Positions 1-64,000 of a stretch of DNA of 64,000 nucleotides are shown in pieces (within the stretch, counting starts at the first letter, position 1; each line of letters starts with the position of its first letter). The stretch covers positions 128,001-192,000 of IMG/VR virus record IMGVR_UViG_3300037466_003648, one strand, 5' to 3'. The DNA comes from a virus (Duplodnaviria; Caudoviricetes). The notes beneath the pieces are model-generated. The model was not told where the DNA came from. It made no database searches and saw only the letters and a program-made list of their open reading frames with translations. The translations under genes were made by a program, and so were the position numbers.

Positions 1-1
1 A

Positions 2-1225
2 TTGAACCTCAAGGGGATCGACTTCGCCTCCCACTCCAAGATGAACGTCTTCAACGAGTGCGGGCAGAAGTTCTTCTACGAGTACATCGACAAGTCGCGC
101 GTCCGCATCGAGAAGGACTACTTCATCATCGGCAGCGCGTGCCACAAGTGCATCGAAATGTACTACCTGGACGACTCGGGCAGCATCAACCACCCGCTCG
201 ACTACACGGACATTTACTGGCGCGACTGGCTGCGCTCCAAGCAGCTGGGCTTCCTGCTGGGCGACCTCAAGGTCATCGCGGCCGAGATCGCCCAGATCAA
301 CAAGCGCTGCCGGGCAGACTACACGGGCGAGGATGCCATCCGCCGCGGCGCCAAGCCCGAGAAGGGCGAGAAGAAGTACCCGCGCGGCAAGGAGTACCAC
401 AAGAACCCGGTCGCCGACAACCCGGCGATGACCGGCGACTACAAGCGCGCGATGGAAGAGCTGGACCTCGACCGGCGCATCCACGAGATCGATGTGCAGC
501 TCGTCGCCAAGGGGCCGGAGTTCGCCAGTGTGTCGTTGTCCAACTGCTACGCCGAAGTGCAAGAGATCCTGAAGCACTACAAGGACCCGGAGTGCTTGGC
601 CTCGGTCGATTACGTCGAGTTCCCCGTCTCCCACCGCGTGTGGGAGGGCAAGACCGTCGTGGACGTCATCAACCTGGTGAAGCTGCCCGGCAGTGATACC
701 GACCTGATGAACGGCTACATGGACCTCGTGGGTACCATGACCGCGAAGTACGGCGGCGGCGTCGGTCTGGGCGATTACAAGTCGTCCAAGAAGGAGTGCA
801 CCGTCCTGGAGGTGATGTACCACGCGCAGCTGAACAAGTACGCGTACATGTACTACGTCCTGTTCGGGGTCTGGCCGACGCATCTGTTCATCAACAACCT
901 GCGCTTCGGTACCGTTACCATCGCGCCCTGCAAGCCGGAGATCGCCATGGCGATCGTCGAGCAGTACGCGGCCGACGTCAAGGCGTCCAAGATCGCGGCC
1001 AACTACCGCAAGAAGGACCCGTTTGGTTTCGACTCTCCGTGCCTGACGTTCGAGAAGGACGGCAGTCTGAAGGAGCACTGCCCGCACCTCGTGAAGTGCT
1101 TCAAGCACATCGCGGAAGAGCTGGGCGTCGCACCCAAGCCGCTGGCTGATGGGTTCGGTACGGCCGAGAAGGTCGTGCGTGCCGAAGCCCCGATCGCCAG
1201 TCCCACGCTGAAGGATGGCTTCTAA
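2..1225 (+). CDS. PD-(D/E)XK nuclease, AddB/RecB/Cas4-like (5' end may lie outside the window)
   Basis: N-terminal SHSKMNVFNECGQKF...GSACHKCIE, catalytic region VEFPV...GYMDLV...DYKSS...QLNKY, C-terminal Cys cluster PCLTF...HCPHLVKC; strong G/C third-position bias. Confidence 0.8.
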   Translation: MNLKGIDFASHSKMNVFNECGQKFFYEYIDKSRVRIEKDYFIIGSACHKCIEMYYLDDSGSINHPLDYTDIYWRDWLRSKQLGFLLGDLKVIAAEIAQINKRCRADYTGEDAIRRGAKPEKGEKKYPRGKEYHKNPVADNPAMTGDYKRAMEELDLDRRIHEIDVQLVAKGPEFASVSLSNCYAEVQEILKHYKDPECLASVDYVEFPVSHRVWEGKTVVDVINLVKLPGSDTDLMNGYMDLVGTMTAKYGGGVGLGDYKSSKKECTVLEVMYHAQLNKYAYMYYVLFGVWPTHLFINNLRFGTVTIAPCKPEIAMAIVEQYAADVKASKIAANYRKKDPFGFDSPCLTFEKDGSLKEHCPHLVKCFKHIAEELGVAPKPLADGFGTAEKVVRAEAPIASPTLKDGF

Positions 1226-1243
1226 GTCACTCCTCGTTAAAAC

Positions 1244-1321
1244 CCTCTCCTGAAGCGGATCTTGACAGACTCTACTCCTGTAGTATTATAGGAGTAATCG
1301 ATCAAGTCCATTCAGGAGAGG
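1244..1321 (+). repeat. long imperfect inverted repeat spanning the promoter and RBS
   Basis: CCTCTCCTGAA 1244-1254 / TTCAGGAGAGG 1311-1321; inner arms GGA(T)CTTGA / TCAAGTCC and TACTCCT 1273-1279 / AGGAGTA 1290-1296. Confidence 0.8.
1262..1289 (+). promoter_or_regulatory. sigma70-type promoter upstream of the HU-like gene
   Basis: TTGACA 1262-1267, 16 bp spacer, TATTAT 1284-1289, in an AT-richer intergenic gap. Confidence 0.65.
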
Positions 1322-1323
1322 TC

Positions 1324-1671
1324 ATGACCACAAAGCCAACCCCACCGCTGCGCCACATGGAGTGGGTGCGCCTCGTCTGGAAGCAGACCGATGGCATCGA
1401 GCTGGAGGTCGTCCGCAAGGTGCTGCGCGCCGCCGTGGATGTTCTGGTTCGCGAGCTGCTCGCTGGTCGGACGATCTCGATCCGCAGCTTGGGCAGCTTC
1501 TTCACCTACGATCGCCCCGAGCGTCGGTTCTACAACCCGGCCGCCGGTGCCTTCGTCGACAAGCCCGTCACCCGTTTGCCCCGGTTCAAGTACTCGAACT
1601 GGCTCAAGAACCAGGTGATGGGCCGTCGCGTGAAGACCAAGGCGAAGGGCACGGTGTCCCCGGATGCCTAA
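1324..1671 (+). CDS. HU/IHF-like DNA-binding protein
   Basis: ELLAGRTISIRSLGSF...RPERRFYNP...RLPRFKYS matches the HU/IHF arm pattern; AGGAGAG RBS. Confidence 0.8.
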   Translation: MTTKPTPPLRHMEWVRLVWKQTDGIELEVVRKVLRAAVDVLVRELLAGRTISIRSLGSFFTYDRPERRFYNPAAGAFVDKPVTRLPRFKYSNWLKNQVMGRRVKTKAKGTVSPDA

Positions 1672-1972
1672 GCCTCATCCCGTCCGCGACAAGTTCCTCA
1701 AGTACCTCAAGGGTCCACTGGCCCATGACACCCCTTGGGTAGATGTCTCGGGCGTGTATATGGCGCACGAGGTTCGCGCTGCAATCAAGAAGATCGCCGC
1801 GACCGATCCCATTCTCCACCAGATCATCGACCAGTACGTGCGTACCCGCAAGGCGCGCATGCAGATCGCGCAGAGCGTGTCCTACGACTCGTCCACCGTC
1901 AAGCGCAAGCTCGACGAGGCTGCCGATCTGGTGATGCACAACCTCAAGCTCGACGCTCCCGAGGTCAAGTAA
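1664..1972 (+). CDS. HTH DNA-binding protein (possible transcription regulator)
   Basis: C-terminal HTH-like RMQIAQSVSYDSSTVKRKL; start overlaps the upstream stop. Confidence 0.55.
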   Translation: MPKPHPVRDKFLKYLKGPLAHDTPWVDVSGVYMAHEVRAAIKKIAATDPILHQIIDQYVRTRKARMQIAQSVSYDSSTVKRKLDEAADLVMHNLKLDAPEVK

Positions 1973-1975
1973 ACC

Positions 1976-2578
1976 ATGGTCAGCAAGCGCGTCCTCAAGT
2001 ACTTCAAGCGGCCTCTCCACGAGCCGTGCAAGGCATGCGCCGAGCGTGCCGTACAAGAGGCGACGGCGCTCGTCACCGTCGAGCTGCCTGCCTACGCGCG
2101 CAAGGGGCCACAGTCGGAGATCGACCAGTTCGGTCTGGGTGCCGAGGTCGTGCGCCTGTACACGGCAGGCATGACCCAACAGGAGATCGGCAACGAGCTG
2201 AACCTCACCAAGGACCAGGTTCAGCACTGGTTGGAAGGCTACCGCAAGATGTCGATCGACGACCGCAAGACGGTCCACAAGCGATCCATCTTCGACCTGG
2301 GTGATCGGCTGCAGGAAGCCTTCGAGATGATCTATCAGGAGCTAATCGATTCGAAGGAGAACAAGGATCTCAACAACAAGAACCTGCAGCTCCTGCTCAA
2401 GTGCATCCAGGTCGGTGGTGTCTTCATGGAGAAGCTCCACGCCCAGCAGGAGGATCGCCGCTACAAGGCCGCGATGCTCCAGGTGATGGAGGACATGGCG
2501 CCTGGTACCAAAGCCAAGGTGCTGCGCGCCCTCTCCGAGATGGACCTGAACAGCAACATCGTGCGGAGGCTGACGTAA
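1976..2578 (+). CDS. HTH protein, candidate terminase small subunit
   Basis: HTH MTQQEIGNELNLTKDQVQHWL followed by a helical/coiled-coil region; architecture typical of TerS, but function is inferred. Confidence 0.45.
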   Translation: MVSKRVLKYFKRPLHEPCKACAERAVQEATALVTVELPAYARKGPQSEIDQFGLGAEVVRLYTAGMTQQEIGNELNLTKDQVQHWLEGYRKMSIDDRKTVHKRSIFDLGDRLQEAFEMIYQELIDSKENKDLNNKNLQLLLKCIQVGGVFMEKLHAQQEDRRYKAAMLQVMEDMAPGTKAKVLRALSEMDLNSNIVRRLT

Positions 2579-2769
2579 TGTCGCTTCCGCGTGATCCCGA
2601 ACCGCGAGACATCGACGCCGAGCAGCAGATTCTGTTGGGTCGTTTCGACGTGGCGACCGAGAACTTGCGCGAGGCTCAAGCAGACCACGATCACACGAAG
2701 GCCGTTCGAGCGTTGAGCGACATGCACAACGCAATTCGGGGTGCAGGTCGTCTCCTGCAGGAGCTGTAG
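2578..2769 (+). CDS. hypothetical protein (63 aa, MSLPRDPE...)
   Basis: TAATG stop/start overlap at 2576-2580; fills the gap exactly to the next ATG at 2770. Confidence 0.65.
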   Translation: MSLPRDPEPRDIDAEQQILLGRFDVATENLREAQADHDHTKAVRALSDMHNAIRGAGRLLQEL

Positions 2770-3294
2770 ATGGCCACCTCCGATTCTACCGACCCGTCGA
2801 TCTCAGCCAGCTTCATGGCCGGGTGGGTCTACGCGGGTGTCCCCTACACCAAGGACGCGAACCGGACGGCCAACCCGGTGGGCACACCAAACTGGTTCTC
2901 CCGCGGTTCCCTGCACCGTGCCAAGTGGATTCGGCAGGGTCCCTTCGTCGACGTCAATGGGATGTACGAAGTCCCGGAGGACCACGCGTTGGTCTACTGG
3001 GAGATCAAGCAGGGCACCCCGGAGTGGCAGCCCCCGGTCGAGGAACGCATCCCCGCCATCCTGGCGATTCTTCCGATCGACCTGGAGTTTGTCGCAGGCA
3101 ACTGGCCGGGGGCAACCAGCCCACCGCTGTTGTTCCAGTCGGTCGATCCCGACCTTGCACTCATCGCCCCACAGGACGATGTCGCGGTGTGGTTCGCCCT
3201 GAGCGGACCGGCCCACATCGTTGGGCGGTTCCGCGTACCTGACGAGGTGGATCTGGGCTTCGGCCGCAGCAACCTGGGTGGGTGGGGACTCTAG
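2770..3294 (+). CDS. hypothetical protein
   Basis: 174 aa ORF abutting its neighbours, GC3-biased codons. Confidence 0.7.
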   Translation: MATSDSTDPSISASFMAGWVYAGVPYTKDANRTANPVGTPNWFSRGSLHRAKWIRQGPFVDVNGMYEVPEDHALVYWEIKQGTPEWQPPVEERIPAILAILPIDLEFVAGNWPGATSPPLLFQSVDPDLALIAPQDDVAVWFALSGPAHIVGRFRVPDEVDLGFGRSNLGGWGL

Positions 3295-3295
3295 C

Positions 3296-3964
3296 ATGAG
3301 TGCCACCAAGGACATCGACCAACTGATCGCCGACATCCGTCTCGCGACTGACTTGGTGGCCGAGAAGTCCTTGGTACGTCGCCTGCGTGGCGGTGCTGGA
3401 ACCCTGGACATCTTGAAAAGCGCGTTGGCACGCCTGGCCGAGATCCGTCAAACGTTCTCGATCCCCAACGACGTAGAGATTCTGGACTGGCTGAAGACAC
3501 AGCTTGCCGATCCACCGGCTATCACTGGTAAGGTGATCACTCCCGAAGTTGCGGAGCGCAGTGCTCAACGGTGGCTGCCTTCACCGGATGGTCCCGAACC
3601 TCCTGTTGTGGTCGAACCAGCCTCATTGGAACGGTTGCGACGTCGTCGTCCCAAACAGTGCGCTCGCTGCCCCAACAGCTTTATCCCGACGGGCTACCAA
3701 CAACCCTTCTGCCCTTCGTGTGTCGCTGCAATTGACATCGAGAACGCAGAGATCCGTCGCCAACAGATCGCGGCCGATCCAGAAGACGACAAACGGTCCG
3801 AGTCCGACACCTGGCCCAGCAGCAAGGTGAAGGGATTCCCTTGTGGCAGCTGCGTCAACGGTAAGAAGAACGACCTGTCCGAGAGCGGCTTCGAGTGCAC
3901 CACGAGCTGCGCCCGTGCGTGCGCCCCATGGGGTCCTGCGTGGAAGTACGAAGCGAAGGCTTGA
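3296..3964 (+). CDS. hypothetical Cys-rich (zinc-finger-like) protein
   Basis: ATG 1 nt after the upstream stop; CARC...CPSC and CGSC...CTTSCARAC motifs. Confidence 0.65.
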   Translation: MSATKDIDQLIADIRLATDLVAEKSLVRRLRGGAGTLDILKSALARLAEIRQTFSIPNDVEILDWLKTQLADPPAITGKVITPEVAERSAQRWLPSPDGPEPPVVVEPASLERLRRRRPKQCARCPNSFIPTGYQQPFCPSCVAAIDIENAEIRRQQIAADPEDDKRSESDTWPSSKVKGFPCGSCVNGKKNDLSESGFECTTSCARACAPWGPAWKYEAKA

Positions 3965-3989
3965 CAGGATTGCTTCTTGGTGCGATGAT
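3961..3989 (+). promoter_or_regulatory. sigma70-type promoter (P-a) for a short RNA
   Basis: TTGACA 3961-3966, 17 bp spacer, extended -10 TGc-GATGAT 3981-3989; TGGTGC/GCACCA inverted repeat flanks the -10. Confidence 0.55.
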
Positions 3990-3995
3990 AGCACC

Positions 3996-4077
3996 AGCCT
4001 GAGCTTCGGTTCCGTGTCCCAAACATTCCCGAAGCCTTCGCACGAAGCCCCTGCCCGCACAGGGGCTTCGTGCTGTT
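3996..4077 (+). ncRNA. putative ~80 nt small RNA
   Basis: follows P-a; stem GCTTCGG 4003-4009 / CCGAAGC 4029-4035 with a 19 nt loop; ends in a 14 bp hairpin; no credible ORF. Confidence 0.45.
4040..4077 (+). terminator. 14 bp perfect hairpin, probable terminator with a weak U-tract
   Basis: GCACGAAGCCCCTG 4040-4053 / CAGGGGCTTCGTGC 4060-4073, then TGTT. Confidence 0.55.
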
Positions 4078-4104
4078 GACACATGGATCGATCCATGGTA
4101 ACTT
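4076..4104 (+). promoter_or_regulatory. sigma70-type promoter (P-b) with a palindromic spacer
   Basis: TTGACA 4076-4081, exactly 17 bp spacer containing the perfect palindrome CATGGATCGATCCATG 4082-4097, extended -10 TGg-TAACTT 4096-4104. Confidence 0.7.
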
Positions 4105-4110
4105 ACATAC

Positions 4111-4395
4111 ATCAGGCTCTGTCGGAGTGCGGGACACGGAAGACAACCTGCTGGGAGCGAAGGGGCCGCTAGACGCCTGACGCCCTCGAAGGAAGAACCC
4201 GCGGAGTTCTTCACCGTTGTCCCTACCCTCCAATCGTACCCACGGGTCGAGCGGAGTTCCCGAAGGCTGGCCTTGACGGCCTGTACGACTGGAACGTGGG
4301 GGTAGGGGGACACGGTTACTTCGAGGGAGACTCAGCTAACCACTTCCGCCTGACGGGCGGGCGCGCGAGACGAGCCACACGGCTCGTCTTTTTGT
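4111..4395 (+). ncRNA. putative ~285 nt structured non-coding RNA (family not recognised)
   Basis: bounded by P-b and an intrinsic terminator; nested helices TCAGGC/GCCTGA, CGGAAG/CTTCCG, GCTGGG/CTCAGC, CCCTCGAAG/CTTCGAGGG, GAAGAAC/GTTCTTC, CCGTTGTCCC/GGGACACGG, TCGTAC/GTACGA. Confidence 0.65.
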
Positions 4396-4397
4396 TT
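4367..4397 (+). terminator. intrinsic terminator
   Basis: AGACGAGCC 4368-4376 / GGCTCGTCT 4381-4389, 4 nt loop, followed by TTTTGTTT. Confidence 0.85.
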
Positions 4398-4425
4398 GGG
4401 ACCGCGGGTCCTGGGAGGAGATCCG

Positions 4426-4707
4426 TTGCTAAAACTGTACGCCCTGCTAATGATCGTGGGAGCGATCATCGCCTTGACCGGCTTGCTCTGGGCGATCCCG
4501 GAGTACGGTCAGCTGTACCGCACCTGGTTCGTGCTTTCCTCCACCAAGTCGACCGATGCGGTTTGGTTGACACGGCTCTCCGCCCAAGTGCAGATCCACC
4601 GCCTCAACTGCTTTGCCGAGGCGCTGGGTTCCTTGGCCGGACTCTTCATGATCGTGGGCGCCTTGTTAGGCATCTCGATCGAGCGGTTGCGTTCGGCGCC
4701 GCGTTAG
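4426..4707 (+). CDS. small membrane protein (two hydrophobic segments, 93 aa)
   Basis: GGAGGAG RBS before TTG 4426; hydrophobic N- and C-terminal stretches; stop overlaps the stop of the convergent giant gene. Confidence 0.65.
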   Translation: MLKLYALLMIVGAIIALTGLLWAIPEYGQLYRTWFVLSSTKSTDAVWLTRLSAQVQIHRLNCFAEALGSLAGLFMIVGALLGISIERLRSAPR

Positions 4708-7700
4708 AACCATCCGGTGTGAACCAGGGCATCGTAGACGACGTTGGAAGCACGGTCCAGCACACCGGAACGTGTCGGGGTCGGCGGTGCCACGTCCGCG
4801 CGGGCAGCGTGTGGGCTTGGGGTGTGTCCCTTGATCTGGGCACGACCGCCCTTGACCGTCACCGTTGGGCGCGGCTTTGGCTGCGCCTTGTTGGCGGAGT
4901 CGTTGCTGCCCTGTCGTCCCTGGGGCGTGTTGGTCTGGAGGGTGACGACCATCTTCTTCTTGGCGTTCTTGGGCGCCAGGGACGGCGGCTTGGGCAGCGG
5001 AGACATCTGCTCCAGAATGTCTGGTGCCAGCACCAAAGGCGGGTGGGTGTTCTCACCCTCCCGATCCTTGCGCACGCGCTCGCGCATCTGCAAGTTCTGG
5101 ACGACCAGGTCCGGCGACGGGTGGTTACGACGCCAGAACTCGACCATGTCTCGGTCCGCCTGACGCATGGGGCTCTGGGGCACCAACAGGTCCGTCTGGA
5201 ACGTGCGTTCGTAGTGCCAGGAACCCGCCGCGCCCATCAGCACTTCGAGACCCTTCTTCTTGTTTGCCCATGCGGCCTTCGCGTAGTCGCTCAGGTGCGT
5301 TGTCACCTGGTTGTACTTGTCCTCGTCGCGTGCGTAAGGGCTCAAGCCGCCCGACGCCTGTGGGAACGCCTCGAAGACGGCACGCGCCAAGCCCGTCTGC
5401 CAGTTGCCGGGCATACGCTGGAACTTGTAGGTGTCCATCACACGGTAGTAAGGCACGCCTTGAATGACCGCCGGGCGGACCAGCGCACGACCGATGGCGA
5501 GCTTCTCCGCCTCGACGTCGATGCCGCGCTGGGACGTGCTGACGTAGTCGGCGTACTCGATCGAGTGCGTCTTGCGCTTCGCAGACTCTTCCAGTGCGAA
5601 GCGGTAGCGGTTCAGCTCGTGGCTGGTGAAGCTGCTCTCCGTCATGGCGCCCATGTACGAGTTGTCGTGGCGGCCGAGACCGGCCCAGAACTGGCCTTGG
5701 TAGCGCACGAAGGACGGCACCGATGCACGACCAATCCAGCGCAGCACCTCACCAGGTGCGCTGGCAACGGTACCCACCGTGTTGGTCAGCAACCCCTTGG
5801 TGGCCGTGTTGATCTTGTTGATGCCCCACACGGTCGCACCACCCGCAACAACCGCGGCACCCAACCCAGCCGCCACAGGTGCCCACGCGGGAGCGGTGAT
5901 CACACCGGCCGCGATCAGCCCGGCGGTGCCCGCAGCCGCGGCACCAAAGGCGAGACTGCCCGTGTACATACCGGTAGCACCCGACACCACGTTCAGACCC
6001 GCCTCGCGGCGCTGGGTCTGCGAGGTACCAAAGACGGTTTGCAGGGCGTCCCAACCCACCGCAAGCCCCATCGAGACACGACCGAATGCCTTCGAGGCCG
6101 CCCAGGTCGCTACACGACCCAAGACCCGCATGCCCCGCGAGAGCTTCTGACCCATCCAGTGTGCCGCGTGTCCGGTTGCCGTCGCCAACTGACCCAGTGC
6201 ATGCAGCGCGGTCGACGTCGTCACCATGCCCAGGTTCCAGGTCGCACGGCTCCGCTCTTCGGGGGACGACGTCGAATCGGACAGGGTGTTGATGTCCAAG
6301 GCCGCGAAGGCCGCGCTCAAAGCGAGCGTGCCACGCAATCCCGCAAACGTGTTCGGTGCGCGACCGGGACCGGGTACTGGACCCAGCGGGATGACAGCAG
6401 GCGCCACTGCCGTGTTGGGACGACCCCGGACGGCAGCTGTTGCCCCAGAGCCCAACAAGAGCTGGGGAGTCGAACCCAGAGGAATGACACCGGGCGTGAC
6501 CGCCGTGTTGAGACGACCCCGCGGGGCTGCTACCGTACCAGGACCCAACAAGAGTGGATCGGCGTTCACCGGACCCAAGGCGATCAGGTCGGGCGTGTGC
6601 GCCCCGTTAAGGCGTCCACGGATCTGGGAGGTGGCGGGAGTACCCATGCCCAACACCAAGGGGTTTGCCGGGGCTCCCAGTGCGATCACTTCGGGCGTCA
6701 CGGCACCGTTGAGACGACCCCGCGTGATGGGTTCGGCCGTTACGCCCGGACCCAACAACAAAGGCGCCGTTCGCGTCTGCAGAGAACGCAGCCCCATGCC
6801 ACGGCTGTAGGTGCGTGCCGCGCTGGCAGACTCTTCCAATGGAGCTGCTGCCACGCTCAAGCCGCCGCCCATGGTCAACCCACGGCCCCGCAGCAGCTCG
6901 TAGCCGATCGGCTGACGGGTGGCGGGAGCGGGTTGGTCGGGATGCAGCATGCTCAACCCCGGTCCGTAGGTGGCTCCGTTCCGAGCCAACAGACTGACCG
7001 TCCGGGTCGACAGGCTACCGGGAACACGGCTCTCGGCCATCGCCATTGCATCTTCAATCAGGTGCATCGTGGGCGTTGGACGTACCGCGAAACGTCCTGT
7101 GCTTGGGTCGCGGTAGCGACCTGGCTGCATGATGGGATCGGGACGGAAGCGTGGACGACGCGGCACCACCCCGTAGGTCATTTCGACCAGGTCGGGGTGC
7201 GTAGGGTAGCTCTCACCTTCAACCGGCATGAAGCCGAAGCGCTCACGGCCGGTGGTCCACCGATAGCCATGATCATTCACCAGACGATCGAGAATGGGCA
7301 GCATGCCGCCTCGCTGACCCGCAGGGGCGGGACGGAACCGGCCATCAGGACCACGGTGCGGCAGTACTCGACCGGGCAATTCGATGACATCGGGCGTCGC
7401 CACCGCGTTGGCGCGACCCACCCCGCCCGTTTCCATTTGCTGGCGGAGTACCGTCAACTGCTTGCGAACGGGATCGGTGTGCGGCGCATGCGTACCGTTG
7501 AACAACGCGCCCAACACGTCGTTCTTGGAATGTCCCCACGGGAGACTCCAGACACCCTTGTGTTGGAAGGCCACAATGTGGTCGGTGTTCATCACACCAC
7601 GACCCAACAGACGGGGGTGCAGGTCCCGACGCGGGGCAGCGTTGACCCGATTGTACTCGGGCGTGAACGAGGGATGATCCCCGCGATCGGGCGAACGGAA

Positions 7701-10700
7701 GCGGCCCTGCGAGAAACCAATACCTCCTTCGCGCATGCCGTCCATGACGATGCGCAGGTTGCTGTCACCCAACACCTGCGACACGGAGGTTGCACGCGGC
7801 ATGGCCAAACCATGGGCGCCCGTACGCTCCAAGGGTGCGTCGAAGCGCAGACGCGCATCTCCGTGGAATGGGGTTGCGTGTGCGGGCGCCGCGGGACGCA
7901 GCCCGGCCGCGCGTGCCTGCATATCTTCGCGCAGCGCCACCAATTCTGTGCGAACGGGGTCGACGCCGATCATTCCCTGTTGGGTAGAGACGTGGGCAGC
8001 CACCGTTTGTGGAGCCGCCTCGGGCTTGCGCCAGCCCATCACGGTTGCCAACTGGCGTCCGACCATCGACAAGCCCTTACGGGCCAGCTGCGCAGCGGCG
8101 ATCGTGCCAAAGATCAACGTCGTCCCTGCCGCGAGCGTCGCCAGGTACTGCAACGTGGTCTGGTCCGCATTGCCTTGCGTGGGGTTCTTGCTCATGTCCC
8201 GCACGCCGTACGCGATCGGACGACCTGCACTGTCGTGGGTCGTGCCCGTGAAGAAGCCCCGCTCGCCCAGCATCTGGCGGTACTTTGTCTGCACCTGCTC
8301 GGCGCGCTGACGATCGTACCCCATGCGCTCCTGCAGCAGGTCCGCAATGCGGTCACCCCCAAACTTGCTGTCGACGCTGCCCGCGATGGCTTCCTGCAAC
8401 GCCTTGAACTGGGGGCTGGGGGCCGCCGTGCCGAACGGATGGAAGATCGCGTCGATCTTGCGACCGGGAATGAAGCTGTTCATTTCCGCTGCCGTCTGGA
8501 CCGTCTTGTTGCTGTTGTCCGCGAACTTACCATCACCAATGTAGGTGAACCAGTGCCGTCCGCTGGAGGGGTTCATCGACATCGGATCGGAGCCGGGCAC
8601 GAAGGTCGCGTACAGCACGTCGCCGACGTGCACGCCACCCGTTGCCACCAGGGTGCTGAGCTGAGAGATCGGCACGCCGCGGTGCGCCAGGTCAGCGGGA
8701 ACATCCGTGCGGATGTCCTTGCCGCCCATGCGCATGATCAGGTGACGCGAGTACTGGAAGCATTCGTGCGCGGTCGCAACGAACGGGCCGTTGAGGTGTG
8801 CAATCATCTGCTCGCGAGAAGGTGCCGCACTGGGCGGCTGAATGCCCGCGGCTTCTAGGATCGCATCCGCCTTCTGCTGCGGCGTGGCGATGCGACCCAG
8901 GCTCGCGTTCAGCTTCTTGCTCCAGTAGCCGGGATCGTCTTGTGGGAGCCAACGGCTCTCGTTGTAGAGGTTGGCACGCACGCGACCGGCCATGGTCTGT
9001 GCGATCGCAGGAGACAGCCCCGCACGCTCGACCATGAACTTGTCCAAGCTTCCCTTGTAGCCACCCTTCATGTACTCCGGCAGCACGCGCTCCAAGGTGG
9101 ACTGCTGCTCCTTGGTTAGCAGTGGCTTGTCCTGCGCGACCGAACTCGGTGCCAGGGTGCGAATCTCGCGGATCGTCTGCTCGATGTGGCTGCCGTACGT
9201 GCGGTCGGTCGCGTAGATGCCCGTGATGTTGTAGCCGAAGGCAACGGCATTGTGGTCCTTCTTGTACTGGGCCAACGCCTGTGCGTAGACGGGGTTCTGT
9301 ACGAACAGCTTGCCGTGCGCCACCATCGCCTCTTCCAGCGAACCGTAGTTGGCGAAGTCCGCGTACGTGGTCACGCGCCGACCGCCGACGTCTTCCCAGG
9401 TCTTGAGGTGCAAGCTGCCCCGCGAGCCACGACCCTTGATGCCGAACAGGTTAAAGTCGCCGATCTTGGAAGCGCCCCAACCAGATTCCCACGCCGCCTG
9501 AGCCAGTGTCACTTCGGCCGGTACACCGTACAGCTTCTCAGTCATCTCGGCACCGGCGCGCAGGCTCGCGACGAAGCCCGCCGCTCCCTGACCCAGGTGC
9601 GTACGAGGCGCGTTCGCCAACAACACCGCGTTGCGCATGTCGGTGCCGCTCGCGGGCTTGATGACCTCGCCCGTGAAAGGCTTCTGTGGGCGACCGCGAC
9701 CAGTGGTCCCAATCGTCGCGTCACCACCCACGAACCCACCGTAGGCATGACCCGTGCGATGCCAAACACCACCCAGGATGCCGGTTTCGTAGATCAAGCC
9801 GCGGCGCAGCAGCTCGCCTTGGATGATGCTGTCGGGACCGGACGCCGACCGGTAGCGGAAGGCACGCGCTGCCTGGGCGTTACCCAACCCACCCGTGCCG
9901 CGACCCCGTTGCATGTAGAGCGACTTGAGGCTGTAGTCGTGGGCGGGCATGTCGTTGCCACCCTCCATCAGCCCCAGCGCGTCGCGACCGACCATGTCCA
10001 GCACGGTCTCGTGACCCATCGCACCCGACAGGCGCAGACGCTCCTGTTGGGCGAAGGCCAACGCCCCCGCGTCCATCATCCAGCCAGTGCCGCCACCCTC
10101 CGGCGTGGCCGAGTTACGGCCCCAGAAGATCGGGCTTGCCTGCGCCCACAAGGGCGACAGCGAGAAGCTCCACCCTTCCTGGTTCGCCTTCGCCGCCTCG
10201 AAGAGATTGCCCGGCGCGAGCATAGGACCGATAAAGTTGGCGGTGCCGATCAGGAAGCTCGCAAAGCCGGTCGGCTGCGTCTGTCCCTTGGGCGTCAGCG
10301 TACGTGCCAGTCCGTAGAGTGAACCGGTGACATTCGCCTGCAGCCCAATCGCGGCACGGCTGATGGCATTGCCTACCATCGACGAGCCGGGGATCGAGGC
10401 TGCCGCGCGACCGCTGGCACTCACCACGGACGTCATGGTCGTGCCCAGCGAGGTCGAAGCCCGCTCCGCCCAATTGCGCTCTTCGGGGCGCTTGCTCAGC
10501 GCGCTCTCCGAGAGGTGGTGCTGCGCCATCATGCCGCCGAAGCCCAACGCGGCGAGGCCACCACCCACCAACAACGCAGGCAATCCCACCAAACCGAAGT
10601 AGCCAACAGCCGCGGCGCCCGCCACGGCGCTGCCACCCAAGAACAGTTCGGCCGTCAGCGAGGCACCACCCGCCTCCGCGAACTTCTCCTTCTGCTCCGT

Positions 10701-13700
10701 CGTCAGGAAGTCCGACGACTGGGCGGCCATGCCCGTCGCCACCTGGGCGATCGAGAGTCCTTGCATGACACGACCAAAGCCGTCAAAGGCACCCAACCCC
10801 AGACCCACAGCACCGGCAGCACCCCGACGCAGGTAGCCGGGTGCCGTGGACTTGATCTCGGTCAGGCGAGCTTCCACCGCCGCGCGATGCGCCGCGTAGC
10901 CGCCGGTCGGATCGTTGCGGAAGAGGTAGTCCGCGGGCTTGGTCGTGGCGCCGGGGATGTGCATCCCTGGTGTGTGGGGTGTGAAGGCGGGCTCCAAACC
11001 GGCTCCCGCAACCACGTTCTTGGCGAGTCCCGCGCCTGTCATCCCTGCCTCGCGGAACACCGCGTTCATGTCGATCGGTGCGGTGCCCGCGATCGTACCG
11101 AACTCGTTGAGCATGCGACGCATGATCTGCTCGTACTCGCTCATGAGATCGTCGGTGATCGCGGCCGTCGACGTCGTGGGCAGGCGCAGACCCAGGTCGC
11201 CGATGGCCTTCTGGGTCTCGAACCACGCCGCACTGGGCATGTGACCTGCAGGCATCGAGGTCGGGTGCAGCTTGTCCAACACGTCGAGCACACGTCCCAG
11301 CGACGCACCCATAGCACCCGCCGTGCGGATCTGGGGCAGACCCTCGTAACGCGCGAGCAGCGTGTTGAAGCTTCGCTCAACGAGCTTCGCCTTGTCGCGT
11401 CCGGCCATCACCGTACCGCGAGGATCGGTGCTGTCGGCAAAAGGACGGCCTTGGTAGTCGCCGTAAGCGCGCAACCCATCGCCACCCATCACGGGCAGGT
11501 CGACGCGGTACAGCCCCGCCTTGTTACCGGACAGTGTCCAATGGGGATGGGCGCCCGGACCATGCGGCGCCTCTGGCGAGAGCAGCACGCCGTGCGTCTT
11601 CGCCTGGTGCGTGGGCATGTAGCGCTCGACACGCTCCTGCCAGGTCTCGCGCTCGCCACGCACCCCACGCCAGGCAGCGAACATGGGACGCGCCATGAAG
11701 TGTGCTGCAAACGGTACCGCCGCCAGCGCACCCACCGCCGCGGCGCCCACCAGTGTCGTGGGGTTGGCGAGCCAGTTGACCTGGTACTCGCTCAGCGTGC
11801 GTGCGCCGGTCGGGATGCCCAGCAGGGTGCCTTCCTCCGTGCGAGGTGCTCCCATCAATGCGGCAATGTCGTCTTCGGCCTCCACGTCGCTCGTGCCGGT
11901 GCGATCGGCCTGACGCTGCCCCGCGTACGTCTTGCTGAAGTCCGCCTGGTCCAGCGCTCCGGCCTTGCGCCAGATACCGCCCATCAGGTTGCCCCAGCGG
12001 AACTGCTGGGTCACGCCACCGTCCATACCTCGCACTTGTGCGGTGTAGGTAACTTGGTGCAAGAACGCGGGCTTCGCGCCACCCGGCAAGAACTCGCCGC
12101 GGTAGCGACGGTACTCCGACGGCCACATGCCCAGTGCCGCACGCGACTCGTTGTAGCGCACGGCCATGGCCAGCTTGAGTGCGGGGTCCGCTTCGTACAT
12201 GGGCGAACCCGGCATGAACATGCGACCCATGAATGCGGCGCGCTTGCGGCCGACCCATTCGGTCTCCAACACCTTGCGGGAGCCCCCGATCGCGGCAGCC
12301 AATTGCGAGTCGATCTCACCCGACGACTTGGTGCGCGTGACGTGCCAACCCGTGTTGTAACCGATCGACATGAGTCCGCCGAAGAACATCTTCGTGATCT
12401 TCCAGGTCGCCATCTCCATCGAGTCGGGACCCGTCTGCTTGAACGCAGCGTGCAGACCCAAGTCGCTGTAGGCTTCCGCCGTCATGAAGAACTCTTCGGG
12501 CTTGCCCATGCCGACGGTCTGCTTGGCCGCGCGGTTGAGCATGTCCCAGATACCCAGGTAACCCGGACGGAAGCGGCCCTTGTCACCCGCCGCGCCCGAC
12601 TCGGCCGAGAGCGAGTCCGTGGGACCCGCCGCGAAGCGACGCGCTTCCTGTGGATCGATCGGGGCGGCCACGTTCTTGAGGTCGACGGTCTCGCCGAAGA
12701 GTCGGCTCGCCGAGTTGCCGATCAACGGGATCGCCTTGAGCATCTGGCGGTAGCCGCCCATCTGCTCGCGGTAGCCCTGAGGGTCACCTGTGCTCATCGC
12801 CCGTGCAAAGGCGTAGCCGGTGTAGCCCATGAACAGACCCACGGCGCCACGGGCACCCACACGGTAGCCCCGCGTCAGCTGACCGGTGCGGCGCGTCAAC
12901 TCGTTGACCCAGCCCACGTTGCCGCGGGTGATGCCCTGTGCAGCCACCGTGAAGCCCGCGTTCAGCGCGCGAGGTACCAGGGTCAGGGGCAGCTCGGCCA
13001 GCTCGTTCGCCAGTCCGAAGCCCACCGCCCCCATGCCATAGGCGAACTTGGCGATGCCCCGAGACTTGACCATGCGCTCGGCCATCCCGCGGTTCATGTT
13101 GCCCAGCATACTGAACCCCGAGCCGCGCATCTCGCCCGTACGGATGTAGGCGGCAACGTTGCGTCCCGCATCGAGCAGGCTGCCCCCGTTGCGTGCGAAC
13201 AGCCCCGCCCCGGCGTAGGCACCCAGAGGCGCAAAGCCGTAGGTCGTGGCGAGACCGACACCAATCATTCCAGCACCCAAGCGGACCGAAGCTTCCCAGT
13301 TGGTGTTGGGCTCGTAGCCGAAGCTCATGCCGAAGCGCACGGCATTCGCCGTCCAGCCGTCCTCGCCGCCGGTCGCGTCGATGAGGGCACGCAGGGCGCC
13401 GTCCATCGGGATCTCTTCTTCGTTCTTGTGGTCTCGGTACCAATCCCGGAAGCCCTTGCGACCGCGCAGATCGGAGTAGTAGTACGGGAGCTTGACACTG
13501 CCGTGGATGCCCGACGGCATGCCCAGCATCGCCGTCAGCATGAAGGTGGTCTTGCCACCCTCGACGACGGCGCCGCCCCAGACCGAGCCCAGGGGCAGGT
13601 AACCAATACGCATACCGTACGCCAGCGACAGCGAGACCTGTGCCTTGTCGGCCTGACCCGCCCATTGCTGCGCCATGTCGAGCGTCGCCCGGATGGCACC

Positions 13701-16622
13701 CAGTTCTGCCTGGTCACGAGGACCGGCGCCAGCTGCCACCAGCTTTTCCATGCGCCCCAACGACATGCGCTCCGTCTCGTTGACCATCATCGTGGTCGCC
13801 ATGGTCTTGGTGACGACCTTGTACATGAGGTCTTCACGACTGGCCATGAACGACATGGTCATGTCGCGCTGCATCGCGGTCAGGCGATCGACAAAGTACC
13901 CGGCGATGCCAGACGCCGACCAGTCTCGCAGACCCGCACGCTCCACCTCGCGGTAGGGGTTGTAGCCCCGCAGGTCGCTCGCCACCGAGACCATCTTGGT
14001 CGCGCGCTGGGCAGCCCCCAATGGGTTGAAGGGGTTCATCGACATCCCGGCAACGAACTGGGCACCCCAACTCAAGCCGGTGCTCAGCCCCACCGCGAGC
14101 GCGGGCATGATGTCCAGGATACCCGCCAACCCGCTGCGCGGTGCCAGGTCGGCCCAGCCAAAGTTGGTGACCGTCCCCGCCGCCCCGTGCAGCGTGTTCT
14201 CGCGGTCGATCTGGGTCTCCAGGGTCTCGCGCTTGGCAGACGCCAGCATGCCATAAGCGTGGGTCGCCACCGCGCCGACAAACAGTGCCTGGACGCCACG
14301 ACGGGCCAAGGCACGTCCGGGAGTCAGGCCGGTCTCGCCGTAGAGGTGTCCATAGGAACGCGCGAATTGACCTTGTGCGTGGGCATCACGCCACAGCTCT
14401 TGGGCGCGCGACCAGTCGCCCCGCAGCGCCGCACCCCACCCCGCGCGGCGTGTCGCGCGCATCCCCGCGATGTGAGGGTTTGGTGCCAGGTTGAGCACGT
14501 CGGCGACGAGCCCGCCACCCGGCAGCTCGCGAATGAAGCGATTGGCAACTTGGTTGACCGCCCGAAAACGCTCGTGCAGCGTCATGCGCTTGGCGTCGTG
14601 CTCGATCTCGTAGATCGTGTGAACATGCCCGCTAGGCAGCGTCACCGTCTTGACGTTGATCTTGCCGCCGCGCTGACGACGCAGGTCGAGCGCGAGTTGG
14701 CGGTCGGTGACCTGGACCTTCTTGAGCGACGACTTGTGGTCGTACACGCCCATGACATCGTCGATGAACTTGCGGCCAACGTCCCCCGCTACCGCCCCGT
14801 AGGCTTCGCGCTGGACGCCCCACAAACCCTTGGAGATGCCCGCGTGCACGTCCATCGCGTACTCGCCCGCCTGACCAGCCGCCACCGTCGCGTCACGCAC
14901 GAACGCCGACACCGGGCCATGCACGGGCGCGTTCAGCACCCGATCCCCGATGGTACGACTGATCCGCCCCATCCCGGAAGCCGCCCGCGCACCGATCTCG
15001 GCCATGAACATGGTCGACCGGATCAAGCCGATGTTCATTCCCAGGTTGAAGAGCGTGTCGTCTACCCAACGAGCGCCATCGGCATAGGTGCCCTCCGCCT
15101 TCGCGTCGATCGGACGGTAGTCGGCAGAGCCGTAAACCCGCAGCTGCTCGTCTTGATGGTTCCGACGATCGATCTGGGCGCCCAGGTTGACCAGCAGCGA
15201 GCCCAACGGCCCGCGGTTACCGCGTGCCTCGGTCAGCTCGCTCGCCGTGGCCGCCCAGCCACTGCCGAAGCGCTGGTTGACGTAGTCCGTGATCTGACCG
15301 CGCCACAGCTCGCCGAAGGTGGGCAGCATTGCCTCGCGGTCGCTTCGCGTGATGACGTCCGGCATGGACGACGGCAACTGCCCCTCGTGTCCACCTGCGT
15401 ACATCTCGGTGTAGAGGTGGCGATAGAAGCGCCCGGCCGAACGCATCGGGTTGACGAACGATCCCTGCTCGTGCGTGGCCGCTGCCCACGCGTACGCCTT
15501 GCGCGTGTCGGCATCGAAGATGACCTGGGGGTCCACGACGTACTGCCACGCCTTGCGTTGGCCGCCCAGCGAGATGCCGTGCAGGGGCATCATCGACGGC
15601 ATGAAGGTGCCCAACTTCGTGAACGGCATGCGCAACTGCTCGCCCGCACCGAAGTCGAAGTTGGACTGAACCTGACGAGCGATGTCGGCTGCCACACGGG
15701 CATCGCGGGCGTGCAGCATCACTTCGGTGGAGCGCTCGCCGTTGTAGCCTTCCACCGCGGTCTTGGAGAAGCGCATGGAGCCCACCATGTAGGTGTCACC
15801 CATGGCGATGACGTTGGCGTGCCACGGGCGGTTGCCCCAACCCACATGCAGGTTGGTCAGCGTGCGTCCTGCCGCCGTTAGCTTCTGGAACGCACGACCC
15901 TCGTTATTGATGTCTTGCTGGTTCAGACCACCCAAGCCCACGTAGACCTGATCGCCGCGGCGCGCCTTCTGGATGATCGAGTCCAGGACGTGCGGATCGG
16001 AGAGCGTGGCCGACGCGATGTACAACGCTGCGTGGTTACCCCGATCCCCGATGATGCGGCTCAGCACGTCCAGCGCGGTGCCCGTGTCCTTGGGACTGGC
16101 GACCAGCAGATTCTGGGTCGAGACCGGCGCACGACCAGCAGCGATCGCGCCCAGCACCGTGTCCATCTGGCGGACGAGGTTGGCATCGCGGGTTGCCACG
16201 AAGTAGTTGAACTGGGTCTTGTCCTGGCCGGAGAAGCGGCTGTACTCCGGCAGCGTCGCCATGCCCAAACCCGTCTTGGTCATGTTGGCGGTGCCAACGA
16301 ACATCACACGATCGCCGGTCGGGCTCGTGAACTCGCCGACCTTGGCGTGCAGACGCGAGCCGAAGGTCTTGCGATCGGCTTCGATCAGGTTCGTGTGACC
16401 CTTCAGGGTCTCGTAGGCTTGGGGGTTGGACCACTTCGCGGTGGTGCGCTCCGAACCCACGATGCGACCGCCGCCGGACAGAACCGAACGCGTGAGCCGG
16501 TTGTCCTCCACCTCGTAAGTGGTCATGACCGAACGCGACGACATACCGAGCAGGCTCAGTCGAGCCTGCTCGTCATCCCGGCCAAACCAGGTAGGCGAGG
16601 TGCGATCGTCGAAGGTGGGCAT
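4704..16622 (-). CDS. giant tape-measure-like virion protein with PLD, GH73 glucosaminidase and NlpC/CHAP-like domains (3972 aa)
   Basis: Ala/Gly-rich helical body with hydrophobic segments; HAK...GTAN PLD motif; AQAAWESGWG...NLFGIKG GH73 motif; ECFQYS...RHWFTYIG Cys/His pair. Confidence 0.75.
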   Translation of the reverse strand: MPTFDDRTSPTWFGRDDEQARLSLLGMSSRSVMTTYEVEDNRLTRSVLSGGGRIVGSERTTAKWSNPQAYETLKGHTNLIEADRKTFGSRLHAKVGEFTSPTGDRVMFVGTANMTKTGLGMATLPEYSRFSGQDKTQFNYFVATRDANLVRQMDTVLGAIAAGRAPVSTQNLLVASPKDTGTALDVLSRIIGDRGNHAALYIASATLSDPHVLDSIIQKARRGDQVYVGLGGLNQQDINNEGRAFQKLTAAGRTLTNLHVGWGNRPWHANVIAMGDTYMVGSMRFSKTAVEGYNGERSTEVMLHARDARVAADIARQVQSNFDFGAGEQLRMPFTKLGTFMPSMMPLHGISLGGQRKAWQYVVDPQVIFDADTRKAYAWAAATHEQGSFVNPMRSAGRFYRHLYTEMYAGGHEGQLPSSMPDVITRSDREAMLPTFGELWRGQITDYVNQRFGSGWAATASELTEARGNRGPLGSLLVNLGAQIDRRNHQDEQLRVYGSADYRPIDAKAEGTYADGARWVDDTLFNLGMNIGLIRSTMFMAEIGARAASGMGRISRTIGDRVLNAPVHGPVSAFVRDATVAAGQAGEYAMDVHAGISKGLWGVQREAYGAVAGDVGRKFIDDVMGVYDHKSSLKKVQVTDRQLALDLRRQRGGKINVKTVTLPSGHVHTIYEIEHDAKRMTLHERFRAVNQVANRFIRELPGGGLVADVLNLAPNPHIAGMRATRRAGWGAALRGDWSRAQELWRDAHAQGQFARSYGHLYGETGLTPGRALARRGVQALFVGAVATHAYGMLASAKRETLETQIDRENTLHGAAGTVTNFGWADLAPRSGLAGILDIMPALAVGLSTGLSWGAQFVAGMSMNPFNPLGAAQRATKMVSVASDLRGYNPYREVERAGLRDWSASGIAGYFVDRLTAMQRDMTMSFMASREDLMYKVVTKTMATTMMVNETERMSLGRMEKLVAAGAGPRDQAELGAIRATLDMAQQWAGQADKAQVSLSLAYGMRIGYLPLGSVWGGAVVEGGKTTFMLTAMLGMPSGIHGSVKLPYYYSDLRGRKGFRDWYRDHKNEEEIPMDGALRALIDATGGEDGWTANAVRFGMSFGYEPNTNWEASVRLGAGMIGVGLATTYGFAPLGAYAGAGLFARNGGSLLDAGRNVAAYIRTGEMRGSGFSMLGNMNRGMAERMVKSRGIAKFAYGMGAVGFGLANELAELPLTLVPRALNAGFTVAAQGITRGNVGWVNELTRRTGQLTRGYRVGARGAVGLFMGYTGYAFARAMSTGDPQGYREQMGGYRQMLKAIPLIGNSASRLFGETVDLKNVAAPIDPQEARRFAAGPTDSLSAESGAAGDKGRFRPGYLGIWDMLNRAAKQTVGMGKPEEFFMTAEAYSDLGLHAAFKQTGPDSMEMATWKITKMFFGGLMSIGYNTGWHVTRTKSSGEIDSQLAAAIGGSRKVLETEWVGRKRAAFMGRMFMPGSPMYEADPALKLAMAVRYNESRAALGMWPSEYRRYRGEFLPGGAKPAFLHQVTYTAQVRGMDGGVTQQFRWGNLMGGIWRKAGALDQADFSKTYAGQRQADRTGTSDVEAEDDIAALMGAPRTEEGTLLGIPTGARTLSEYQVNWLANPTTLVGAAAVGALAAVPFAAHFMARPMFAAWRGVRGERETWQERVERYMPTHQAKTHGVLLSPEAPHGPGAHPHWTLSGNKAGLYRVDLPVMGGDGLRAYGDYQGRPFADSTDPRGTVMAGRDKAKLVERSFNTLLARYEGLPQIRTAGAMGASLGRVLDVLDKLHPTSMPAGHMPSAAWFETQKAIGDLGLRLPTTSTAAITDDLMSEYEQIMRRMLNEFGTIAGTAPIDMNAVFREAGMTGAGLAKNVVAGAGLEPAFTPHTPGMHIPGATTKPADYLFRNDPTGGYAAHRAAVEARLTEIKSTAPGYLRRGAAGAVGLGLGAFDGFGRVMQGLSIAQVATGMAAQSSDFLTTEQKEKFAEAGGASLTAELFLGGSAVAGAAAVGYFGLVGLPALLVGGGLAALGFGGMMAQHHLSESALSKRPEERNWAERASTSLGTTMTSVVSASGRAAASIPGSSMVGNAISRAAIGLQANVTGSLYGLARTLTPKGQTQPTGFASFLIGTANFIGPMLAPGNLFEAAKANQEGWSFSLSPLWAQASPIFWGRNSATPEGGGTGWMMDAGALAFAQQERLRLSGAMGHETVLDMVGRDALGLMEGGNDMPAHDYSLKSLYMQRGRGTGGLGNAQAARAFRYRSASGPDSIIQGELLRRGLIYETGILGGVWHRTGHAYGGFVGGDATIGTTGRGRPQKPFTGEVIKPASGTDMRNAVLLANAPRTHLGQGAAGFVASLRAGAEMTEKLYGVPAEVTLAQAAWESGWGASKIGDFNLFGIKGRGSRGSLHLKTWEDVGGRRVTTYADFANYGSLEEAMVAHGKLFVQNPVYAQALAQYKKDHNAVAFGYNITGIYATDRTYGSHIEQTIREIRTLAPSSVAQDKPLLTKEQQSTLERVLPEYMKGGYKGSLDKFMVERAGLSPAIAQTMAGRVRANLYNESRWLPQDDPGYWSKKLNASLGRIATPQQKADAILEAAGIQPPSAAPSREQMIAHLNGPFVATAHECFQYSRHLIMRMGGKDIRTDVPADLAHRGVPISQLSTLVATGGVHVGDVLYATFVPGSDPMSMNPSSGRHWFTYIGDGKFADNSNKTVQTAAEMNSFIPGRKIDAIFHPFGTAAPSPQFKALQEAIAGSVDSKFGGDRIADLLQERMGYDRQRAEQVQTKYRQMLGERGFFTGTTHDSAGRPIAYGVRDMSKNPTQGNADQTTLQYLATLAAGTTLIFGTIAAAQLARKGLSMVGRQLATVMGWRKPEAAPQTVAAHVSTQQGMIGVDPVRTELVALREDMQARAAGLRPAAPAHATPFHGDARLRFDAPLERTGAHGLAMPRATSVSQVLGDSNLRIVMDGMREGGIGFSQGRFRSPDRGDHPSFTPEYNRVNAAPRRDLHPRLLGRGVMNTDHIVAFQHKGVWSLPWGHSKNDVLGALFNGTHAPHTDPVRKQLTVLRQQMETGGVGRANAVATPDVIELPGRVLPHRGPDGRFRPAPAGQRGGMLPILDRLVNDHGYRWTTGRERFGFMPVEGESYPTHPDLVEMTYGVVPRRPRFRPDPIMQPGRYRDPSTGRFAVRPTPTMHLIEDAMAMAESRVPGSLSTRTVSLLARNGATYGPGLSMLHPDQPAPATRQPIGYELLRGRGLTMGGGLSVAAAPLEESASAARTYSRGMGLRSLQTRTAPLLLGPGVTAEPITRGRLNGAVTPEVIALGAPANPLVLGMGTPATSQIRGRLNGAHTPDLIALGPVNADPLLLGPGTVAAPRGRLNTAVTPGVIPLGSTPQLLLGSGATAAVRGRPNTAVAPAVIPLGPVPGPGRAPNTFAGLRGTLALSAAFAALDINTLSDSTSSPEERSRATWNLGMVTTSTALHALGQLATATGHAAHWMGQKLSRGMRVLGRVATWAASKAFGRVSMGLAVGWDALQTVFGTSQTQRREAGLNVVSGATGMYTGSLAFGAAAAGTAGLIAAGVITAPAWAPVAAGLGAAVVAGGATVWGINKINTATKGLLTNTVGTVASAPGEVLRWIGRASVPSFVRYQGQFWAGLGRHDNSYMGAMTESSFTSHELNRYRFALEESAKRKTHSIEYADYVSTSQRGIDVEAEKLAIGRALVRPAVIQGVPYYRVMDTYKFQRMPGNWQTGLARAVFEAFPQASGGLSPYARDEDKYNQVTTHLSDYAKAAWANKKKGLEVLMGAAGSWHYERTFQTDLLVPQSPMRQADRDMVEFWRRNHPSPDLVVQNLQMRERVRKDREGENTHPPLVLAPDILEQMSPLPKPPSLAPKNAKKKMVVTLQTNTPQGRQGSNDSANKAQPKPRPTVTVKGGRAQIKGHTPSPHAARADVAPPTPTRSGVLDRASNVVYDALVHTGWF

Positions 16623-16625
16623 GCG

Positions 16626-18605
16626 TTACCAGTCGGCTTGGGTCACCGACGTCTTCCGCCCCATGGTCCGAATCGTCGCCCCTGCATTTCTGGGCGCGTT
16701 GTTGATCAACCGTTGATTGCTGCGTGCGGCCATGGCACGACCCTCATCGAAGATGTCGGAGATGACGCCCGCCGCACGCACCTTGCCGACCGTGCGCATC
16801 TTGTCCGAACCCACTTCGAAGCTGCGGTACTTGCGCTCGTCCTGGGCGATCTTGTAGATGACGCAGGCCAGGCAGTCGGACAAGTCCTTCGAGCCGCGGG
16901 GCTTCGGGTGATCGATGCGACGACCGTTCATCAGCTTCAGCTCGATCAACTCCTTGTGCAGCTGGGCAGCGGCGGGCGACACGCTCGGGTCCGGTAGCTG
17001 GATGCGCTCGGCGTAGAGCCAGTCGCGCAAGGTCAGGTAAATGTCGCGCTGGACCTGCTGACTAAAGCTCGACTTCCACTCGCGGGTATTCACGCCCTTC
17101 GAGTACAGGCGTTGGATGATCATGGCACTCTGCCAGTGGTCGAAGGTCATGTCCCGCAGGGTGATGTAGGGAGCCAGCTCCAGGATGATCTCTTCCACGT
17201 TCATGAAGTCCGTGGGGTAGATGTTCTTGCGGCCCTTGTCGAGCGGCTGCCACTTCAGGATGGTGTGCACGTCCGCGTGCACCAACCCCGTGGCTGCGTC
17301 GTAGAAAGGCGAGGCGGCCACGAAACCGAAGCTGTCCTTCTTCAGACCGGGGTCTCCGTGCGCGTAGCTTTGGAAGCCGATCGGAACGCTGATCGCATCG
17401 CGGTCGACGTGGATCTTAATGCCTGCCTTGATCTGCACGCCATCGGGTCCGACCACCTGCGTCTCGATGGCCTCGTAGCCGACCGGCAGACTCATGCGCG
17501 TCGTGACCTTCTGGACCAGCGGCTTCTGGAAGTAGGACTCCTCCGAACCGGGGCGGACGCCTGCGTAGTCGCGCTGCGCCTCGATGCCGCGTGCAGCGAA
17601 CTCTTTGCGCATGAAGGGGTGCTCTTCGCCCAGCTTCGCGAACTCCGGGTTGATGTCCCAGGTGCAGAGGCGGAACGCCAGGATGTTGGCGCCCTCCTCG
17701 GTCTCTGCCATCTCGTACATCGTGTCCGTGATGTCGCCTTCCGCCCAGGCGGAGGAGATGACGATGCGCTTGGAGCCGAACTTCTGGAGGGTGGTGACAC
17801 CCTTGCCGACGTTGGCGTACATCTCCGCGCCCGACGCACCGCCTTGGGCTTCGACACCAAAGCGGTTGCCCTCGTCCATCGCGAAGATCATCAGGGTACG
17901 GCCGACCAGACCCTCGGAACGGCTGTGACCGGCCCAGAGCAGGAGGTTCTTGCTTTCGCAGTAGATCTCCAGCGCGTTGACCTGGATGACGCCGGTGGCC
18001 ATGAGACCCTGGAAGTAGGGGCTGTGCTCGATACGACCCTTGACGGCGGCGAACAGCGTGTCCTTGGACTGCTTCTCGGAGGTTGCCAACACGAGGAAGG
18101 CAATCAGGGATCCCGCCATCAAACCGAACGACGCGGCAGGGTCCTTGAGCTGCAGGAGCTTGTAGAACTCGAAGGTCACCATGATGGAGGTCAGCGAGGT
18201 CTTGGAGCCGCGCATCCCGCACTCCAAACACAGCTCTTGGTACTCCTGGCCTTCGACCCAGGTGGTCTTGTTGTCCAGTGACCACTGCTGGAGGATCTCG
18301 CGCTCGTCCCACGGATCGTCCGGGTGCATGTCGTAACGGGAGCACCAGCTGAAGATCTCTTCCTCGCGCTCGGCGCTCGTCCGGCCCGTGAGGTTGATGC
18401 ACAGGTCGCGCCAGAGCCCCTTCTCCAGCGGCAGGTTGTACAGCGCCTTGAGGATGGCACGCTGGGTCGGCCACAGACGGACGCCCAGGATCTCTGTAGC
18501 GAACTGGACAACGTCCATCGTTGTCTGGTCCTGCTGCATACCTTCTGCCACGATCTCGTGGATGAAGCTCTGTGCCTTGAGCAGTGGCTTGTTGATCTTA
18601 CTCAT
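16626..18605 (-). CDS. terL: terminase large subunit
   Basis: Walker A-like CGMRGSKT, Walker B IFAMDEG, nuclease domain HGDPG...DSFG, FDHWQS, KDLSDC. Confidence 0.9.
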   Translation of the reverse strand: MSKINKPLLKAQSFIHEIVAEGMQQDQTTMDVVQFATEILGVRLWPTQRAILKALYNLPLEKGLWRDLCINLTGRTSAEREEEIFSWCSRYDMHPDDPWDEREILQQWSLDNKTTWVEGQEYQELCLECGMRGSKTSLTSIMVTFEFYKLLQLKDPAASFGLMAGSLIAFLVLATSEKQSKDTLFAAVKGRIEHSPYFQGLMATGVIQVNALEIYCESKNLLLWAGHSRSEGLVGRTLMIFAMDEGNRFGVEAQGGASGAEMYANVGKGVTTLQKFGSKRIVISSAWAEGDITDTMYEMAETEEGANILAFRLCTWDINPEFAKLGEEHPFMRKEFAARGIEAQRDYAGVRPGSEESYFQKPLVQKVTTRMSLPVGYEAIETQVVGPDGVQIKAGIKIHVDRDAISVPIGFQSYAHGDPGLKKDSFGFVAASPFYDAATGLVHADVHTILKWQPLDKGRKNIYPTDFMNVEEIILELAPYITLRDMTFDHWQSAMIIQRLYSKGVNTREWKSSFSQQVQRDIYLTLRDWLYAERIQLPDPSVSPAAAQLHKELIELKLMNGRRIDHPKPRGSKDLSDCLACVIYKIAQDERKYRSFEVGSDKMRTVGKVRAAGVISDIFDEGRAMAARSNQRLINNAPRNAGATIRTMGRKTSVTQADW

Positions 18606-18813
18606 GGGACTTGCCCTCCGGGGACGCCTCGGGCAGCGCGTAGCTCATGATGGCGTCGAGGGGAACCTTGATCCATACGCTCTCCGCATCGGAAGCCATC
18701 ACCGTCACAGGTACCAGCTCCTGAACGAAGCGCAGCCCCACCGCGTTCGGCTCGTCTTGCACCACCTTGAACAGGCGGCGCATGAGGTCGAACGCGAGGG
18801 GAATGCGAGCCAT
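18598..18813 (-). CDS. hypothetical protein
   Basis: 71 aa ORF coupled between the endolysin and terL. Confidence 0.6.
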   Translation of the reverse strand: MARIPLAFDLMRRLFKVVQDEPNAVGLRFVQELVPVTVMASDAESVWIKVPLDAIMSYALPEASPEGKSHE

Positions 18814-18817
18814 GGTC

Positions 18818-19585
18818 TTAGCCCTTGATGATGTCGAGCATCATGAACTTCTCGTGACCGGCCTTGAGCGCGTCGTAGATGCGCAGCAGCTCGGTCATGA
18901 TGCCGTTCATGTTCCCGGTACCCACATCCACACGGAATCGGCCGTAGCCGTCCTGCTGGGCGTAGCTGGCGTGGTCGCTAACGACCTTCATCTGGATCAT
19001 CTTGCCGGTCTTCCAGATGCTGTTGGCATTCGGCTGGTCGCAAGCCATCTGGTCGATCGTCTCCGTCGCGCGGGGGTCGATTCGGTGCCAGGCGCAGTAC
19101 TCCGCGGCCAGGCGGGCACCCACCATAAGCTGCGCCTTGGTGACCGGCTGGCCGGAGGCCATTGCCATGAACGAGATGCCGATCGAGCCCGTGTTGCGCG
19201 CCCAGAGGTGCTTGCCCTTCTGGTTGCCCTTGAGGAAGCGCACGGCGTACGCCTGACCGGTCTTCGCGTCGTACACCACGCCGAACTGGTAACCGTCCCA
19301 GCACTGGTTGTAGTTGCCCGCGCTCCAGTGGAAAATGATGCGCTTGGACGTACCGGGATCGCCGTCCTTCTGGTCGTTCTCGTAGCAGAGCTGCAGCGTG
19401 AGCGTGTTGCTCAACTTCACGGACGTGTGCCGTGCCGCGTAGTGACCGGTCAGGTCGTAGGCGATCGGTTGGGTGGTCGTCGGATGCACGACCGGCGCGA
19501 GCAACAGACCGGGTGCCTCGCACTCGGTCACCTCGTACCAGGTCGGGTGCTCCAGCTTCAGTTGGGTGAGGTTCTTGTCAGCCAC
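18818..19585 (-). CDS. endolysin, N-acetylmuramoyl-L-alanine amidase (Amidase_2-like)
   Basis: KRIIFHWSAG...YQFGV...HLWARNTGSIGISF...DH Zn-amidase motifs. Confidence 0.8.
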   Translation of the reverse strand: MADKNLTQLKLEHPTWYEVTECEAPGLLLAPVVHPTTTQPIAYDLTGHYAARHTSVKLSNTLTLQLCYENDQKDGDPGTSKRIIFHWSAGNYNQCWDGYQFGVVYDAKTGQAYAVRFLKGNQKGKHLWARNTGSIGISFMAMASGQPVTKAQLMVGARLAAEYCAWHRIDPRATETIDQMACDQPNANSIWKTGKMIQMKVVSDHASYAQQDGYGRFRVDVGTGNMNGIMTELLRIYDALKAGHEKFMMLDIIKG

Positions 19586-19598
19586 GGGGTCCTGCTTT

Positions 19599-20033
19599 CT
19601 AGAGTTGGGTCGGGTCGATCACCGCGACCATCACCACGCGAGGTGGCTTGAGGAGGGAGTCGTACCCAATGTAGAAGATGTCACCGTGCGAGCGCTGGAG
19701 CATGAAGGCCATGTCCAACAGGGCACGGCCAAAGCGCATCGTGCGGGTGTGGGGTGTGTTCAGGTCGTCGGTGGGATTCGAGACGTCCACCACCACCCGA
19801 TGGGATTCGGTAAAGGTCTCGTCATACACAACATACCCTTGCTGATCCACTTCTGGCAGATCGATCAAGTAGACGAAGGGTTCTACGACCTTGACGGCAT
19901 CCGCGTGCGTCAGGATCAACATCAGCTTGTGGTCACCCAACGTGTCCAGTCCCTGGAAACCGCCGGGCGCGGAAGCGGCTAAGGTCTTCAGGGCGTCGCG
20001 GACTTGGGGATCGAGCAGAACGAGCGAGTTCAT
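19599..20033 (-). CDS. hypothetical protein
   Basis: 144 aa ORF in operon order. Confidence 0.65.
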   Translation of the reverse strand: MNSLVLLDPQVRDALKTLAASAPGGFQGLDTLGDHKLMLILTHADAVKVVEPFVYLIDLPEVDQQGYVVYDETFTESHRVVVDVSNPTDDLNTPHTRTMRFGRALLDMAFMLQRSHGDIFYIGYDSLLKPPRVVMVAVIDPTQL

Positions 20034-20038
20034 GGCGG

Positions 20039-21793
20039 CTACCTGTTGTTGTCGGCACGCAGCTGGTTCAGCTTCGTGTACAGCGGCTTGAGGCGCTCAC
20101 GCAGCCCGGATGCCTGGGCAATCGCAGCAGCCTTGACGGTCTCGTCCATCGACGTTGCACCGATGCTGTTGTTGTACTGGCTGATCGCCGTGTCGGCAGC
20201 ATCGATGGCAGAGGATGCGGCACCAATGGCTGCCGTACCCGCAGCTTGCAGCTTGGGATCTCCCTTGGTCAGGTCCACCGTATTCAGCTGCCGTTGGCCC
20301 GCCGTGGCCGCGTAAGCAGCAACAGCCGTGGCCGCCTTGGCAACCTTGCCCTCGGCCGCGGTCACCAGTTGGGCGGCCGACTCGAAGTTCTTGCCGTTGG
20401 GTGTTGCCGTGCGAGTGCGCGGGGCCGGGTCGGTGATCTTGCCACCGCCGCCCAGCACCTGGTTGCTGGCACCGCCCGCGGGGATCTTGGTGTCCTGCTT
20501 GGCCTGCAGGGTCTCCTTGGTCGCGCGCTGCACCAGGGTCGTGTCCGCATCCGAACCACCCTCGATGCCGCCCACGGCAAAGCACTGGAACTTGTAGTAG
20601 GTACGGGCATCGTCGCGGTACCAGCGGGTGTAGTTGGTCACGATGACCTGGTACTTGATGCGCACCACGCCGCTGAAGATCTCGAAGTCGACCGCCGTGC
20701 CGCCCTTTACCGCGTTGTCGAGGAACACCCGCGACACCTGCCACGAGCCGCCCTTCTTCTCCGGGTCCGTGTAGAGCGGGTCGGGGTTGTAGGGATCGTG
20801 GTAGCCGACCTTGTGCAGATCTTGGTTCAACAGACGCGCCTGGTCCCAACCCAAGAACGCTCCCACGAACTCGATCATCAAACCCTGGATGCCCAAGGAC
20901 TGGTAGACAGGCGCACCGCCGGGAATGAGCAGCGTCGCGTAGTTCTGGACGTGCACGAAACGGATGCCCGCCTCGGCACCGGGTGCTTGCTGACCCTGTA
21001 CCCCACCGTGGATGGGCAGGATCGAGTTGGTGGCAGGGGGCAGCTCGAACGGCACGTTCGCGAGCTTGACCTCCATGTGACCTGCGTGACCCACGTTGAC
21101 CTGGTGCGTGGGTGGCGTGCGCGTGAAGGTAGGCGGCGTGTCGTCCGGCCAGTAGTACTCGACCAGCTGCGGCTGGGGTGGCCGGTAGCCGAAGTTGAGA
21201 CCGTACTGCTTGGCGAGCAGCCCCAGCGCCGCACCGGCCAGGTTGGGCAACAGGACGCCTGTGATCGCGTCGGCCGCCACACCCCCGAAATTGCCTTGCA
21301 AGATGTCGGCCAGGATCGTGTCGCGCGTCGAGGGCGACATGTTCGAGAGCACCGCCCCGACGGCCGGAATGTGCTGACCGAACGTGTCGAGCACACTGTC
21401 CATGACCTGGACGCCCGTGCCCGGCCACGAGAGCGTGGAGATCACCGCACCGGGGTTTTGGGCGACCGTGTCGATCGCGTCGATGCCCTTCTGATACAGC
21501 TCGCCGACGATGCCCTGCACGCCGCTGTCACCACTGGCGGGCAGGAGTCCCGTCTGGTAGAGCATACCGTCAAGGTAGGTCTGGCCGTCGAGGTAGTTGT
21601 TACCGGTACCCGCCTTCGCCTGTCGGATGCGATGGGCGACGTCCGGGGGCATCTCGTTGTTGTTGACCGAGGCCAGCAGGGTATCCCCAAGCGTTGGATC
21701 CCCGGAGAGTTGGTTGACGCCCAGAACTGTTGGCTGCTTCGTAACAGAAGCAGCCAGGTTCGCGAACTCGGCAGTCAGGAACTCCAGCCCCAT
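20039..21793 (-). CDS. hypothetical virion protein (central region resembles tail-tube initiator/baseplate centrepiece proteins)
   Basis: 584 aa ORF; central beta-rich NYATLLIPGGAPVYQSLG...IEFVGAF...VIVTNYT segment; function inferred only. Confidence 0.45.
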   Translation of the reverse strand: MGLEFLTAEFANLAASVTKQPTVLGVNQLSGDPTLGDTLLASVNNNEMPPDVAHRIRQAKAGTGNNYLDGQTYLDGMLYQTGLLPASGDSGVQGIVGELYQKGIDAIDTVAQNPGAVISTLSWPGTGVQVMDSVLDTFGQHIPAVGAVLSNMSPSTRDTILADILQGNFGGVAADAITGVLLPNLAGAALGLLAKQYGLNFGYRPPQPQLVEYYWPDDTPPTFTRTPPTHQVNVGHAGHMEVKLANVPFELPPATNSILPIHGGVQGQQAPGAEAGIRFVHVQNYATLLIPGGAPVYQSLGIQGLMIEFVGAFLGWDQARLLNQDLHKVGYHDPYNPDPLYTDPEKKGGSWQVSRVFLDNAVKGGTAVDFEIFSGVVRIKYQVIVTNYTRWYRDDARTYYKFQCFAVGGIEGGSDADTTLVQRATKETLQAKQDTKIPAGGASNQVLGGGGKITDPAPRTRTATPNGKNFESAAQLVTAAEGKVAKAATAVAAYAATAGQRQLNTVDLTKGDPKLQAAGTAAIGAASSAIDAADTAISQYNNSIGATSMDETVKAAAIAQASGLRERLKPLYTKLNQLRADNNR

Positions 21794-21802
21794 GGGCGTC
21801 TC

Positions 21803-22264
21803 CTACTTCGTGCGGCTTACCGCGGGCGGATCGGCCGGGGGTGCTGCCTTCTGCGGCGACCAGTTCATGATGAGCGTGAGGGTCAACCCCAGTGCCGACA
21901 ACCCAACGGTGATCAGGGTCACGTAGGTCGCCGTCGTGTTGGAGTGCATGCTCTTCAGCAGCTCCAGGTGGTTGTGGTTGGTCTCGGCAATGGCCTCTTG
22001 AGCGGCATTCACCGCGGTTCCCAGCAGCGCCATCTGCTGCTGGGTCGCATCCAGACGAGCTTGGATCTCGTGCCGCGGCACGAAGCTCTGAGGCAGTGCC
22101 TTCAACTCGTTCAAGGTCGCACGAATCTCGTCGAGCTTCGAGTTCAACACGGCCAGTTGCTGGTTGTTCTGACTGGTCTGCGAGGCCGTTTCTGCCAGGC
22201 GCTTGTCCAGCTCCTGCAGCTTCTGCTCCAGCAAACCAATTCGCTGCTCCAACACTTCGGACAT
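21803..22264 (-). CDS. coiled-coil protein with a C-terminal TM helix (XhlA/holin-like)
   Basis: heptad N-terminus plus hydrophobic YVTLITVGLSALGLTLTLIM. Confidence 0.55.
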   Translation of the reverse strand: MSEVLEQRIGLLEQKLQELDKRLAETASQTSQNNQQLAVLNSKLDEIRATLNELKALPQSFVPRHEIQARLDATQQQMALLGTAVNAAQEAIAETNHNHLELLKSMHSNTTATYVTLITVGLSALGLTLTLIMNWSPQKAAPPADPPAVSRTK

Positions 22265-22274
22265 GGGCTTCTCC

Positions 22275-22601
22275 TTACGGCCGCAAGCTATCGAGAACCA
22301 ACACGCTGAAAAGCCCCGTAGACTGGGACTTCCCGTTCTGGAAGGTCACGACAACCTCCCCGGAGTAGGTACCAACAGTGTTGGTGTCGCCGTTCTGCCA
22401 GGCATACTCGGCCTTGCCGTCTTCGGCATCGGTCACGGTGCAGGCGCGATGGTCGATCAGGAGGTTCGTGGAGTCGGTGCCCATCGAGAACGTGATGGAC
22501 GAGACGTCTGTCAGGTCGACACAACTTCCATCTCGCTTCTTGAGATGGAACTGCAGGATCGGGAGCAAGTCCTTCTTGTAGATGGAAAATTCGATGGCCA
22601 T
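22275..22601 (-). CDS. BppU-like Ig-fold virion protein
   Basis: KKDLLPILQFHLK..DG..VDLT...DAEDGKAEY.W...DT...G.Y.GEV.VTF pattern. Confidence 0.6.
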   Translation of the reverse strand: MAIEFSIYKKDLLPILQFHLKKRDGSCVDLTDVSSITFSMGTDSTNLLIDHRACTVTDAEDGKAEYAWQNGDTNTVGTYSGEVVVTFQNGKSQSTGLFSVLVLDSLRP

Positions 22602-22602
22602 G

Positions 22603-22734
22603 CTAGTCCCCCAGCACCAAGGTCAACACGACGGACGGCGTCATCACCAGTGCCAAGGGGGCACTGTCGATCACCAGACCGAGGGTCTGATCGTTCTCGA
22701 TGATCAGCACGAGCGAAGTCGTAGGATCGGTCAT
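22603..22734 (-). CDS. small hypothetical protein (43 aa, MTDPTTSL...)
   Basis: GGAGGAG RBS 10 nt upstream; stop 1 nt before the next start. Confidence 0.5.
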   Translation of the reverse strand: MTDPTTSLVLIIENDQTLGLVIDSAPLALVMTPSVVLTLVLGD

Positions 22735-22779
22735 CGGCGTGGGGCTCCTCCACGAGCATGGTGGAGTGAAACTGCGTCT

Positions 22780-22821
22780 AACTTCTGGGCGACGCAACCG
22801 AAGCTGCGTCGCCCAGAAGTT
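22780..22821 (-). repeat. 17 bp perfect inverted repeat forming a cUUCGg-capped hairpin on the - strand
   Basis: AACTTCTGGGCGACGCA 22780-22796 / TGCGTCGCCCAGAAGTT 22805-22821. Confidence 0.85.
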
Positions 22822-22857
22822 GGAGTGAGGAGGAGAGGGAAGGAATGGAGCGGAAAA

Positions 22858-23142
22858 CTAGGCACGCGCCTTGTCGAGGACCGTGGTGATCAGCTTCTCG
22901 GCCAGCGCCTCGATGTTGGCCGCCACGCCGTGCAGCATGGCGTCGTTCTCCAGGAGCAGCTTGGCGTACGTGGGGATCTGGGGGATCGCTTCGATGGCCG
23001 CCTTGGCATCCTTGACGATGGTTTCGACAGCAGCCGCTGCATCGGCCGTGGCTTCAGCGGCGTTCAGCTTGCGTTCGACCGCGGCTTCCAGGATCGACGC
23101 GATGACCTGCTCCGCGTCCTGCAACAATTCGTTGGGGGTCAT
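22858..23142 (-). CDS. hypothetical Ala-rich helical protein
   Basis: 94 aa ORF with AAAGGAG RBS. Confidence 0.7.
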   Translation of the reverse strand: MTPNELLQDAEQVIASILEAAVERKLNAAEATADAAAAVETIVKDAKAAIEAIPQIPTYAKLLLENDAMLHGVAANIEALAEKLITTVLDKARA

Positions 23143-23204
23143 GGGGATCTCCTTTCAGATCGACATGCCACATGGTGTCGCAAAACCGGGGTAAGAACTG
23201 GGCA

Positions 23205-26105
23205 TTACGGCAATGGATCGGCGATTGCTACTGGACGTCCGTTGGGTTCGTACAGTGCCACGCTCGCCGCGGAGGTGACCGCCGTACGGGCATCCGTACG
23301 GGTCTCGCGCACCACGAGGATCAGACGCCGTCCCTGGTAGGACACCAGCATTAGCATGACCGTCTCGTGCGCCCCCGCCGTGCTCAAGGCGTCGGACTCC
23401 ACCAGGAAGCTCGCATCCGCCAGGTCCGACAGGTGGAACACGCTGCCCTGCTGGAGTGGCACGCTGCCACAACGGTTCTTGGCAAGAGGCAGATCGCTCA
23501 GCACCGAGCGAACCGGCGTATGGTTGATCAAGGCGATCGCACGGCTGTCGAGGCTGGCCGCCCGCACGAACGGAGCGGTTCCCCAGTCGGGTGCCGCATC
23601 GGTGCCGCCCGTGCCCTTGGTGTGCGCCACCAGAACCAGGGCCGATACGGCCACCAGTGCCGCGGAAGGGTCCACCGTCAGTGCAAGCGGGACGTGCGAC
23701 GAGACCGCCACGTTGACATGGTCGGCCGGAACGAACTCGCGGCCCACCAAGGCGATCATCTGGACCTTGGTGCCGTCGGTCAAGGGTGCCGGGAACGTGA
23801 GCGTCACGAGCGGACCCGCGATCACCACGGTCACCGACAGTGCCAACGACACGGCCACGCCATCCAACAGGATCGAGGCGCACACCGCCGAGGCGATCTT
23901 GCCCTTGATCATTCCCGGTGCCGCGAGCGTCACGGTGTTCGTGCTGCCCTGTGCCACCGTCGAGAGCACGTACGCCTCGGCCAGGTCAGCCACCGAGGAG
24001 GCTTCGGCATCCCAGGTACACACCGGCGCGTCGAGCACGACATCCACCTCGAAGTAGGCGTTGCTCGCCACCGTGGTGCTGCCGCCCAGCACGATCGTGA
24101 CCGTGCCGTTGCTGTTGCGCTGCGAACTGAAGAGTGCCGTGGTCACGTTGTTGACCCGCACGTCGATCGGCCACAACACCGTCCGTCCGTACTTCGTCGC
24201 GGCGATTGTGTAAGTCGACGTGCCGTTTCCGGGGATCCGCAGGGTCGCTACAGTGCCCTTGACGGCCGACCCAGGGTTCCACGCGTTGACCGCTTCACCC
24301 GTGGCGAGCTGCAACCCCAACGCGGGACCGCTCAACGTCTGGCTCGAACTGGCTGCGGGCACGGGGTAGATGCGACCCCGAACGTCGGAAGCGCCCAACA
24401 CGCTGTCGAAGCGTACGGGCACACCACTGTTCGCCGCGTAGCTCACGCCCAGGACCAGGCGCACATCCGCGTGGGTGGGGGGCACCGCCGGGCGGAACTC
24501 CAGGTTGTTGCTCACCACGGCAATGGTGCCCGCGATGGTAGCGCCCGTGGTGCCATCGTACATGGCCGACTGCCCTGCATCGAAGCTGCCGCCCAGCGTG
24601 CTCAACGCGGAGGGCAGGAGCACCGGGTAGAACGAGCCATCCGTCACCTGCATCACCGGACGCAGTACGGCTTCGGGGCGCACATCCACGTAGTCCAGCG
24701 TGAGCGACGTCGTGCCGCCATCCACGTAGATGCGCAGCTCGAAGCTGGTCACCCACGAGGGGAGATTCAAGATGCTCTGCTGGAGCTGGGGCGTGTTGAA
24801 GGGGATCGAGGCCAGGTTCGCGATCGTGATGGTCGCCAAGGCGTTGTGCGTGACGGGGTCGGCCACCACGATCAACAGGTTGGCGCCGTTGGCGCTGTGG
24901 ACGGTGTAGCCCACCTGCACGGCCAACACATCCGTTGCCACCCCCGTGACCGTGGTCTTGATGCCGTAGGGATCGCCCGAAGGACCGCCGGTACGCTGCA
25001 TGTCTTCGCCGGTCGAGCCGTGCAGGGCGAGCACACCCGTGGCGCTGCCGCTCGTGTAGATCGTCCAACCATCGGGCACGCCGTCGGCGTTGGTGTCCAC
25101 CTCGAAGTGCGAGTGCTTGATCAGGTTCGCCGTGATAGCGGTCTTGTCGGCACCCGCCCGGTCCGAACGCCGCGTGCAGTAGGGCACCGTGTCCAGCGCC
25201 TGCAGCGTGGTCTGCAACACGCCACCACCCAGCTTGTTGGTGAGCACGTCGACCAGCGAGCGGCGGAACAAGATGTCGTCGTTGGGACGCAGCGTGGTGC
25301 GCTGGCGCAGATCCACCACCGATCGCACCATGTCCACCGCGTCGTTCCACCCACCATCCGGCCGCGTCGACGGCACGGTTTGGCTGGCGACGGGCGCCCC
25401 GTTCGGGTTGGTCACGGCATCGTACGCGGTCGTGTTGTGACGACGCACCCGCGCGATGGGCAGCGCGTAGGTGAAGCGGTACAGCTCGTTGTCCAGCCCC
25501 ACCTCCGACAGAATGTCATTCTCCAGGCCGTCGCGCAACGCAACCCACAAGCCGGGATCGGTCGCCAGATCGAAGGCGGAAGGACGCTGCACGTAGACCG
25601 CAGCCGTCGTGTTACCCTGCTCGTCATGTGCGACCACCGTGGGGTCGTCCATGCCATCGGGGTAGCTGCTGAAGTTGACGCCCGAAACCACGCGGAAGCG
25701 GTACTGCAAGCTGCGCCCGCTGCCCTCTGCACGAATGAACCATGCTTCCAGGAAGACCAGGTCATCGCGCGTACCGGTCGTCGGTGGTGCGGGCAAGGTG
25801 ATCGCCACCTGGTTGCGGGGCAATGGCAGACGGTAGCCGTCCAACAGCACCTCTGCCCCGTTGGTCGCGTCGAGGTAGAGCGTGTTGGCGACCGGCGGGC
25901 TCACCTCCGCACCCCCGCGCAATACCCCCGGCGCGAGCCAACCCGAGGGCGCCTGGAGCTTGACCAGGCGCGCCACCTCATCCGTCATCGTGCGGTGCAC
26001 GACCACGGGAACGCCGGGGATCTCGGCGTTCTCGTCACGCACGGGAACTTGGCCGGGACCGTTGCCGGTGTCGAGGTAGGAAGCCGGGATCGGGAACGTC
26101 GCCAT
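23205..26105 (-). CDS. virion structural / tail-fibre-associated protein with a CBM-like domain
   Basis: 966 aa, Thr/Val-rich; NLIKHSHFEVDTNADGVPDGW start typical of carbohydrate-binding jelly-roll modules. Confidence 0.55.
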   Translation of the reverse strand: MATFPIPASYLDTGNGPGQVPVRDENAEIPGVPVVVHRTMTDEVARLVKLQAPSGWLAPGVLRGGAEVSPPVANTLYLDATNGAEVLLDGYRLPLPRNQVAITLPAPPTTGTRDDLVFLEAWFIRAEGSGRSLQYRFRVVSGVNFSSYPDGMDDPTVVAHDEQGNTTAAVYVQRPSAFDLATDPGLWVALRDGLENDILSEVGLDNELYRFTYALPIARVRRHNTTAYDAVTNPNGAPVASQTVPSTRPDGGWNDAVDMVRSVVDLRQRTTLRPNDDILFRRSLVDVLTNKLGGGVLQTTLQALDTVPYCTRRSDRAGADKTAITANLIKHSHFEVDTNADGVPDGWTIYTSGSATGVLALHGSTGEDMQRTGGPSGDPYGIKTTVTGVATDVLAVQVGYTVHSANGANLLIVVADPVTHNALATITIANLASIPFNTPQLQQSILNLPSWVTSFELRIYVDGGTTSLTLDYVDVRPEAVLRPVMQVTDGSFYPVLLPSALSTLGGSFDAGQSAMYDGTTGATIAGTIAVVSNNLEFRPAVPPTHADVRLVLGVSYAANSGVPVRFDSVLGASDVRGRIYPVPAASSSQTLSGPALGLQLATGEAVNAWNPGSAVKGTVATLRIPGNGTSTYTIAATKYGRTVLWPIDVRVNNVTTALFSSQRNSNGTVTIVLGGSTTVASNAYFEVDVVLDAPVCTWDAEASSVADLAEAYVLSTVAQGSTNTVTLAAPGMIKGKIASAVCASILLDGVAVSLALSVTVVIAGPLVTLTFPAPLTDGTKVQMIALVGREFVPADHVNVAVSSHVPLALTVDPSAALVAVSALVLVAHTKGTGGTDAAPDWGTAPFVRAASLDSRAIALINHTPVRSVLSDLPLAKNRCGSVPLQQGSVFHLSDLADASFLVESDALSTAGAHETVMLMLVSYQGRRLILVVRETRTDARTAVTSAASVALYEPNGRPVAIADPLP

Positions 26106-26114
26106 GAGGATCTC

Positions 26115-26564
26115 CTAAACCACGGGGTTGTCGTCGCGTGCCAGCTCGTCGGCGACCTGGTCGGACGCACGCGCCCCCGGCAGACGATGCAAGACGCTGT
26201 GGAAGACGTCGAGCCGCAGGAAGTCGATCACGACATCGATCATCGGATTGTGCCAACCCAAGGCCACCGAGACGCCCTTGACGTTCTGCAGCACGGAGAT
26301 GACCTCCTTGAGCAGCAGCAGATAGAAGCACGCGCTGCCCACATGGTCGACCAGGGGCAACCCGATCCCGCCGAAGAACACCTGCAAGACGGCGAGCACG
26401 CTCAGGTAGAGCGACAGCTTCACCAAGACCAGTGGAAGTCGGCGCACGTCGAAGCGCTTCTCCAGCACAGCCCGCGGCGTCCCCGTCAACCAGTCAAGCA
26501 GCAGCACGAGGTACAGCATCTGTGCCTCGGAACTCTGCAAGAAGACGAGAAAGGCGGCGTACAT
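26115..26564 (-). CDS. holin (family-4-like)
   Basis: AGGAG RBS before ATG 26564; three hydrophobic segments; LDWLTG and KEVISVLQN motifs. Confidence 0.7.
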   Translation of the reverse strand: MYAAFLVFLQSSEAQMLYLVLLLDWLTGTPRAVLEKRFDVRRLPLVLVKLSLYLSVLAVLQVFFGGIGLPLVDHVGSACFYLLLLKEVISVLQNVKGVSVALGWHNPMIDVVIDFLRLDVFHSVLHRLPGARASDQVADELARDDNPVV

Positions 26565-26571
26565 GGGACTC

Positions 26572-26727
26572 CTAGTTGCCGGAGTTGTTGCTGATGATGC
26601 CAGGCCCCGGACCACTCGTGACGAGCGGTCGGGGCACGGTGGGTGCGGTAGGGCACACGACTTGCGGCGTGCAGCTGACGAACAGCAGGACCGCCGCGAC
26701 CATGAGCACCGTCGTGATCAGGCGCAT
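26572..26727 (-). CDS. small Pro-rich lipoprotein (o-spanin/Rz1-like), 51 aa, absent from the ORF track
   Basis: MRLITTVLMVAAVLLFVSC signal peptide with lipobox-like end, then TPQVVCPTAPTVPRP; AGGAGG RBS; stop fused to the holin RBS. Confidence 0.65.
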   Translation of the reverse strand: MRLITTVLMVAAVLLFVSCTPQVVCPTAPTVPRPLVTSGPGPGIISNNSGN

Positions 26728-26790
26728 CACTTCCTCCTTGGGGATAGTAGGCCCGATCGTAGCGAGCGGGGTCGCGTGGGTTCTGGGCGT

Positions 26791-27630
26791 CTACTGGTCG
26801 AAGTCGTTGGCGGTGTCCTGGTAGTAGTACTGGTGGGAGGTGGCACTGTCCGTCGGGTACACACCCAACCCGGCTACCGGGTAGACTTCGGCCAGGTTCA
26901 ACACCTTGGCGTAGTCGACCGCGGGGATGTTGGTCGTACCCGCTCCGGCACTGACACCCAGAACGACCAGGATCTTGGGCTTGGGCAGCGTGATGGCGTT
27001 GGGCGCGGGAGGTGCTGGCTTGGTCTTACTGATCGCATACTCCAGGCGCCCGTACATCGCCTCCTTGGGCTCGGCGGTCGGCGTGCTGCCCGCGAAGTAG
27101 AAGCCGTCCAGCAGAATGACGTCTTGACCGGAGCCCGTACCGATGACCGGATCGGCCAGCGAGTCATAGCTCTCCAATGCGTCCATTGGCTCGGTCGCGG
27201 AGACCATCACTTGCAGAGGCGTGCTCGATGCGAACTGCGCGTAGGTGTAGGTAACCGCCGCGTTCTGGTTGTCACGCGTGGCCGTGCCCACCCCATCCGA
27301 AAAGCCGAACTCGTCGATGAAGAAACCGTCCAGCACGCCTTGGACCGGCAGCGTGTTCACCCAGTTGTCCGCCTGCACCTTCCACTGGTCGAGGTTGGCC
27401 GCGCCGCCCAGCGCGGTGTAGCCAAAGAACTTGGCGTTCTCGTTGATCACCTTGACCGCGCGGATGACCTCCGCCAGATCGGCAGCGTCTTGCTCCACCT
27501 GGGGCGGCTCCACCACGATGAAGTCGTAGCGCGCGAGGATCCCGATCGCCCCCAACAGGTTGTTGACACCGCCGATCGTGGTGATCGTCGGGCTCGCGTA
27601 GCGGATGAAGTTGTTGCGATCGGTTTGCAT
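26791..27630 (-). CDS. putative glycoside hydrolase (spherulin-4/GH135- or GH114-like TIM barrel)
   Basis: YDFIVVEP, FFGYTALG, LDGFFIDEFG motifs. Confidence 0.5.
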   Translation of the reverse strand: MQTDRNNFIRYASPTITTIGGVNNLLGAIGILARYDFIVVEPPQVEQDAADLAEVIRAVKVINENAKFFGYTALGGAANLDQWKVQADNWVNTLPVQGVLDGFFIDEFGFSDGVGTATRDNQNAAVTYTYAQFASSTPLQVMVSATEPMDALESYDSLADPVIGTGSGQDVILLDGFYFAGSTPTAEPKEAMYGRLEYAISKTKPAPPAPNAITLPKPKILVVLGVSAGAGTTNIPAVDYAKVLNLAEVYPVAGLGVYPTDSATSHQYYYQDTANDFDQ

Positions 27631-27633
27631 GGC

Positions 27634-28491
27634 TTAGATCCTGTTGTAGCTAGGGGACCACGACTGCCAGCTGTAGCCATTCCACCAGTGCCAGCTGTTG
27701 TAGCCGTCCATGTAGACCCAGGTGCCGCTGGGTACCTGGAACATGAGATAGTTGCCGCCCCAGCTGGACGAACCCGCCTTGATGCCGTAGCTCTTGACCA
27801 TGGCACAAGCCTCGGGGTACCACTGGAAAAGCAACTTCCAGTCGGGATGGTTCTTGGGGTCCTCGAAGCCGGGGATGACGCCGTCCGGTGTGCCGGGACC
27901 CGAGGAGCCGCGGGTGTTGCCCGGTGCTTCGGTCGTGCCGCCGAAGAAGCGACCCGCATTGGCGAACTGCTCCCACGGACCTTCGTGACGCCCGTCCGGC
28001 ACCGCCCACGGCGCCTGGTTGGGGTCGTAGGTGGTGTGGTTGGAGCTGATCAGCCTCTCCCACAGGTGGGCCAGCTCTTCGCAGCCCTGCGACTGGTTGC
28101 CGTACAGCCCCATCCAGTTGTGGTACGCGTGGTACCACTCGTGCGAGAGCGCGGCCGGGAACTTGTAGCCGCCGTAGGTCTGCGGATCGAAGTACTGGAT
28201 GTCGATGTGCGAGCGGTAGTCGGCGTCGCTGTAGGTCAGCGCCAGCGCGATGTTGGCGTTCGGGAAGGGCAACCACTTCGAGTAGACGTTGACCGTCACG
28301 CGGCGCGTGAACTTGTTCGTCAAGTCCGGTTGGTTGTAGTACTCGTAGGTGTTCGTCCCCAGCTGGTTGATCCAGGAGGTCCACTGAGCGATGGAGCCGC
28401 ACTGGTTGTCGACCGGACCGTAGTCGGACTCGTAGTACCGGTTGAGCACGAGCCCGTTCGGGAACGTCGTGGTGATGAACTGTTGGGACAT
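27634..28491 (-). CDS. zinc metallopeptidase
   Basis: ALSHEWYHAYH (HExxH) plus downstream WEQFA; Trp/Tyr-rich C-terminus. Confidence 0.65.
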   Translation of the reverse strand: MSQQFITTTFPNGLVLNRYYESDYGPVDNQCGSIAQWTSWINQLGTNTYEYYNQPDLTNKFTRRVTVNVYSKWLPFPNANIALALTYSDADYRSHIDIQYFDPQTYGGYKFPAALSHEWYHAYHNWMGLYGNQSQGCEELAHLWERLISSNHTTYDPNQAPWAVPDGRHEGPWEQFANAGRFFGGTTEAPGNTRGSSGPGTPDGVIPGFEDPKNHPDWKLLFQWYPEACAMVKSYGIKAGSSSWGGNYLMFQVPSGTWVYMDGYNSWHWWNGYSWQSWSPSYNRI

Positions 28492-28503
28492 GATCGACTC
28501 CTG

Positions 28504-29412
28504 TTAGGTGACCTGGGTAGGACCATCCACGATGCCCGCACCACCCGCACCACCGGGACCACCGTTGCCACCGGAACCCGAGCCCCCAGTACCGCCCGCA
28601 CCACCGTTGGCGTGAATGTTGCCGGAGCCGTTGTTGGTAAAGCTGGTGGTGTAGCGGATCTTGATGGTGCCACCGCCGCCACCACCGCCACCACCGCCGC
28701 TGCCCCAGAACGACGTGCCAGAACCAACACCGTTCGCGCCTGCCGCACCGTCGGCCGTGATCAGACCGTTGGCACCGATCGTGATGGTGACGGCCCAGAT
28801 GTCGATGATGCCGCCGCCCGCGCCACCCGCACCACCGGCACCAGACGTACCACCGCCGTTGCCCGATCCGCCGCCACCGCCGCCCGAGCCACCCGCACCC
28901 ATGCGACCGCCCGTAGACTCGGTGAACGTGCTACCAGCCGTACCGCCAGCACCACCGCTGCCCGAACCACCGGTTGTGCCGTTGGTGCCCGCCACGTTGT
29001 GCGAACCACCGGCACCACCGCCGCCGCCCTGGTTGTTACCCGCGCCGTTGTTGTACACACCGGCACCACCGCCCGTGGAGGCCGTGCCCGACGAGGTACC
29101 CGCGCCACCCGCGCCACCGGGGTTACCTGTCGAACTGGTGCTGGCACCGGCGGCGCCACCAGCCAGCCCCAAACCCAGCACGCTGATGGTGCCGTTCACG
29201 ATTAGGTTGGTGCAACGGATCTTCAGGAGACCGGCCGCGCTGAGCGTCAGCGTACCACCCTTCTCGATGAAGATCTCGTTGTACTGCTTGGTCGAGTCAT
29301 GGTTGATGCTCTGACCCGCGTACACGTACAGGTCGGGCAACGGCGTGCCCGACTGGGTCGGGAACACCGTCTGGCTGCCAGGTGCATTAGTCGATCCAGG
29401 AATGAACGTCAT
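28504..29412 (-). CDS. glycine-rich tail-associated protein
   Basis: poly-Gly tracts, GGGGGGTI motifs. Confidence 0.65.
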   Translation of the reverse strand: MTFIPGSTNAPGSQTVFPTQSGTPLPDLYVYAGQSINHDSTKQYNEIFIEKGGTLTLSAAGLLKIRCTNLIVNGTISVLGLGLAGGAAGASTSSTGNPGGAGGAGTSSGTASTGGGAGVYNNGAGNNQGGGGGAGGSHNVAGTNGTTGGSGSGGAGGTAGSTFTESTGGRMGAGGSGGGGGGSGNGGGTSGAGGAGGAGGGIIDIWAVTITIGANGLITADGAAGANGVGSGTSFWGSGGGGGGGGGGTIKIRYTTSFTNNGSGNIHANGGAGGTGGSGSGGNGGPGGAGGAGIVDGPTQVT

Positions 29413-29422
29413 GATGATCTCC

Positions 29423-29749
29423 TTAGATCAGGTACCAGGCGCTGACGCCGTCGTACATCAACGTGATGGACATGCGGTTAAGGGTCATCAAGAGGCTGGT
29501 GTCGCCTTCGATCGTGTCACTGCCGCCCGGCAACACGGTAATGTTATGATTGGTTGCGTCGTTGTTCGCGTCCTTGATGTAGACGATCGCACCAGCTTGA
29601 GGAGCGGTGGGAAGCGTCACGGCGAAGGTGCCCAACACCGCGAGCTTGACCAGCACGGCTTCCCAGGCAGCAGCCGTGTAGGTACTACCTGTCGTCTTGA
29701 TGACAGGCGTCAGGAAGTTTTCCAGCTCTCGTGCAGAAATCTTGCCCAC
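29423..29749 (-). CDS. small tail-fibre-type beta module protein
   Basis: TFAVTLP..P..G..V.IKD...N.ITV motif shared with three other proteins in this window. Confidence 0.6.
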   Translation of the reverse strand: MGKISARELENFLTPVIKTTGSTYTAAAWEAVLVKLAVLGTFAVTLPTAPQAGAIVYIKDANNDATNHNITVLPGGSDTIEGDTSLLMTLNRMSITLMYDGVSAWYLI

Positions 29750-29758
29750 GGTGCTCTC

Positions 29759-30049
29759 CTAGGTGTAGATCTCAACGAATCCGGTCGCATACGTAGCGGC
29801 TGCGATGAAACCCTTGATGAATTGCGGATCGCCCCAGCCGTCTGGCGCGGGCTTACGACTGTTGAAGGTCAGCTCGTACCGGGCACCTGCCGGACCACTG
29901 CAGCTGATGTACTGGGGATGCTCCCGCAGCAGATGCATGAAGCGGTCTTCATCGGATAGCAGCCACGTAGGGCGCGGACCGTCCGGGTTGGGGGGAAGGT
30001 GCAGCGTGTACACCGTCTCCTCGACGTCGATCTGAAGTGCCAGCACCAT
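29759..30049 (-). CDS. hypothetical protein (96 aa, MVLALQID...)
   Basis: ATG 1 nt after the upstream stop; in frame with the ORF-track entry. Confidence 0.55.
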   Translation of the reverse strand: MVLALQIDVEETVYTLHLPPNPDGPRPTWLLSDEDRFMHLLREHPQYISCSGPAGARYELTFNSRKPAPDGWGDPQFIKGFIAAATYATGFVEIYT

Positions 30050-30050
30050 C

Positions 30051-30311
30051 CTACTTGGCCTTCTTCGAGACGGGCTTCGGCTCTTTGGCCAACGCTTCCT
30101 CGACGGGGGCTGGAGCCGGTTCCGGCTTCGAGAAGGTATCCGTCGCGCGGTCGTAAACGTCGCCAATGGCAACTTCGGGATCGCGTCCAGTCACCTCTAC
30201 AGGATCGGGGTAGTCTTCGTGGTCCTCGAAAACGGGCACCAGGTCGTCATAGCGCTCGAAGAAGCACTTGACGACGTTGTCCTTGGTGAGTTCGGCGTAC
30301 CTGCGGGGCAT
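30051..30311 (-). CDS. putative tail-fibre assembly chaperone
   Basis: AAGGAG RBS; MPRRYAEL..DNVV...IGDVYD...FSKP pattern of small proteins that follow Gly-rich tail proteins. Confidence 0.5.
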   Translation of the reverse strand: MPRRYAELTKDNVVKCFFERYDDLVPVFEDHEDYPDPVEVTGRDPEVAIGDVYDRATDTFSKPEPAPAPVEEALAKEPKPVSKKAK

Positions 30312-30370
30312 GTTTATCTCCTTGAGCATTTAGTGTGGAGTAAGCTCGCGCACAAGAAGTGCGCGCGTTA

Positions 30371-31663
30371 CTAAGCTTCCACCCAGTACACAACCACGAA
30401 ACCAGCACCACCTGCGGGCGGGGTCGTGCCGCTGCCGCTGGCACCGCCGCCGCCAAACCCGCCGCCGCTCAAAACGGTGGTGCCGCAAGCGTAGCCACCA
30501 CCCGCGCCGCCGCCAAAGCCCAAGGACCCGGTCCCTGCTACGCCACCGCTGGTGTTGCCACCCCCGCCGTTGGTGTCGCCGTTGACAGAACCACCGCCGC
30601 CGCCACCGGCTTGACCAACAGCACTGGTGGACGAGCCACCGCCGCCGCCACCGCCAGCACCGTTACCGCCAGTGGTGCCGGAGCCAGCCGTGCCATTGTT
30701 GCCCTTGCCACCACCGCCACCGCCCGCGTTGGCACTGGTGGCACCGGCATTGCCACCACCACCGCCACCGCCACCGCCGTAGGCGCTGCCGTTGCCCGAC
30801 GCTCCGTTGCCACCCGGCAGGTTGATGATACCCGCGGTCGTTTGGAACTGCCAGGCGCTGGCATTCAGGTTGGTATCCGTGATGTCCGACCAGCTACCAC
30901 CGCCGGTACCACCACTACCACCGGCAGCTCCAGAGCTGGTAGTACTAATACCACCACCGGCTGCCGACAGGAGGGCACCAAAACTGGACGTGCTGCCGCT
31001 GGAAGTGCCTACAGTGACCGTGATGGCTGCTGTGCTGGTGATCAGCGAGGTCACGTCAGCCATCTTATGCTGAGCGCCGCCACCGCCGCCCGAACCGTTG
31101 GCGGAATTGTAACCACCCGCACCCGACAGCCAGACAAGAACCCGCAAGAAACCACGAAGGTTGCCCTGCGGAATGCTCCAGCTGCCGCTGCCCGTGTACA
31201 CCGTCTTCTTGAGCTTTGCAGCTGGAAGCATGCACGCGTTCATGAGAATGGCGTAAGCACCTGCCTGGGTGAACATCGCAGCCTTGGCATACGGAGAGCC
31301 CAGCATCGCGCTAATCGCGGGGCCAACCGTCACCACGCGGTCCATGATGGCTTGAGAAGCTGCAAAGGTGTTCATGCCTGTGGAGCTGGTCGCGATCAGA
31401 CCCATGAACGTGGTGCTGCGCAGCATCTCGCCAAAGGCAATGGGCTCTGTCTGCACGACGGCCATAGCTGTAGCCGAACCGGCAATGGCCGTTGCGGCAG
31501 CGCTGCTGTCAGCCAGCGCGCGGCAATGGTAGCGCGACTCCAACATGAGTCGGAAGGCGCCCAGCTCATTGGCATCGGCCAGGCGAGTCTCCAGCTGGGA
31601 CGCGTTCAGGCTGCCCGCCAGAAGCAGGTTCACCGTCCGCAAACCACGAATAGAACCAGACAT
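30371..31663 (-). CDS. glycine-rich tail protein
   Basis: helical N-terminus, then YTGSGSWSIP...VWLSGAGG...GGGGG Gly-rich domain. Confidence 0.65.
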   Translation of the reverse strand: MSGSIRGLRTVNLLLAGSLNASQLETRLADANELGAFRLMLESRYHCRALADSSAAATAIAGSATAMAVVQTEPIAFGEMLRSTTFMGLIATSSTGMNTFAASQAIMDRVVTVGPAISAMLGSPYAKAAMFTQAGAYAILMNACMLPAAKLKKTVYTGSGSWSIPQGNLRGFLRVLVWLSGAGGYNSANGSGGGGGAQHKMADVTSLITSTAAITVTVGTSSGSTSSFGALLSAAGGGISTTSSGAAGGSGGTGGGSWSDITDTNLNASAWQFQTTAGIINLPGGNGASGNGSAYGGGGGGGGGNAGATSANAGGGGGGKGNNGTAGSGTTGGNGAGGGGGGGSSTSAVGQAGGGGGGSVNGDTNGGGGNTSGGVAGTGSLGFGGGAGGGYACGTTVLSGGGFGGGGASGSGTTPPAGGAGFVVVYWVEA

Positions 31664-31673
31664 GGAGCCCTCC

Positions 31674-32966
31674 TTACGAGTTCATGACGCCGACGCGCCA
31701 GATGTTTCCGGGTACGGCAACCGTACCGCCACTGGGGTTGGAGATCGTCAGGGTGATGGTATCGGCACCTGTAACGACCGCTTTGTAAGTAATGGCCGTG
31801 GGCAGATCCATGGGCGGGCCGACCACCGTGCAATCGTTGGCACGCGCACCGGGCACCGAAACGGCCAGGGTGTACGACAAACCTGCCGTCAAGCTCTGGG
31901 TTGCAACACTGACGAGAACCGTGTTCGGACGGACTTCCTCGATCAAGGGATCGACATATGCCATTACGAAGTCGATGTTCGCCAACTCCATAAACAAGCG
32001 TCCGCCCGCCGTCACGGTCAGTACGGACTCACCGTCGGCCGTGTCCGTGGCCGTCGACGAGTAACGGTAGAGGCCCAAACTCGGGATGAACACCAATGCG
32101 TCAGTAGTCAGACCGGTCAGTGCAGCAGCAGCCGTGGTGTCCGCCACCAACTGCAATCCACCGGCGCTCACCTTCAAGGCAAACTCGCTGAGCGCGTGCC
32201 CAGCGAAGGTCGTGGCATCCGTGCCCGCCAGGGGAGACACAGAGCTGGAGATCTTGACTTCGACGCCGGTTGCGGGGATCTCGCCTGCCACGAACGTGAT
32301 CTTGTTGCCCGTGCGGGTGTAGTTCACACCCCCACCGACCATGATGTTGCCGCCGCGCCACACCAACTCGTAAGGACCGCCCGTCGGCAAGGTATACGTT
32401 GCGTTGCTCGTGCCAACGTCAGCAGTGACCACCACGGGAGTGGTCATCGCACCACCTGCGGACAGGTCGGCGAAGGCGCGCTTGTCGGTCACCAGGGTGA
32501 TGACACCGCCGCTGGTGGTCACTTCTGCCATGCGGAAGCGACCCGCTGTAAAGCCTGTCGTGTTCTTGCTGACAGTACCTGCCGAGTCTACCTCGACGTA
32601 GTTGGTGGCGTTGTTGGTCAACCCAATCGTGTTTGCCGACACGCTGACCAGCGTGGGACCGGCCTGCATCTTGCCTGCCTTGTAGCCGTACGTCAGGCCC
32701 GTGGTCGTGGCCGTGTTCTGGCCGAAGTCATCGATGCCACCCGTACCGGCGACGTTGATCAGGCCGGAGCCGTCTCCCGTGATGACGCCGTTGGTGACCG
32801 TGAGGCCACCGTCCATGGTCTGCGTGCCATGCCCCGTCGGGTTGGCGATGAGCAGCTGTGCGGCACCCGATGCTTGCGCGATGGCAAGGACCGCGTTGTG
32901 CAGCACCTTGGTGACGTCGAACTTGCGCTGGAAGTGCGCGAGCGCTTGTGCGATGAGTTCGTTCAC
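31674..32966 (-). CDS. tail fibre protein
   Basis: Thr/Gly-rich; shares its N-terminus with 32977-33789 and a beta module with 35362-37122. Confidence 0.65.
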   Translation of the reverse strand: MNELIAQALAHFQRKFDVTKVLHNAVLAIAQASGAAQLLIANPTGHGTQTMDGGLTVTNGVITGDGSGLINVAGTGGIDDFGQNTATTTGLTYGYKAGKMQAGPTLVSVSANTIGLTNNATNYVEVDSAGTVSKNTTGFTAGRFRMAEVTTSGGVITLVTDKRAFADLSAGGAMTTPVVVTADVGTSNATYTLPTGGPYELVWRGGNIMVGGGVNYTRTGNKITFVAGEIPATGVEVKISSSVSPLAGTDATTFAGHALSEFALKVSAGGLQLVADTTAAAALTGLTTDALVFIPSLGLYRYSSTATDTADGESVLTVTAGGRLFMELANIDFVMAYVDPLIEEVRPNTVLVSVATQSLTAGLSYTLAVSVPGARANDCTVVGPPMDLPTAITYKAVVTGADTITLTISNPSGGTVAVPGNIWRVGVMNS

Positions 32967-32976
32967 AGGAACACTC

Positions 32977-33789
32977 CTACGTCACGGTCCGGGTGGCGCC
33001 CGTCCAATCCCCGCTGGAATACGAGTTCGTGATGGTCACGGTCTTACCGCCACCCACAATCGTGACGACGTTGAGCGTACCATCGGCGTTGTAGCTAAAA
33101 GTGGTCGTCTTCACGGTCGTACCACCGTTCTTTTCGGTGACGGACGCGATCGTCCCATCCGCGTTCATGACCGTTACGTTCACCAGATCGTGGATCTCGA
33201 TCTCGTATCCGTGCTCGTAGCGGACGTCTGTGTTGGCATCACCGTGGGTAGTGTTGCCCTTGACAACGAGGTTGCCGTCCACGGTGCCGTTGCCGGTACT
33301 GTGGAACGATCCATCAACCGACGAGATCTCGAAGCGCGTGACAGGCGTGGTGCCCGTACTGGTCGTCGATTCGAAGACCCAACCATAACCTGCTTGGTTC
33401 TCGACGTTAAAGCGCCGCGCCCAACTGGTCACCAAGGATCCCGTAGATGGTGTAACGCCGTTAGGGCCGCCGGAACCGCCAGGCGCCATGTAGTCCATCC
33501 AGGTCTTGAAGGTTGCGTTGTTGTACCACTGGATGCGCGCATTGGTGTTCGCCGTCCGGTTCATGAACAGATAGCTGTTCGTCCCGAACAAGGCATTGCC
33601 GTTGATGGTCAGGTCGTTGCTGATCGTCAAACCACCGGCAATGGTTTGGGTAGCACCGCCATTCGGGTTACCGATGATCAGTTGAAAGGGAGCTGCCGCC
33701 GCTGCCACAGCCAAGACCGCGCCCCACTTGGGGTGGGTCGTGTCGAACTTGAACGTTAGAATGTTAGCGGCGAGGAGTTCCTCGGACAT
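32977..33789 (-). CDS. tail fibre protein with a YD-like C-terminal module
   Basis: GNGTVDGNLVVKG fibre motifs; C-terminal NADGT...FSYNADG. Confidence 0.6.
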   Translation of the reverse strand: MSEELLAANILTFKFDTTHPKWGAVLAVAAAAAPFQLIIGNPNGGATQTIAGGLTISNDLTINGNALFGTNSYLFMNRTANTNARIQWYNNATFKTWMDYMAPGGSGGPNGVTPSTGSLVTSWARRFNVENQAGYGWVFESTTSTGTTPVTRFEISSVDGSFHSTGNGTVDGNLVVKGNTTHGDANTDVRYEHGYEIEIHDLVNVTVMNADGTIASVTEKNGGTTVKTTTFSYNADGTLNVVTIVGGGKTVTITNSYSSGDWTGATRTVT

Positions 33790-33804
33790 GGGGCTACCTC
33801 AAGG

Positions 33805-34755
33805 TTAGTAGAGGAGCCCCATACGAACCAGCTGCGTGGTCGTGTTCGGCATCAGGTACAGGTACTCGATGCCGTCGGCCACGATGGTGTCCATGCGGTT
33901 ACCTGCCACGGCAGCGCCGTTCAGGATCACGTACTGGGTAGCCAACATGCGGGCCACCGGACCGCTGCCAGCAGACAGGTCCAGCTCGACAATGCGACCC
34001 GTCGCGTCCTTCGAGATCGCCAGACGCTGTGTTGGTGCACCGGTCAGCAACTTGCACATGTAGCTGCCGGTCGTGAAGGTTTCGGTATCGGGCTTGTACG
34101 TGATCTGTGTCCAGGCGTTGCCGGAGATCGAGTACTGATCCACACGGTTGGTAGCACCACCCGCTACACGGATGATGTGGTCGTTGCCACCACCGTGGCC
34201 CGGCAAGAAGACCAGGCCACAACCGGCGCCCGAGGCCGTGGGTGCGTTAGCCACCGTGGTAGGCGAGGCGACCCAGGCGTTGGTGCTGATCTGGTAGCGG
34301 TAGAAGGTGGCCGCATTGTTGCCAACCAGGTAGATGAAGTCCGACGAGGCAGCACCCGCGCCCATGGTGGGCATGGCCATGTTACCGTCCGTACCAAAGG
34401 TGGCGGGCAGGTTGGTGACGCTGCGGGCCGTCCAAGTATTGGTGGTCGGATCGTAGTACTGGAAGGTCGGTGTGGCGACGCCGTTGGTGATCAACGCCCA
34501 CAGGCGGCTGTTGGCGCTGTCCCACTGCAGGCAAGTGCCCACGCCGAGCGTACCGCCCGGCGGGTTGGCGAGCTGCTGCCAGGCATCCGCTTGACAGTCG
34601 TAGCGCCAGAAGGACGTAGCGGAGAACAAGGCGTACAAGAAGCGAACGGAGTCGCCCGTCATACAGACACCCGCCGCGACAGCCGCCGGGGGCGGGGTCA
34701 TCTGCTGGAAGATGGGAGTGTCGATGACAGGCTTGTTGTTGTTGACGGTGGTCAT
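33805..34755 (-). CDS. Kelch-like beta-propeller virion protein
   Basis: repeated F..YD...N.W blades (FWRYDCQADAW, FQYYDPTTNTW, FYRYQISTNAW, VDQYSISGNAW). Confidence 0.7.
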   Translation of the reverse strand: MTTVNNNKPVIDTPIFQQMTPPPAAVAAGVCMTGDSVRFLYALFSATSFWRYDCQADAWQQLANPPGGTLGVGTCLQWDSANSRLWALITNGVATPTFQYYDPTTNTWTARSVTNLPATFGTDGNMAMPTMGAGAASSDFIYLVGNNAATFYRYQISTNAWVASPTTVANAPTASGAGCGLVFLPGHGGGNDHIIRVAGGATNRVDQYSISGNAWTQITYKPDTETFTTGSYMCKLLTGAPTQRLAISKDATGRIVELDLSAGSGPVARMLATQYVILNGAAVAGNRMDTIVADGIEYLYLMPNTTTQLVRMGLLY

Positions 34756-34765
34756 GGGGATTCTC

Positions 34766-35035
34766 CTAGCTCAGATTCTTTCGGAAGCCCGCATAGTAGT
34801 TCTGGGCAGTGTCCAACTGGGTCTTGCCATTGGCGTTGGTGGCACCCCAGTTGGTGATGTTGCTCAGAGTGGTACACGTTGTCACCGTGGTCACCGTGGT
34901 CACGGTACCGCTGGAAATCAAGGCATCCACCTGCAGACGGTTCGCGGTGTTCACGATGAGGCGTCCCAACGTCTTCGTCAGGATCTCCATGAAGGCACGC
35001 TCCAGGGCGCCGCTTGCGATACTTCCCTTGTTCAT
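34766..35035 (-). CDS. small virion protein with TVTTVTT repeats
   Basis: 89 aa, GTVTTVTTVTTCTT; TAGGAG punctuation. Confidence 0.6.
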   Translation of the reverse strand: MNKGSIASGALERAFMEILTKTLGRLIVNTANRLQVDALISSGTVTTVTTVTTCTTLSNITNWGATNANGKTQLDTAQNYYAGFRKNLS

Positions 35036-35044
35036 CGGGTCCTC

Positions 35045-35362
35045 CTACTCTGCCGTCACGAACCAAGCCGTGCCCGTGCTGTACAAAGTCACGTACTCCT
35101 GCGCGTACTCCAAAACGTAAGTCGAGACGATCCCGATCAGCTCGGCTCCGTTGGGGTCGATCGTAACGGTGTTGGTCGTGCTGTCCGTCTTGACGACCGT
35201 GAAGGATCGACCTGTCACCGTCGCTGCGGCCGGTAGGGTCAGTACGAAGCTGCCCGAGGTCGCGTCGGCCAAGGTCACCGACTCGTTGGAGGTGATCGTG
35301 TGGTTTCCCGTCACCACCGAAGGCGGGACGCCATCCAGAACTTCCGGGCCGATGTTAGGCAT
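35045..35362 (-). CDS. small tail-fibre-type beta module protein
   Basis: SFVLTLPAA...G..F.VVK.D...N.VTI motif. Confidence 0.6.
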   Translation of the reverse strand: MPNIGPEVLDGVPPSVVTGNHTITSNESVTLADATSGSFVLTLPAAATVTGRSFTVVKTDSTTNTVTIDPNGAELIGIVSTYVLEYAQEYVTLYSTGTAWFVTAE

Positions 35363-37122
35363 TACACCACCGCCTTGGTCACCGTGACCGTGCCACTGCC
35401 GTACGCGTACGTGTGGGTTGCTGTCTTTCCGTTTGCAACGTAGACCTTCGTTGCAATCGATCCGTCGCTGTTGTACGTGATGGTCAAGGTCTTGACCGTC
35501 GTCGCGCCGTTCTTCCAGGTCACCGTTGCCAAGGTCCCATCCGCGTTGAGCGTCTGGTCTTCCTCCAGGGTACCCGTCTCCATGTACGTGCCCATGTCTG
35601 GGAGCATCGTGGAGTCGATCACACCGCCTGCAGTCGTCTTGACGATCGCGTTAGCCGTGCTTGTAACTGCTGGAGCGGATCCCTGGAGTGTGATTGCATC
35701 GATGTCGTTGTCAGAGATCGAGCAACTGATTACTACCTTAGCAGTACTAAGTGGGATATTTCCGGCAACAAATGTGATCTTGGTTCCCGTGCGGGTGTAG
35801 TCGGTTCCTCGTACTTGGATCGCACCCGACTTCCACACCATCTCGTAACCACCCGTGGTGGGCAAGGTGTAGGTGGCGTTACCGGTTCCCGCGTCGGCAG
35901 CAACGATGGCCGGGACGGACATGGCACCCAGATCGGTGGCAGCGACCGACACACTGATCGTCACCTTCGACGTACTCAGTGGGATGTTTCCCGCCACAAA
36001 GGTGATCTGGTTGCCCGTGCGTGTGTAGTCGGTGCCGCGTACCTGGATCGCACCCGACTTCCATACCATTTCGTAGTTGCCCAGGTACGGGAGCGTGTAC
36101 GTGGCGTTGCCCGTACCCACATCTGCGGTGACCACCACGGGCACCGACATGGCGCCTGGCAGGTTGCCGATCGTGGACAACACACCTCCAGAGTAGGCAA
36201 TCGAAGTGCCATCGACCGCGTTATCCAACAACACCGTGCGATCGGCCCCATTGACACGCGTGAAGACGCCGCCGGTCGTGGTCCAGAAGTCTCCGTCCAG
36301 GGGTGTGGTGGGTGCGACGCCGTGCGGTAGATTCAACGAGGCTGCGCCTGCAGTTGCCGCTGACAACATGGTTCGTCCGTTCTCACTGACGGAGAACAGC
36401 AGCGTACCACCGGCCGCTGTGTTCGCGTTCGTGCGCACGGCGAACTTGCGCGTGGTGTCGCTGTTGTCCGAGTCGATCAAGACAATGACATCGGCCGTGG
36501 AATTGACCACCGTACCATTGCTACTATCGACAAACAGCCCGTTGTTGGCGTTGAGTCCCAGGTAGCTGGTTGGAACCGCGTTTGCCGTCGTCGCGGCAAT
36601 CGCGTGAACCGTTGCTGTCAACGTAGTGTTGTTGCTTGCATCGATCGCGCCAACCGTGATATTGCCATTGTCCGCCGCGTTGCGGAAGGTCAACAGGCCC
36701 GCGTTACCAATGACGACACTACCCTTGATGTACGCACCGTTGGTGGGTACCTTGCTCACATCAGCATAAGCACTGGATACGAGCAACTGACCAACATTGA
36801 CACCCACGGCAGCGCTGCCGTTAAGAAAGTTGATGGGGACCGTCGACCGCAGCTGACCGCTTGTCAAGGTCAGACCACTGGCACCCCCAACCGTCATGTT
36901 ACCGGCGAAGTTGGGGGTGGTGGCGTTGTACAGGGCGACGTTGGTCGACAGCGTGCTGTCCGCCAACCCGTTGGTACCCAAAGCAGCGTTGACGTTGGCG
37001 CCGTTGATCGAGATCGTGCCCGCGGACAGCCCGATGTTCGATCCAACGATAACGGCGCCGCGGACGGCGCCCGCAGCGAGGGGTAGGTGGTTGGCTGGGT
37101 AAAGGCTACCTTCGTAAGACAT
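35362..37122 (-). CDS. tail fibre protein
   Basis: 586 aa; internal tandem duplication of a ~68 aa module; YD-like C-terminus. Confidence 0.7.
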   Translation of the reverse strand: MSYEGSLYPANHLPLAAGAVRGAVIVGSNIGLSAGTISINGANVNAALGTNGLADSTLSTNVALYNATTPNFAGNMTVGGASGLTLTSGQLRSTVPINFLNGSAAVGVNVGQLLVSSAYADVSKVPTNGAYIKGSVVIGNAGLLTFRNAADNGNITVGAIDASNNTTLTATVHAIAATTANAVPTSYLGLNANNGLFVDSSNGTVVNSTADVIVLIDSDNSDTTRKFAVRTNANTAAGGTLLFSVSENGRTMLSAATAGAASLNLPHGVAPTTPLDGDFWTTTGGVFTRVNGADRTVLLDNAVDGTSIAYSGGVLSTIGNLPGAMSVPVVVTADVGTGNATYTLPYLGNYEMVWKSGAIQVRGTDYTRTGNQITFVAGNIPLSTSKVTISVSVAATDLGAMSVPAIVAADAGTGNATYTLPTTGGYEMVWKSGAIQVRGTDYTRTGTKITFVAGNIPLSTAKVVISCSISDNDIDAITLQGSAPAVTSTANAIVKTTAGGVIDSTMLPDMGTYMETGTLEEDQTLNADGTLATVTWKNGATTVKTLTITYNSDGSIATKVYVANGKTATHTYAYGSGTVTVTKAVV

Positions 37123-37149
37123 TGGATCCCCCGATCCGGTCGGGCGACC

Positions 37150-38580
37150 TTACATCACGTTCCACTCGGTGCCGTTGTAGACCAGCTCGCGGGAACCGTA
37201 GTTGGACTCGATGAGGTGGGTGGCCTGACCGTCGATCGTGCCCGCAGCCGGGGTGATTGTGATGGTGTTCGTGCCCGCATCACCCTTGCCGTCCTTGATG
37301 GTGAACCACTCGCCGTTGGTCGGCGTCGCAGGCAAGTTCACAACAGTCGCGGCACCCACGGTCTTGTTAATGATGACGATGTCGTCGGCCGTGGTCACGG
37401 TGACGGCACCGGCCGCCGTCACGACGCGGTTGGTGCGTACGATGGCTTGCGGGCTGACGGAGAAGACACCCGCCGACACGGCGATACCCGCACCCGCCTG
37501 CGCAGCGCCCAACGCCGCGGCGGTTGCCACGGGCAGGTCCAAGGGTACCAGAGCACGGTAAGCGGGCGCCGCAGCGCCACCGGAGGCCGGACCGGCCAAC
37601 ACCAGATTCGCGTTCTGGTTGGCGAACGACAGCGTGATCGAGCCGGTCGAAGCCGTGACCGACAGACCCGAACCGCTGACCGCAAAGGCGGTCACACCGG
37701 CGTTGCTGATGACGCCCGCGGTGATGCCCAGACCCGAACCCACCTGTACGGCACCGAACGCCGCGCCGGTTGCCAGGGGCAGCGTGCTCGCCGGGATGCT
37801 GTTAGCGCCCGTGATCTGCGCACCAGGGATGCCCGTCAGACCGGTAGCGGGACCCGTGAACTGCGTGGTCGCGGTGATGGTACCCGTCGACGTAATGTTG
37901 CCCGCACGGAACGCCTGCTCCGACGACGCGATGTACGCGGAGTCGTCCGCCTTCACCTTGGCGGTGGTCCAGCGCGAGTTGGCGTTGTCCCAGGTGATAC
38001 CCGGCATGTCATTGGCGACGGAGCTGCCGTTGGAGCCCACGTACACCGAGATACCGGTGGCTAGCGTGGGAGCGGGATCGCTCACGCCGACACCGGCCGA
38101 CGGCCAGTTCACCTGGATGATGCGGTCATTGAAGTCCACCGAGGTCGAGTTGACCTGGAAGGTGGTACCCGTGACGGTCAGGTTACCGTTGATGACGGTG
38201 TTGCCACCGATGGTGCCACCCGCGGAGTTGAACGGCGTGTAACCCAGGGCGGTGGTGATGTTCGTGCCGGTCAGCGAGATCGTGCCGGAGGCCAGCGTGA
38301 TGTTGGAGCCGACGATCACCGCACCGCGCGTGCCACCCGCGGCCAGGGGCAGCTGCGACGCCGTGAGCAAACCGCCGCTCAGACCGGCGTAGCCGTTCGA
38401 GGCGTTCTTGTTGGCCTGGTCTTCGGGGGTGTAGCCGAGCGCGTTGGTAACGTTGGTGCCGTTGATCGAGATCGTGCCCGCGGACAGCCCGATGTTGGTA
38501 CCAACAATGACGGCACCACGCACACCACCTGCCGCGAGGGGCAGGTGATTCGCGGGATAAAGACTACCTTCGTAGGACAT
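37150..38580 (-). CDS. tail fibre protein
   Basis: 476 aa; repeated LP.A....GAV.VG motifs; N-terminus nearly identical to 35362-37122. Confidence 0.7.
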   Translation of the reverse strand: MSYEGSLYPANHLPLAAGGVRGAVIVGTNIGLSAGTISINGTNVTNALGYTPEDQANKNASNGYAGLSGGLLTASQLPLAAGGTRGAVIVGSNITLASGTISLTGTNITTALGYTPFNSAGGTIGGNTVINGNLTVTGTTFQVNSTSVDFNDRIIQVNWPSAGVGVSDPAPTLATGISVYVGSNGSSVANDMPGITWDNANSRWTTAKVKADDSAYIASSEQAFRAGNITSTGTITATTQFTGPATGLTGIPGAQITGANSIPASTLPLATGAAFGAVQVGSGLGITAGVISNAGVTAFAVSGSGLSVTASTGSITLSFANQNANLVLAGPASGGAAAPAYRALVPLDLPVATAAALGAAQAGAGIAVSAGVFSVSPQAIVRTNRVVTAAGAVTVTTADDIVIINKTVGAATVVNLPATPTNGEWFTIKDGKGDAGTNTITITPAAGTIDGQATHLIESNYGSRELVYNGTEWNVM

Positions 38581-39747
38581 CTACTTGATCCTCCAGACGG
38601 TGCCGTCGAGGTAGAAGGTACGGCTTGCGTAGTCGGCACTGATCGTAGAGACGGGTTCGAGCGTGGTGCTGCCCCCGGCGACGAACGTGATGTTGTTGGT
38701 CGAGGCGTTTCCGCTGATGTCCTTGACCGTGACGGTCTTGCCGTAGTCCCAGGTACCCGGCAGCGTAATCGCCACCGGCCCGGCGCCATTGACGTGCACG
38801 GTGACGTCATCATTCTGAACCGTTGCGTTAGCAGTAACTGTGCGGAAGTTGGGCAAGTAACCCAGTGCCGCCCAGGTGCCTGGCGTGCCGTCCGCGATGC
38901 AGGTCCAGCCCGTTGCCAAACCGCGTGCGGGTAGGTTGTTGAGGACCACATCGCCGCGAACGTGTGCACCCGATCCCGGAGGCGCGCTGCCTTGGATCAG
39001 CTGGTTCGTAGACAGCAAGAAGGTACCCAACACCTGGACATCGTGCTGGAAGGTGTTGGTTGCGGCATCCGTGAGCGGGACTTCCGCGGGCATGTCGGTC
39101 TTCACCAGCAGGCGGAAGGTTGCTGCCTGGTCGGCGCCTGAGGTCGGACCCGCGAACACCTTGTGGGCTGCCTGCGAGCCGCCACCCACTGCCGCGGCAA
39201 TGCTGGTATCGGCACCCACCGCCGTGTAGGTCGTGCCGTTCCAGTTACCGACCACCACCTCATGGCTGGTCGGTGTGTAGGTTGCCAGCGTCACGCGCAG
39301 CGTGCCGTCGTCCTTCGCGACCAGATACTGGTTGGTGGCGTTCGTGAAACTGACCATGTAGTTGACCGTGGGCAGCGTGCAGTACAGTCCGTTGATCGCG
39401 ACCTCACCGGCTTGGAGCGTCAGGTTGACGCCGCCCGTCATCGTGCCGGTGTAGGAGGTCATAATCCAGTGCGCGCCGATCGCCGCGGCGAAGATCCTGC
39501 CGAACTGCGTGCGCTGCAGTTGCTCGGCAGCCACCGCGCGGTCGCTCTCGTCCCGGCGGGTGTCCTCCAGGTAGGCGAGGATGCCACGAATCTCCTCGTT
39601 ACGCAGGTTGAAGAGCGCTGCGGTAACGAAGTTGCCCGCCACGTACGCGCTGAGCAGCGAGTCGTCCGGCACACCGTAGGACTTGTTCATCAGCAGGGTG
39701 ATGGGTCCCTGCTGGGCACTGCTGTAGGCGGTGATGTTGTAGCTCAC
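38581..39747 (-). CDS. tail fibre / baseplate-attached protein
   Basis: 388 aa; shares AGP.SG...A.FR.LV..D.P and C-terminal TLP..IKD modules with 37150-38580. Confidence 0.6.
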   Translation of the reverse strand: MSYNITAYSSAQQGPITLLMNKSYGVPDDSLLSAYVAGNFVTAALFNLRNEEIRGILAYLEDTRRDESDRAVAAEQLQRTQFGRIFAAAIGAHWIMTSYTGTMTGGVNLTLQAGEVAINGLYCTLPTVNYMVSFTNATNQYLVAKDDGTLRVTLATYTPTSHEVVVGNWNGTTYTAVGADTSIAAAVGGGSQAAHKVFAGPTSGADQAATFRLLVKTDMPAEVPLTDAATNTFQHDVQVLGTFLLSTNQLIQGSAPPGSGAHVRGDVVLNNLPARGLATGWTCIADGTPGTWAALGYLPNFRTVTANATVQNDDVTVHVNGAGPVAITLPGTWDYGKTVTVKDISGNASTNNITFVAGGSTTLEPVSTISADYASRTFYLDGTVWRIK

Positions 39748-39756
39748 GACTTACTC

Positions 39757-41058
39757 CTACGACACGCTGTCCGTGACGCCCGACCACAGCCCATTCACGT
39801 CGTACGTGTGGTCCTGTGTGAAGGTCTTGCCGTCCGCCTCTTCGACCACCGAGGCCAGCGATCCGTTTGGGTTGTAGCTGAAGGTCACGGTCTTCACGAC
39901 CGTAGCGCCATCCGTGTACTGGATCCCTGCAATCGTGCCATCGGCGTTGGTGGTGACCACCTTGGTCAGCGTGTCCTGCTGGAGGTCGACGCCGTGGGTG
40001 ATGGTCACCGTGGTGTTGCTGCCCGGCCCCGCCGTGCCACTACCGGCCGAGAGCAACGTCGACATGAACGAGGCGGCCAGCGTGCTGCCGCTGGGCGGCT
40101 TGGTGCTGCCCAGGAACTGGATCTGACGACCCCGCACCACGAAGTCCTCGTACTGTGTGTAGAAGACCACCGACCCGTTCGAAAGCGTCGCGCGCAGCAC
40201 GATCGTGTCGGTCACGGGCGTCACGGCCAGCGTGAAGGTCTGGACCACACCATCCGGCACCGGGGTCGGCACCTCGCTGGCGAAGTAGATACCCACCACC
40301 GGGTAACCCCAGCTGACGGCCACGTCGTAGGGCTGCGCGGGGTTGTAGTGCAAGAGCACCGTGTGCGCGTCGAGATCCAGGGTGTAGTCATCCGCGCTCA
40401 GCAAGAAGCCGTAGTCGAGGATCTGCACCGAGCGTCCATGGTCCACGGGCAGGTTGAACAGACGCGGATTCCCGATGGCGTCAGGCTGCGTGATGCCGAC
40501 GATCGGGCGCATACCCGGACCACCGGAACCCCAGCATGCGCTGATGTCGTAGGTCGTCGCCGGTGTGTAGGTCAGCTGCACGACACCGGAGACGATCTTG
40601 AACTCGTCCCGGCGCAAGAGACGCCCGTGGTCCAGCACCTGCACGTTGACACCTGCCTCGGGCGGCAGCTGCCACATAGTAGGATCGCCACCCACCTCCG
40701 TGAGCGCGACCGGCACGGTCAGACCGCCGCGGCTGGCCGACCAAACCGCCGAAAGGTTGTACGGCGAAGCAGGATCGTAGGTCAGCAGGACTTCGTTGGT
40801 GGCGGTGTCGATCGAGAACTCGGTGACCTTGAGCATGCGCCCGTGGTCGAGCACGTTGAGGGTGCCCACCGCACCATCCGGGATCACCCAACGACGAATG
40901 GACGACCCCTGCTCCATGAGCACGGGCGAACCCACACCCGAATCGACGTCGCTCGCGCGCAGCGTCTGGGCCACGTTCAGCACGTAGGCAAGGGCGTCGT
41001 TGATCTTGCTGATGCCATCGCCGAAGAAGTCGGCGGCTTGCACCTGAGGGATCGTCAC
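39757..41058 (-). CDS. virion protein with 3-4 tandem beta-sandwich repeats and a YD-like C-terminus
   Basis: repeats VLDHGRML/VLDHGRLL/ILDYGFLL...L.Y.P...Y. Confidence 0.6.
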   Translation of the reverse strand: MTIPQVQAADFFGDGISKINDALAYVLNVAQTLRASDVDSGVGSPVLMEQGSSIRRWVIPDGAVGTLNVLDHGRMLKVTEFSIDTATNEVLLTYDPASPYNLSAVWSASRGGLTVPVALTEVGGDPTMWQLPPEAGVNVQVLDHGRLLRRDEFKIVSGVVQLTYTPATTYDISACWGSGGPGMRPIVGITQPDAIGNPRLFNLPVDHGRSVQILDYGFLLSADDYTLDLDAHTVLLHYNPAQPYDVAVSWGYPVVGIYFASEVPTPVPDGVVQTFTLAVTPVTDTIVLRATLSNGSVVFYTQYEDFVVRGRQIQFLGSTKPPSGSTLAASFMSTLLSAGSGTAGPGSNTTVTITHGVDLQQDTLTKVVTTNADGTIAGIQYTDGATVVKTVTFSYNPNGSLASVVEEADGKTFTQDHTYDVNGLWSGVTDSVS

Positions 41059-41061
41059 GGG

Positions 41062-41268
41062 TTAGCCTCCCGAGGTTTCGCGCAGCACTTCCAACACGTC
41101 GTCTGGCACGAGCTGGCCCGCGTTCATGGCTTCGGCAGCCTTCAGCATCGCACCGGAGACACGCTGAATCTGTTCGAGTGCGCGCTCTTCAGGACCCGGA
41201 TGGAACAACCACATCCCGGAGTTGGGACACACCACGTAGGGTGGCAAGCTTTGCGTGGGCGTGTTCAT
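41062..41268 (-). CDS. hypothetical protein
   Basis: 68 aa ORF with TAAGGAG RBS. Confidence 0.6.
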   Translation of the reverse strand: MNTPTQSLPPYVVCPNSGMWLFHPGPEERALEQIQRVSGAMLKAAEAMNAGQLVPDDVLEVLRETSGG

Positions 41269-41277
41269 GGCGGCTCC

Positions 41278-44200
41278 TTAGTTCGAGACCACGGCCGAGA
41301 TGTTGCGCAGCTGCGTGTAGAACTGCGGCGTGTCGGTCCGCACGTCGAGCTTCACGCGGAAGAGGTAGCTGCCACCCACCGCCGCGGGCGACAGGCCGGT
41401 CGCCGTAAAGGCAAGCGTGACGTAGGTGTCATCTACCGGTGTCGATCCCGCCTGCTGGGTCATGGTCACGTAGTTGAAGCTCAGCGCGGCAGCGGCCAGC
41501 GTCGAACCGCCTGCGGGCACCGCCGTCACCGAGGCATCGCCCGTCACGAAGGCCGAGCGGTTGTTGCGGTACGCGGTCAGGATACGGTTCGATCCAGAGA
41601 TCTTCACCGCCAGGGTGTACTGCGAGAACTGCGCCGTGAAGTATGCCAAGGCGCGCGTGGCGAAGTCGGCCAGCGTGCCCGTGCCACCCGTGTAGGTGTA
41701 GGTGCGCGAGATGCCGTCCAGCACCAACGTCAACTGGTCCCCCGTAACCGGCACACCCGAGAGGGTGGTCGAGCAGAGACCCAACGGATCGTCGACCATG
41801 GAAAGCTTGGCGGTCACCGCGGTGATGCCCGACAGGATCGAGAGGTCCAGAGTCACGCGTGCCTGGTTGTACTGTGGCACATTCGTCGCCAGGCGCGTGG
41901 GGTACACGGCCAGCGCGGCGGGCTCGAAGGCCAACAGCTTCGCGTTGGTGGTTGCCACCGCTGCCGAGACCGCCGTCGTGCCCCGCAGGGTCGCCTGCAA
42001 CACCAGCGAGGTCACGCGATGAGGCAGTGCTTGGGGATCCAGGGTGCCGTCTGCATCCACGGGCAGGGCGGTCGCCGTCGCGTTGCCGTCCATCTTGTAG
42101 CTCCATGCCAACGCGGCACCGCGCGGCACGAGCTGCTGCGCGCGTGCGATGATGAGGTCGAGACCGGGCAACACGGCGGCGCTGACCGGCTGGAAGACCA
42201 GCTGGTTGTCGGAGGCGCTGAACAAGCACTCCAGCAACTGGAAGGTCAGGCAGTTCTGGGTCTGGATGACCCAGCCGCCGCCATCGGTGCTGGAGTAGAT
42301 CGCACCGGTGATGGGGGCCGAGACCATCAAGGTGTTGTTCTGGTCGGCGTGGCCGACCACGGCCTTCTTGATGCCCCAGTTCTCGTCGGCTGCCTCGATC
42401 ACCACCGCGAAGGCGGTGTTGGCAGGGCAGAAGACCACGTCGTTGAACTCGATGCGCGTCTCGGCCACGGTGGAGAAGGTAGTGGAGCCCACCAGCAACC
42501 GCTTGCGTGCCAGAATCTCGTCACCCGGCTCGCCGTTGTTCAGCGTGTTGCGGATCTGCACCTCGACCCAGCCGCCACCCACCCGGCCGAAGAACAGGTT
42601 CAAGCCGCGGATGAAGACATCCCGCGTGTAGCTGAACGTCTGTGCCACCTGCACGAAGCGGTTCGCCGCCAGCGCATCGTGAGCGATCGGCAAGGTCGCC
42701 GTCGCGGCGGGCGTTGCCCCGTAGACCGTCGACGCCACGATCTGGTTGCTGGCGTTGATCAGGGAGATCGTGCGGGTGCTGTCGCCGGTCGCCGTTCCTG
42801 CCACCAAGGGAACGGCAGCGTTGGTGAAGGTGCCAGAGGTCACCGTGATGGTTACCGCTGCCCCCAACCCGTCCAATACCGGCTGACCGTCCACCGTGAC
42901 GGTGTAGATGCCGTTCGGGAGGTTGCGTCCCTCCATGGTCAGCGTCATTGCGGGCAGGTAGAGCTGACGCGCGGCAAGCCAGGGCGGCTGCTGCTTGCGC
43001 GTACGCCAGAAGCCACCTTCCAACGCGGTTGGTACGGTCTCGACGCTGCGGCTCTGCGTGTTCAGGAAGTTGAAGGCCGAGGCGCCTTGCGGGGCACCCG
43101 TGTAGTCACCGGTTACGACGGCCACCGTTGGGCGGGCCGCATTCGAGGCACCGCGCGGCACTTCCAGGTCGGGCGTGTTGTCAGGGCCGTGCGTCGCCCG
43201 CACGTTCACGATCTGGGTCGAACCCACCAAGCTGTGTCCCAGCACCGCGGCCTTGCTACCCACGAAGCAGGTCGTTTGGGTGGTGTCCACCGCCAGCGAC
43301 AACGTCTCCATGGTGAGGGTCGGCGAGAGCACACCCTTGTCGGGATCGATCTGGACGTTGCTCCAGGCAGTCGGTGCGCTGTTGATGTCCAGTGTGTCGG
43401 AGTTCACCAGCGCGTCCGTCAGCAGCCCGCGCAGAGCCAGGCCCGCGGCAGTCGACTTGTTGTACGATGCCAGCTTCAAGTCCTGGATCGCCGCGTTGTA
43501 GTTGATCTGGTCGATGGCGATCTTCAGCTGACGGGTCTCCTGCTGGGTGAGCGCCCGTACGGGGTACTCGTCCACACGCACGCTGGACGCATCGCTGTTG
43601 GCGGGGATGACCAGGTTCGCGATCGGCAAGACACCACGCGGCACGGTGGGTGCGTAGGCGGGCTTGTTCGACTGACCGGACTGCACCACGATCTGGTTGT
43701 CCTCGTCGATGTAGACGAGGTCCACACGGTCCAGCAGCCAACGGTAGGCCAGCGTGATGGGGAAGTAGTCGTTGGAGAGCGGCACACCCACGAAGCCGCG
43801 GTCGGTGTAGACCACATCGCCGCTCGTGTACGCCGCCGCCAGTGGATGGTCGATGCGCACGCGGTTGAGGGTCATCACCTCGGCGATCGTGCGGGTCTCG
43901 TCCGAGACGTCGGGCAGCGCCCCCGCCTGGAGCGCGAGGGTCATGCCCACGACCAGTCCGTCGTTCTTGTCGAGCGTGACCACGGTCGTACCCACGGTCA
44001 CCGTGACGGTGTCACTCTGCGGGGTGCTGGGCGCGCTGCTGCCCAAGGTCAGGGTCAGCGTGCCGCCCGCGCTGTCCGTCACGTTCACGGTGGCGCCGTT
44101 CACCCACGCGACGTTGTCGACGGGCGTGCCGGTACCGTAGGTGAACTTGTAACCGCTGGTGGTACCCGCCGCCACGGTCAGGGTGTACGTGCCGCTGGTC

Positions 44201-45600
44201 ACAAGCGTCGAGCCAATGGCCGCGATCGTCGTGTGCGTGTTGTTGGTGCCCTTGGTCGCCGTGTTGGGAACGGTGTTCGCTGCCAGTTCGGTGCTGGCGA
44301 TGCCGGGGTAGACGTACTGTGCGCGGTCCACACCGGTGTCCATCGCCGTGCCGTTGTTCAGGGCATCGGGGTAGTCTCCCGTCAGCTGCAGCGAGAGCTT
44401 GTCGGACGCGACCGTGTAGTCGGTGGTACCCGACAACGTCGCGTTGAAGATCCACACCGCGCGGATGTGGTGCGACGGCAGGCCGCTCGTGAAACGGAAG
44501 CCCTGCGTGGTCGGCGTGAAGTCCAAGGCAGCGTTGGTCACGTCATCGTAGACCGCCACGACCTTGAAGAGCGGCCCGAACGGGAAGCTCTTCTCGATGA
44601 AGATCTCGGTGGGATCGAGAGGGTTCTGGGTGAACGGGTACTGGTGGAAGTCGCCCGCGCGCTGAATCGCCACCAACAGGTTGAAGGTGTCCACCTGCTT
44701 GACCGGCAGCTCGACCGGCGTGATGGTGGCGACCATGGTGCCGTCGGCCGCGGCCACGGAGTGCAGCAACTCGCCCGTCACGGTCTCCGTGTCGAACTTC
44801 GCCTTGGTGATCAGCAGCGGCGTGCTGGTCTTGTAGCCCACCCGGCGTCCGTTGACATAGGCGGTGCCCCGATCGACCACCACGCGCAGCTGGTTGGCGT
44901 TGGCATCTTCCACGCGCACGGTCATGCCGTTGCCCGTGATGCAGTCGCCCGCCAGGTCCGCCGTGTACAAGACCAGGTTGCGATCGACCTCGTTCAGCAC
45001 GTCGTTGGACGAGATGCGCAGCTGGCCGTCGGACAACTCGTACAGGTCCAGCGCATCGGCCAGGTCGGCCGCGTTGGCGTCGGTCTTCACCGCGCACGTC
45101 ACGAGGAACGTGCGGCGGTAAGCACCTGGACCGCCTGCCGTGTCGTCGCCCACCACGATATTGTACAGCACCGGGTCTTCGACCTCGGTGACCGTGTCGG
45201 GCGTCACGCGCACTACGATCGTCTCACGGCCCGTGCCTTGGAGCGTGAGCGTTGTCTGGGGCACCGTGTGGAACAAGCCGTTGACGTAGACCTGGCCGGG
45301 GACGGCGGGGTCCTGCCACTCGATGTGCGCCAACTTGGGGTTCGACGACAGGTCGAGACGCAGCTGCAGCCCACGGGTCTGGCCGTCGCGCAGCACGAAG
45401 TCGCCGATGTCCTTGATGGCATCGAGCAGGATCTCCTGCATCTCGTTCAGTTCGGGCACCTGGGGTGCGGTGCCGGGTGTGAAGACGATCTGCTTCCAAC
45501 CCTTCGTGCGACCGCTGACGGTCTCGTCGCGACCGCCCACCGGGATGTCCTGGGCGTCCACGCCCGTTTGCGAGTAACGGCTGTAATACGGCTTGTCCAC
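41278..45600 (-). CDS. large baseplate wedge / fibre-attachment protein (DUF4815-like)
   Basis: N-terminal VFTPGTAPQVPELNEMQEIL; RLDRVDLV-like and GL..D.L.N motifs; position after the wedge genes. Confidence 0.7.
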   Translation of the reverse strand: MDKPYYSRYSQTGVDAQDIPVGGRDETVSGRTKGWKQIVFTPGTAPQVPELNEMQEILLDAIKDIGDFVLRDGQTRGLQLRLDLSSNPKLAHIEWQDPAVPGQVYVNGLFHTVPQTTLTLQGTGRETIVVRVTPDTVTEVEDPVLYNIVVGDDTAGGPGAYRRTFLVTCAVKTDANAADLADALDLYELSDGQLRISSNDVLNEVDRNLVLYTADLAGDCITGNGMTVRVEDANANQLRVVVDRGTAYVNGRRVGYKTSTPLLITKAKFDTETVTGELLHSVAAADGTMVATITPVELPVKQVDTFNLLVAIQRAGDFHQYPFTQNPLDPTEIFIEKSFPFGPLFKVVAVYDDVTNAALDFTPTTQGFRFTSGLPSHHIRAVWIFNATLSGTTDYTVASDKLSLQLTGDYPDALNNGTAMDTGVDRAQYVYPGIASTELAANTVPNTATKGTNNTHTTIAAIGSTLVTSGTYTLTVAAGTTSGYKFTYGTGTPVDNVAWVNGATVNVTDSAGGTLTLTLGSSAPSTPQSDTVTVTVGTTVVTLDKNDGLVVGMTLALQAGALPDVSDETRTIAEVMTLNRVRIDHPLAAAYTSGDVVYTDRGFVGVPLSNDYFPITLAYRWLLDRVDLVYIDEDNQIVVQSGQSNKPAYAPTVPRGVLPIANLVIPANSDASSVRVDEYPVRALTQQETRQLKIAIDQINYNAAIQDLKLASYNKSTAAGLALRGLLTDALVNSDTLDINSAPTAWSNVQIDPDKGVLSPTLTMETLSLAVDTTQTTCFVGSKAAVLGHSLVGSTQIVNVRATHGPDNTPDLEVPRGASNAARPTVAVVTGDYTGAPQGASAFNFLNTQSRSVETVPTALEGGFWRTRKQQPPWLAARQLYLPAMTLTMEGRNLPNGIYTVTVDGQPVLDGLGAAVTITVTSGTFTNAAVPLVAGTATGDSTRTISLINASNQIVASTVYGATPAATATLPIAHDALAANRFVQVAQTFSYTRDVFIRGLNLFFGRVGGGWVEVQIRNTLNNGEPGDEILARKRLLVGSTTFSTVAETRIEFNDVVFCPANTAFAVVIEAADENWGIKKAVVGHADQNNTLMVSAPITGAIYSSTDGGGWVIQTQNCLTFQLLECLFSASDNQLVFQPVSAAVLPGLDLIIARAQQLVPRGAALAWSYKMDGNATATALPVDADGTLDPQALPHRVTSLVLQATLRGTTAVSAAVATTNAKLLAFEPAALAVYPTRLATNVPQYNQARVTLDLSILSGITAVTAKLSMVDDPLGLCSTTLSGVPVTGDQLTLVLDGISRTYTYTGGTGTLADFATRALAYFTAQFSQYTLAVKISGSNRILTAYRNNRSAFVTGDASVTAVPAGGSTLAAAALSFNYVTMTQQAGSTPVDDTYVTLAFTATGLSPAAVGGSYLFRVKLDVRTDTPQFYTQLRNISAVVSN

Positions 45601-45610
45601 GAATGAACTC

Positions 45611-46411
45611 CTAGAAGGTCAGGATCAACACGAGCGCGTCGCGGCCATTCAGACGGCGAGGGATCGGCTGGTCGTTGTAGTACCACTCCAGGAGCCCGTC
45701 GGTGAGCCACTCGGCCGGAACGGTCTTCTGACCCGGCTGCGCCTGACCGGGGAAGGTGACGTGCGAGAGCACACCCACCTGACGGTACTGGAAGCGGGTG
45801 GCGGCCGACAGGTTCGTCACGTAGCGACCGGCGTACACGGCGTCTGGCAACGGATCGGCCAAGTGGATCGTCTTTGCGCCCGTGTCAACCGCGTCCACCG
45901 TGGTGTTCAGTCCGTCGACGCCGTCCACGATCACGTTGTCACCCACCTGGTAACCCGCCGCGGACTTCAGTGTCAGCGTCTGGCTGCCCGCATCCGCGGT
46001 GACCGTCAGGAACGAGTCGTTTGCCTTGATCGGCACGCCGTTGTAGTCGAAGCTGCCCTTGACCATCACCCAGCGGCAACCCTGTGCCATGGCCTGCTGG
46101 GTGGTGACCGTGCGCCACTTCTGGCCGTAAGCTTCGATGGTGCCCGCGTTGTCCGGCACCACGAGCGAGAGGTCCACCTTCACGGCGGCCACGGGCTCGG
46201 CGAGCGCCGTCGTCGCGGGGTTGGGGATCGGCGGCACGGTATCGCTTACCGTCTGGTTCGGCGGCGAAGTCAGTGGATCGGTGCCCGACCAGGAGGTGGG
46301 CTTGCCCAGCACCGCCCACACGTCCGTGCGAGCGGCAAAGTCGAGGGCGCGGGCGACGTGACCACCCAAAGCGGTGGTGCCAGCAAAGCGAGGGTTAATG
46401 GGCAGCGGCAT
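45611..46411 (-). CDS. baseplate wedge subunit
   Basis: 266 aa; HVARAL.F...WAVLGK...W...P and YRQVGV motifs typical of myovirus wedge proteins; synteny. Confidence 0.6.
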   Translation of the reverse strand: MPLPINPRFAGTTALGGHVARALDFAARTDVWAVLGKPTSWSGTDPLTSPPNQTVSDTVPPIPNPATTALAEPVAAVKVDLSLVVPDNAGTIEAYGQKWRTVTTQQAMAQGCRWVMVKGSFDYNGVPIKANDSFLTVTADAGSQTLTLKSAAGYQVGDNVIVDGVDGLNTTVDAVDTGAKTIHLADPLPDAVYAGRYVTNLSAATRFQYRQVGVLSHVTFPGQAQPGQKTVPAEWLTDGLLEWYYNDQPIPRRLNGRDALVLILTF

Positions 46412-46419
46412 GGGCTCTC

Positions 46420-47403
46420 CTAGGCTAGCAGGACACCGGGTTCGTCCAGCTCGGTGCCGTCATCCAGCGAGACCTCGTAAGTGATGATCGGTCCTGCCTG
46501 GAGGTCCGTCACGGCATTCAGGTCTGCCAAAGGATCGGTGAGCACGGGCACGAAGGTCGGCACACCAGTTTGCGCCGAGGTCAGCATATCGACGGAAAGT
46601 GTGTAACTACTGTGCAAGTCCTGGAAGCGCAGTCCCATGCCCCACGACAACAGCACACCCGCGGGCACACCCGCGATCGACAGGGTCGGCTCGAAGTTGA
46701 AGTCTGCCACCTCGAAGTCGAAGCCGGTCCCGGCCGACTCGATCGTGGTTTCCACCGCATCGGACACCAGGTAGTCGTTGTCGCTGGTGCCGTTCATCGA
46801 GAGGTTGGTCGAGATGATGCGGGCGAACCACGGCAACACACCGCCACCCTTGACCCGTTCCAGGATCTCATCGATGTCGTCGGGAACCGTGTCGTTGGTC
46901 TGGATCTCGAAGGTCGCACCGCGGTGGTAGCGCGCATCCGTCAGGTAACGCCCATACCACGGTTCGCCCCAGATGATGACGTCGTTGCCAGGCTCGTAGA
47001 GCTGGGCGTCTACCTGACCGTTGGTCAGCAAGGGCACCAGATCGGCCAACGCCCGAGGCGTCACACGGGCGGCGCGCAGCTCGCGCTCCAAGCGCAGCGC
47101 ATAGGTCACGTTGCTCTCGCCGCTCTTGCGGGGCAGCTCCAGGATCGCGCCGAACGCGTCGAGTTGGGCCGTGTCTTCTTGGGGGATCAGCACCTCGTAG
47201 CGCTGGGTCTCGATCGCCATGCGCAGGTCGGCCGCCACCTTCGACCAGGCACGAATCTCCTTGCCCAGCTCGCGGTCGCCGTCCAGCGAACGACGCTCGA
47301 ACCAGCGGTAGCCGGTCGGAATCCACGACGCAAAGGTGCGGACGGTCAGCCGCCGCAACAGCTCGCGCGAGGGCTTGATGTTGGCGCGGTTAAACGTGGC
47401 CAT
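46420..47403 (-). CDS. baseplate wedge protein (P2 gpI-like)
   Basis: LDAFGAILELPRKSGESNVTYALRL motif, directly after baseplate J. Confidence 0.65.
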   Translation of the reverse strand: MATFNRANIKPSRELLRRLTVRTFASWIPTGYRWFERRSLDGDRELGKEIRAWSKVAADLRMAIETQRYEVLIPQEDTAQLDAFGAILELPRKSGESNVTYALRLERELRAARVTPRALADLVPLLTNGQVDAQLYEPGNDVIIWGEPWYGRYLTDARYHRGATFEIQTNDTVPDDIDEILERVKGGGVLPWFARIISTNLSMNGTSDNDYLVSDAVETTIESAGTGFDFEVADFNFEPTLSIAGVPAGVLLSWGMGLRFQDLHSSYTLSVDMLTSAQTGVPTFVPVLTDPLADLNAVTDLQAGPIITYEVSLDDGTELDEPGVLLA

Positions 47404-48523
47404 GGACCGTCACCGTTCGCGGACGGAAGGTCTGCTGGGGCAGGATGGGGACCTCGTCACCCACCGCGCCCACGACCGCCGCCGTCGCGCCCACCACGTT
47501 CTCCACCTGGAAGGCCATTGCCGCCACATGCGAGACGCACAGCTCCTGACCCTGGCCCCACTGGCTCAACTGCTCCGTCACGTACGCCTGCACGGCACTC
47601 TCGACGGAGGCCACCGACACGTTGGCCGTGCGATCGACCGTCACGTTGACCGTCACATCGCCCAGCAACTTCTCCATGGCCTTCGCACGCAGGACGACAC
47701 CACCGCAGCGCCAGTCGAAGCCGATACTCAAGACTTCTGCCTTCTGATCGTTGGTCAGTGTGACGTTGGAGGATCCGTCATCGATGAACGCGGTCATGTA
47801 ACCGACCATTGGCAGGTACTCGACCAGGGCGAAGCTGCGAATCCACGAGATGCCCGCCAAAGCCGTGTAAACGGCCTTGTAGGTCCCGCGTGTCAGGGAG
47901 AGCAAGTAGCTGCCAAAGCGCAGACGGAAGGCGTCGTCCTTCTCGCGATCGGCGCCCTGGCTAAGGCTCGTGACGGGGTTGTTGCGTGCGTCGAGTCCGT
48001 TGCCCACGTAGAGGGTGTACGCGGCGGCGACCGTGCTGCGCAACGGAGTAAGCACGGTGCCCGCGGGTAGGTTGTACTTCGCGCCGGTCGCGGTGCACTG
48101 GATGGGGAAGACCGCGTAGGGGCTGCCCAGGGTGACCGTGCCGGTCGACGAGAAGGTTGCGTCGCCCAGCGACAGCAGCTCGCCGGGGTTCACCGCGATG
48201 GAGGGTGCCGAATTGGACTTGGGGATCGCGATGGCGAAGCCCACCGCCTGCGCTCCCTGCTTGCGGTAGAGTCCGAAGATGTTCGCCAACAGGTCCAGCG
48301 CAACGTCTCGCGCGGTGGCGGGGTTCGAATCCCGCTGCACCTCTACCAGAGCGCGCCAGCAGTCCGAGACCACGCGAGCGAAGCCACGCGACTGGACCTT
48401 GATCTTCGATCCCTGGTTCCAGTCGTCAATGCTGGCCGACTCCGCCGTTGGATCGGTCGGGTCGACCAGCTCCGAGGCGATGTCGTCCATCACGTCTTCG
48501 ATGCTCTTGGCAATGATGGCCAT
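47390..48523 (-). CDS. baseplate J-like protein
   Basis: LDLLANIFGLYRK, IQCTATGAKYNLPAG, GADREKDDAFRLR motifs. Confidence 0.85.
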   Translation of the reverse strand: MAIIAKSIEDVMDDIASELVDPTDPTAESASIDDWNQGSKIKVQSRGFARVVSDCWRALVEVQRDSNPATARDVALDLLANIFGLYRKQGAQAVGFAIAIPKSNSAPSIAVNPGELLSLGDATFSSTGTVTLGSPYAVFPIQCTATGAKYNLPAGTVLTPLRSTVAAAYTLYVGNGLDARNNPVTSLSQGADREKDDAFRLRFGSYLLSLTRGTYKAVYTALAGISWIRSFALVEYLPMVGYMTAFIDDGSSNVTLTNDQKAEVLSIGFDWRCGGVVLRAKAMEKLLGDVTVNVTVDRTANVSVASVESAVQAYVTEQLSQWGQGQELCVSHVAAMAFQVENVVGATAAVVGAVGDEVPILPQQTFRPRTVTVHGHV

Positions 48524-48532
48524 GTCGAACTC

Positions 48533-49009
48533 CTACGCGGCGGGGGCGAGACCAGCGGTCAGGGCATTGTTCGACCGCTTGAGGATCAGGTTGAGCGGCT
48601 GGGGCACGTTCAGGATCGTGAACTTGATCTCGAAGTGAATGCCTTGCTGTTCGAGGTTGGTGATGGTGTAATCCACCGTCTGGAGTTGGATGCGGGGCTG
48701 GTTCGCAGCCACGCTGTGAATGTGGTCCACCATGTTGTTGATCCACGCAGGCGTCATGGGTTCCGACAGTTGGGCGTAAGCGTTGTTGCCGTAGTCCTCG
48801 TCGATGACCTTCAGCCCGTCGATGTCGTAGATGTAGCGTCCCAGGTAGCCCAGTGGGGTGACCAACTCGCGGATGAACGCGTTGACCACGTTCTCGATGC
48901 CGCTGATGGTTCCCCAGTCGGACCCCGAAGCCGCCACATCACCTTGCGCGGTGGTGGCGAGGTCGGTCCCCAGGAAACTGGGATCGAAAGGCTGACTGAA
49001 CGCGCTCAC
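48533..49009 (-). CDS. baseplate wedge protein, gp25/gpW-like
   Basis: GIENVVNAFIRELVTPLG...YG...PRI pattern; directly upstream of baseplate J. Confidence 0.7.
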   Translation of the reverse strand: MSAFSQPFDPSFLGTDLATTAQGDVAASGSDWGTISGIENVVNAFIRELVTPLGYLGRYIYDIDGLKVIDEDYGNNAYAQLSEPMTPAWINNMVDHIHSVAANQPRIQLQTVDYTITNLEQQGIHFEIKFTILNVPQPLNLILKRSNNALTAGLAPAA

Positions 49010-49029
49010 GGGTACGATCTCCCAAGCCT

Positions 49030-49057
49030 AGCCTCCGGCATCGGGGAGGCTCTTTTC
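49030..49057 (+). terminator. hairpin with a U-tract on the + (antisense) strand
   Basis: AGCCTCC 49030-49036 / GGAGGCT 49045-49051, followed by CTTTTC. Confidence 0.45.
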
Positions 49058-49063
49058 TGGGCG

Positions 49064-52042
49064 CTAGTCGCCCTGCAGCTTTCTCAGTACGTCCTTGGGT
49101 TGACTGTACGGTGCCGCGCACGGTACGGGGTTGCGCTGACCACGCGTCGGAAGCACCGCAGGCGCCTTGTCCTTGGTGGTGTCCAGCGCCGGGGGATCGA
49201 CGTGCTTGTTGGTCACCGTCCGGGGCGAAGGCTTCGATGTAGGGTTCAGGTCAATCCGGCCGGAGGGGTCCATCACGATGCACGCGGCACCCAGTTGGAT
49301 GACCAACTTGTTGCCCGTCACGTCGATCTGCGCCTTGCCTCCATCCACGTCCAGCGTGATCGAGGTCTTGTCGCCGACCTGCGTTCCCTCCTGACCGAAG
49401 TAGTACGCCTTCTTGGCCGTCTGGATCAGCTCGTTCTTGACGATCAGCTGCCACGCGCCCGTCATGAAGCCCGTTGCCTTCTCGATCAGGTGGTAGAGCC
49501 ACTGACCTCGCACGTCGTGCGCATCGGCCTCGGACAGCTTGTGCTGCGCCTGGTGTACCAACATACGCGCGGTCTGGCGAACCACCGGTGCTTCGTGTGC
49601 GATGGACGACCCCGCCTGCTGCAGCGAGAACTTGGACTGGTGAACGTGCCCTTCCGACTGCTGATCCAGCTTCACGCCCGTGGTCTTCGCCAAGGTCGTC
49701 GAGGCAAGCGCATTGGCGGTCTCCTTGACGATGCGCTCGACGTGTGCCGCACGCGCGGTTGGCAGATCGGTGATCTCCGCGTCTACCAGCATCTTGGCAG
49801 CGCCCGCCACCGACGGCACCGACTTGGTCAACACGCTCTTGATGGTGTCGTGCTGATGCTCCAGCGCACCCGACAGGTACGCCTGGGTGTCGGTGTTCTC
49901 CTTCAGGTGGTTGATGTCGTTGGCCTCCTCGGCCGACTCCACCGTCGTGCCGCCGCGTGCCTGGGCCAACATCTCCGTGGCCGCGGCCATCGTCTTCTGC
50001 TGGTGGTCGAGGAGATCCTGGGTGGCAGTGACTGCCGCGGGCATACCCGCGTGGACCATGTCCATCGCCGAGCCACTGTCCACGTTCGCCAGGGACTGCA
50101 TGTAGGTGGTGTAGGCACCACCCGCCGTGACTTCCTTGGCGTGCTCCGTGCCCACCTTGGCCATCTTGGAGATGCGGTTGACGGTCTCCTTCTCGTTGCC
50201 CTCGTTCTTCTCGATGAGCAACAGCGAGCGTGTCATGATGGCCTGATTCGAGGCAGCATACGCGACCTCGGGACCGATGTGACCGCCGAAGTTGTTCAGG
50301 ATGTCCGGGGCCGCGGCCACCAGCGCTCGCAGATCCGTCGAGCCGAAGGGCTGTAGAGGATCGAGCACGGTGTGCGTCAGCGTCTTCTCTTCGGCCGTGA
50401 GCACATCGCTGGTGTCAACGTGGACGATGTCGACACCCAGGTTGTTCCAGACACCGATCCAGTTGACGATCGTGTCGTGCTGGTCGTTGGTCAAGCGGTT
50501 GTTCGTAAAGTTGCTCGCCAGCTGGTCGGGCGCGCCAAGCACGGTCGGCCGGGCCAGGTAGCTCTCGTGCAGGTCGCGCACGAACGACACGAACGCCCCG
50601 CCGAACGCCGTCGAGTGGGACACCATCCGCGGAATGGTGCCCGGCTTCAGCGCGATGATGGCCTGGTAGACCTGCTGGAATGCCAACAGGACTTCCAGCA
50701 GCTGTGCGTAGCGCGGATCACCCGCCTGGTAGTACGAAGGCAGCGACGATACCATGCTGTCGTAGCGCGGATCGGGGTCGGTCACGAACTTCGCGATCTC
50801 ACCAGCATAGGGCGAACCCAGTCGCTGGGCAATCGCGACCGGCGCATGGCCCACCAGGCTCTTGCCTGCAGCGGGCTCGCCGTCGTCCGCGTACGCCGCG
50901 TGCATCAGGTTGCCTGGCATTGCGCCCGTAGGGCAACGGCTGACCTGGGACAGGCTCTGACGCACCTGATCGGGGCGGTGGATCGGTGGCACTGGATCGT
51001 GCTTCAGTCCGCAGTCGAAGCGCCAGCCGTGCAGCAGCTGGTGCAGGCCATCGGCCAGGTTGAGCGGTGCAAGCATCGCCATGCGCAGCATGCCGTCGAG
51101 CTGCATACCGAGGGCAGGCAGTCCCAGCCCTTGAGCAGCGAGCTGGGCGGCACGCGACAGGCTGTCGGCACCGCCGCCGAACAGACACTGACCGCCGACC
51201 GCGTTGAAGAGGTCGTTGCCCAGCTTCAGCGCGTTGTCCAGGAAGCTCAGCGGGTTGCCACCCGGCTGGTTCGGCCAGTCGCTGCGCATGCCGGAACTGC
51301 TGAACGAGCCGTACTTGCCATGCTTCTTGTTGGGGTCGCGGATGCCCAGCGGGATCTGGCGGATGGGCACCATCGCTGCCGCCTGGTTAGTGGCATCGGC
51401 CAGACCGGAACTTGCGAAGCCCGTCAACCAGTCCACGCCGTCACCCAGTCCATTCAGCAGACTGGCCATGCCGTCGCCCAGCGCCTTGGCGCCCAAGTCG
51501 GCGATGGCTGCCGCCTTGTTGCCCAGCGCGTTGATGAAGTCCAGGACATGCTGTGGCGTGCTCGCGATCGAGATCAGCAGGCTGGAGAACTCGCCCAACA
51601 CCTCGGCCCCCACAGTAGGCGCGACCTTGGCGATCTCCTTCGAGATGTGCTGCGGCTGCGTGGGCGTCGAGACGATGGTGTCCTCGTCCGAGTCCTTCGT
51701 GCTCACTCGCGGATCGTTGTGGTCGTAGTTGACCCCTGGCGTGGTGAACGGCAGCTGGAAGTCGGCCAGGAAGCCGCCCCCGAACACAGGCGCGCTCGTG
51801 CCGGGACAGCAGATCTCCGGGAAGGTGATCTGGGGCAGGTGCAGCTCAGGTAGCTGGAACGAGAACGACGGCAGCGTCAGCTGGGGGAACGCGAAGCAAG
51901 GATGGTCCGACTCCGGGATGTCGATGTTGTGCTCCGCCACCACCGGACCCGGCGCGATCTGGATGTCGGCGTTCGTCACGTCGTCGGGGTTGCCGCCAGG
52001 CGGGAACCCGTCGGTGTTGATGATGTCGTCTCCGATACCCAT
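49064..52042 (-). CDS. large baseplate spike-related protein (C-terminal gp5/VgrG beta-helix-like strands)
   Basis: C-terminal short repeating beta strands ending ITLDVDG..IDVTG.KLVIQLG..CIVMDPSGRIDLNP. Confidence 0.5.
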   Translation of the reverse strand: MGIGDDIINTDGFPPGGNPDDVTNADIQIAPGPVVAEHNIDIPESDHPCFAFPQLTLPSFSFQLPELHLPQITFPEICCPGTSAPVFGGGFLADFQLPFTTPGVNYDHNDPRVSTKDSDEDTIVSTPTQPQHISKEIAKVAPTVGAEVLGEFSSLLISIASTPQHVLDFINALGNKAAAIADLGAKALGDGMASLLNGLGDGVDWLTGFASSGLADATNQAAAMVPIRQIPLGIRDPNKKHGKYGSFSSSGMRSDWPNQPGGNPLSFLDNALKLGNDLFNAVGGQCLFGGGADSLSRAAQLAAQGLGLPALGMQLDGMLRMAMLAPLNLADGLHQLLHGWRFDCGLKHDPVPPIHRPDQVRQSLSQVSRCPTGAMPGNLMHAAYADDGEPAAGKSLVGHAPVAIAQRLGSPYAGEIAKFVTDPDPRYDSMVSSLPSYYQAGDPRYAQLLEVLLAFQQVYQAIIALKPGTIPRMVSHSTAFGGAFVSFVRDLHESYLARPTVLGAPDQLASNFTNNRLTNDQHDTIVNWIGVWNNLGVDIVHVDTSDVLTAEEKTLTHTVLDPLQPFGSTDLRALVAAAPDILNNFGGHIGPEVAYAASNQAIMTRSLLLIEKNEGNEKETVNRISKMAKVGTEHAKEVTAGGAYTTYMQSLANVDSGSAMDMVHAGMPAAVTATQDLLDHQQKTMAAATEMLAQARGGTTVESAEEANDINHLKENTDTQAYLSGALEHQHDTIKSVLTKSVPSVAGAAKMLVDAEITDLPTARAAHVERIVKETANALASTTLAKTTGVKLDQQSEGHVHQSKFSLQQAGSSIAHEAPVVRQTARMLVHQAQHKLSEADAHDVRGQWLYHLIEKATGFMTGAWQLIVKNELIQTAKKAYYFGQEGTQVGDKTSITLDVDGGKAQIDVTGNKLVIQLGAACIVMDPSGRIDLNPTSKPSPRTVTNKHVDPPALDTTKDKAPAVLPTRGQRNPVPCAAPYSQPKDVLRKLQGD

Positions 52043-52830
52043 TACATGCCCTCCGGCAAGCTGCCCGCGGCAAGCGCTCCGGCGCCCTGCCCGATGGCAA
52101 CCGTGTCCGCCTGCGCCATCACCTGGCGCGCGTGCGTCAATGCGGTCGAGGTGGTGGCCTTCTCTGCCTGTCCGATCTGCTTCGAGATCGCGGCGAAGCC
52201 TTGGGCCAGTCCGCCCATGTTGGTGGGGTCGAGCTTCGCCGCCATGTCCGCTGCCTGGGCCAGCGAGTTGGCCGCGAACATGCCGTGCATCTCGGGCTCG
52301 GTCTGGGAAAGACCCTTGTGCCGGGTGTCCGTGGCACCCTGCGCGTGATGGGTCTCTTTGCCCACGATGAGCTGGCTGTGACCACCCTGGTCGTCCAGCA
52401 TCTGGATCGAACCGGGGGTGTAGTCATAACCAGAGCCCAAGCGCCCCTGCACGGCGTAGAAGTTCTTCTGATCCTTGAGCGAGGGATGCGAGGGAGCGGG
52501 GTAGTCGCCCTCCGAGTACATGACGCCCGTGACCTCGGCCTGGCCGACACCACCGTGCTTGCCGTGCTTCATCTCGACCTTGACTTCGGCCCCGTCGTGC
52601 GGCAGGGCGTGGATCCCCGTACCCGCTCCGGCCGACCACGGCACCGACACCCGCACGTTGTGCAGGGTGATGTTCATGAGGGGCAAGTAGACGTCGACGC
52701 GGTGCGGATCGCTCTTCTGCGATCCCTCCACCACACGGCCGGTCATTGGACCCTTGGCGGGGTCCGCCCACTGGTCGTTGTAATGGCCGAAGGTGTCGTC
52801 CCAGGTAGGGCGGTTGAAGCCGAAGTCCAT
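52042..52830 (-). CDS. baseplate spike N-terminal OB-fold protein (gp5/gpV/VgrG-like)
   Basis: GRVV....DPHRVDVYLP...VRVSVPWSAGAGTGIHALPHDGAEVKVE; GGAGG RBS before ATG 52830. Confidence 0.7.
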   Translation of the reverse strand: MDFGFNRPTWDDTFGHYNDQWADPAKGPMTGRVVEGSQKSDPHRVDVYLPLMNITLHNVRVSVPWSAGAGTGIHALPHDGAEVKVEMKHGKHGGVGQAEVTGVMYSEGDYPAPSHPSLKDQKNFYAVQGRLGSGYDYTPGSIQMLDDQGGHSQLIVGKETHHAQGATDTRHKGLSQTEPEMHGMFAANSLAQAADMAAKLDPTNMGGLAQGFAAISKQIGQAEKATTSTALTHARQVMAQADTVAIGQGAGALAAGSLPEGM

Positions 52831-52831
52831 A

Positions 52832-54460
52832 CTAACCTCCCGACGCCGACGTGTCCTGGGTGTTGCCCAGGCTGTCGAGCGTGATGGGCTTGCCATTGTT
52901 GGTCTGGTGCACGATGTAAGGCGCCCAGTCCTGACCGGGTGGCTTCTCGGCCGTACTCATGGCCTTCTTGACCGCGTTGATGGTCTTGATCTTGTTCTCG
53001 TCGGCTTCCGCAAAGGCAATGGCCGTCTTGAAGCCCTTGGCAGGACCCTGAGCCACCAGCTGGTGCGTGACGGCTTCGGCGCGGAAGGTCTCGCCCTCGA
53101 AGAAGCCGAAGTTGAAGATGCGAACGGCCGTGCCCGCGCGCACCCCCTCGTCGCCGGGGATGATCGCCGTACCCGCCCGCACGTCCTTGCCCCAGATGCG
53201 GAACATGGCGTCCACGAGTCCTTGGGCATTCGCGATGTCGGTCGAGGTGATCGTGTCGTCGAAGATGTAGCGCGTGCGGCGCGTGAAGTGGCGCAGACCG
53301 GGGAACGCATCGGGGATGTTGGCCGCGAAGAAGCGGTCATCGGGCAGACGGCCCGAGACATTCACCACACCGGCGCTGGGCAACGCGGGATCGCCCGCGC
53401 TCTTGTTCTGCGCCTGCGGGTTGACCACGATCAGTTCGGAGATGGTGCCGATCGTGCTCCAGTCGGTCTCAGCCGAGATGACGTTGGGCGGATAAGTCAC
53501 CCCGTTGATCGTTGCGGGCACGAGGAACGACAACACGTAGGGGTTGTCGAAGTTGTCCGTGAAGCGGGTCTTCCAGGAGATCTGACCGCCGCCGTTCTGC
53601 TCGTCACCGATCTCCGCGAACAGCTCGCGCGGCTGTGCCTCCAGGCTGGCGATGTGCTTGATCACCTCCAACGGGAAGCGGTTCATGATGTTGAAGCCCA
53701 TGATGCCGCCGTCCACGTCCTGGGGCGGGGTCACCGGGCGCGTCGACTTCTCGATGGCCGGGGCGGTCAGCGCCCGCGTGTCGTTGGACGCGGTCTTGTA
53801 CTCCGTGTCACCCGGCTGGAAGTGCTCGACCAGGGGCGCGGGCAGGCAACCACCGTTGGAACCGGCATAGATGAGCCAGCCGATGATCTTGTGCTTGTCC
53901 AGGACACCGGAGTTGAAGTCCTTGGCGGCAATGCCCATCGCATCGGCAACCTCGTTGAGGGTCAGGGGCTGTTCTTGCGAGCGCACGGCGCCTGCCCCGG
54001 CGCTCTGGTAGATCTGCCAGTTCTGTCCGAAGATCTGACCACTGAACTTGTTGTCGATCAGGAACCGCATGGAGTCACGGCACGAGATCGTGACCTTGAC
54101 GCCCTTCGAGGTGCACTTGGCGTTGATGGTGTCGACGTAGCCGAAGAAGACGCGGTTGCGGCGTGTGACCAGCTTGTCGCTGAACAACGCGCTCGCGTAG
54201 CCCATGTCGATGATGATGGGATCTTCCGGTGCGATGTCCAGTTCCTTGGCGAGATCGAGCTTGCGATCGTTGGTCGACAGGATGCGGCGCGTCAGGGTGA
54301 ACTGCGCGCTGGACGACGCCCACAGGCGGGTCTGAGAAACCTTGGCCGAGAAGAGCTTCCACGGGGTACCACGACCGAAAACGGGGTCGGGGCTTGTCGC
54401 CCGCCCCGTTCGGTCCGCCCGGTAGACAGCTCCCCACGGAAACGTGTGGTGCTGGCTCAT
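52832..54460 (-). CDS. baseplate hub protein (gp27/gpD-like)
   Basis: VFFGYVDTI...VTISCRD; GDEGVRAG..V.I...F..E.V.H motifs; synteny. Confidence 0.75.
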   Translation of the reverse strand: MSQHHTFPWGAVYRADRTGRATSPDPVFGRGTPWKLFSAKVSQTRLWASSSAQFTLTRRILSTNDRKLDLAKELDIAPEDPIIIDMGYASALFSDKLVTRRNRVFFGYVDTINAKCTSKGVKVTISCRDSMRFLIDNKFSGQIFGQNWQIYQSAGAGAVRSQEQPLTLNEVADAMGIAAKDFNSGVLDKHKIIGWLIYAGSNGGCLPAPLVEHFQPGDTEYKTASNDTRALTAPAIEKSTRPVTPPQDVDGGIMGFNIMNRFPLEVIKHIASLEAQPRELFAEIGDEQNGGGQISWKTRFTDNFDNPYVLSFLVPATINGVTYPPNVISAETDWSTIGTISELIVVNPQAQNKSAGDPALPSAGVVNVSGRLPDDRFFAANIPDAFPGLRHFTRRTRYIFDDTITSTDIANAQGLVDAMFRIWGKDVRAGTAIIPGDEGVRAGTAVRIFNFGFFEGETFRAEAVTHQLVAQGPAKGFKTAIAFAEADENKIKTINAVKKAMSTAEKPPGQDWAPYIVHQTNNGKPITLDSLGNTQDTSASGG

Positions 54461-54463
54461 TGG

Positions 54464-55156
54464 TTAGCTGAAGTTCGTGAGGTTCGGTTGGGTGCCGGGA
54501 ATCGTGTTCGCCACACCGTCCTGGAACGACTTGAAGAAGTTGCCCTGACCACCGATGTTCTTGGCCGGGGTGTCGTTCGACAACGTCGGCGTCTTGAGAC
54601 CGTCGATGATCGAGTAGTCCGACGTGATGGCCGTGAAGCCCTCGGCGACGCCCTGCCACTGCACGGCGACAACGTGACGACCCGACGTGGCCGCCAAGTG
54701 CCAGGAGTCGATCTTGCAGGTCTCCAGAACGAAGCGACCCGTGACGTCGCGGTTCCAGGTACCGTCGATGTCGATCGAGCTGATCGCGCCTTCCAGCACG
54801 TCCGCGTCGACCGGGTTCATCGAGAAGGTGATCTCGAAGCGCGGCGAGCGGCCGAAGCGCTTGCGGCGGGTGATCTGGTTGAAGCCGAAGGTCTGCTGGA
54901 AGACGTTGACGTCGAGCAGGCCCTTCTCCAGAACGTAGGCGATCTGGAACTCACCGTCCAGGTAGCGCGGGTAGCGCTGGCCCATCTCCAGGTAGATCTC
55001 GGTGGCGTTGCGGACGGTCATCACGATCGACGTGAACTGACCGAGCAGCACCTTGCCACCCGAGGACTGGTCGGCCACCCAGCAGCCGACGTCAAAGCCC
55101 TGAAGGGGGTCGGCGCCGCCCTGGTTGAGCATGTTGGACTTGATGCTACCGGCCAT
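54464..55156 (-). CDS. tail tube protein (paralogue 2)
   Basis: GFDVG...LGQFT...YLDGE.QI...LEKGLLDVN; follows the sheath region. Confidence 0.7.
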   Translation of the reverse strand: MAGSIKSNMLNQGGADPLQGFDVGCWVADQSSGGKVLLGQFTSIVMTVRNATEIYLEMGQRYPRYLDGEFQIAYVLEKGLLDVNVFQQTFGFNQITRRKRFGRSPRFEITFSMNPVDADVLEGAISSIDIDGTWNRDVTGRFVLETCKIDSWHLAATSGRHVVAVQWQGVAEGFTAITSDYSIIDGLKTPTLSNDTPAKNIGGQGNFFKSFQDGVANTIPGTQPNLTNFS

Positions 55157-55225
55157 CTTGGTGACTCCTCTTCTTCAGGGACCGCTCCTCATGGTAAGGA
55201 TGTGGTCATGTGTGATCTGGGCGCT

Positions 55226-56506
55226 TTAAGTGCTCTTGGAGGGTGGGGTGGGTGGACCTTCCACAAAGGTCTTGAAGTAGTACCCTTCGGTGTCCTGCTG
55301 ATACGCCACGTTCGCGTTCGCACCCGCGTTCGGGTCACCCGTCGCGCGCGAGTGGGGGCTTTCCGTTGGGCTGGGTCCCGGTAGCGCGTAGGATCGCTGG
55401 CCCTGACCCGCAGGACGCACCTCGCCCGTGTTGCCCGACCCAACTGGATCGGGGTGGGGCCGCACCTCGCCCGTGTTGCCGGAGAGGCTGCCCAGGCTGA
55501 CACGCAGGGTCGTGATCTGGTCGTCCAGGCTCGCCAGCAGAGGCACCGCCAGTGCGGGGTCGAGCGCCCCCAACCCCGAGGCAACGGCTGCACGCGTGAC
55601 TTGCAGCGCCGCCAACATCTGAGCGGGGGATCCGCCCCATTGGTTGATGGCCGAGCTAACACCCTCGTGGCTGCGCACGGCACCCAACTGGCGGTCGATC
55701 GAGTCCAGCAATGCCTGCTTTCCAGGGAAGTCTGGTAGGCTCGCGAGCACCTGCTTCTCCGCGTTCAGGATCATCTCGGGGCTGATCCAGTCAGGGTAGA
55801 GTTGGTACGACGCGGGTGTTACGCGTGGCGATGTCGAGGCGTAGTCCGCGTAGTCCTGGAAGAAGAACGTCGGCAGCTCGATCGGGTCGGTCGGACGTCC
55901 CTGCACATCGTAGCCGCTGCGCTTGTTGAATGGCATGTTGTCGAGCGTCAGCGGCTCGGCCCAGATCTGCTGAGCCAACCCCTTCCACTGGGTGACCACG
56001 ATCTCGCGCCCAGCGCGTGCGCCGAGTCCCCATTCATCGACCTTCGCCATCTCCAGTACCACGCGACCGCTGGGCGTACGCTCGATCTTCTGACCGAACG
56101 CCATGCAGGCTTCGTCTAGCGCGGCGAAGTCTACGGGATCGATGGCGAACGTGATCTTGAAACGTGGACTGCGTACGTAACGATTCAGCCAGTTGTAGGT
56201 CTTGAAGCCGAACGTCTCGCGGAACACGTTGACGTCTAGCAGCCCCTTGTCCATGGTGAAGCTGATCTGCTTCTCGCCGTCCAGGTAGATGGGCGTATCG
56301 TAACCCACCGGCTTGTAGGGCTCGGAGGCCACCTTGACCCAGATCTGGATCTGGGTGAACTGGCCCATGAGCACGTCCTTGTGCCCGCGCCCCATGTCCT
56401 GGACGAAAACGCCCACGTCGAATCCCTGGATGGGGTCCGGCCCACCCACGTTGATGACCTTCGAGTCGACGGACTGCTTCGAGCCCACCTTCGGGTCGAT
56501 CTGCAC
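55226..56506 (-). CDS. tail tube protein (paralogue 1) with a C-terminal extension
   Basis: first ~200 aa clearly homologous to 54464-55156 (DPIQGFDVG, YLDGE, KGLLDVNVF, RSPRF.ITF). Confidence 0.7.
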   Translation of the reverse strand: MQIDPKVGSKQSVDSKVINVGGPDPIQGFDVGVFVQDMGRGHKDVLMGQFTQIQIWVKVASEPYKPVGYDTPIYLDGEKQISFTMDKGLLDVNVFRETFGFKTYNWLNRYVRSPRFKITFAIDPVDFAALDEACMAFGQKIERTPSGRVVLEMAKVDEWGLGARAGREIVVTQWKGLAQQIWAEPLTLDNMPFNKRSGYDVQGRPTDPIELPTFFFQDYADYASTSPRVTPASYQLYPDWISPEMILNAEKQVLASLPDFPGKQALLDSIDRQLGAVRSHEGVSSAINQWGGSPAQMLAALQVTRAAVASGLGALDPALAVPLLASLDDQITTLRVSLGSLSGNTGEVRPHPDPVGSGNTGEVRPAGQGQRSYALPGPSPTESPHSRATGDPNAGANANVAYQQDTEGYYFKTFVEGPPTPPSKST

Positions 56507-56524
56507 GGGATGCTCCTACGAAGT

Positions 56525-56548
56525 GGGTCCGGGTCGGAACCCGGACCC
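56525..56548 (-). other. intergenic 10 bp hairpin between the sheath and tube genes
   Basis: GGGTCCGGGT / ACCCGGACCC with a 4 nt loop; no U-tract. Confidence 0.6.
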
Positions 56549-56561
56549 TTCGTCCATTTGC

Positions 56562-58988
56562 CTAGACGTCCGTCGCCAGGCGGTGCATGCCGTAGTCGAT
56601 CTCGTCCGCGGGGTACACGGGGTACCACTGGAAGTCGATGCGCACGCCCTTGCCCTGCGTCTTGGCCGAGATGATGGTGCCGCCCTTGATCTTGCCGACC
56701 GCCGCGAGACCATTGAGGTAGGTCTGGGCCATCGCCGCGATGTTCTGGAGCAGATCGCCGCCCTTCGGCTCGCTCTTCTCCGCCTGCGAGGCGAAGTAGA
56801 GGTCGGTCTTGATGCGGTTCGCCATCCGGCGGATGCAGACGTAGTACTCGGCCGCATCCGAGGACAGCGTACGACCGTTCAGGCGGTGGTAGCCGTTCGT
56901 CGCCGGGTCGAGGACCAAGGCTTCGAGACGACCGTCCGTGTACGCCTGGAAGTCGACGTCGTCGTTCTCCGTGTCGACCGCACCCACCGTCTTGAAGTAC
57001 GGCGAGCTGCTACGGGCGGCAGGCGAGACGTGCTCCGGTGTGGCGCACAGCGCACCGACATAGAAGCCATCCGGCGACACGCCCAGCTCCGGCAGGCGGG
57101 GCTGACCCGTGTACGTCGCCCAGCCCGCCACCATCACGGCCGAACCGGTCGTGGTGTCGTAGCCCGTGGCTGCCGTGGCCGCGCTGGTGGCGTCAACACG
57201 GCGGGCCGCGTTCAGGATGGCAATGCGCAGGCCCTTCAGGATCGTCGCATTCTCCGCCTGGGCAAGCAGCGCGTGACGGATCGCATCCGACGTCTGGCCG
57301 GGCGCGAAGATGATGTTCGCGCGCTTGGTAGCCAGCAGGCGGATGGCCGCCAGGTAGTCATCTTCGGTGATGGTGGAGCCGTCGAGGCCACCCGACAGGA
57401 AGCCGGTGCCCGTGGGCAGGTTGATGTTGTTGAAGTCGGCGTTCGGCGACAGGACGCCACGGACCGTGATCGAGCTGCGCAGCGCCGCGATCTCACGCCC
57501 GTTGATCAGGTCACCCGGCGTGAACGCCAGCGTGATCGTCTCGCTCTTGTTGTCGGAGTTGGTCAGCTTCACGTCCACCGTACCGGCCTTGGTGCCGGGG
57601 ATGAACGTGTACTTGATGAAGTTGCCGTCCGAACCCTCGCCGATGGCCGTCAGGGTCAGGTCGCCGCTGGTCACCGACGCCTTCGCCGCACCGTCCAGAC
57701 CACCCGTCAGGTTGCCGCTGGTCGGGTTGATCGTGAGGTCGGAGGTCAGGTTGCCGGTTTCCGCCAAAGCGTACTGGATCGCGTTGCCCGCCGCACCCGG
57801 CGTCTTCGCCGTCAGGACGATCTTGTTCAGCACGGAGTCGTAGACCGCCACGACGGATGCCTGCGCATCCTGGTTGACAGTCGTAACGAACGCCGCGTCG
57901 ATCGCCAGGGCGGTCTCGGCCGCGGTCAGCGCCACGGTGTAGTTCTTGACGACCACACCATCGATCACCGTCAGGGTCAGCGTCTCGTAGGAGCTGGCCG
58001 AACGGGTGATGACGGTGAGCTGGATCGCGTTGGCCGCGGCACCCGCGGTCTTGGCCGTCAGGGTGATGACGGCAGCCGAGTTGTTCGCGGTCACGTCGGG
58101 ATCGCCGCTGCCCGCGTTGATGGCTGCCACCAGACCCGCCGCGACGTTCGTGGTGGTGTTGCCCGCCACGACGCGGTAGGTGTAGGTGCGGCTCGTGGAG
58201 CCGTTGGTCACGATCAGCACGACGCGGTCGTCGGCCGTGATGGTGCCGCCGATGGTGTCGGTCGCCGTTGCCGCGATGGCCGCCGCACCGGTTGCCAGGG
58301 TGGCCGCCGAGCGGGTTGCCGTGACAGTCGCGCTACCACCCGTGCCTTGGGCCACGGCGCCTGCCAACGTGATGGAGTTGCCACCCGCACCCGCGGTCTT
58401 GGCGGTCAGGGTCACGACGGCACCACTCACGGTTGCCGCCACGGTCGGATCGCCCGCACCGTTGTTGGACGCGTTGATGACGGCCATCGCCCCCGCCGCG
58501 ATGCTGTTGACGGTGTCACCCGCCACGACCGTGTAGTCGTAGGCCACGCCACCGATGGTGATCGTCACGACGTTGCCCACCGTGACCGTGCCCGCGATGG
58601 TGACCGTGCCCGTGGCCGCGATGGCGTTCGCACCACCCGTCAGGGTGGGGTTGTTGAGCGTCTGGGTCTCGGTGGGCGAGACGTTGGCAACGGCACCGCC
58701 GATGGTGAACTGCGCGCTGGCCGAGCGGGCGGCGCCCAGGACACGCACGAAGCCGGTGTCGGTGGCGCCTTCGTCGCGGGCGCACTGCAGACCGACGGAG
58801 CCCTCGGAGAGGTCACGGCCGATCTTGTCGTCCAGCTGGGTGTCGCTGGAGACGAGGATCACGTCACCCAGCGCGCCGCGCTTCGACTTACCGACCGCCA
58901 CGGCGCGGTTCAGCGCCTGCTGCTGGACCGGAAGGGGACCGTCGATGATCTCTTCGATCGAGACGTTGGGGAAAGAAACTGCCGACAT
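56562..58988 (-). CDS. tail sheath protein
   Basis: FPNVSIEE start, L.GGLDG, IIFAPG, C-terminal IRR..RIK...F.P...DEID; internal repeated modules. Confidence 0.9.
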   Translation of the reverse strand: MSAVSFPNVSIEEIIDGPLPVQQQALNRAVAVGKSKRGALGDVILVSSDTQLDDKIGRDLSEGSVGLQCARDEGATDTGFVRVLGAARSASAQFTIGGAVANVSPTETQTLNNPTLTGGANAIAATGTVTIAGTVTVGNVVTITIGGVAYDYTVVAGDTVNSIAAGAMAVINASNNGAGDPTVAATVSGAVVTLTAKTAGAGGNSITLAGAVAQGTGGSATVTATRSAATLATGAAAIAATATDTIGGTITADDRVVLIVTNGSTSRTYTYRVVAGNTTTNVAAGLVAAINAGSGDPDVTANNSAAVITLTAKTAGAAANAIQLTVITRSASSYETLTLTVIDGVVVKNYTVALTAAETALAIDAAFVTTVNQDAQASVVAVYDSVLNKIVLTAKTPGAAGNAIQYALAETGNLTSDLTINPTSGNLTGGLDGAAKASVTSGDLTLTAIGEGSDGNFIKYTFIPGTKAGTVDVKLTNSDNKSETITLAFTPGDLINGREIAALRSSITVRGVLSPNADFNNINLPTGTGFLSGGLDGSTITEDDYLAAIRLLATKRANIIFAPGQTSDAIRHALLAQAENATILKGLRIAILNAARRVDATSAATAATGYDTTTGSAVMVAGWATYTGQPRLPELGVSPDGFYVGALCATPEHVSPAARSSSPYFKTVGAVDTENDDVDFQAYTDGRLEALVLDPATNGYHRLNGRTLSSDAAEYYVCIRRMANRIKTDLYFASQAEKSEPKGGDLLQNIAAMAQTYLNGLAAVGKIKGGTIISAKTQGKGVRIDFQWYPVYPADEIDYGMHRLATDV

Positions 58989-59004
58989 CGAGTGTCTCCT
59001 TTAC

Positions 59005-59958
59005 CTAGCAGGGGCTGTCGTCTTCACGCTTGAAGTAGAACGAGAGGTCGAGCAGACCCTTGGGGGCGGAGTCGATCAGCGCCATCAGGTCTGGGTCGAG
59101 GGTCGAGTACGGGTGACTTGTCGCTGGATCGGTCAGGTCACTCCGGTCGATCGTGGTACCATCCGCGCGAAGGAAGACGTTGCGCATCGTGTCGTAGAAG
59201 ACGTCGATCGTGGCGTTCTGCGCATCGGTGATGTAACCGACCTGGAGGTTCCCGTCCGACATCTCCACCGGCAGGTAGCGCGGTTGGCGACGCCAACGGA
59301 TCGGCACGTAGTAATCAGTGTGCCAGGTGATCGTGGCAGAATGTAGGATAAGATTGCTGCTCTTGTCCTGTGTGGCTGTCGGGTAGTCGATGTGGTGCAC
59401 GAAGGAGTTTGCGAGCAGCCGCATCTTGTTGCCGTTCGGGAACGCGGGCAGGTGGTGCAGATCGTCGCGCAGAACTGCCGCAACCACCTCCGCGTACTGG
59501 CGGACCGCCCACTCGATGTAGTTGTGCTCGAAGAGCGTGTTCTGCTCTTCGGAGATCGTGTTGTCGCTCTCGCTCTGGTTGGAGTAGCCGAACATGTGCA
59601 GCTTGAGCTGGATGTTGGCGCGTGCCTTGATGTAGGCGGTCAGGTCGGACTTGTCGCCGCCCAGCGTGGTTTGCTTCTCGTCGAAGACGACACCCGCGTT
59701 CTCGGAGTTGACCGTGAGGCTGGTGGTCGCGTCGCCCTGCGCGTAGTGGTAGGGATAGACGGACAGTGTGATGCCGTTCGGGTTCTTCAGCTCGCGCCCG
59801 TCGTAGTTGCGGAACTTGTTGATGCGCAGCGGCTTGCCGTTCACATCGGTGATCGGTGGATCGACCAGCAACGGGTGCATGGCCAGACGGAAGATTGCCG
59901 TCTGCACGATCCGGTTGACCGTGACGGGAGGCCAGATCTGAACGCTGCCTTGTGCCAT
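59005..59958 (-). CDS. putative neck / tail completion (terminator) protein
   Basis: position between the adaptor and the sheath; beta-rich ITLSVYPY...IQLKLHMFG. Confidence 0.5.
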   Translation of the reverse strand: MAQGSVQIWPPVTVNRIVQTAIFRLAMHPLLVDPPITDVNGKPLRINKFRNYDGRELKNPNGITLSVYPYHYAQGDATTSLTVNSENAGVVFDEKQTTLGGDKSDLTAYIKARANIQLKLHMFGYSNQSESDNTISEEQNTLFEHNYIEWAVRQYAEVVAAVLRDDLHHLPAFPNGNKMRLLANSFVHHIDYPTATQDKSSNLILHSATITWHTDYYVPIRWRRQPRYLPVEMSDGNLQVGYITDAQNATIDVFYDTMRNVFLRADGTTIDRSDLTDPATSHPYSTLDPDLMALIDSAPKGLLDLSFYFKREDDSPC

Positions 59959-61647
59959 TTAGAAGATCCCTCGATTGAAGTAGTTGATGTCCTGGAATGC
60001 CTGGGACATCCGGTTGGAGAGCTTGGGCTGTGCCACACGCGCTCCCACAATGCCACCGGGCTCCTGCAACAGGGCCAGCTCGGCCTTACCCATAGGGAAG
60101 TGGTACACGATGTCCATCACGATGCTCTTGGGCTCGCCATCGAAGTCCGTCGCGAGCACCAGCGTGTTGGGCACGGCACCGAAGACGACTTCGGGCGGCG
60201 CGCTCAACAGATCGAAAACCAGCTTGTCCTCCGTGACGGAGAGTTGGTAAGGCACGATGCGGATCCCAGGAGCCGTGACGGTGTTGCCTGCCACTTGCAT
60301 CTGGGTCGGCGAGCGCAGCGCGGGCAGCACCTTGAGCTGCTTCGAGATCAGGTTCATGTCGTCGGCCATCAGGCGCACGACGTCGTCGGCAGTGGATCCC
60401 CGCGGGATCTTAACCACGCGAGCAGGCACCCCGTACGAGCTGGCTGCTACGTTGCCGACCTGGTACTTCAGCACCCCGTCCTGACTGGTCTTGCCGGAAA
60501 CCGACGTGACCTTGAAGTAGAACGAGTCGTAGAGTGCGTCGCTGATCGCTGCCGTGGGGTTGGTCGCGCCGGGCTTGAGCACGGCAGCGGTGCCTGCGTT
60601 GCCGGGGGTGATGTCGATCAAGACCGAGTAGGGACCCTTCTGCGAGAGCAGGGTGTAGTCGGGGTGGTCGAGCTGCAGGATGTTCTGCATCACGCCGTAG
60701 ACGATGCCCTTGATGCCCAATGTGCCGCTTGCGTTCAGCAACTCCAGCGTGCAGAACAACGCGCTCACGATGAGGTCGTGCTGGCCCGCGTAGAACGACA
60801 TCCACCCCATGTTGACCTGGAGCGATGGGATCACCGTCAAGGGGTTGCCGACCGAGTCCATGGTCTGCATGACCCGGCTGGTCGTGATCAATGGACCCTC
60901 GTTGGGGCCAATCACGAGGTTGAACTTGGTGCCCGCCGGTGCCGCCGCGAGGTAGGCACGAACCGCGCCCAGCAACTTGTTCATGATGACCGCAGGCGTG
61001 TCGCCCACGGCCACGGGCGCGCTGACCTTGTACTGGTTGACCCACAGGTTTGCCACACCGTCTTCTTGTGCACCGGGGTACGGCTTGACGGCGTTGTTGA
61101 TGGGGTCGTAGGTCGTGGGGTTGACGTCGAGCGCCATGAAGATGCGAGGGCTCTTGTCTACCACGGCCGACGAAGCAGCCTTCGCCGCGGCGGCAGCCGC
61201 TGCCGTCAGTTCGGGCGAGCTGGTCAGCTGCTTGAGGTCGGCCATCGCCTCCTTCTGGAGGTCCGAGGCAATCTTCTGCTGCTCGGGCACCTGGCCCGCA
61301 AGCATGGTGGTCATCCACGACGCGGCCAACCGGGCGGCGATCATGTAGACCATGTCCTTGACGATGGAGTTGGTCATCACCTGGAAGACCAAGGTGTTCG
61401 CCGTCGCCTGAATCGTAGGATCGGCGAGGTCGCTCAGCTCCTCGTAGAAGACCATCTTGCCCACACCGGTGCTGGTCTGGGCACGCGCGCTGATCAGGTA
61501 GCCCCGGATGCGGGGGAACGCGCTCTGGTTCAGGTAGCTCAGGATCTTGCTGTTAGGAAAGGTGCCCGTGTCCGACAACACGACGTTGTAGTCACGGACC
61601 TGCTGGACGATGGGATCGTTCGGGTTGGTGATGAACGGCGTTGCCAT
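59959..61647 (-). CDS. putative head-tail adaptor with a long C-terminal extension
   Basis: helical N-terminal ~170 aa (IRGYL...IVKDMVYMIAARLA...EAMADLKQL) like gp15/gp36-type adaptors; follows the capsid genes. Confidence 0.55.
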   Translation of the reverse strand: MATPFITNPNDPIVQQVRDYNVVLSDTGTFPNSKILSYLNQSAFPRIRGYLISARAQTSTGVGKMVFYEELSDLADPTIQATANTLVFQVMTNSIVKDMVYMIAARLAASWMTTMLAGQVPEQQKIASDLQKEAMADLKQLTSSPELTAAAAAAAKAASSAVVDKSPRIFMALDVNPTTYDPINNAVKPYPGAQEDGVANLWVNQYKVSAPVAVGDTPAVIMNKLLGAVRAYLAAAPAGTKFNLVIGPNEGPLITTSRVMQTMDSVGNPLTVIPSLQVNMGWMSFYAGQHDLIVSALFCTLELLNASGTLGIKGIVYGVMQNILQLDHPDYTLLSQKGPYSVLIDITPGNAGTAAVLKPGATNPTAAISDALYDSFYFKVTSVSGKTSQDGVLKYQVGNVAASSYGVPARVVKIPRGSTADDVVRLMADDMNLISKQLKVLPALRSPTQMQVAGNTVTAPGIRIVPYQLSVTEDKLVFDLLSAPPEVVFGAVPNTLVLATDFDGEPKSIVMDIVYHFPMGKAELALLQEPGGIVGARVAQPKLSNRMSQAFQDINYFNRGIF

Positions 61648-61663
61648 GGGTCACCTATGAAAG

Positions 61664-61690
61664 AGGCGGGGAGACAGAGCCTCCCCGCCT
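61664..61690 (-). terminator. probable terminator after the head genes
   Basis: AGGCGGGGAG 61664-61673 / CTCCCCGCCT 61681-61690; - strand continues CTTTC. Confidence 0.55.
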
Positions 61691-61708
61691 TGACTTACAA
61701 AACCAGCG

Positions 61709-62071
61709 CTACTCCGCCTTGGGCTCCTCGGGCGCAGCCGCCGAACGGCGACGCGTCTTGGGGGCTTCCGGGGTGGCTTCGGCGGTCGCCTCGACCGGGG
61801 CTTCCGCTTCGGGAGCGTCAGACACCTGGGTGGGCTCTTCGACCGGGGCCTCCTCGGCGGTGGGAGCGGCCGGAGCCTCTTCCACCGGAGCGGGGCTCTC
61901 CGCGGGGGCGTCGACCTCGTCGGTGCCGAGGTCACGCTTGAGAGCGTAGATCGGGTAGACACCCGACTTCTGCTCCTTCAGCTCGGCCCACTGGCGGTCG
62001 GTGACGGTTTGCTCGTCACCGACGTAAGGACCTTCGCTGCCGCAGGGATGGATGCAGACGATGTGCTTCAT
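61709..62071 (-). CDS. hypothetical protein with an acidic Ala/Pro/Glu-rich tail
   Basis: 120 aa; small folded N-terminus plus low-complexity EAPA repeats. Confidence 0.7.
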   Translation of the reverse strand: MKHIVCIHPCGSEGPYVGDEQTVTDRQWAELKEQKSGVYPIYALKRDLGTDEVDAPAESPAPVEEAPAAPTAEEAPVEEPTQVSDAPEAEAPVEATAEATPEAPKTRRRSAAAPEEPKAE

Positions 62072-62096
62072 GGTGGGGTCCTCGTTCCTTCTGGGC

Positions 62097-62903
62097 TTAG
62101 GGGTTGCCGTTGCCCAGGAGGACGGTGCTGCGGAGGCGGTTGTCCACCGAGGTGATGGCCGCGCCCGCGAGGTTGGCGCCCGACGCGGTCGCCGTGCCCG
62201 CCGCAGCGGTGTCGGCCGCGGTCAGTGTGTACGCCGTCGCGTCCTTCGAGGTCAGGGTCGCCACCGCGCCCACGACCGACACGCTCACCTTGGCCGCCGC
62301 CGTGGCGTTGGCTTCGATCGCGGTCTTCGCCAGCGCGGCCATCTGAGCCGCCGTGGTGCCGTTGACGGTCGAGGTCACCACAACGGCGGTGCCGCCGATG
62401 GTGATCGTGGCCGTCTCGGTGTTGTCGAACACGCCACCGAAGGTGACGGTGCCGGTGTCGGCGCTCGACACGACCTTGCCCAGCAGGATCGAGGCGGGCT
62501 CGGGCTGGCGCAGGGGACCCTTCTGGGAGAAGCCGGTCGTGTTGATCAGCGCGCCCATGTTGGGGTCGTGCTGCAGCTCGGGGGCGACGTCGCGGTACTG
62601 CTGACCCGACGCGAGGTCGGCCGACAGGGCGAGCGTGCCGTCCGTCTTCAGCCAGACGAGCTTGGTCGCGTTGTGGGGAACCGTGATGGTGAGCGGGGTC
62701 TGGATGTCCAGCTCCACGCCGGGAATGTTCATGCCGGACGCCGCCTTGTTAGGCAGCGCGTCGACCTGCGCCTGGGTACGGCCCACACGGGCCATGCCGA
62801 CGGAGGCGGTCAGGGTCAGCGCGGAGGCGCTGAGAAGCAGGCTGTTGCCGACCGTGCCCAGCCCCAGACCCACCTTGTCGAGTGCGTGAAAACCATGCTG
62901 CAT
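62097..62903 (-). CDS. putative head decoration protein
   Basis: directly after the major capsid gene; C-terminal module shared with the sheath repeats; AAGGAG RBS. Confidence 0.6.
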   Translation of the reverse strand: MQHGFHALDKVGLGLGTVGNSLLLSASALTLTASVGMARVGRTQAQVDALPNKAASGMNIPGVELDIQTPLTITVPHNATKLVWLKTDGTLALSADLASGQQYRDVAPELQHDPNMGALINTTGFSQKGPLRQPEPASILLGKVVSSADTGTVTFGGVFDNTETATITIGGTAVVVTSTVNGTTAAQMAALAKTAIEANATAAAKVSVSVVGAVATLTSKDATAYTLTAADTAAAGTATASGANLAGAAITSVDNRLRSTVLLGNGNP

Positions 62904-62926
62904 GGTGCAGTTCTCCTTATAGGGGT

Positions 62927-62953
62927 GGGAGGGTGGACTTAATCCACCCTCCC
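62927..62953 (-). other. intergenic 11 bp hairpin after the major capsid gene
   Basis: GGGAGGGTGGA 62927-62937 / TCCACCCTCCC 62943-62953. Confidence 0.65.
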
Positions 62954-62960
62954 CAGGGCG

Positions 62961-64000
62961 CTAGAACGGGTTGGTGACCGTCGGATCGACCAGGGCCGTC
63001 AGGTTCGAGACCGAGTCCACGGTCATGATGCCGATCCAGTCCGGGTAGACCAGGTACGGCAGACCGGAGTTGCCGATCTGGACCGAGCGGCCGGGGGCAG
63101 CCGGAGGCGTGGTGTCGGGGCCGGAGCGCACCCACAGGCCAGGACGACCCGCGGGGTCCTCGCCCATGCAGTACATCATCTTGCCGACCGACTCGCCAGG
63201 GAAGTCGGGGTGCACGTCCGAAGCCAGCACGATCTTGTTGATCGGCCAGAGCTTCTGGGTGGCGCCCGTGACGGGGTCCTGGTAGATGTGGTCGAACGTG
63301 AGGATCTCCATGCCGGAGATGTGCGTCAGCTTGCCCTCGCTGAACGTCACGAAGCCGGTCTGCGACAGGAAGCTGACTTCCTGGCGGCGCAGGATCTCGG
63401 CGTTGCCTTCCAGGATCGTCTGGAGGTCCGAAGTCATGATGATGTACTTCGGCTCGACCTTGGCGACGTTCATGATGCGGCGACGGAAGCGCTTGAGCAG
63501 CTCGACCGGGGTCGAGTTCGCCTGGTTGGCGAAGCCGGGCAGGCCAGCGGCCACGACGTCGAACAGGTTGCTGGCCGGGATGCCGGTCGGCACGTTGATC
63601 GACTGCTTGGTGCGCGGGTCGGTGTAGTTGATGCCGCCCAGCAGCACCTGCGCCTTGAGCATGGTGAACAGGTGGTTGTTGCGGTTCGTCAGACGCTGCA
63701 GACGCTTCGCAATGAACTCCTTGCCCTCCTTCTCGTTGAGGGTGCCCAGCTTGCGCAGGTCGTTGATGATGTTCATCGGGATGAAGTCCGACTCGCGCAC
63801 GTACGCGGGGAAGACGTTCATGCGCTCGACTTGCGCGTTGTCCGTCAGGACGTCGGTGAAGCCGGGGTTCACCAGCGGGGCGACGCCCACGCCCTCGCGG
63901 ACGCGCTCGATCGTGATCGAGGTGTTCATCGTGGTTTCCTTGGGGAAGAACCGCGACAGGGGGTCACCCGAGAACTGCTCGAAGGTCAGCGCGAGCTTGG
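62961..64000 (-). CDS. major capsid protein (lambda gpE-like family), 5' truncated by the window edge
   Basis: frame open to the edge (...DPLSRFFPKETTMNTSITIER...APLV..G); GINYTD, P.YI.M..D, P.NK.V motifs; very high GC3. Confidence 0.8.
   Translation of the reverse strand, partial: KLALTFEQFSGDPLSRFFPKETTMNTSITIERVREGVGVAPLVNPGFTDVLTDNAQVERMNVFPAYVRESDFIPMNIINDLRKLGTLNEKEGKEFIAKRLQRLTNRNNHLFTMLKAQVLLGGINYTDPRTKQSINVPTGIPASNLFDVVAAGLPGFANQANSTPVELLKRFRRRIMNVAKVEPKYIIMTSDLQTILEGNAEILRRQEVSFLSQTGFVTFSEGKLTHISGMEILTFDHIYQDPVTGATQKLWPINKIVLASDVHPDFPGESVGKMMYCMGEDPAGRPGLWVRSGPDTTPPAAPGRSVQIGNSGLPYLVYPDWIGIMTVDSVSNLTALVDPTVTNPF

Follow-up and report, generated by a model that had tools for sequence, protein, structure and literature searches.

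What occupies the gap that, in an uncultured soil jumbo phage, separates a set of plus-strand genes from the convergent gene for a 3,972-aa virion-type protein, and do the two RNAs that appear to be encoded there act on one another? The phage is represented by a 205,180-bp virus record with direct terminal repeats, in which the terminase gene comes after the gene for the 3,972-aa protein; the window analyzed here is the 64,000-nt stretch from base 128,001 to base 192,000 of that record and has a G+C content of about 64%. Among isolated phages, the closest by terminase belong to the Microcystis phage Ma-LMM01 group, at only 31% identity. Phage DNA is present in soil and rhizosphere metagenome runs, with no RNA run among the runs listed, and the DNA contigs from metagenome runs that cover the region are identical, hence provide no natural variants. 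A preliminary description of the locus had proposed that a short RNA carries two segments, a and b, complementary to segments a′ and b′ of a long RNA made downstream, and that together they may form a two-RNA switch or a guide system. Every string that it cited is in place (AGCCTGA, GCTTCG at 4003-4008, TCAGGCT, both 11-mers, and GCCTGA at 4175 and 4348). The module that fills the gap begins with a short unit and the promoter that follows it (positions in the window):

3961..3989, + strand: promoter P1, TTGACA-17-GATGAT with TG upstream, 10/12 matches
3996..4076, + strand: predicted short RNA of about 80 nt, ends deduced from promoter and hairpin
3996..4002, + strand: segment a, AGCCTGA, complementary to TCAGGCT at 4112-4118, judged a chance match
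4003..4035, + strand: predicted antisense hairpin (fold), 7-bp stem 4003-4009/4029-4035 and 19-nt loop 4010-4028
4010..4020, + strand: antisense core TTCCGTGTCCC, with which the loop starts, exact complement of 4131-4141
4041..4072, + strand: hairpin T1 (fold), presumed terminator of the short RNA, 13-bp G+C-rich stem and 6-nt loop
4076..4104, + strand: promoter P2, TTGACA-17-TAACTT with extended −10 TG, perfect −35 and weak −10

The short unit is predicted to fold as two hairpins (−41.9 kcal/mol, z = −6.8 relative to shuffled sequences), with a 4-bp mini-stem inside the antisense loop (4014-4017/4023-4026). The TGA stop of the upstream ORF (3221-3964) falls inside the −35 hexamer of P1, and P2 begins 3 nt past the T1 hairpin. 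The remainder of the module is a long structured unit, followed by a small gene:

4111..4397, + strand: predicted long structured non-coding RNA, about 285 nt, inferred ends
4111..4152, + strand: 5′-terminal hairpin of the long RNA, three-part, within its first ~45 nt
4131..4141, + strand: target site GGGACACGGAA, spanning the 3′ half of the apical loop, stem c (3′ strand only) and the adjacent internal loop
4174..4181, + strand: loop repeat CGCCTGAC, first copy (from sequence)
4299..4317, + strand: block B, GGGGTAGGGGGACACGGTT, unchanged between copies 1 and 2
4347..4354, + strand: loop repeat CGCCTGAC, second copy (from sequence)
4367..4397, + strand: intrinsic terminator T2, 10-bp stem plus T run
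4426..4707, + strand: small two-TM protein gene, 93 aa, RBS at 4412-4420, with no promoter of its own

No credible ORF was found inside the long RNA. The whole window, including the long and short units, gave no Rfam match at the gathering threshold, and cmscan of the three copies described below against all Rfam 15 families, with E values up to 10, returned nothing meaningful. The 5′ hairpin of the long RNA is built from stem a (CAGG 4113-4116/CCTG 4147-4150), stem b (4120-4123/4142-4145) and the 3-bp stem c (4127-4129/4135-4137), which carries the apical loop 4130-4134. No element of the long RNA is better conserved than block B, which contains a second GGGACACGG at 4307-4315 and is predicted to be buried in a long central helix that pairs 4299-4317 with 4213-4232, where CCGTTGTCCC is located (4214-4223). 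The target site resembles block B, and the loop of the short RNA resembles the 5′ strand of the central helix. Both copies of the loop repeat change in concert in each module (CGCCAGTT in copy 2, CGCCTAA in copy 3), and no partner for this repeated loop motif was consistent across the three copies. A genome-wide search for targets of block B was swamped by the G+C-rich background. We regard the 93-aa two-TM gene as a neighbour of the module rather than as an established member of the RNA system; its product shares 29% identity with a 90-aa protein encoded at the equivalent place in a related phage.

Taking the module at window positions 3961-4397 as copy 1, a search of the phage's own genome revealed a paralogue 48.7 kb upstream (copy 2, genome positions 83,212-83,68x, approximately 83.2-83.7 kb). 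As in copy 1, the TGA stop of the upstream ORF lies within the −35 hexamer of P1; the hairpin that follows presents TTCCCTGTCCCCA in its loop and precedes a G+C-rich hairpin, a second promoter and a long RNA that aligns with that of copy 1 at both ends. Copy 2 heads an array of 32 tRNA genes, which begins about 270 nt downstream and is preceded by a third consensus promoter. No tRNA genes are found beside copies 1 and 3. The genes upstream of copies 1 and 2 are unrelated, which indicates that the module stands as an independent unit. An orthologue (copy 3, positions ~23054-22578, minus strand) was found on a related-phage contig, L030, whose terminase is 74% identical to that of the present phage; homologues of the terminase were found in metagenomes, and the C-terminal part of the giant virion-type protein led to this contig. 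The counterpart of the giant protein in L030 has 4,108 aa, and copy 3 lies just beyond its gene, in a 454-nt gap with equal gene order: P1, a hairpin whose loop reads TTTCGTGTCCCC, a canonical terminator complete with its U tract, P2, the long RNA, a terminator and a homologous small membrane-protein gene. Proteins that flank the module in the two phages share 29-33% identity. All three copies thus have a promoter, a short hairpin RNA, a terminator hairpin, a second promoter and a long RNA of about 270-310 nt, in that order.

Other searches delimited this distribution. In a more distant relative (G001, terminase identity 54%), the module is absent from the 72-kb contig, which CheckV rates 35% complete, by blastn, nhmmer and a covariance model, and it is also absent beside the giant gene. 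Comparison of the module with phage and plasmid collections by blastn gave no match; scans of viral, metagenome and genome contigs with conserved-block patterns returned only the near-identical strain L004 or chance matches to unrelated DNA. Used as search queries, the adjacent 247-aa protein and the giant virion protein matched the same phage only, and a nuclease alignment searched against viral contigs gave no match. Strain L004 differs from the window by 24 SNPs in 402-3391 and by none in 3392-4466, an interval whose lack of SNPs carries no evidential weight because SNP density is patchy.

The 11-nt match between 4010-4020 and 4131-4141 is real and above chance. An exact complement of this length between the short and long units occurs in 0.6% of dinucleotide shuffles, the complement of the full 11-nt core is found once in the 205-kb genome, and tests of the longest complement against shuffles gave p = 0.006, 0.006 and 0.034 for the three copies, statistics that are weak because they come from only three related sequences in two phages. 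The second pairing put forward in the preliminary description, between 3996-4002 and 4112-4118, fared differently. Shuffles average 1.75 complements of at least 7 nt, so this match is at chance level and carries no weight alone; in copy 2 just 5 nt of it persist, displaced in position, and what copy 3 retains is rich in wobble pairs and overlaps the predicted transcription start. The proposed a-b...a′-b′ pseudoknot thereby loses one of its legs, a/a′ being neither above chance nor conserved, although the b/b′ leg is kept in all three copies. The idea of a two-RNA switch is likewise retained in part: two separately promoted RNAs are predicted and the loop of one is complementary to the other, without the contribution of a/a′. 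An alternative pairing of GCTTCG into T1, suggested as an antiterminator, can be set aside, since neither copy 2 nor copy 3 has the GCTTCG/CGAAGC repeat. The guide-system idea is left unsupported, as the module has no linked gene for a nuclease or effector.

Comparison of the three copies reveals that the loop-target pairing is maintained through compensatory or wobble-compatible changes. The duplex consists of 11 Watson-Crick pairs in copy 1, 12 Watson-Crick pairs and one G·U (13 bp) in copy 2, and 10 Watson-Crick pairs and one G·U (11 bp) in copy 3; in copy 2, it can be extended by 10 adjacent nucleotides beyond 12 to reach 21 Watson-Crick pairs and one G·U with one bulged A. Relative to copy 1, copy 2 has C for G in the loop (4014) and a matching G for C in the target (4137), together with an additional loop C that faces an additional target G. 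Each of the one-sided differences, two in all, puts a U opposite a G, and none of the changes breaks a pair. The swap at 4014/4137 is not independent proof of intermolecular pairing because it is also demanded within each partner, by stem c (4127 with 4137) and by the mini-stem of the loop (4014 with 4026), the two tips being mirror images, so that a single change satisfies more than one pairing. The context of the match differs from the match itself: identity among copies reaches 81-88% in the loop core as compared with 53-60% for the whole hairpin, and amounts to 51-60% for the short hairpin together with T1, of which the stems and T1 are at about 50%, i.e., background. Nevertheless, the stems under the loop, unrelated across copies, all pair (GCUUCGG; GUCUGUG/GGGGUG; GGGAGUUGUAG). 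On the target side, the 5′ hairpin is 72-91% identical among copies (91% between the two phages), and 7 of its 14 pairs are retained through two-sided changes. A match conserved in spite of mutations suggests, from the pattern of substitutions, an RNA that controls another non-coding RNA.

Part of this pattern could arise at the DNA level if the two 11-mers were inverted-repeat half-sites for a regulatory protein placed around P2. The sites do flank this promoter, 56 bp before the −35 hexamer and 20 bp past the predicted start, and a paired G/C swap is equally expected of two copies of one protein site. However, the paired-site differences seen in copies 2 and 3 place T opposite G, which keeps RNA pairing while breaking DNA symmetry; both sites occupy the apex of hairpins with covarying stems, which a DNA site does not need; and no gene for a DNA-binding protein travels with the module, the upstream genes at the two loci being unrelated. 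We consider this the least probable of the explanations discussed here.

Our preferred explanation, which we hold to be probable though well short of certain, is that the module encodes an antisense RNA in tandem, on the same strand, with its non-coding target, and that the loop of the former kisses and opens the 5′ hairpin of the latter. Transcription from P1 would yield the ~80-nt short RNA, made of the loop-presenting hairpin and then the terminator hairpin, and P2 would drive the ~285-nt structured non-coding RNA. At their apices, the predicted short hairpin and the predicted 5′ hairpin of the long RNA mirror one another closely, and first contact would be made loop to loop, CCC with GGG. 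Pairing would then spread to 11 bp (11-22 bp over the copies), displacing the 3-bp stem c so that the 5′ hairpin opens. Binding might inhibit the long RNA or refold it, since the occupied or freed 5′ site may shift the balance among its alternative folds. Such refolding is plausible because the target copies block B and the loop copies the partner strand of block B.

Predicted energetics agree with contact at the 5′ site. Opening it would cost 4.8 kcal/mol versus 10.7 for the block B site, and accessibility-corrected net binding is estimated at −12.4, −12.3 and −10.9 kcal/mol for copies 1, 2 and 3, versus −3.8, +0.3 and +12.9 kcal/mol at block B. The earlier suggestion that the short RNA could invade and refold the long one is therefore plausible, its 11-nt target being in a 5′ hairpin predicted to be accessible, although the help expected from segment a/a′ is gone. 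In this phage, the central positions of the duplex are not the same in the two pairs, and each short RNA would accordingly be expected to favour its cognate long RNA: core duplexes are computed at −20.0 and −25.7 kcal/mol for cognate partners and at −16.8 and −15.0 kcal/mol for crossed ones, which predicts that the two pairs are at least partly orthogonal.

The main rival to a pair of RNAs is a single RNA of about 400 nt, in which transcription from P1 continues through T1 and the loop finds its partner in cis, in the 5′ hairpin located 110 nt further on, as a long-range tertiary or pseudoknot contact; P2 would then be a secondary start, or the P1 and P2 transcripts would be two functional isoforms. 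Read-through is possible given the poor U tract of T1 in copies 1 and 2, and the loop-target helix is part of the minimum-energy fold of 3996-4395 (z = −6.5) and of the whole-module folds of both copies 1 and 2. In copy 3, by contrast, T1 is a canonical terminator and the minimum-energy fold of the module leaves the hairpins separate. Moreover, an extended −10 promoter stands between the two parts in all three copies, with hexamers in copy 3 identical to those of copy 1 and TTGACG-18-TAGGGT in copy 2. On balance, we judge that one continuous transcript is an unlikely account of the module.

The position of the long RNA ahead of a small gene raises another scenario, that of an antisense-controlled attenuator in which the small membrane-protein gene would have the long RNA as its leader, and termination at T2 would depend on whether the short RNA is bound to the 5′ hairpin. 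Countertranscript-driven attenuation exists in pT181 and pIP501. In copies 1 and 3, a terminator is followed after 30-40 nt by an RBS and by homologous small two-TM genes that lack their own promoter, an arrangement that fits this scenario. On the contrary, neither a terminator nor a small two-TM gene follows the long RNA of copy 2, where the third promoter and the tRNA array are found instead; of the anti-terminator pairing proposed between 4115-4123 and 4369-4376, copy 3 offers no more than a 4-nt GGCC equivalent; and stable structure extending over ~250 nt would make for an uncommonly long attenuation leader. We find this scenario quite unlikely, and assignment of the module to the class of antisense-driven transcription attenuators was rejected because the alternative pairing between target and terminator is not conserved in copy 3 and copy 2 has no terminator.

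How the complementarity came about bears on whether it has a function. A covariance model of the 5′ hairpin matches the reverse complement of the copy-2 short hairpin (E = 0.008), and pairing in copy 2 runs for 10 more pairs; this points to an origin of the short hairpin by inverted duplication of the target hairpin, as far as can be read from three sequences. Carried further, the same evidence could mean that the match is a leftover of such a duplication without any function, the 22 nt paired in copy 2 resembling a recent event. However, decay has been uneven, with stems at background, a loop core at 81-88% and all changes keeping the pairing, and the design persists in paralogues and across phages whose neighbouring proteins are ~30% identical. 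A functionless relic thus seems very unlikely to us.

If an antisense RNA and its non-coding target are indeed encoded here, which known systems do they resemble? The c4 RNA of the P1/P7 immI operon and the P4 CI RNA are short phage RNAs located upstream of their targets on the same strand, with complementary segments in loops, and changes in these segments set the specificity between related elements. The module shares with them a regulator upstream of its target on the same strand, in all three copies, and complementarity in loops. It differs in that none of the three copies matches the Rfam C4 model (cmscan, E up to 10) and that only one of the two proposed segments is real. A promoter and a hairpin terminator are predicted for the short RNA itself, a probable departure from C4, which RNase P releases from a longer transcript. 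The C4 target overlaps a ribosome-binding region; here, a hairpin at the 5′ end of a non-coding RNA is targeted, and 285 nt, with a terminator among them, separate 4131-4141 from the nearest start codon (4426). Blocking of icd/ant expression by c4 RNA is described in a passage of PMC8198154 that cites Citron and Schuster (1990).

The module also shares with ColE1, CopA and pT181 the presence of complementary sequences in hairpin loops of both partners, according to the predicted folds. In ColE1 RNA I/RNA II and R1 CopA/CopT, pairing is initiated by loops that contact hairpins at the target's 5′ end; the ColE1 target is non-coding, and binding alters how its remaining part folds; a single loop difference creates orthogonal pairs. 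The antisense RNAs of ColE1, CopA and pT181 are nevertheless made from the opposite strand and are fully complementary to their targets, whereas both units of the phage module are separate tandem genes on the plus strand and match over 11-22 nt. To our knowledge, the known phage antisense RNAs act on messenger RNAs. A non-coding RNA dedicated to pairing with and antagonizing another, as proposed here, is also the hallmark of sponges, for which a pair formed by an sRNA and its antagonist provides an example (PMC8687705). The present target is, however, multi-branched and ~270-310 nt in length, unlike the seed-bearing sRNAs targeted by sponges, and the bound site is not its most conserved single-stranded element. 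We place the module in none of these three groups, given the lack of an Rfam match, a target other than a ribosome-binding site and a regulator encoded on the same strand as its target.

The location of copy 2 evokes GOLLD and ROOL, large structured phage RNAs often found beside tRNA islands and joined by covarying intermolecular kissing loops (PMC12286853). Phage origin, a neighbouring tRNA island (copy 2 only) and a covarying intermolecular kissing loop, predicted in our case, are common to both, yet the long RNA matches neither Rfam model, is less than half their size and has a different, smaller RNA as its kissing partner, theirs being a copy of the same RNA. The latter difference, and the absence of an Rfam match, also separate the module from phi29-type pRNA. 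It is conceivable, though decidedly doubtful in our opinion, that the long RNA represents a new class of phage structural RNA tied to the tRNA island and that the short RNA is a docking subunit rather than a repressor, the whole forming an RNA-only assembly; two orthogonal pairs would in that event correspond to two distinct particles, ROOL/GOLLD-like and possibly multimeric.

Under the antisense explanation that we prefer, the phage seems to maintain an RNA dedicated to regulating, or partnering, a large structured non-coding RNA, with two mutually specific pairs predicted in one genome, one of them heading an array of 32 tRNA genes. If correct, this would define a new family of structured phage RNAs, for which the short RNA would be a testable handle on function, and would provide a natural example of orthogonal kissing-loop pairs. 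Both RNAs could be made and tested in vitro or in a laboratory host without phage culture, since the parts are short and the promoters look like ordinary sigma-70-type promoters. The P1 layout was scored in all three copies, whereas P2 of copy 1 fails a strict promoter scan, its −10 hexamer being too weak. A strict search of the 205-kb genome for TTGAC[AG]-N16-18-TAnnnT identified 12 sites, all 12 on the plus strand, which is the pattern expected of a real promoter class, and four of them fall within the two modules of this phage.

In all three copies of the module, the stop codon TGA of the upstream ORF is the very TGA contained within TTGACA, the −35 hexamer of P1, at the following positions:

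window 3962-3964, TGA shared by the upstream ORF and P1, copy 1
L002:1102-1104, the same TGA in copy 2, the second locus of this phage
L030:23053-23051, minus strand, the same TGA in copy 3, on the related phage contig

This overlap is kept although the ORFs upstream of the two loci in the same phage are unrelated. The long RNA of each copy carries a short motif twice, each occurrence in a separate hairpin loop (3/3 copies):

window 4174-4181 and 4347-4354, loop motif, copy 1
L002 about 1364-1371 and 1546-1553, loop motif, copy 2
L030 about 22825-22819 and 22642-22636, minus strand, loop motif, copy 3

The motif has a variable part that differs from copy to copy, both occurrences in a given copy being altered together (CGCCTGAC, CGCCAGTT and CGCCTAA). 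A search for a pairing partner of the motif common to the three copies found none; the short-RNA leader AACTGGCGT is its exact complement in copy 2 only.

Comparison of the window with a second strain, IMGVR_UViG_3300037419_002628, over positions 402-4466 revealed 24 SNPs in 402-3391 and none in 3392-4466, a stretch that spans the entire RNA module. The giant proteins of the two strains are 96% identical.

Elsewhere in the genome there are two hairpins, each sequestering an RBS and preceded by another consensus promoter:

genome 68,950-69,020, outside the window, promoter and hairpin
genome 80,028-80,095, outside the window, promoter and hairpin

Their loops have in common TCCCTATCCG, an 8-nt complement, one wobble included, of the block B segment GGGTAGGG of the long RNA, a match of uncertain weight given the high noise of a genome-wide target prediction. 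Within a minus-strand coding region, the 19-mer GGCGCAGGCGGACACGGTT (window 52099-52117, minus strand) shares 16 of its 19 bases with block B, a resemblance that may be due to chance.

The copy-2 long RNA lacks a terminator before an array of 32 tRNA genes that begins about 270 nt downstream, and a further promoter lies between them:

genome 83,687, third consensus promoter, TTGACA-18-TACTGT
L033:359-4184 (genome 83,958-87,783, outside the window), plus strand, 32-gene tRNA array

Distant from this main array, a single predicted tRNA-Ala (GGC) (window 36968-37056, plus strand) is surrounded by long minus-strand ORFs.

The window terminase (16626-18605) is devoid of the intein and homing-endonuclease domains PF14890 and PF14528. 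Among its homologues from related metagenomic phages (P0008, P0011-P0015), several reach 900-1,100 aa and contain an intein or homing-endonuclease domain of this kind.

Follow-up and report, generated by a model that had tools for sequence, protein, structure and literature searches.

A probable two-RNA module in an uncultured soil phage: a large structured non-coding RNA outside Rfam, preceded by a small RNA predicted to dock on it

What is made from positions 4111-4397 of the DNA analysed here (the window, a 64-kb stretch taken from an IMG/VR virus record of 205,180 bp that has terminal repeats, bases 128001-192000) is the question raised by an earlier note, which had read this interval as a non-coding RNA of no recognised class, framed by its own promoter and terminator. 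All the letters quoted in that note stand where it had placed them. The best explanation of the interval is a gene for a multi-helix non-coding RNA outside Rfam, about 256 nt long and followed by a terminator. This RNA has a companion: it forms the larger half of a two-RNA module, and the genome holds two paralogous copies of it. We consider it very probable that this module is real.

The phage is uncultured and comes from soil, with a G+C content of 60-67%. By its large terminase the closest isolated phage is Microcystis phage Ma-LMM01 (31% identity), and the closest cellular ribonucleotide reductases (RNR) are those of Cyanobacteria and Sericytochromatia. The RNA locus closes a plus-strand replication block encoding primase, RNase HII, a UvrD-like helicase, class II RNR, a PD-(D/E)XK nuclease and an HU-like protein, and beyond it lies a minus-strand block whose first genes encode a 3972-aa virion protein and the terminase. 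A survey of natural variants found the stretch in seven soil and rhizosphere DNA runs, with 0 differences; the runs listed as containing it included no RNA run. The features of the module and of the gene that follows it are collected in Table 1.

Table 1. Features of the two-RNA module and its downstream gene, in window positions
Feature	Position	Strand	Description
Promoter P1 of the small RNA	3961..3989	+	TTGACA, 17 nt, GATGAT; TG ahead of the -10
Small RNA (s1)	3996..4075	+	About 80 nt; hairpin 4003-4009/4029-4035 with 19-nt loop; terminator hairpin 4045-4054/4061-4070
Recognition loop of the small RNA	4010..4020	+	TTCCGTGTCCC; exact complement of 4131-4141
Promoter P2 of the large RNA	4076..4104	+	TTGACA 4076-4081; 17-nt spacer ending TGg; TAACTT 4099-4104
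5' domain	4109..4154	+	H1 4109-4116/4147-4154; H2 4120-4123/4142-4145; H3 4127-4129/4135-4137
Large structured RNA body	4111..4366	+	About 256 nt from the predicted start; three members align
Site A, predicted docking site	4131..4141	+	GGGACACGGAA; within the H2-closed loop of the 5'-proximal hairpin
Box B5	4173..4182	+	ACGCCTGACG; same-sense twin of box B12
Core	4183..4327	+	H4 4183-4191/4319-4327; H5 hairpin 4192-4212; H6 long arm 4214-4228/4300-4315
Variable tip of the long arm	4229-4299	+	Branched in all three copies
Conserved unpaired motif	4332..4341	+	CTCAGCTAAC; in the orthologue CTCTGCTAAC; seen in alignments
Box B12	4347..4356	+	CCGCCTGACG; followed in folds by a small G+C hairpin, 4357-4368
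Intrinsic terminator of the large RNA	4367..4397	+	Stem 4367-4390, 10 pairs (6 G-C), loop of 4, T run to 4397 (scanner)
Membrane-protein gene	4426..4707	+	93 aa, two transmembrane segments; RBS, no sigma-70-type promoter of its own

The statement that the RNA belongs to no known class was borne out by the covariance models of Rfam 15 (among them tmRNA, RNase P, SRP, 6S, riboswitches, T-box, GOLLD, ROOL, HEARO and C4 antisense RNA), which gave 0 matches at the gathering score in the 64-kb window and 0 matches at E<=10 in the interval 3900-4500. For the two homologues described below, the best Rfam scores were 13-22 bits against cut-offs of 35-95 (the top one 21.8 against 49). ARAGORN found no tmRNA in the 64-kb window, and a distant tRNA-Ala as its sole tRNA. 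The conserved TAA of GCTAAC could close a tag-like frame, but this idea was abandoned, since the peptide ends differ and ARAGORN is silent. As the earlier note had also held, there is no credible open reading frame, no frame being conserved across the three copies; on the minus strand, open frames of 213 and 158 aa run over the window copy, and the other two copies show pieces of at most 79 aa in other frames. Both RNAs of the window copy combine the attributes of a small-RNA gene, namely an own promoter, a Rho-independent terminator and no conserved ORF.

The RNA family has three known members in two phages. One is a paralogue in the same genome (83277-83680, 48 kb upstream; nhmmer, E 2e-11), and the other is an orthologue on the Logan contig SRR13704969_19001, where it occupies a 454-nt gap at the syntenic position (nhmmer, E 3e-34). 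This contig derives from a related soil phage, with 74% amino acid identity in the terminase (TerL) and 55% in RNR. The layout is common to all three copies: a promoter, a small RNA with its terminator, a second promoter, and the large RNA. Further phages were sought through homologues of conserved proteins (terminase and RNR) and then through their loci. Terminase homologues identified a subclade, their loci ending inside the giant virion-protein gene short of the RNA site, and the loci of the RNR homologues span it. In the contigs of four relatives, which represent about two phage lineages, there is no gap at the site, no RNA module and no small membrane gene; the contigs of a fifth lineage stop before the RNA site, and a 512-nt gap elsewhere in them is without match. 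Following the homologues of the membrane protein brought nothing beyond short contigs (561 and 955 bp). Sequence searches gave no further member among 50,697 phage records (blastn), and pattern scans of IMG/VR that used conserved blocks from either the 3' or the 5' domain returned nothing except a piece of the same phage or a chance match. Pattern scans also gave 92 matches in JGI metagenomes, all of them chance or an unrelated coding repeat, and nothing beyond one chance match in GTDB species genomes. A covariance model of the 5' domain, applied to 284 kb of loci from relatives, to the whole genome and to four IMG/VR records, recovered only the three known copies.

Single-sequence thermodynamics is not significant (window copy, plus strand, z = -1.75, with 11 of 200 shuffles folding equally well; paralogue, z = -1.82), and the case for structure consequently rests on comparison. 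The 5' domain could be aligned unambiguously with MAFFT, its pairs being counted by a tool: the three nested helices comprise 17 pairs, 94% paired, of which seven changed on both sides, against 0-1 when the partner strand was slid by 1-3 columns. The whole-core alignment was structure-guided and made by hand, and its counts are to be read with the caveat that H4 and H5 of the paralogue were fitted to the structure: the six helices common to all three copies hold 52 pairs, 139 of the 142 cells being canonical (97.9%), and 19 pairs changed on both sides as against 0-2 when slid. Shuffling of the core columns gave a mean of 6.8 such pairs, and none of 1000 shuffles reached 19. The covariation counts are small because there are only three members from two phages. 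Every pair of H4, H5 and H6 is canonical in each copy (100%), and 6, 4 and 2 of these pairs, respectively, changed on both sides; in the paralogue the stems of H4 and H5 are built, at the equivalent position, from essentially unrelated sequence. The long arm hardly varies in its 3' strand. Minimum-energy folds contain H5 and the long arm in every copy, and H4 in the window copy and the orthologue. Since Rfam has no match and the homologues that were found conserve their core helices with covariation, the description as an unrecognised structured non-coding RNA of a phage stands.

The seven helices listed in the earlier note all appear in the predicted fold of 4105-4368 (terminator left out), and two of them are not conserved. 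The pairing of CCCTCGAAG with CTTCGAGGG, the hairpin at 4192-4212 and the long arm are the ones kept with compensatory changes in all three copies. CGGAAG/CTTCCG (4137-4142/4343-4348) and GCTGGG/CTCAGC, by contrast, belong to the window copy only and cannot form in the other two. The outermost helix, TCAGGC/GCCTGA, is possible in the three copies (6, 4 and 5 bp), but a competing local helix (4109-4116/4147-4154) covaries better, and the assignment is ambiguous in that the 5' AGGC may pair with the local CCTG (H1), with box B5 or with box B12. Pairing of site A with the 5' strand of the long arm was considered as an alternative fold and dropped, since the sequence of the paralogue does not allow it. 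The plus-strand orientation held up as well, the paralogue folding better on the plus strand than on the minus strand (-108.4 vs -90.3 kcal/mol), a strand specificity that is due to G-U pairs.

The unpaired parts are conserved in a different manner. In boxes B5 and B12 the letters after CGCC are alike within each copy (TGAC, TAA and AGTT) and differ between copies, and no complementary partner of these boxes is conserved across the three modules. A search for a conserved partner that could pair with the unpaired motif at 4332..4341 gave none. Identity between the two phages is 88-91% over the 5' domain, compared with 37-50% at the DNA level (33% protein) for the flanking upstream gene and 38-48% (29% protein) for the membrane gene. 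The 5' domain of the window copy is closer to the orthologue (88%) than to the paralogue (52%), and the 3' domain (4300-4368) contains blocks of 19, 10 and 12 nt that are identical between the paralogues and different in the orthologue. This likeness of the paralogous 3' domains suggests gene conversion or a shared phage-specific partner.

Every large RNA is preceded by a small-RNA unit of 80-110 nt, with its own promoter and a terminator hairpin at the end. Its gene lies in tandem with that of the large RNA and shares its strand; in the window copy the distance is 115 nt. The hairpin of the small RNA, which also appears in single-sequence folds, is present in the three copies with unrelated stems (15 pairs, 36 of 36 cells canonical, six pairs changed on both sides), and its loop of 19-22 nt is conserved. 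In the window copy, the match of this loop to site A is the longest Watson-Crick run between the two RNAs, and 3 of 200 shuffles reach it. Cognate complementarity amounts to 11 nt in the window copy and 12 nt in the paralogue; the orthologue reaches 11 with a single G-U pair. The position is equivalent throughout, and these matches are the longest or near-longest runs between the partners. The paired letters form, in both RNAs, a small apical hairpin that exposes CCC(C) or GGG(G), an arrangement classically associated with nucleation between loops and subsequent strand exchange. The central docking pair is G-C in the window copy and C-G in the paralogue, with both RNAs changed, and the swap also preserves the apical stem of each RNA. 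For the two pairs of the 205-kb genome, the gain on co-folding is -13.5 and -13.7 kcal/mol for cognate partners and -4.9 and 0 for crossed ones. Since the central docking pair differs between the two modules, each small RNA is predicted to address only its own large RNA. The covariance model of the 5' domain matches the small RNA of the paralogue on the opposite strand. RNAduplex applied to the full-length RNAs gave meaningless long duplexes and was discarded.

Promoter motifs frame both units. P1 is the sole sigma-70-type site that a consensus scanner reported in 3000-6000 (10 of 12 matches), and the paralogue and the orthologue have a counterpart at the equivalent position. P2, which had been described as a consensus extended -10 promoter, does have the consensus -35 hexamer, the 17-nt spacer and the TG of an extended -10, but its -10 hexamer agrees with TATAAT at only three of six positions, which is why the consensus scanner missed it. 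The orthologue's large-RNA promoter is identical to P2 in both hexamers and in spacing. A genome-wide scan found 13 P2-type, sigma-70-like sites in the 205 kb. None is on the minus strand, and five lie in or just after the two RNA modules. As for the other end, the strong intrinsic terminator was recovered by a scanner where the earlier note had it; in the orthologue this position is taken by a terminator unrelated in sequence, and the paralogue has none at the end of its large RNA. The spacer of P2 is occupied by a perfect 16-bp palindrome (4082-4097, centre GATCGATC), and several of the 13 sites have GATCC or GATCG in their spacers; together these may represent an operator or a methylation-sensitive motif. 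Past the terminator, and ahead of the RBS of the membrane gene, there is a small hairpin, GGACC-GCG-GGTCC (4401-4413).

From these sequence features we infer that both units are transcribed, that they pair in the cell and that the pairing has a regulatory outcome. P1 (3961-3989) would make the terminated small RNA of about 80 nt, and P2 (4076-4104) the large one. The small RNA would then dock loop to loop, its C-rich loop on the G-rich loop of the target, and the contact would grow to an intermolecular helix of 11-13 bp as both small apical stems open, so fixing which fold the large RNA adopts. The most likely outcome in cis would be that the large RNA acts as a leader in which polymerase either halts at 4367-4397 or continues. 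Read-through at the window copy and the orthologue would lead into the promoter-less membrane-protein gene, and at the paralogue past a further promoter and a 33-aa ORF into the phage tRNA array. Taken as a whole, cis outcome included, the reading as a structured leader addressed by a small RNA, which decides between termination and read-through downstream, is offered tentatively, with confidence a little below even.

This reading is the first choice because of the promoter-less membrane gene that occurs only with the module, because the paralogue is open towards the tRNA array, and because of a candidate anti-terminator pairing. The membrane gene has a homologue at the same place in the orthologue phage (29% identity; the proteins are 90-93 aa), and among the examined syntenic loci it was seen only where the RNA module is present. 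The paralogous module (83212-83680) lies between a MazG-like gene and a phage tRNA array, and its 3' side carries a TTGACA promoter (83687), a 33-aa ORF with a good RBS and then the tRNA genes. In the nascent RNA of the window copy, the 5' half of the terminator pairs with the 5' end of the large RNA with a predicted probability of 0.97-1.0, beside the docking site, which makes it a possible anti-terminator in this copy. Against the leader stands, first, that this pairing is strong in the window copy only, the corresponding pre-emptor pairing of the orthologue being weak (probability 0.25-0.37) and made with other partners. Since the paralogue has neither a terminator nor the membrane gene, one common cis mechanism is not evident. 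The membrane-protein family is also found without room for such an RNA, and the body of about 250 nt, with its three-way tip, boxes B5 and B12 and an unpaired motif, far exceeds the needs of an attenuator. The 93-aa protein itself has no Pfam or PHROG match; its family is scattered, with members of about 100 aa, a motif YR[LI]NCFAEG and 22 cluster representatives at E<1e-3.

By its logic, the module comes closest to the immunity RNAs c4 of phages P1 and P7 and CI of phage P4 and to the antisense control of plasmids, in which loop-addressed small RNAs of swappable specificity act on a neighbouring transcript. In c4 and CI, a phage RNA hairpin carries loop letters that can pair with sites in an adjacent same-strand transcript (C4 antisense RNA, RF01695), a few loop letters set the specificity in P1 versus P7 heteroimmunity through matched substitutions in RNA and target, and the outcome is blocked translation or early termination of the neighbouring unit. 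The module shares the loop match to a neighbouring same-strand transcript (11, 12 and 11 nt) and the matched change (G-C to C-G). It departs from c4 and CI, which are cut from the transcript that they control, in that its small RNA is framed by an own promoter and a terminator hairpin, and its target is a conserved 250-nt fold rather than short sites in an mRNA leader; no covariance-model match links the two.

Antisense control of plasmids includes attenuation in pT181 and pIP501, RNA I/RNA II of ColE1 and CopA/CopT of R1. Like these systems, the module has a hairpin near the 5' end of the target for a loop-loop kissing contact (predicted here), an intrinsic terminator further down (in the window copy and the orthologue) and paralogous versions that would be orthogonal through loop changes, as in plasmid incompatibility. 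The plasmid regulators, however, are encoded on the opposite strand and hence fully complementary, whereas the small RNA of the module is encoded on the same strand and shares 11-13 nt with its target. For a pre-emptor pairing like that of pT181 and pIP501, the predicted probability is near 1 in the window copy and 0.25-0.37, with other partners, in the orthologue, and the paralogue has no terminator at all.

With T-box leaders the module shares a long multi-helix leader with a terminator at the end, which would sense an RNA in trans by loop pairing; unlike them, whose ligand is tRNA, it lacks the T-box motif and the features of Stem I, has no Rfam match and is followed by a gene that does not encode an aminoacyl-tRNA synthetase. 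If the large RNA is truly a leader that reads a small RNA, the T-box idea of RNA sensing RNA would extend to phage gene control. The 6C RNA of Actinobacteria (PMC6486639) resembles the small RNA in presenting a C-rich hairpin loop to G-rich targets without the need for a long duplex. 6C, however, has two C-rich loops and many mRNA targets (PMC6486639), compared with one loop and a dedicated neighbour as the apparent target here, and there is no covariance-model match of the module to 6C. On these comparisons the two-RNA module is outside all of these families: no model matches it, its regulator is a tandem gene that appears to be independently transcribed, and its target is large with a conserved fold.

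A quite different role for the large RNA is nearly as likely as that of a leader, though it too has less than an even chance: a trans-acting structured RNA that stands alone as a discrete, stable product, whose level or activity is merely set by the small RNA (by an RNase III duplex, for example) and to which the downstream genes are unrelated. Taken together at that same strength, its roles could be those of a ribonucleoprotein scaffold, a catalytic RNA, a decoy that binds some factor of the host or the phage, or a sponge that takes up the small RNA of the module. Such a product would account for the own strong promoter and the canonical terminator at its end (window copy and orthologue), for the presence of the module in two unrelated gene contexts and for the size and conservation of a large body with a three-way tip and a conserved unpaired motif. 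That the 3' domain is near-identical between the paralogues while the 5' domain follows the orthologue would make sense if both paralogues bound one phage-specific partner, and the joint variation of boxes B5 and B12 as a direct repeat is what a pair of sites for one partner would show. One copy also adjoins the tRNA array, as is the case for many orphan phage RNAs. The large orphan RNAs GOLLD and ROOL of phages and prophages lie beside tRNA genes. The module resembles them in its large conserved phage fold and in the placing of one copy directly before a tRNA array, and differs in being half their size or less, in having an apparent dedicated partner small RNA, which GOLLD and ROOL are not known to have, and in matching no model; as a stand-alone product it would be a new orphan class beside a phage tRNA array. 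This explanation, however, leaves the promoter-less membrane gene, with its RBS, after the terminator in both phages, and only in these, without a reason; the complements of the conserved unpaired motifs occur in the genome at chance level only; and in the paralogue, which has no terminator, a defined 3' end would need processing.

It seems doubtful that the large RNA is a new structured class of phage RNA with a function of its own, kept in orthogonal and individually addressed copies. Under this equally doubtful heading would fall a riboswitch-like element that senses RNA, with the small RNA as its dedicated ligand, or a ribonucleoprotein or catalytic core, and, as part of the same proposal, B5 and B12 as two contacts for one partner. 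The large structured RNAs described from phages are few, and for almost none of them is a defined partner known. The module offers predicted ends, a docking helix of 11-13 nt and a specificity that apparently resides in one central pair, all of which make it testable, and one genome provides two natural orthogonal versions. The RNA pair could also serve in engineering as a compact orthogonal RNA-RNA switch.

Another cis-acting role, processive antitermination, appears improbable. Here the folded nascent RNA would make host polymerase ignore terminators and Rho, so that expression continues past 4367-4397 and through the 3.8-kb untranslated tRNA array, with the small RNA as an anti-antiterminator, a set of proposals to which we give the same low weight. 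It would suit two paralogous copies that each lie directly behind a strong promoter, one followed by a terminator and a gene and the other by a long untranslated tRNA array, and it needs no conserved alternative pairing of the terminator, which fits the weak result for the orthologue. Known antitermination RNAs such as put of HK022 and EAR of Bacillus are about 70-120 nt long, with two hairpins, and the position of the large RNA, just behind a promoter and ahead of terminators, fits them. The large RNA is two to four times larger, and the promoter at 83687, between the paralogue and the tRNA array, renders the array independent of the paralogue.

An element acting at the DNA level, such as an origin of replication or a set of protein-binding sites with a palindromic operator, is very improbable. 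The module contains four occurrences each, in both orientations, of GGGACACGG and of GCCTGA (complements counted), and the locus ends the replication gene block and has the 16-bp palindrome in the P2 spacer. However, H4, H5 and the small-RNA hairpin are kept as stems despite unrelated sequences, which argues for selection on single-strand pairing and not on duplex sites; G-U pairs make the fold strand-specific; each unit is framed by promoters and terminators; and the cumulative GC skew turns about 10 kb from the RNA locus and tracks gene orientation. That a G+C-rich spacer merely folds like any other, with fortuitous promoter- and terminator-like motifs, as the modest z-scores (-1.75 and -1.82) and the weak -10 hexamer might suggest, is scarcely credible and is refuted by three copies with one architecture, 19 compensatory pairs, a 5' domain conserved at 88-91% next to flanking genes at 37-50%, and five of 13 promoter sites in or after the modules.

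Some observations concern the neighbourhood of the module. The giant virion protein encoded beside the terminase (4704-16622) ranges from 3972 to 5866 aa across relatives and contains SLT and M23 peptidase domains, and a homologue search with its C-terminal 770 aa returned the same phage only. Inteins are present in the RNR, terminase and UvrD-like helicase genes of relatives, and the copies in the 205-kb phage are intein-free. The tRNA-Ala(GGC) reported by ARAGORN is unusually long, at 89 nt (36968-37056), and lies on the plus strand within the minus-strand structural block.

Follow-up and report, generated by a model that had tools for sequence, protein, structure and literature searches.

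What does a phage do with a protein of 3972 residues that begins with a PLD-superfamily domain? The question is raised by P0001, whose ORF is open throughout in our reading of the window, i.e., the 64,000 nucleotides analyzed here (positions 128,001 to 192,000 of IMG/VR record IMGVR_UViG_3300037466_003648) from the 205-kb genome of a soil phage (Table 1). It is the only ORF of more than 1500 residues on its strand in the whole genome, and the late operon that it ends has structural, lysis, and packaging genes.

Table 1. Features of the giant gene and of its genomic neighborhood (positions in the window; residues are those of P0001).
Feature	Position	Strand	Basis or remark
Giant ORF P0001	4704..16622	-	last gene of a long minus-strand late operon; start 3 nt downstream of the preceding gene's stop codon
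Two-lobe PLD-superfamily domain, residues 1-335	15618..16622	-	PLDc_2, AF2, Foldseek, VIA, conservation
Lobe-1 motif H92-x-K94...G-T-x-N113-x-T	16278..16349	-	sequence and family alignment
Lobe-2 variant motif H268-x-N270...G-S282-x-R284-x-S	15765..15821	-	family alignment; hhalign of lobe 1 vs lobe 2
TM hairpin 1 (predicted), Gly/Ala-rich hydrophobic pair, residues 1990-2035	10518..10655	-	Kyte-Doolittle
GH73 / FlgJ-type N-acetylglucosaminidase, residues 2359-2487	9162..9548	-	Pfam Glucosaminidase E 7.4e-21; PHROG endolysin families; NCBIfam FlgJ, GsmA
520-nt cassette around GH73	9132..9651	-	unrelated 517-nt SLT cassette there in a near-identical strain
Candidate Cys-His peptidase region, residues ~2620-2770	8313..8765	-	holds the only cysteine of P0001, C2621
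Four tandem ~33-aa repeats RGRLN[GT]AxTPxxIxLG, residues 3301-3438	6309..6722	-	sequence
TM hairpin 2 (predicted), Gly/Ala-rich hydrophobic pair, residues 3545-3601	5820..5990	-	Kyte-Doolittle scan
Terminase-large-subunit-like gene, 659 aa	16626..18605	-	upstream syntenic neighbor; phrog_17415 E 4e-11
Amidase	18818-19585		lysis cassette
Holin	26115-26615		lysis cassette
Gly/Ala-rich helical protein, 992 aa	49064-52042		baseplate module; conventional-size tape measure alternative
gpP/gp44-like hub	52832-54460
Tube	54464-55156

The N-terminal domain was identified by both sequence and structure. Pfam PLDc_2 matched residues 1-360 in two stretches (E 8.4e-9, 35.8 bits, for a cut-off of 27 bits), and the AlphaFold2 model of residues 1-335 (pLDDT 81.4, pTM 0.81) is that of a two-lobe PLD enzyme. 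Foldseek matched this model to a solved PLD with E 8e-16, and VIA aligned 291 of its residues to a solved PLD with an rmsd of 3.0 Å (Z 26.3). The VIA matches, two-lobe PLD enzymes with Z ~26, span residues 1-349. The first-pass annotation had placed tandem PLD lobes at 15750-16400, an interval that spans both motifs of a wider domain, and the predicted fold bears it out. Lipid enzymes (PLD, PssA, F13), nucleases (PLD3/4), and PPK1 lie within ~3 Z units of each other among the VIA matches. The fold is shared with the PLD of 7e0m, PLD3/PLD4, vaccinia F13, E. coli PssA, and PPK1 C1-C2 over ~280-300 residues (Z 23-26, rmsd ~3 Å), but at 10-17% identity, and P0001 lacks the extra domains of PPK1 (N, H) and of PLD1/2, its PLD being joined instead to a chain of ~3600 residues. 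The nearest Atlas shapes are bacterial two-lobe PLD proteins of 320-375 aa (TM 0.66-0.69), and the best PDB sequence matches of the family profile were PPK1 (E 5e-4) and the nuclease NucT (E 1.7e-3).

The motif strings quoted in the first-pass annotation, H92-A-K94...V-G-T-A-N113-M-T and H268-A-N-V-I-A...V-G-S-M-R284-F-S, are present in the translation. Lobe 1 has the HxK...GTxN of the superfamily and of the solved two-lobe enzymes, with H92, K94, N113, and T115 invariant in all ten family representatives. Lobe 2 differs from the solved enzymes in having HxN...GSxR, and hhalign of the two lobes places VGTxNxT on GSxRxS. The second motif had been called degenerate. Yet H268 and S282 are invariant across the ten representatives, R284 nearly so, and the family typically has N in place of K and R in place of N. 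Because this form is common to all ten, the alignment marks it as a signature of the family instead of a decayed motif. The PLD is also the best-conserved stretch of P0001 (54-61% identity to P0002), and beyond P0002-P0004 it is the only part through which BLAST detects relatives, as would be expected if an activity is under selection. Hence, residues 1-335 are modeled as a compact two-lobe phosphodiesterase or phosphotransferase of the PLD superfamily that is probably catalytic.

How common is such a protein? Only 10 of 1.84 billion clusters belong to the PLD family. Giant proteins of 2710-4554 aa make up eight of these, with an N-terminal PLD and varying wall hydrolases (GH73, SLT, M23, VanY). 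PLDc_2 is found in 8 of the 10 members (best E 8e-20). No fusion of this kind was matched by tblastn or annotated among GenBank phages, and our literature search found no paper on one. The first-pass annotation, which knew of no PLD fused to a tape measure, is supported to this extent, although the fusion, rare as it is, does occur elsewhere. The Microcoleus phage My-WqHQDG encodes an unannotated relative, WOL31340 (4151 aa; PLDc_2 E 1e-9, family HMM E 4e-5), directly downstream of a terminase-like homologue (30% identity to that of our phage); such a homologue also precedes the giant gene in L002. In contrast to P0001, the PLD of WOL31340 lies at residues ~950-1180 and has HxK in both lobes. 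Ma-LMM01 gp080 (3562 aa), from a Microcystis phage, probably carries a PLD fusion as well, with HPKFFVSD at residue 287 and HVK at 566. Its sequence link to the family is not significant (no Pfam match, hhalign E 0.025), while a model in BFVD with the title 'PLD phosphodiesterase domain-containing protein [Microcystis phage LMM01]', presumably gp080, matches the fold with E 6.7e-7. Both cyanophages fall with ours into one wider group (sheath, tube, and capsid 28-39% identical), but their giants have no alignable region with P0001 outside the PLD.

In the orthologues of P0001, SLT and M23 or VanY stand in place of GH73. Between two strains that are ~99% identical around the cassette, GH73 is swapped for SLT in place. 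A mid-protein hydrophobic cluster comparable to hairpin 1 is found in P0002 and P0003, which also have a Peptidase_M23 at the position of the candidate peptidase region; the latter has no sequence match in Pfam or PDB.

We consider it fairly probable that P0001 is delivered by the virion, breaches the host envelope, and has a PLD that acts on a phosphodiester at entry. It would most likely travel inside the virion and leave through the contractile tail upon infection, as the tape measure or else as a separate ejection protein. The GH73 glycosidase, possibly along with the candidate peptidase, would open the peptidoglycan, the Gly/Ala-rich hairpins would insert into the membrane, and the PLD would cut or transfer a phosphodiester at the entry site or just behind. 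Whereas the fold, the conserved motifs, the order of domains, the synteny, and the rarity are results of the analysis, virion location, ejection, catalysis, and substrate are what we infer. In favor of translocation, we count the position at the end of the late operon, the lack of a signal peptide in the sequence, the scarcity of cysteine (1 of 3972 residues, vs 0.48% in 34 neighboring late proteins, P ~1e-7, and 0-2 in each relative), the stretch 341-1540, for which ~60% helix and no confident globular fold are tentatively predicted, and the precedent of large virion proteins with muralytic domains, i.e., T5 Pb2, phiKZ gp181, and T7 gp16 (PMC5380687). Since the phage has a separate holin and amidase, the wall hydrolases of P0001 are not required for lysis from within, and the exchange of GH73 for SLT fits a part that needs to match the host wall. 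Against this proposal, we count the giant gene standing alone amid replication genes in a 208-kb relative and the lack of matches to tape measure or ejection-protein families. A folded 37-kDa domain is too big for the lumen of a tail tube; it would have to be unfolded there or be placed outside.

If P0001 is delivered in this way, what would its PLD act on? Membrane phospholipid is the leading candidate, at rather less than even chances, with nucleic acid somewhat behind it. The first-pass annotation had tentatively suggested both, with the PLD injected so as to cut host DNA or remodel membrane. In the case of nucleic acid, which we regard as tentative, the PLD would be a nuclease (like Nuc, NucT, BfiI, or PLD3/4) that enters the cytoplasm with the DNA and degrades host DNA or RNA or counters a nucleic-acid-based defense. 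The PLD3/4 5' exonucleases are joint best structural matches (Z ~26), NucT is matched by the family profile, and the NgoFVII nuclease PLD model (RE_NgoFVII) matches P0008 with E 5.6e-5, with one member of the family reaching 4.4e-7 in a separate scan. If the C-terminus exits first, the PLD would leave last, beside the DNA. However, lipid enzymes (7e0m PLD, PssA, F13, PLD1/2) match equally well, and the PLD shares its chain with wall hydrolases and membrane hairpins but with no DNA-binding module. Action on another phosphodiester or by phosphotransfer is improbable, and so, to a like degree, is a non-catalytic domain serving as a folded plug, in assembly, or in lipid or phosphate binding. Lacking the canonical Lys and Asn in lobe 2, the domain could have altered or lost activity; neither lobe has a conserved Asp at the HKD position in the family alignment, and inactive HKD domains have their own Pfam family (iHKD, PF24402). 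Yet both histidines, K94, and N113 are invariant among proteins whose identity is otherwise below 35%, the lobe-2 changes are themselves conserved with a basic residue kept, and the My-WqHQDG protein has canonical HxK in both lobes.

P0001 may alternatively be a true tape measure in the tail tube, setting tail length, with the PLD as a head-proximal N-terminal add-on; we find this possible but doubtful. Several tape measures likewise combine a long helical region with embedded lysins and with hydrophobic segments rich in Gly and Ala (T5 Pb2, PMC5380687). The role is also conceivable because the Mu-type slot between tube and hub holds no gene, as in Ma-LMM01 and My-WqHQDG. Against it, searches of Pfam, PHROGs, and NCBIfam match no tape measure family to P0001 or to the relative of 4108 aa (nor any ejection-protein family to P0001), the upstream gene is terminase-like rather than a small chaperone pair, and the giant gene comes after the lysis cassette, with the tail genes ~30 kb before it, and has moved elsewhere in the relative mentioned above. 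The term "tape-measure-like" used in the first-pass annotation is thus too strong as worded. Tape measures account for ~1.5 Å of tail per residue, so that 3972 residues would give a tail of ~600 nm, and the 992-aa baseplate-module protein has a more conventional size, though itself without family match. It is quite unlikely that P0001 stays out of the virion and acts late in the infected cell, in envelope breakdown at lysis or in F13-like membrane remodeling. Such a role would agree with a gene directly after the lysis cassette, with the lack of structural-family matches, and with the closeness of vaccinia F13 (Z 25.5), but 3972 residues without signal peptide are a costly route to the wall from inside, holin and amidase are already present, and the extreme avoidance of cysteine and the strain-level glycosidase swap better suit an external, host-facing role.

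If the virion-delivered role is true, P0001 would be the virus's own instrument for getting through the host envelope, with a PLD-type enzyme of which our literature search found no report on phage particles. The phospholipase-D effectors Tle5 (PldA/PldB) of the T6SS are cargo of a contractile, phage-tail-like machine. They offer a possible analogy, as PLD-fold enzymes brought into a target envelope by a contractile injection device, but they travel as separate cargo and have two canonical HKD motifs. Like P0001, T5 Pb2, phiKZ gp181 (246 kDa), and T7 gp16 are very large late proteins with an embedded peptidoglycan hydrolase, a mostly non-globular chain, and hydrophobic segments, in phages that encode endolysin and holin elsewhere (PMC5380687). 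None of them is listed with a PLD, P0001 is 1.6 to 3 times longer and has no sequence or family match to them, and its own place in the virion is putative. The Tal protein (Gp44) of Staphylococcus phage phi11, which combines endopeptidase and lipase/esterase domains, and the predicted virion lipases of Cellulophaga phages (PMC5380687) are far smaller and of a different class (lipase/esterase, triacylglycerol hydrolases) than PLD, but they set a precedent, with a domain that cleaves lipids or esters located beside a wall hydrolase in a tail protein.

The window (bases 128001-192000) comes from a complete IMG/VR virus record of 205,180 bp with direct terminal repeats. In a search of sequencing runs, near-identical DNA was found in soil and rhizosphere metagenomes only, and the runs listed as carrying it included no RNA run. 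The late genes form a single long operon on the minus strand, and the giant open reading frame within it, P0001, is the sole one of its kind in the 205,180-bp genome. For sheath, tube, and capsid, the only similar proteins come from Microcystis phages of the Ma-LMM01 group and from the Microcoleus phage My-WqHQDG, at 28-39% identity. A megablast of positions 14000-24000 against GenBank phages gave no match, and a locus search with P0001 alone as the query returned a single near-identical 20.7-kb fragment. Two tube-like paralogues of 426 and 230 aa, both assigned to phrog_34837, are encoded after the sheath. Directly downstream of the holin, before the rest of the lysis cassette, lies a gene for a 966-aa protein without a family match.

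Positions in the window of the late genes and of features within the giant gene
Feature	Position	Strand	Remarks
Major capsid protein	62961-63929	-	late operon
Tail sheath	56562-58988	-	late operon; two tube-like proteins follow
Region of the hub and the two tube-like paralogues	52832-56506	-	paralogues of 426 and 230 aa
Tube-like protein before the hub	54464-55156
Mu gpP/gp44-like hub	52832-54460	-	late operon
gpV-like spike, gp25-like and gpJ-like wedge proteins	after hub	-	late operon
992-aa protein	49064-52042	-	baseplate module
Fibre-like proteins	after wedge genes	-	late operon
Holin	26115-26615	-	lysis cassette
966-aa protein	23205-26105	-	directly downstream of holin
Amidase_2	18818-19585	-	lysis cassette
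Terminase-large-subunit-like gene	16626-18605	-	directly upstream of giant ORF
Giant ORF P0001, 3972 aa	4704-16622	-	ATG 3 nt past terminase-like gene
PLD domain of P0001	15618-16622		residues 1-335
Swapped glycosidase segment	9132-9651	-	520 nt
C2621 codon	8760-8762
Four tandem ~33-aa repeats	6309-6722	-	near C-terminal hydrophobic hairpin

The first-pass annotation had proposed tandem phospholipase D (PLD) lobes at the N-terminus of the giant protein. Both motif strings on which it relied (RLHAKVGEF...VGTANMT and WHANVIA...VGSMRFS) are present in P0001, and Pfam PLDc_2, AF2, Foldseek, and VIA agree on the two lobes, which together occupy residues 1-335. Residues 1-360 match PLDc_2 (PF13091) in two stretches with an E-value of 8.4e-9 and 35.8 bits for a cut-off of 27. 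The whole protein scores 27.2 bits, just above the gathering cut-off of 27, and the same family is matched by eight of the ten relatives (best E 8e-20). A phmmer search with residues 1-360 against PDB sequences gave a chance match only. The AF2 model, which rests on ten relatives, has a pLDDT of 81.4 and a pTM of 0.81 and takes the form of a complete two-lobe PLD enzyme, with a Foldseek E-value of 8e-16 to the PLD structure 7e0m (VIA: Z 26.3, rmsd 3.0 Å over 291 residues). Its two alpha/beta lobes are related by pseudo-twofold symmetry according to AF2 and VIA, and lobe-to-lobe hhalign gives an E-value of 0.0018. The closest shapes in the ESM Atlas are compact bacterial two-lobe PLD-like proteins of 320-375 aa. 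By modelled fold and by score, the N-terminal domain of P0001 belongs to the PLD superfamily despite the variant site of its second lobe.

When 1.84 billion representatives were searched exhaustively with HMMER, only ten relatives were found (P0002 to P0010 among them). Residues H92, K94, N113, T115, H268, and S282 are invariant in their alignment, and R284 is nearly so. Lobe 1 conforms to HxK(x)4D(x)6G(S/T)xN, since H92, K94, and G-T-x-N113 are invariant, with a variable position for the Asp (T99 in P0001). HKN-type members of the superfamily such as Tdp1 also lack the conserved Asp. Lobe 2 departs from the pattern: it retains H268 and G-S282, while N270 takes the place of the lysine and R284 that of the asparagine, consistently across the family. 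The H-x-N form is found in most members, the exceptions being P0004 (HAS) and P0010 (gapped there), and G-S-x-R in eight of the ten (P0004 has FSARFS and P0010 GSSN). In the lobe-to-lobe profile alignment, G-S-x-R falls on G-T-x-N. The second motif had been regarded as degenerate; its family-wide pattern shows instead a conserved variant and not decay. Hence, both catalytic histidines are kept, the lysine has disappeared, and the usual place of the asparagine is taken by a basic residue, which might compensate. The conserved HxN...R second lobe also allows PLD catalysis to be studied as a natural experiment. The PLD region is also the best-conserved stretch of P0001, with 54-61% identity to the 4108-aa P0002 as opposed to 15-45% over much of the remainder, and beyond P0002-P0004 it is the only region through which BLAST detects relatives. 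As judged from these alignments, such conservation argues for a selected activity.

The rest of the giant protein contains one more Pfam domain, a GH73/FlgJ-type glucosaminidase (residues 2359-2487, E 7e-21). As in virion-associated lysins (VALs), this muralytic domain is carried inside a large late protein, and Amidase_2 and the holin are encoded by separate genes. In the orthologues, the N-terminal PLD is paired with SLT and M23 domains (P0002, P0003, P0005, and P0008) or with VanY (P0010). Pairs of Gly/Ala-rich hydrophobic segments occur at residues 1990-2035 and 3545-3601, and P0002 and P0003 have such pairs at comparable places along the chain. For residues 341-1540, about 60% helix is predicted, in helices of up to 54 residues; the pLDDT of the AF2 model is 34.6 there, and it informs on secondary-structure content only. 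An Atlas feature search with residues 360-2340 was uninformative (best score 0.78). P0001 has a single cysteine, C2621, in 3972 aa, whereas cysteine makes up 0.48% of the residues of 34 late proteins encoded nearby (binomial P ~1e-7), and P0002-P0010 have 0-2 Cys in 2710-4554 residues. The unassigned region around C2621 corresponds in position to Peptidase_M23 in P0002 and P0003, and phmmer with residues 2500-2820 found nothing in the PDB. A Cys-His peptidase around C2621, with NlpC/P60-like as the candidate type, is plausible. The protein further carries four tandem repeats, RGRLN[GT]AxTPxxIxLG, close to its C-terminal hydrophobic hairpin, and scattered P.GRF motifs at residues 397, 1349, 2973, 3094, and 3176. 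We also looked for a hidden RNA polymerase in the style of crAss-like phages or N4, and a crude check found no DxDxD or DxDGD motif.

The glucosaminidase is exchanged between close strains. The IMG/VR fragment L006 bears the same giant gene, with DNA 99.3% and 97.7% identical on the two sides of a segment that has no nucleotide similarity (520 nt in the window; 517 nt in L006, 11456-11972). The window version encodes GH73 and the L006 version an SLT lytic transglycosylase (E 8.5e-19), and 150 of the 167 differences between the two proteins fall within residues 2301-2550. Between the two strains, one glycosidase module has recently replaced another, in frame and like for like. A host-facing role of the giant protein would fit this swap, which also reveals live modular exchange, at the strain level, within one very long gene.

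P0001 had been described as tape-measure-like, which was not supported as worded. In favour of it, the composition of P0001 resembles that of a tape measure protein (TMP). In Mu-like myoviruses, the chaperone and tape measure genes are found between tube and hub, and this slot, from the tube-like protein to the hub, is empty here, in Ma-LMM01, and in My-WqHQDG. Other observations speak against it. Searches of Pfam (E<=1), PHROGs (E<=0.01), and NCBIfam (E<=0.1) matched P0001 to none of the TMP families, nor did NCBIfam match P0002 to any, although this is weak evidence because TMPs are very divergent. The giant gene follows the lysis cassette, with the terminase-like gene in between, some 30 kb beyond the hub, and does not lie between the tube or chaperones and the hub; the gene upstream of it is terminase-like, and no chaperone pair is found there. 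In a 208-kb relative (L003/L004), the giant gene is isolated on the opposite strand and surrounded by genes of replication and nucleotide metabolism. Tape measures scale at about 1.5 Å of tail length per residue, and 3972 residues would imply a tail of ~600 nm. The baseplate module also encodes a 992-aa protein of conventional size for a tape measure, likewise without a family match, whose gene is flanked by those of the spike and the gp25-like wedge protein. This protein contains Gly/Ala-rich hydrophobic stretches and a long region of polar helices, and its C-terminus is beta-rich and Vgr/gp5-like. It may be a tape measure of the conventional type or an extension of the spike; an Atlas feature search of it was uninformative (best score 0.77). 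That P0001 is a tape measure in the strict sense seems rather doubtful. In the broader reading, which we consider probable, it would be a virion-delivered, envelope-breaching protein, either tape measure or ejection protein, that is threaded through the tail and works outside the producing cell. P0001 has no signal peptide, and this, together with the phage's own holin and amidase and the avoidance of cysteine, would fit a tail-threaded protein of this kind.

As to what the PLD domain acts on, fold similarity in VIA does not separate lipid enzymes, nucleases, and PPK1: PLD3/PLD4, vaccinia F13, E. coli PssA, Streptomyces PLD, and the C1-C2 domains of PPK1 all lie within ~3 Z units. The best PDB sequence matches of the family profile are PPK1 C1 (E 5e-4) and the nuclease NucT (E 1.7e-3). 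We rejected PPK1 as the identity of the protein, as the PLD domain begins at residue 1, PP_kinase and PP_kinase_N are not matched, and the likeness is confined to C1-C2. A nuclease delivered beside the incoming DNA is a serious rival, and one family member matches the PLD model of the NgoFVII nuclease. An envelope substrate, i.e., membrane phospholipid, appears somewhat more likely, because the PLD is physically linked to wall hydrolases and membrane hairpins; the T6SS Tle5 effectors provide an analogy for envelope phospholipid as a PLD substrate. The most specific form of this idea, in which an active phospholipid-cleaving or phosphatidyl-transferring virion enzyme, delivered by the contractile tail, would remodel the membrane so that the hairpins form a DNA conduit, is tentative and, taken as a whole, unlikely. 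Were it true, P0001 would carry the first phospholipase D in a phage particle, matching the Tle5 effectors on the viral side, and a new PLD subfamily would be defined by the conserved asymmetric site (HxK/N and HxN/R).

The passage of tailed phages across the cytoplasmic membrane is still poorly understood. To our knowledge, virion enzymes target polysaccharide or peptidoglycan, and the few that target lipid are predicted. A conserved PLD-type enzyme fused to a jumbo-phage giant that cuts the wall and inserts into the membrane would add a phosphodiester-cleaving step to entry, either membrane remodelling or an early-delivered nuclease. From its domains, P0001 would fit a known kind, the large virion-associated multi-enzyme proteins. 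In a review of virion enzymes (PMC5380687), the muralytic giants T5 Pb2, phiKZ gp181, and T7 gp16 are listed, as is the lipase/esterase of phi11 Tal, but no PLD. We found no paper linking phospholipase D with phage tape measures, ejection proteins, or virion-associated lysins, and tblastn of P0001 residues 1-360 and P0010 residues 80-400 against GenBank phages gave no match. The family HMM nevertheless finds a PLD (E 4e-5; Pfam PLDc_2, E 1e-9) in WOL31340, a 4151-aa 'hypothetical protein' of My-WqHQDG. Hence, the fusion, first noted as unfamiliar, is rare and unannotated rather than unique. The two proteins differ in arrangement: the PLD of WOL31340 is at residues ~950-1180 with HxK in both lobes, whereas that of P0001 is N-terminal with HxN in lobe 2, and downstream of the terminase-like homologue two small genes precede that of WOL31340, whereas P0001 directly follows its own.

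In Ma-LMM01, the hypothetical protein gp080 (3562 aa) contains the strings HPKFFVSD (residue 287) and HVK (residue 566). The PLD-domain fold is matched (E 6.7e-7) by a BFVD model whose name describes a PLD-domain protein of Ma-LMM01 and which may be gp080. The hhalign comparison of the family profile with gp080 residues 150-650 was not significant (E 0.025, probability 1.9%), Pfam found nothing on gp080, and gp080 had no match in the window's own genome. Another Ma-LMM01 protein, gp064, has neither an HxK(x)4[DE] motif nor a family-HMM match. With cultured relatives of the lineage on Microcystis and Microcoleus, the idea of a PLD step at entry is open to proteomics and enzyme assays.

Two giant genes are present in My-WqHQDG (OR578706; L008 1-7273, L010 9923-22378), namely a 5'-truncated ORF of >2600 aa homologous to gp080 (25% identity) and the gene of the PLD-bearing WOL31340. 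The lineage may carry two distinct giant proteins. In relatives (L002, L003/L004, and L013), the giant gene always abuts a convergent block with a gene for an HU-like protein (Bac_DNA_binding), a PDDEXK_1 nuclease, or both, and this block persists at the giant-gene end even where the upstream neighbours differ.
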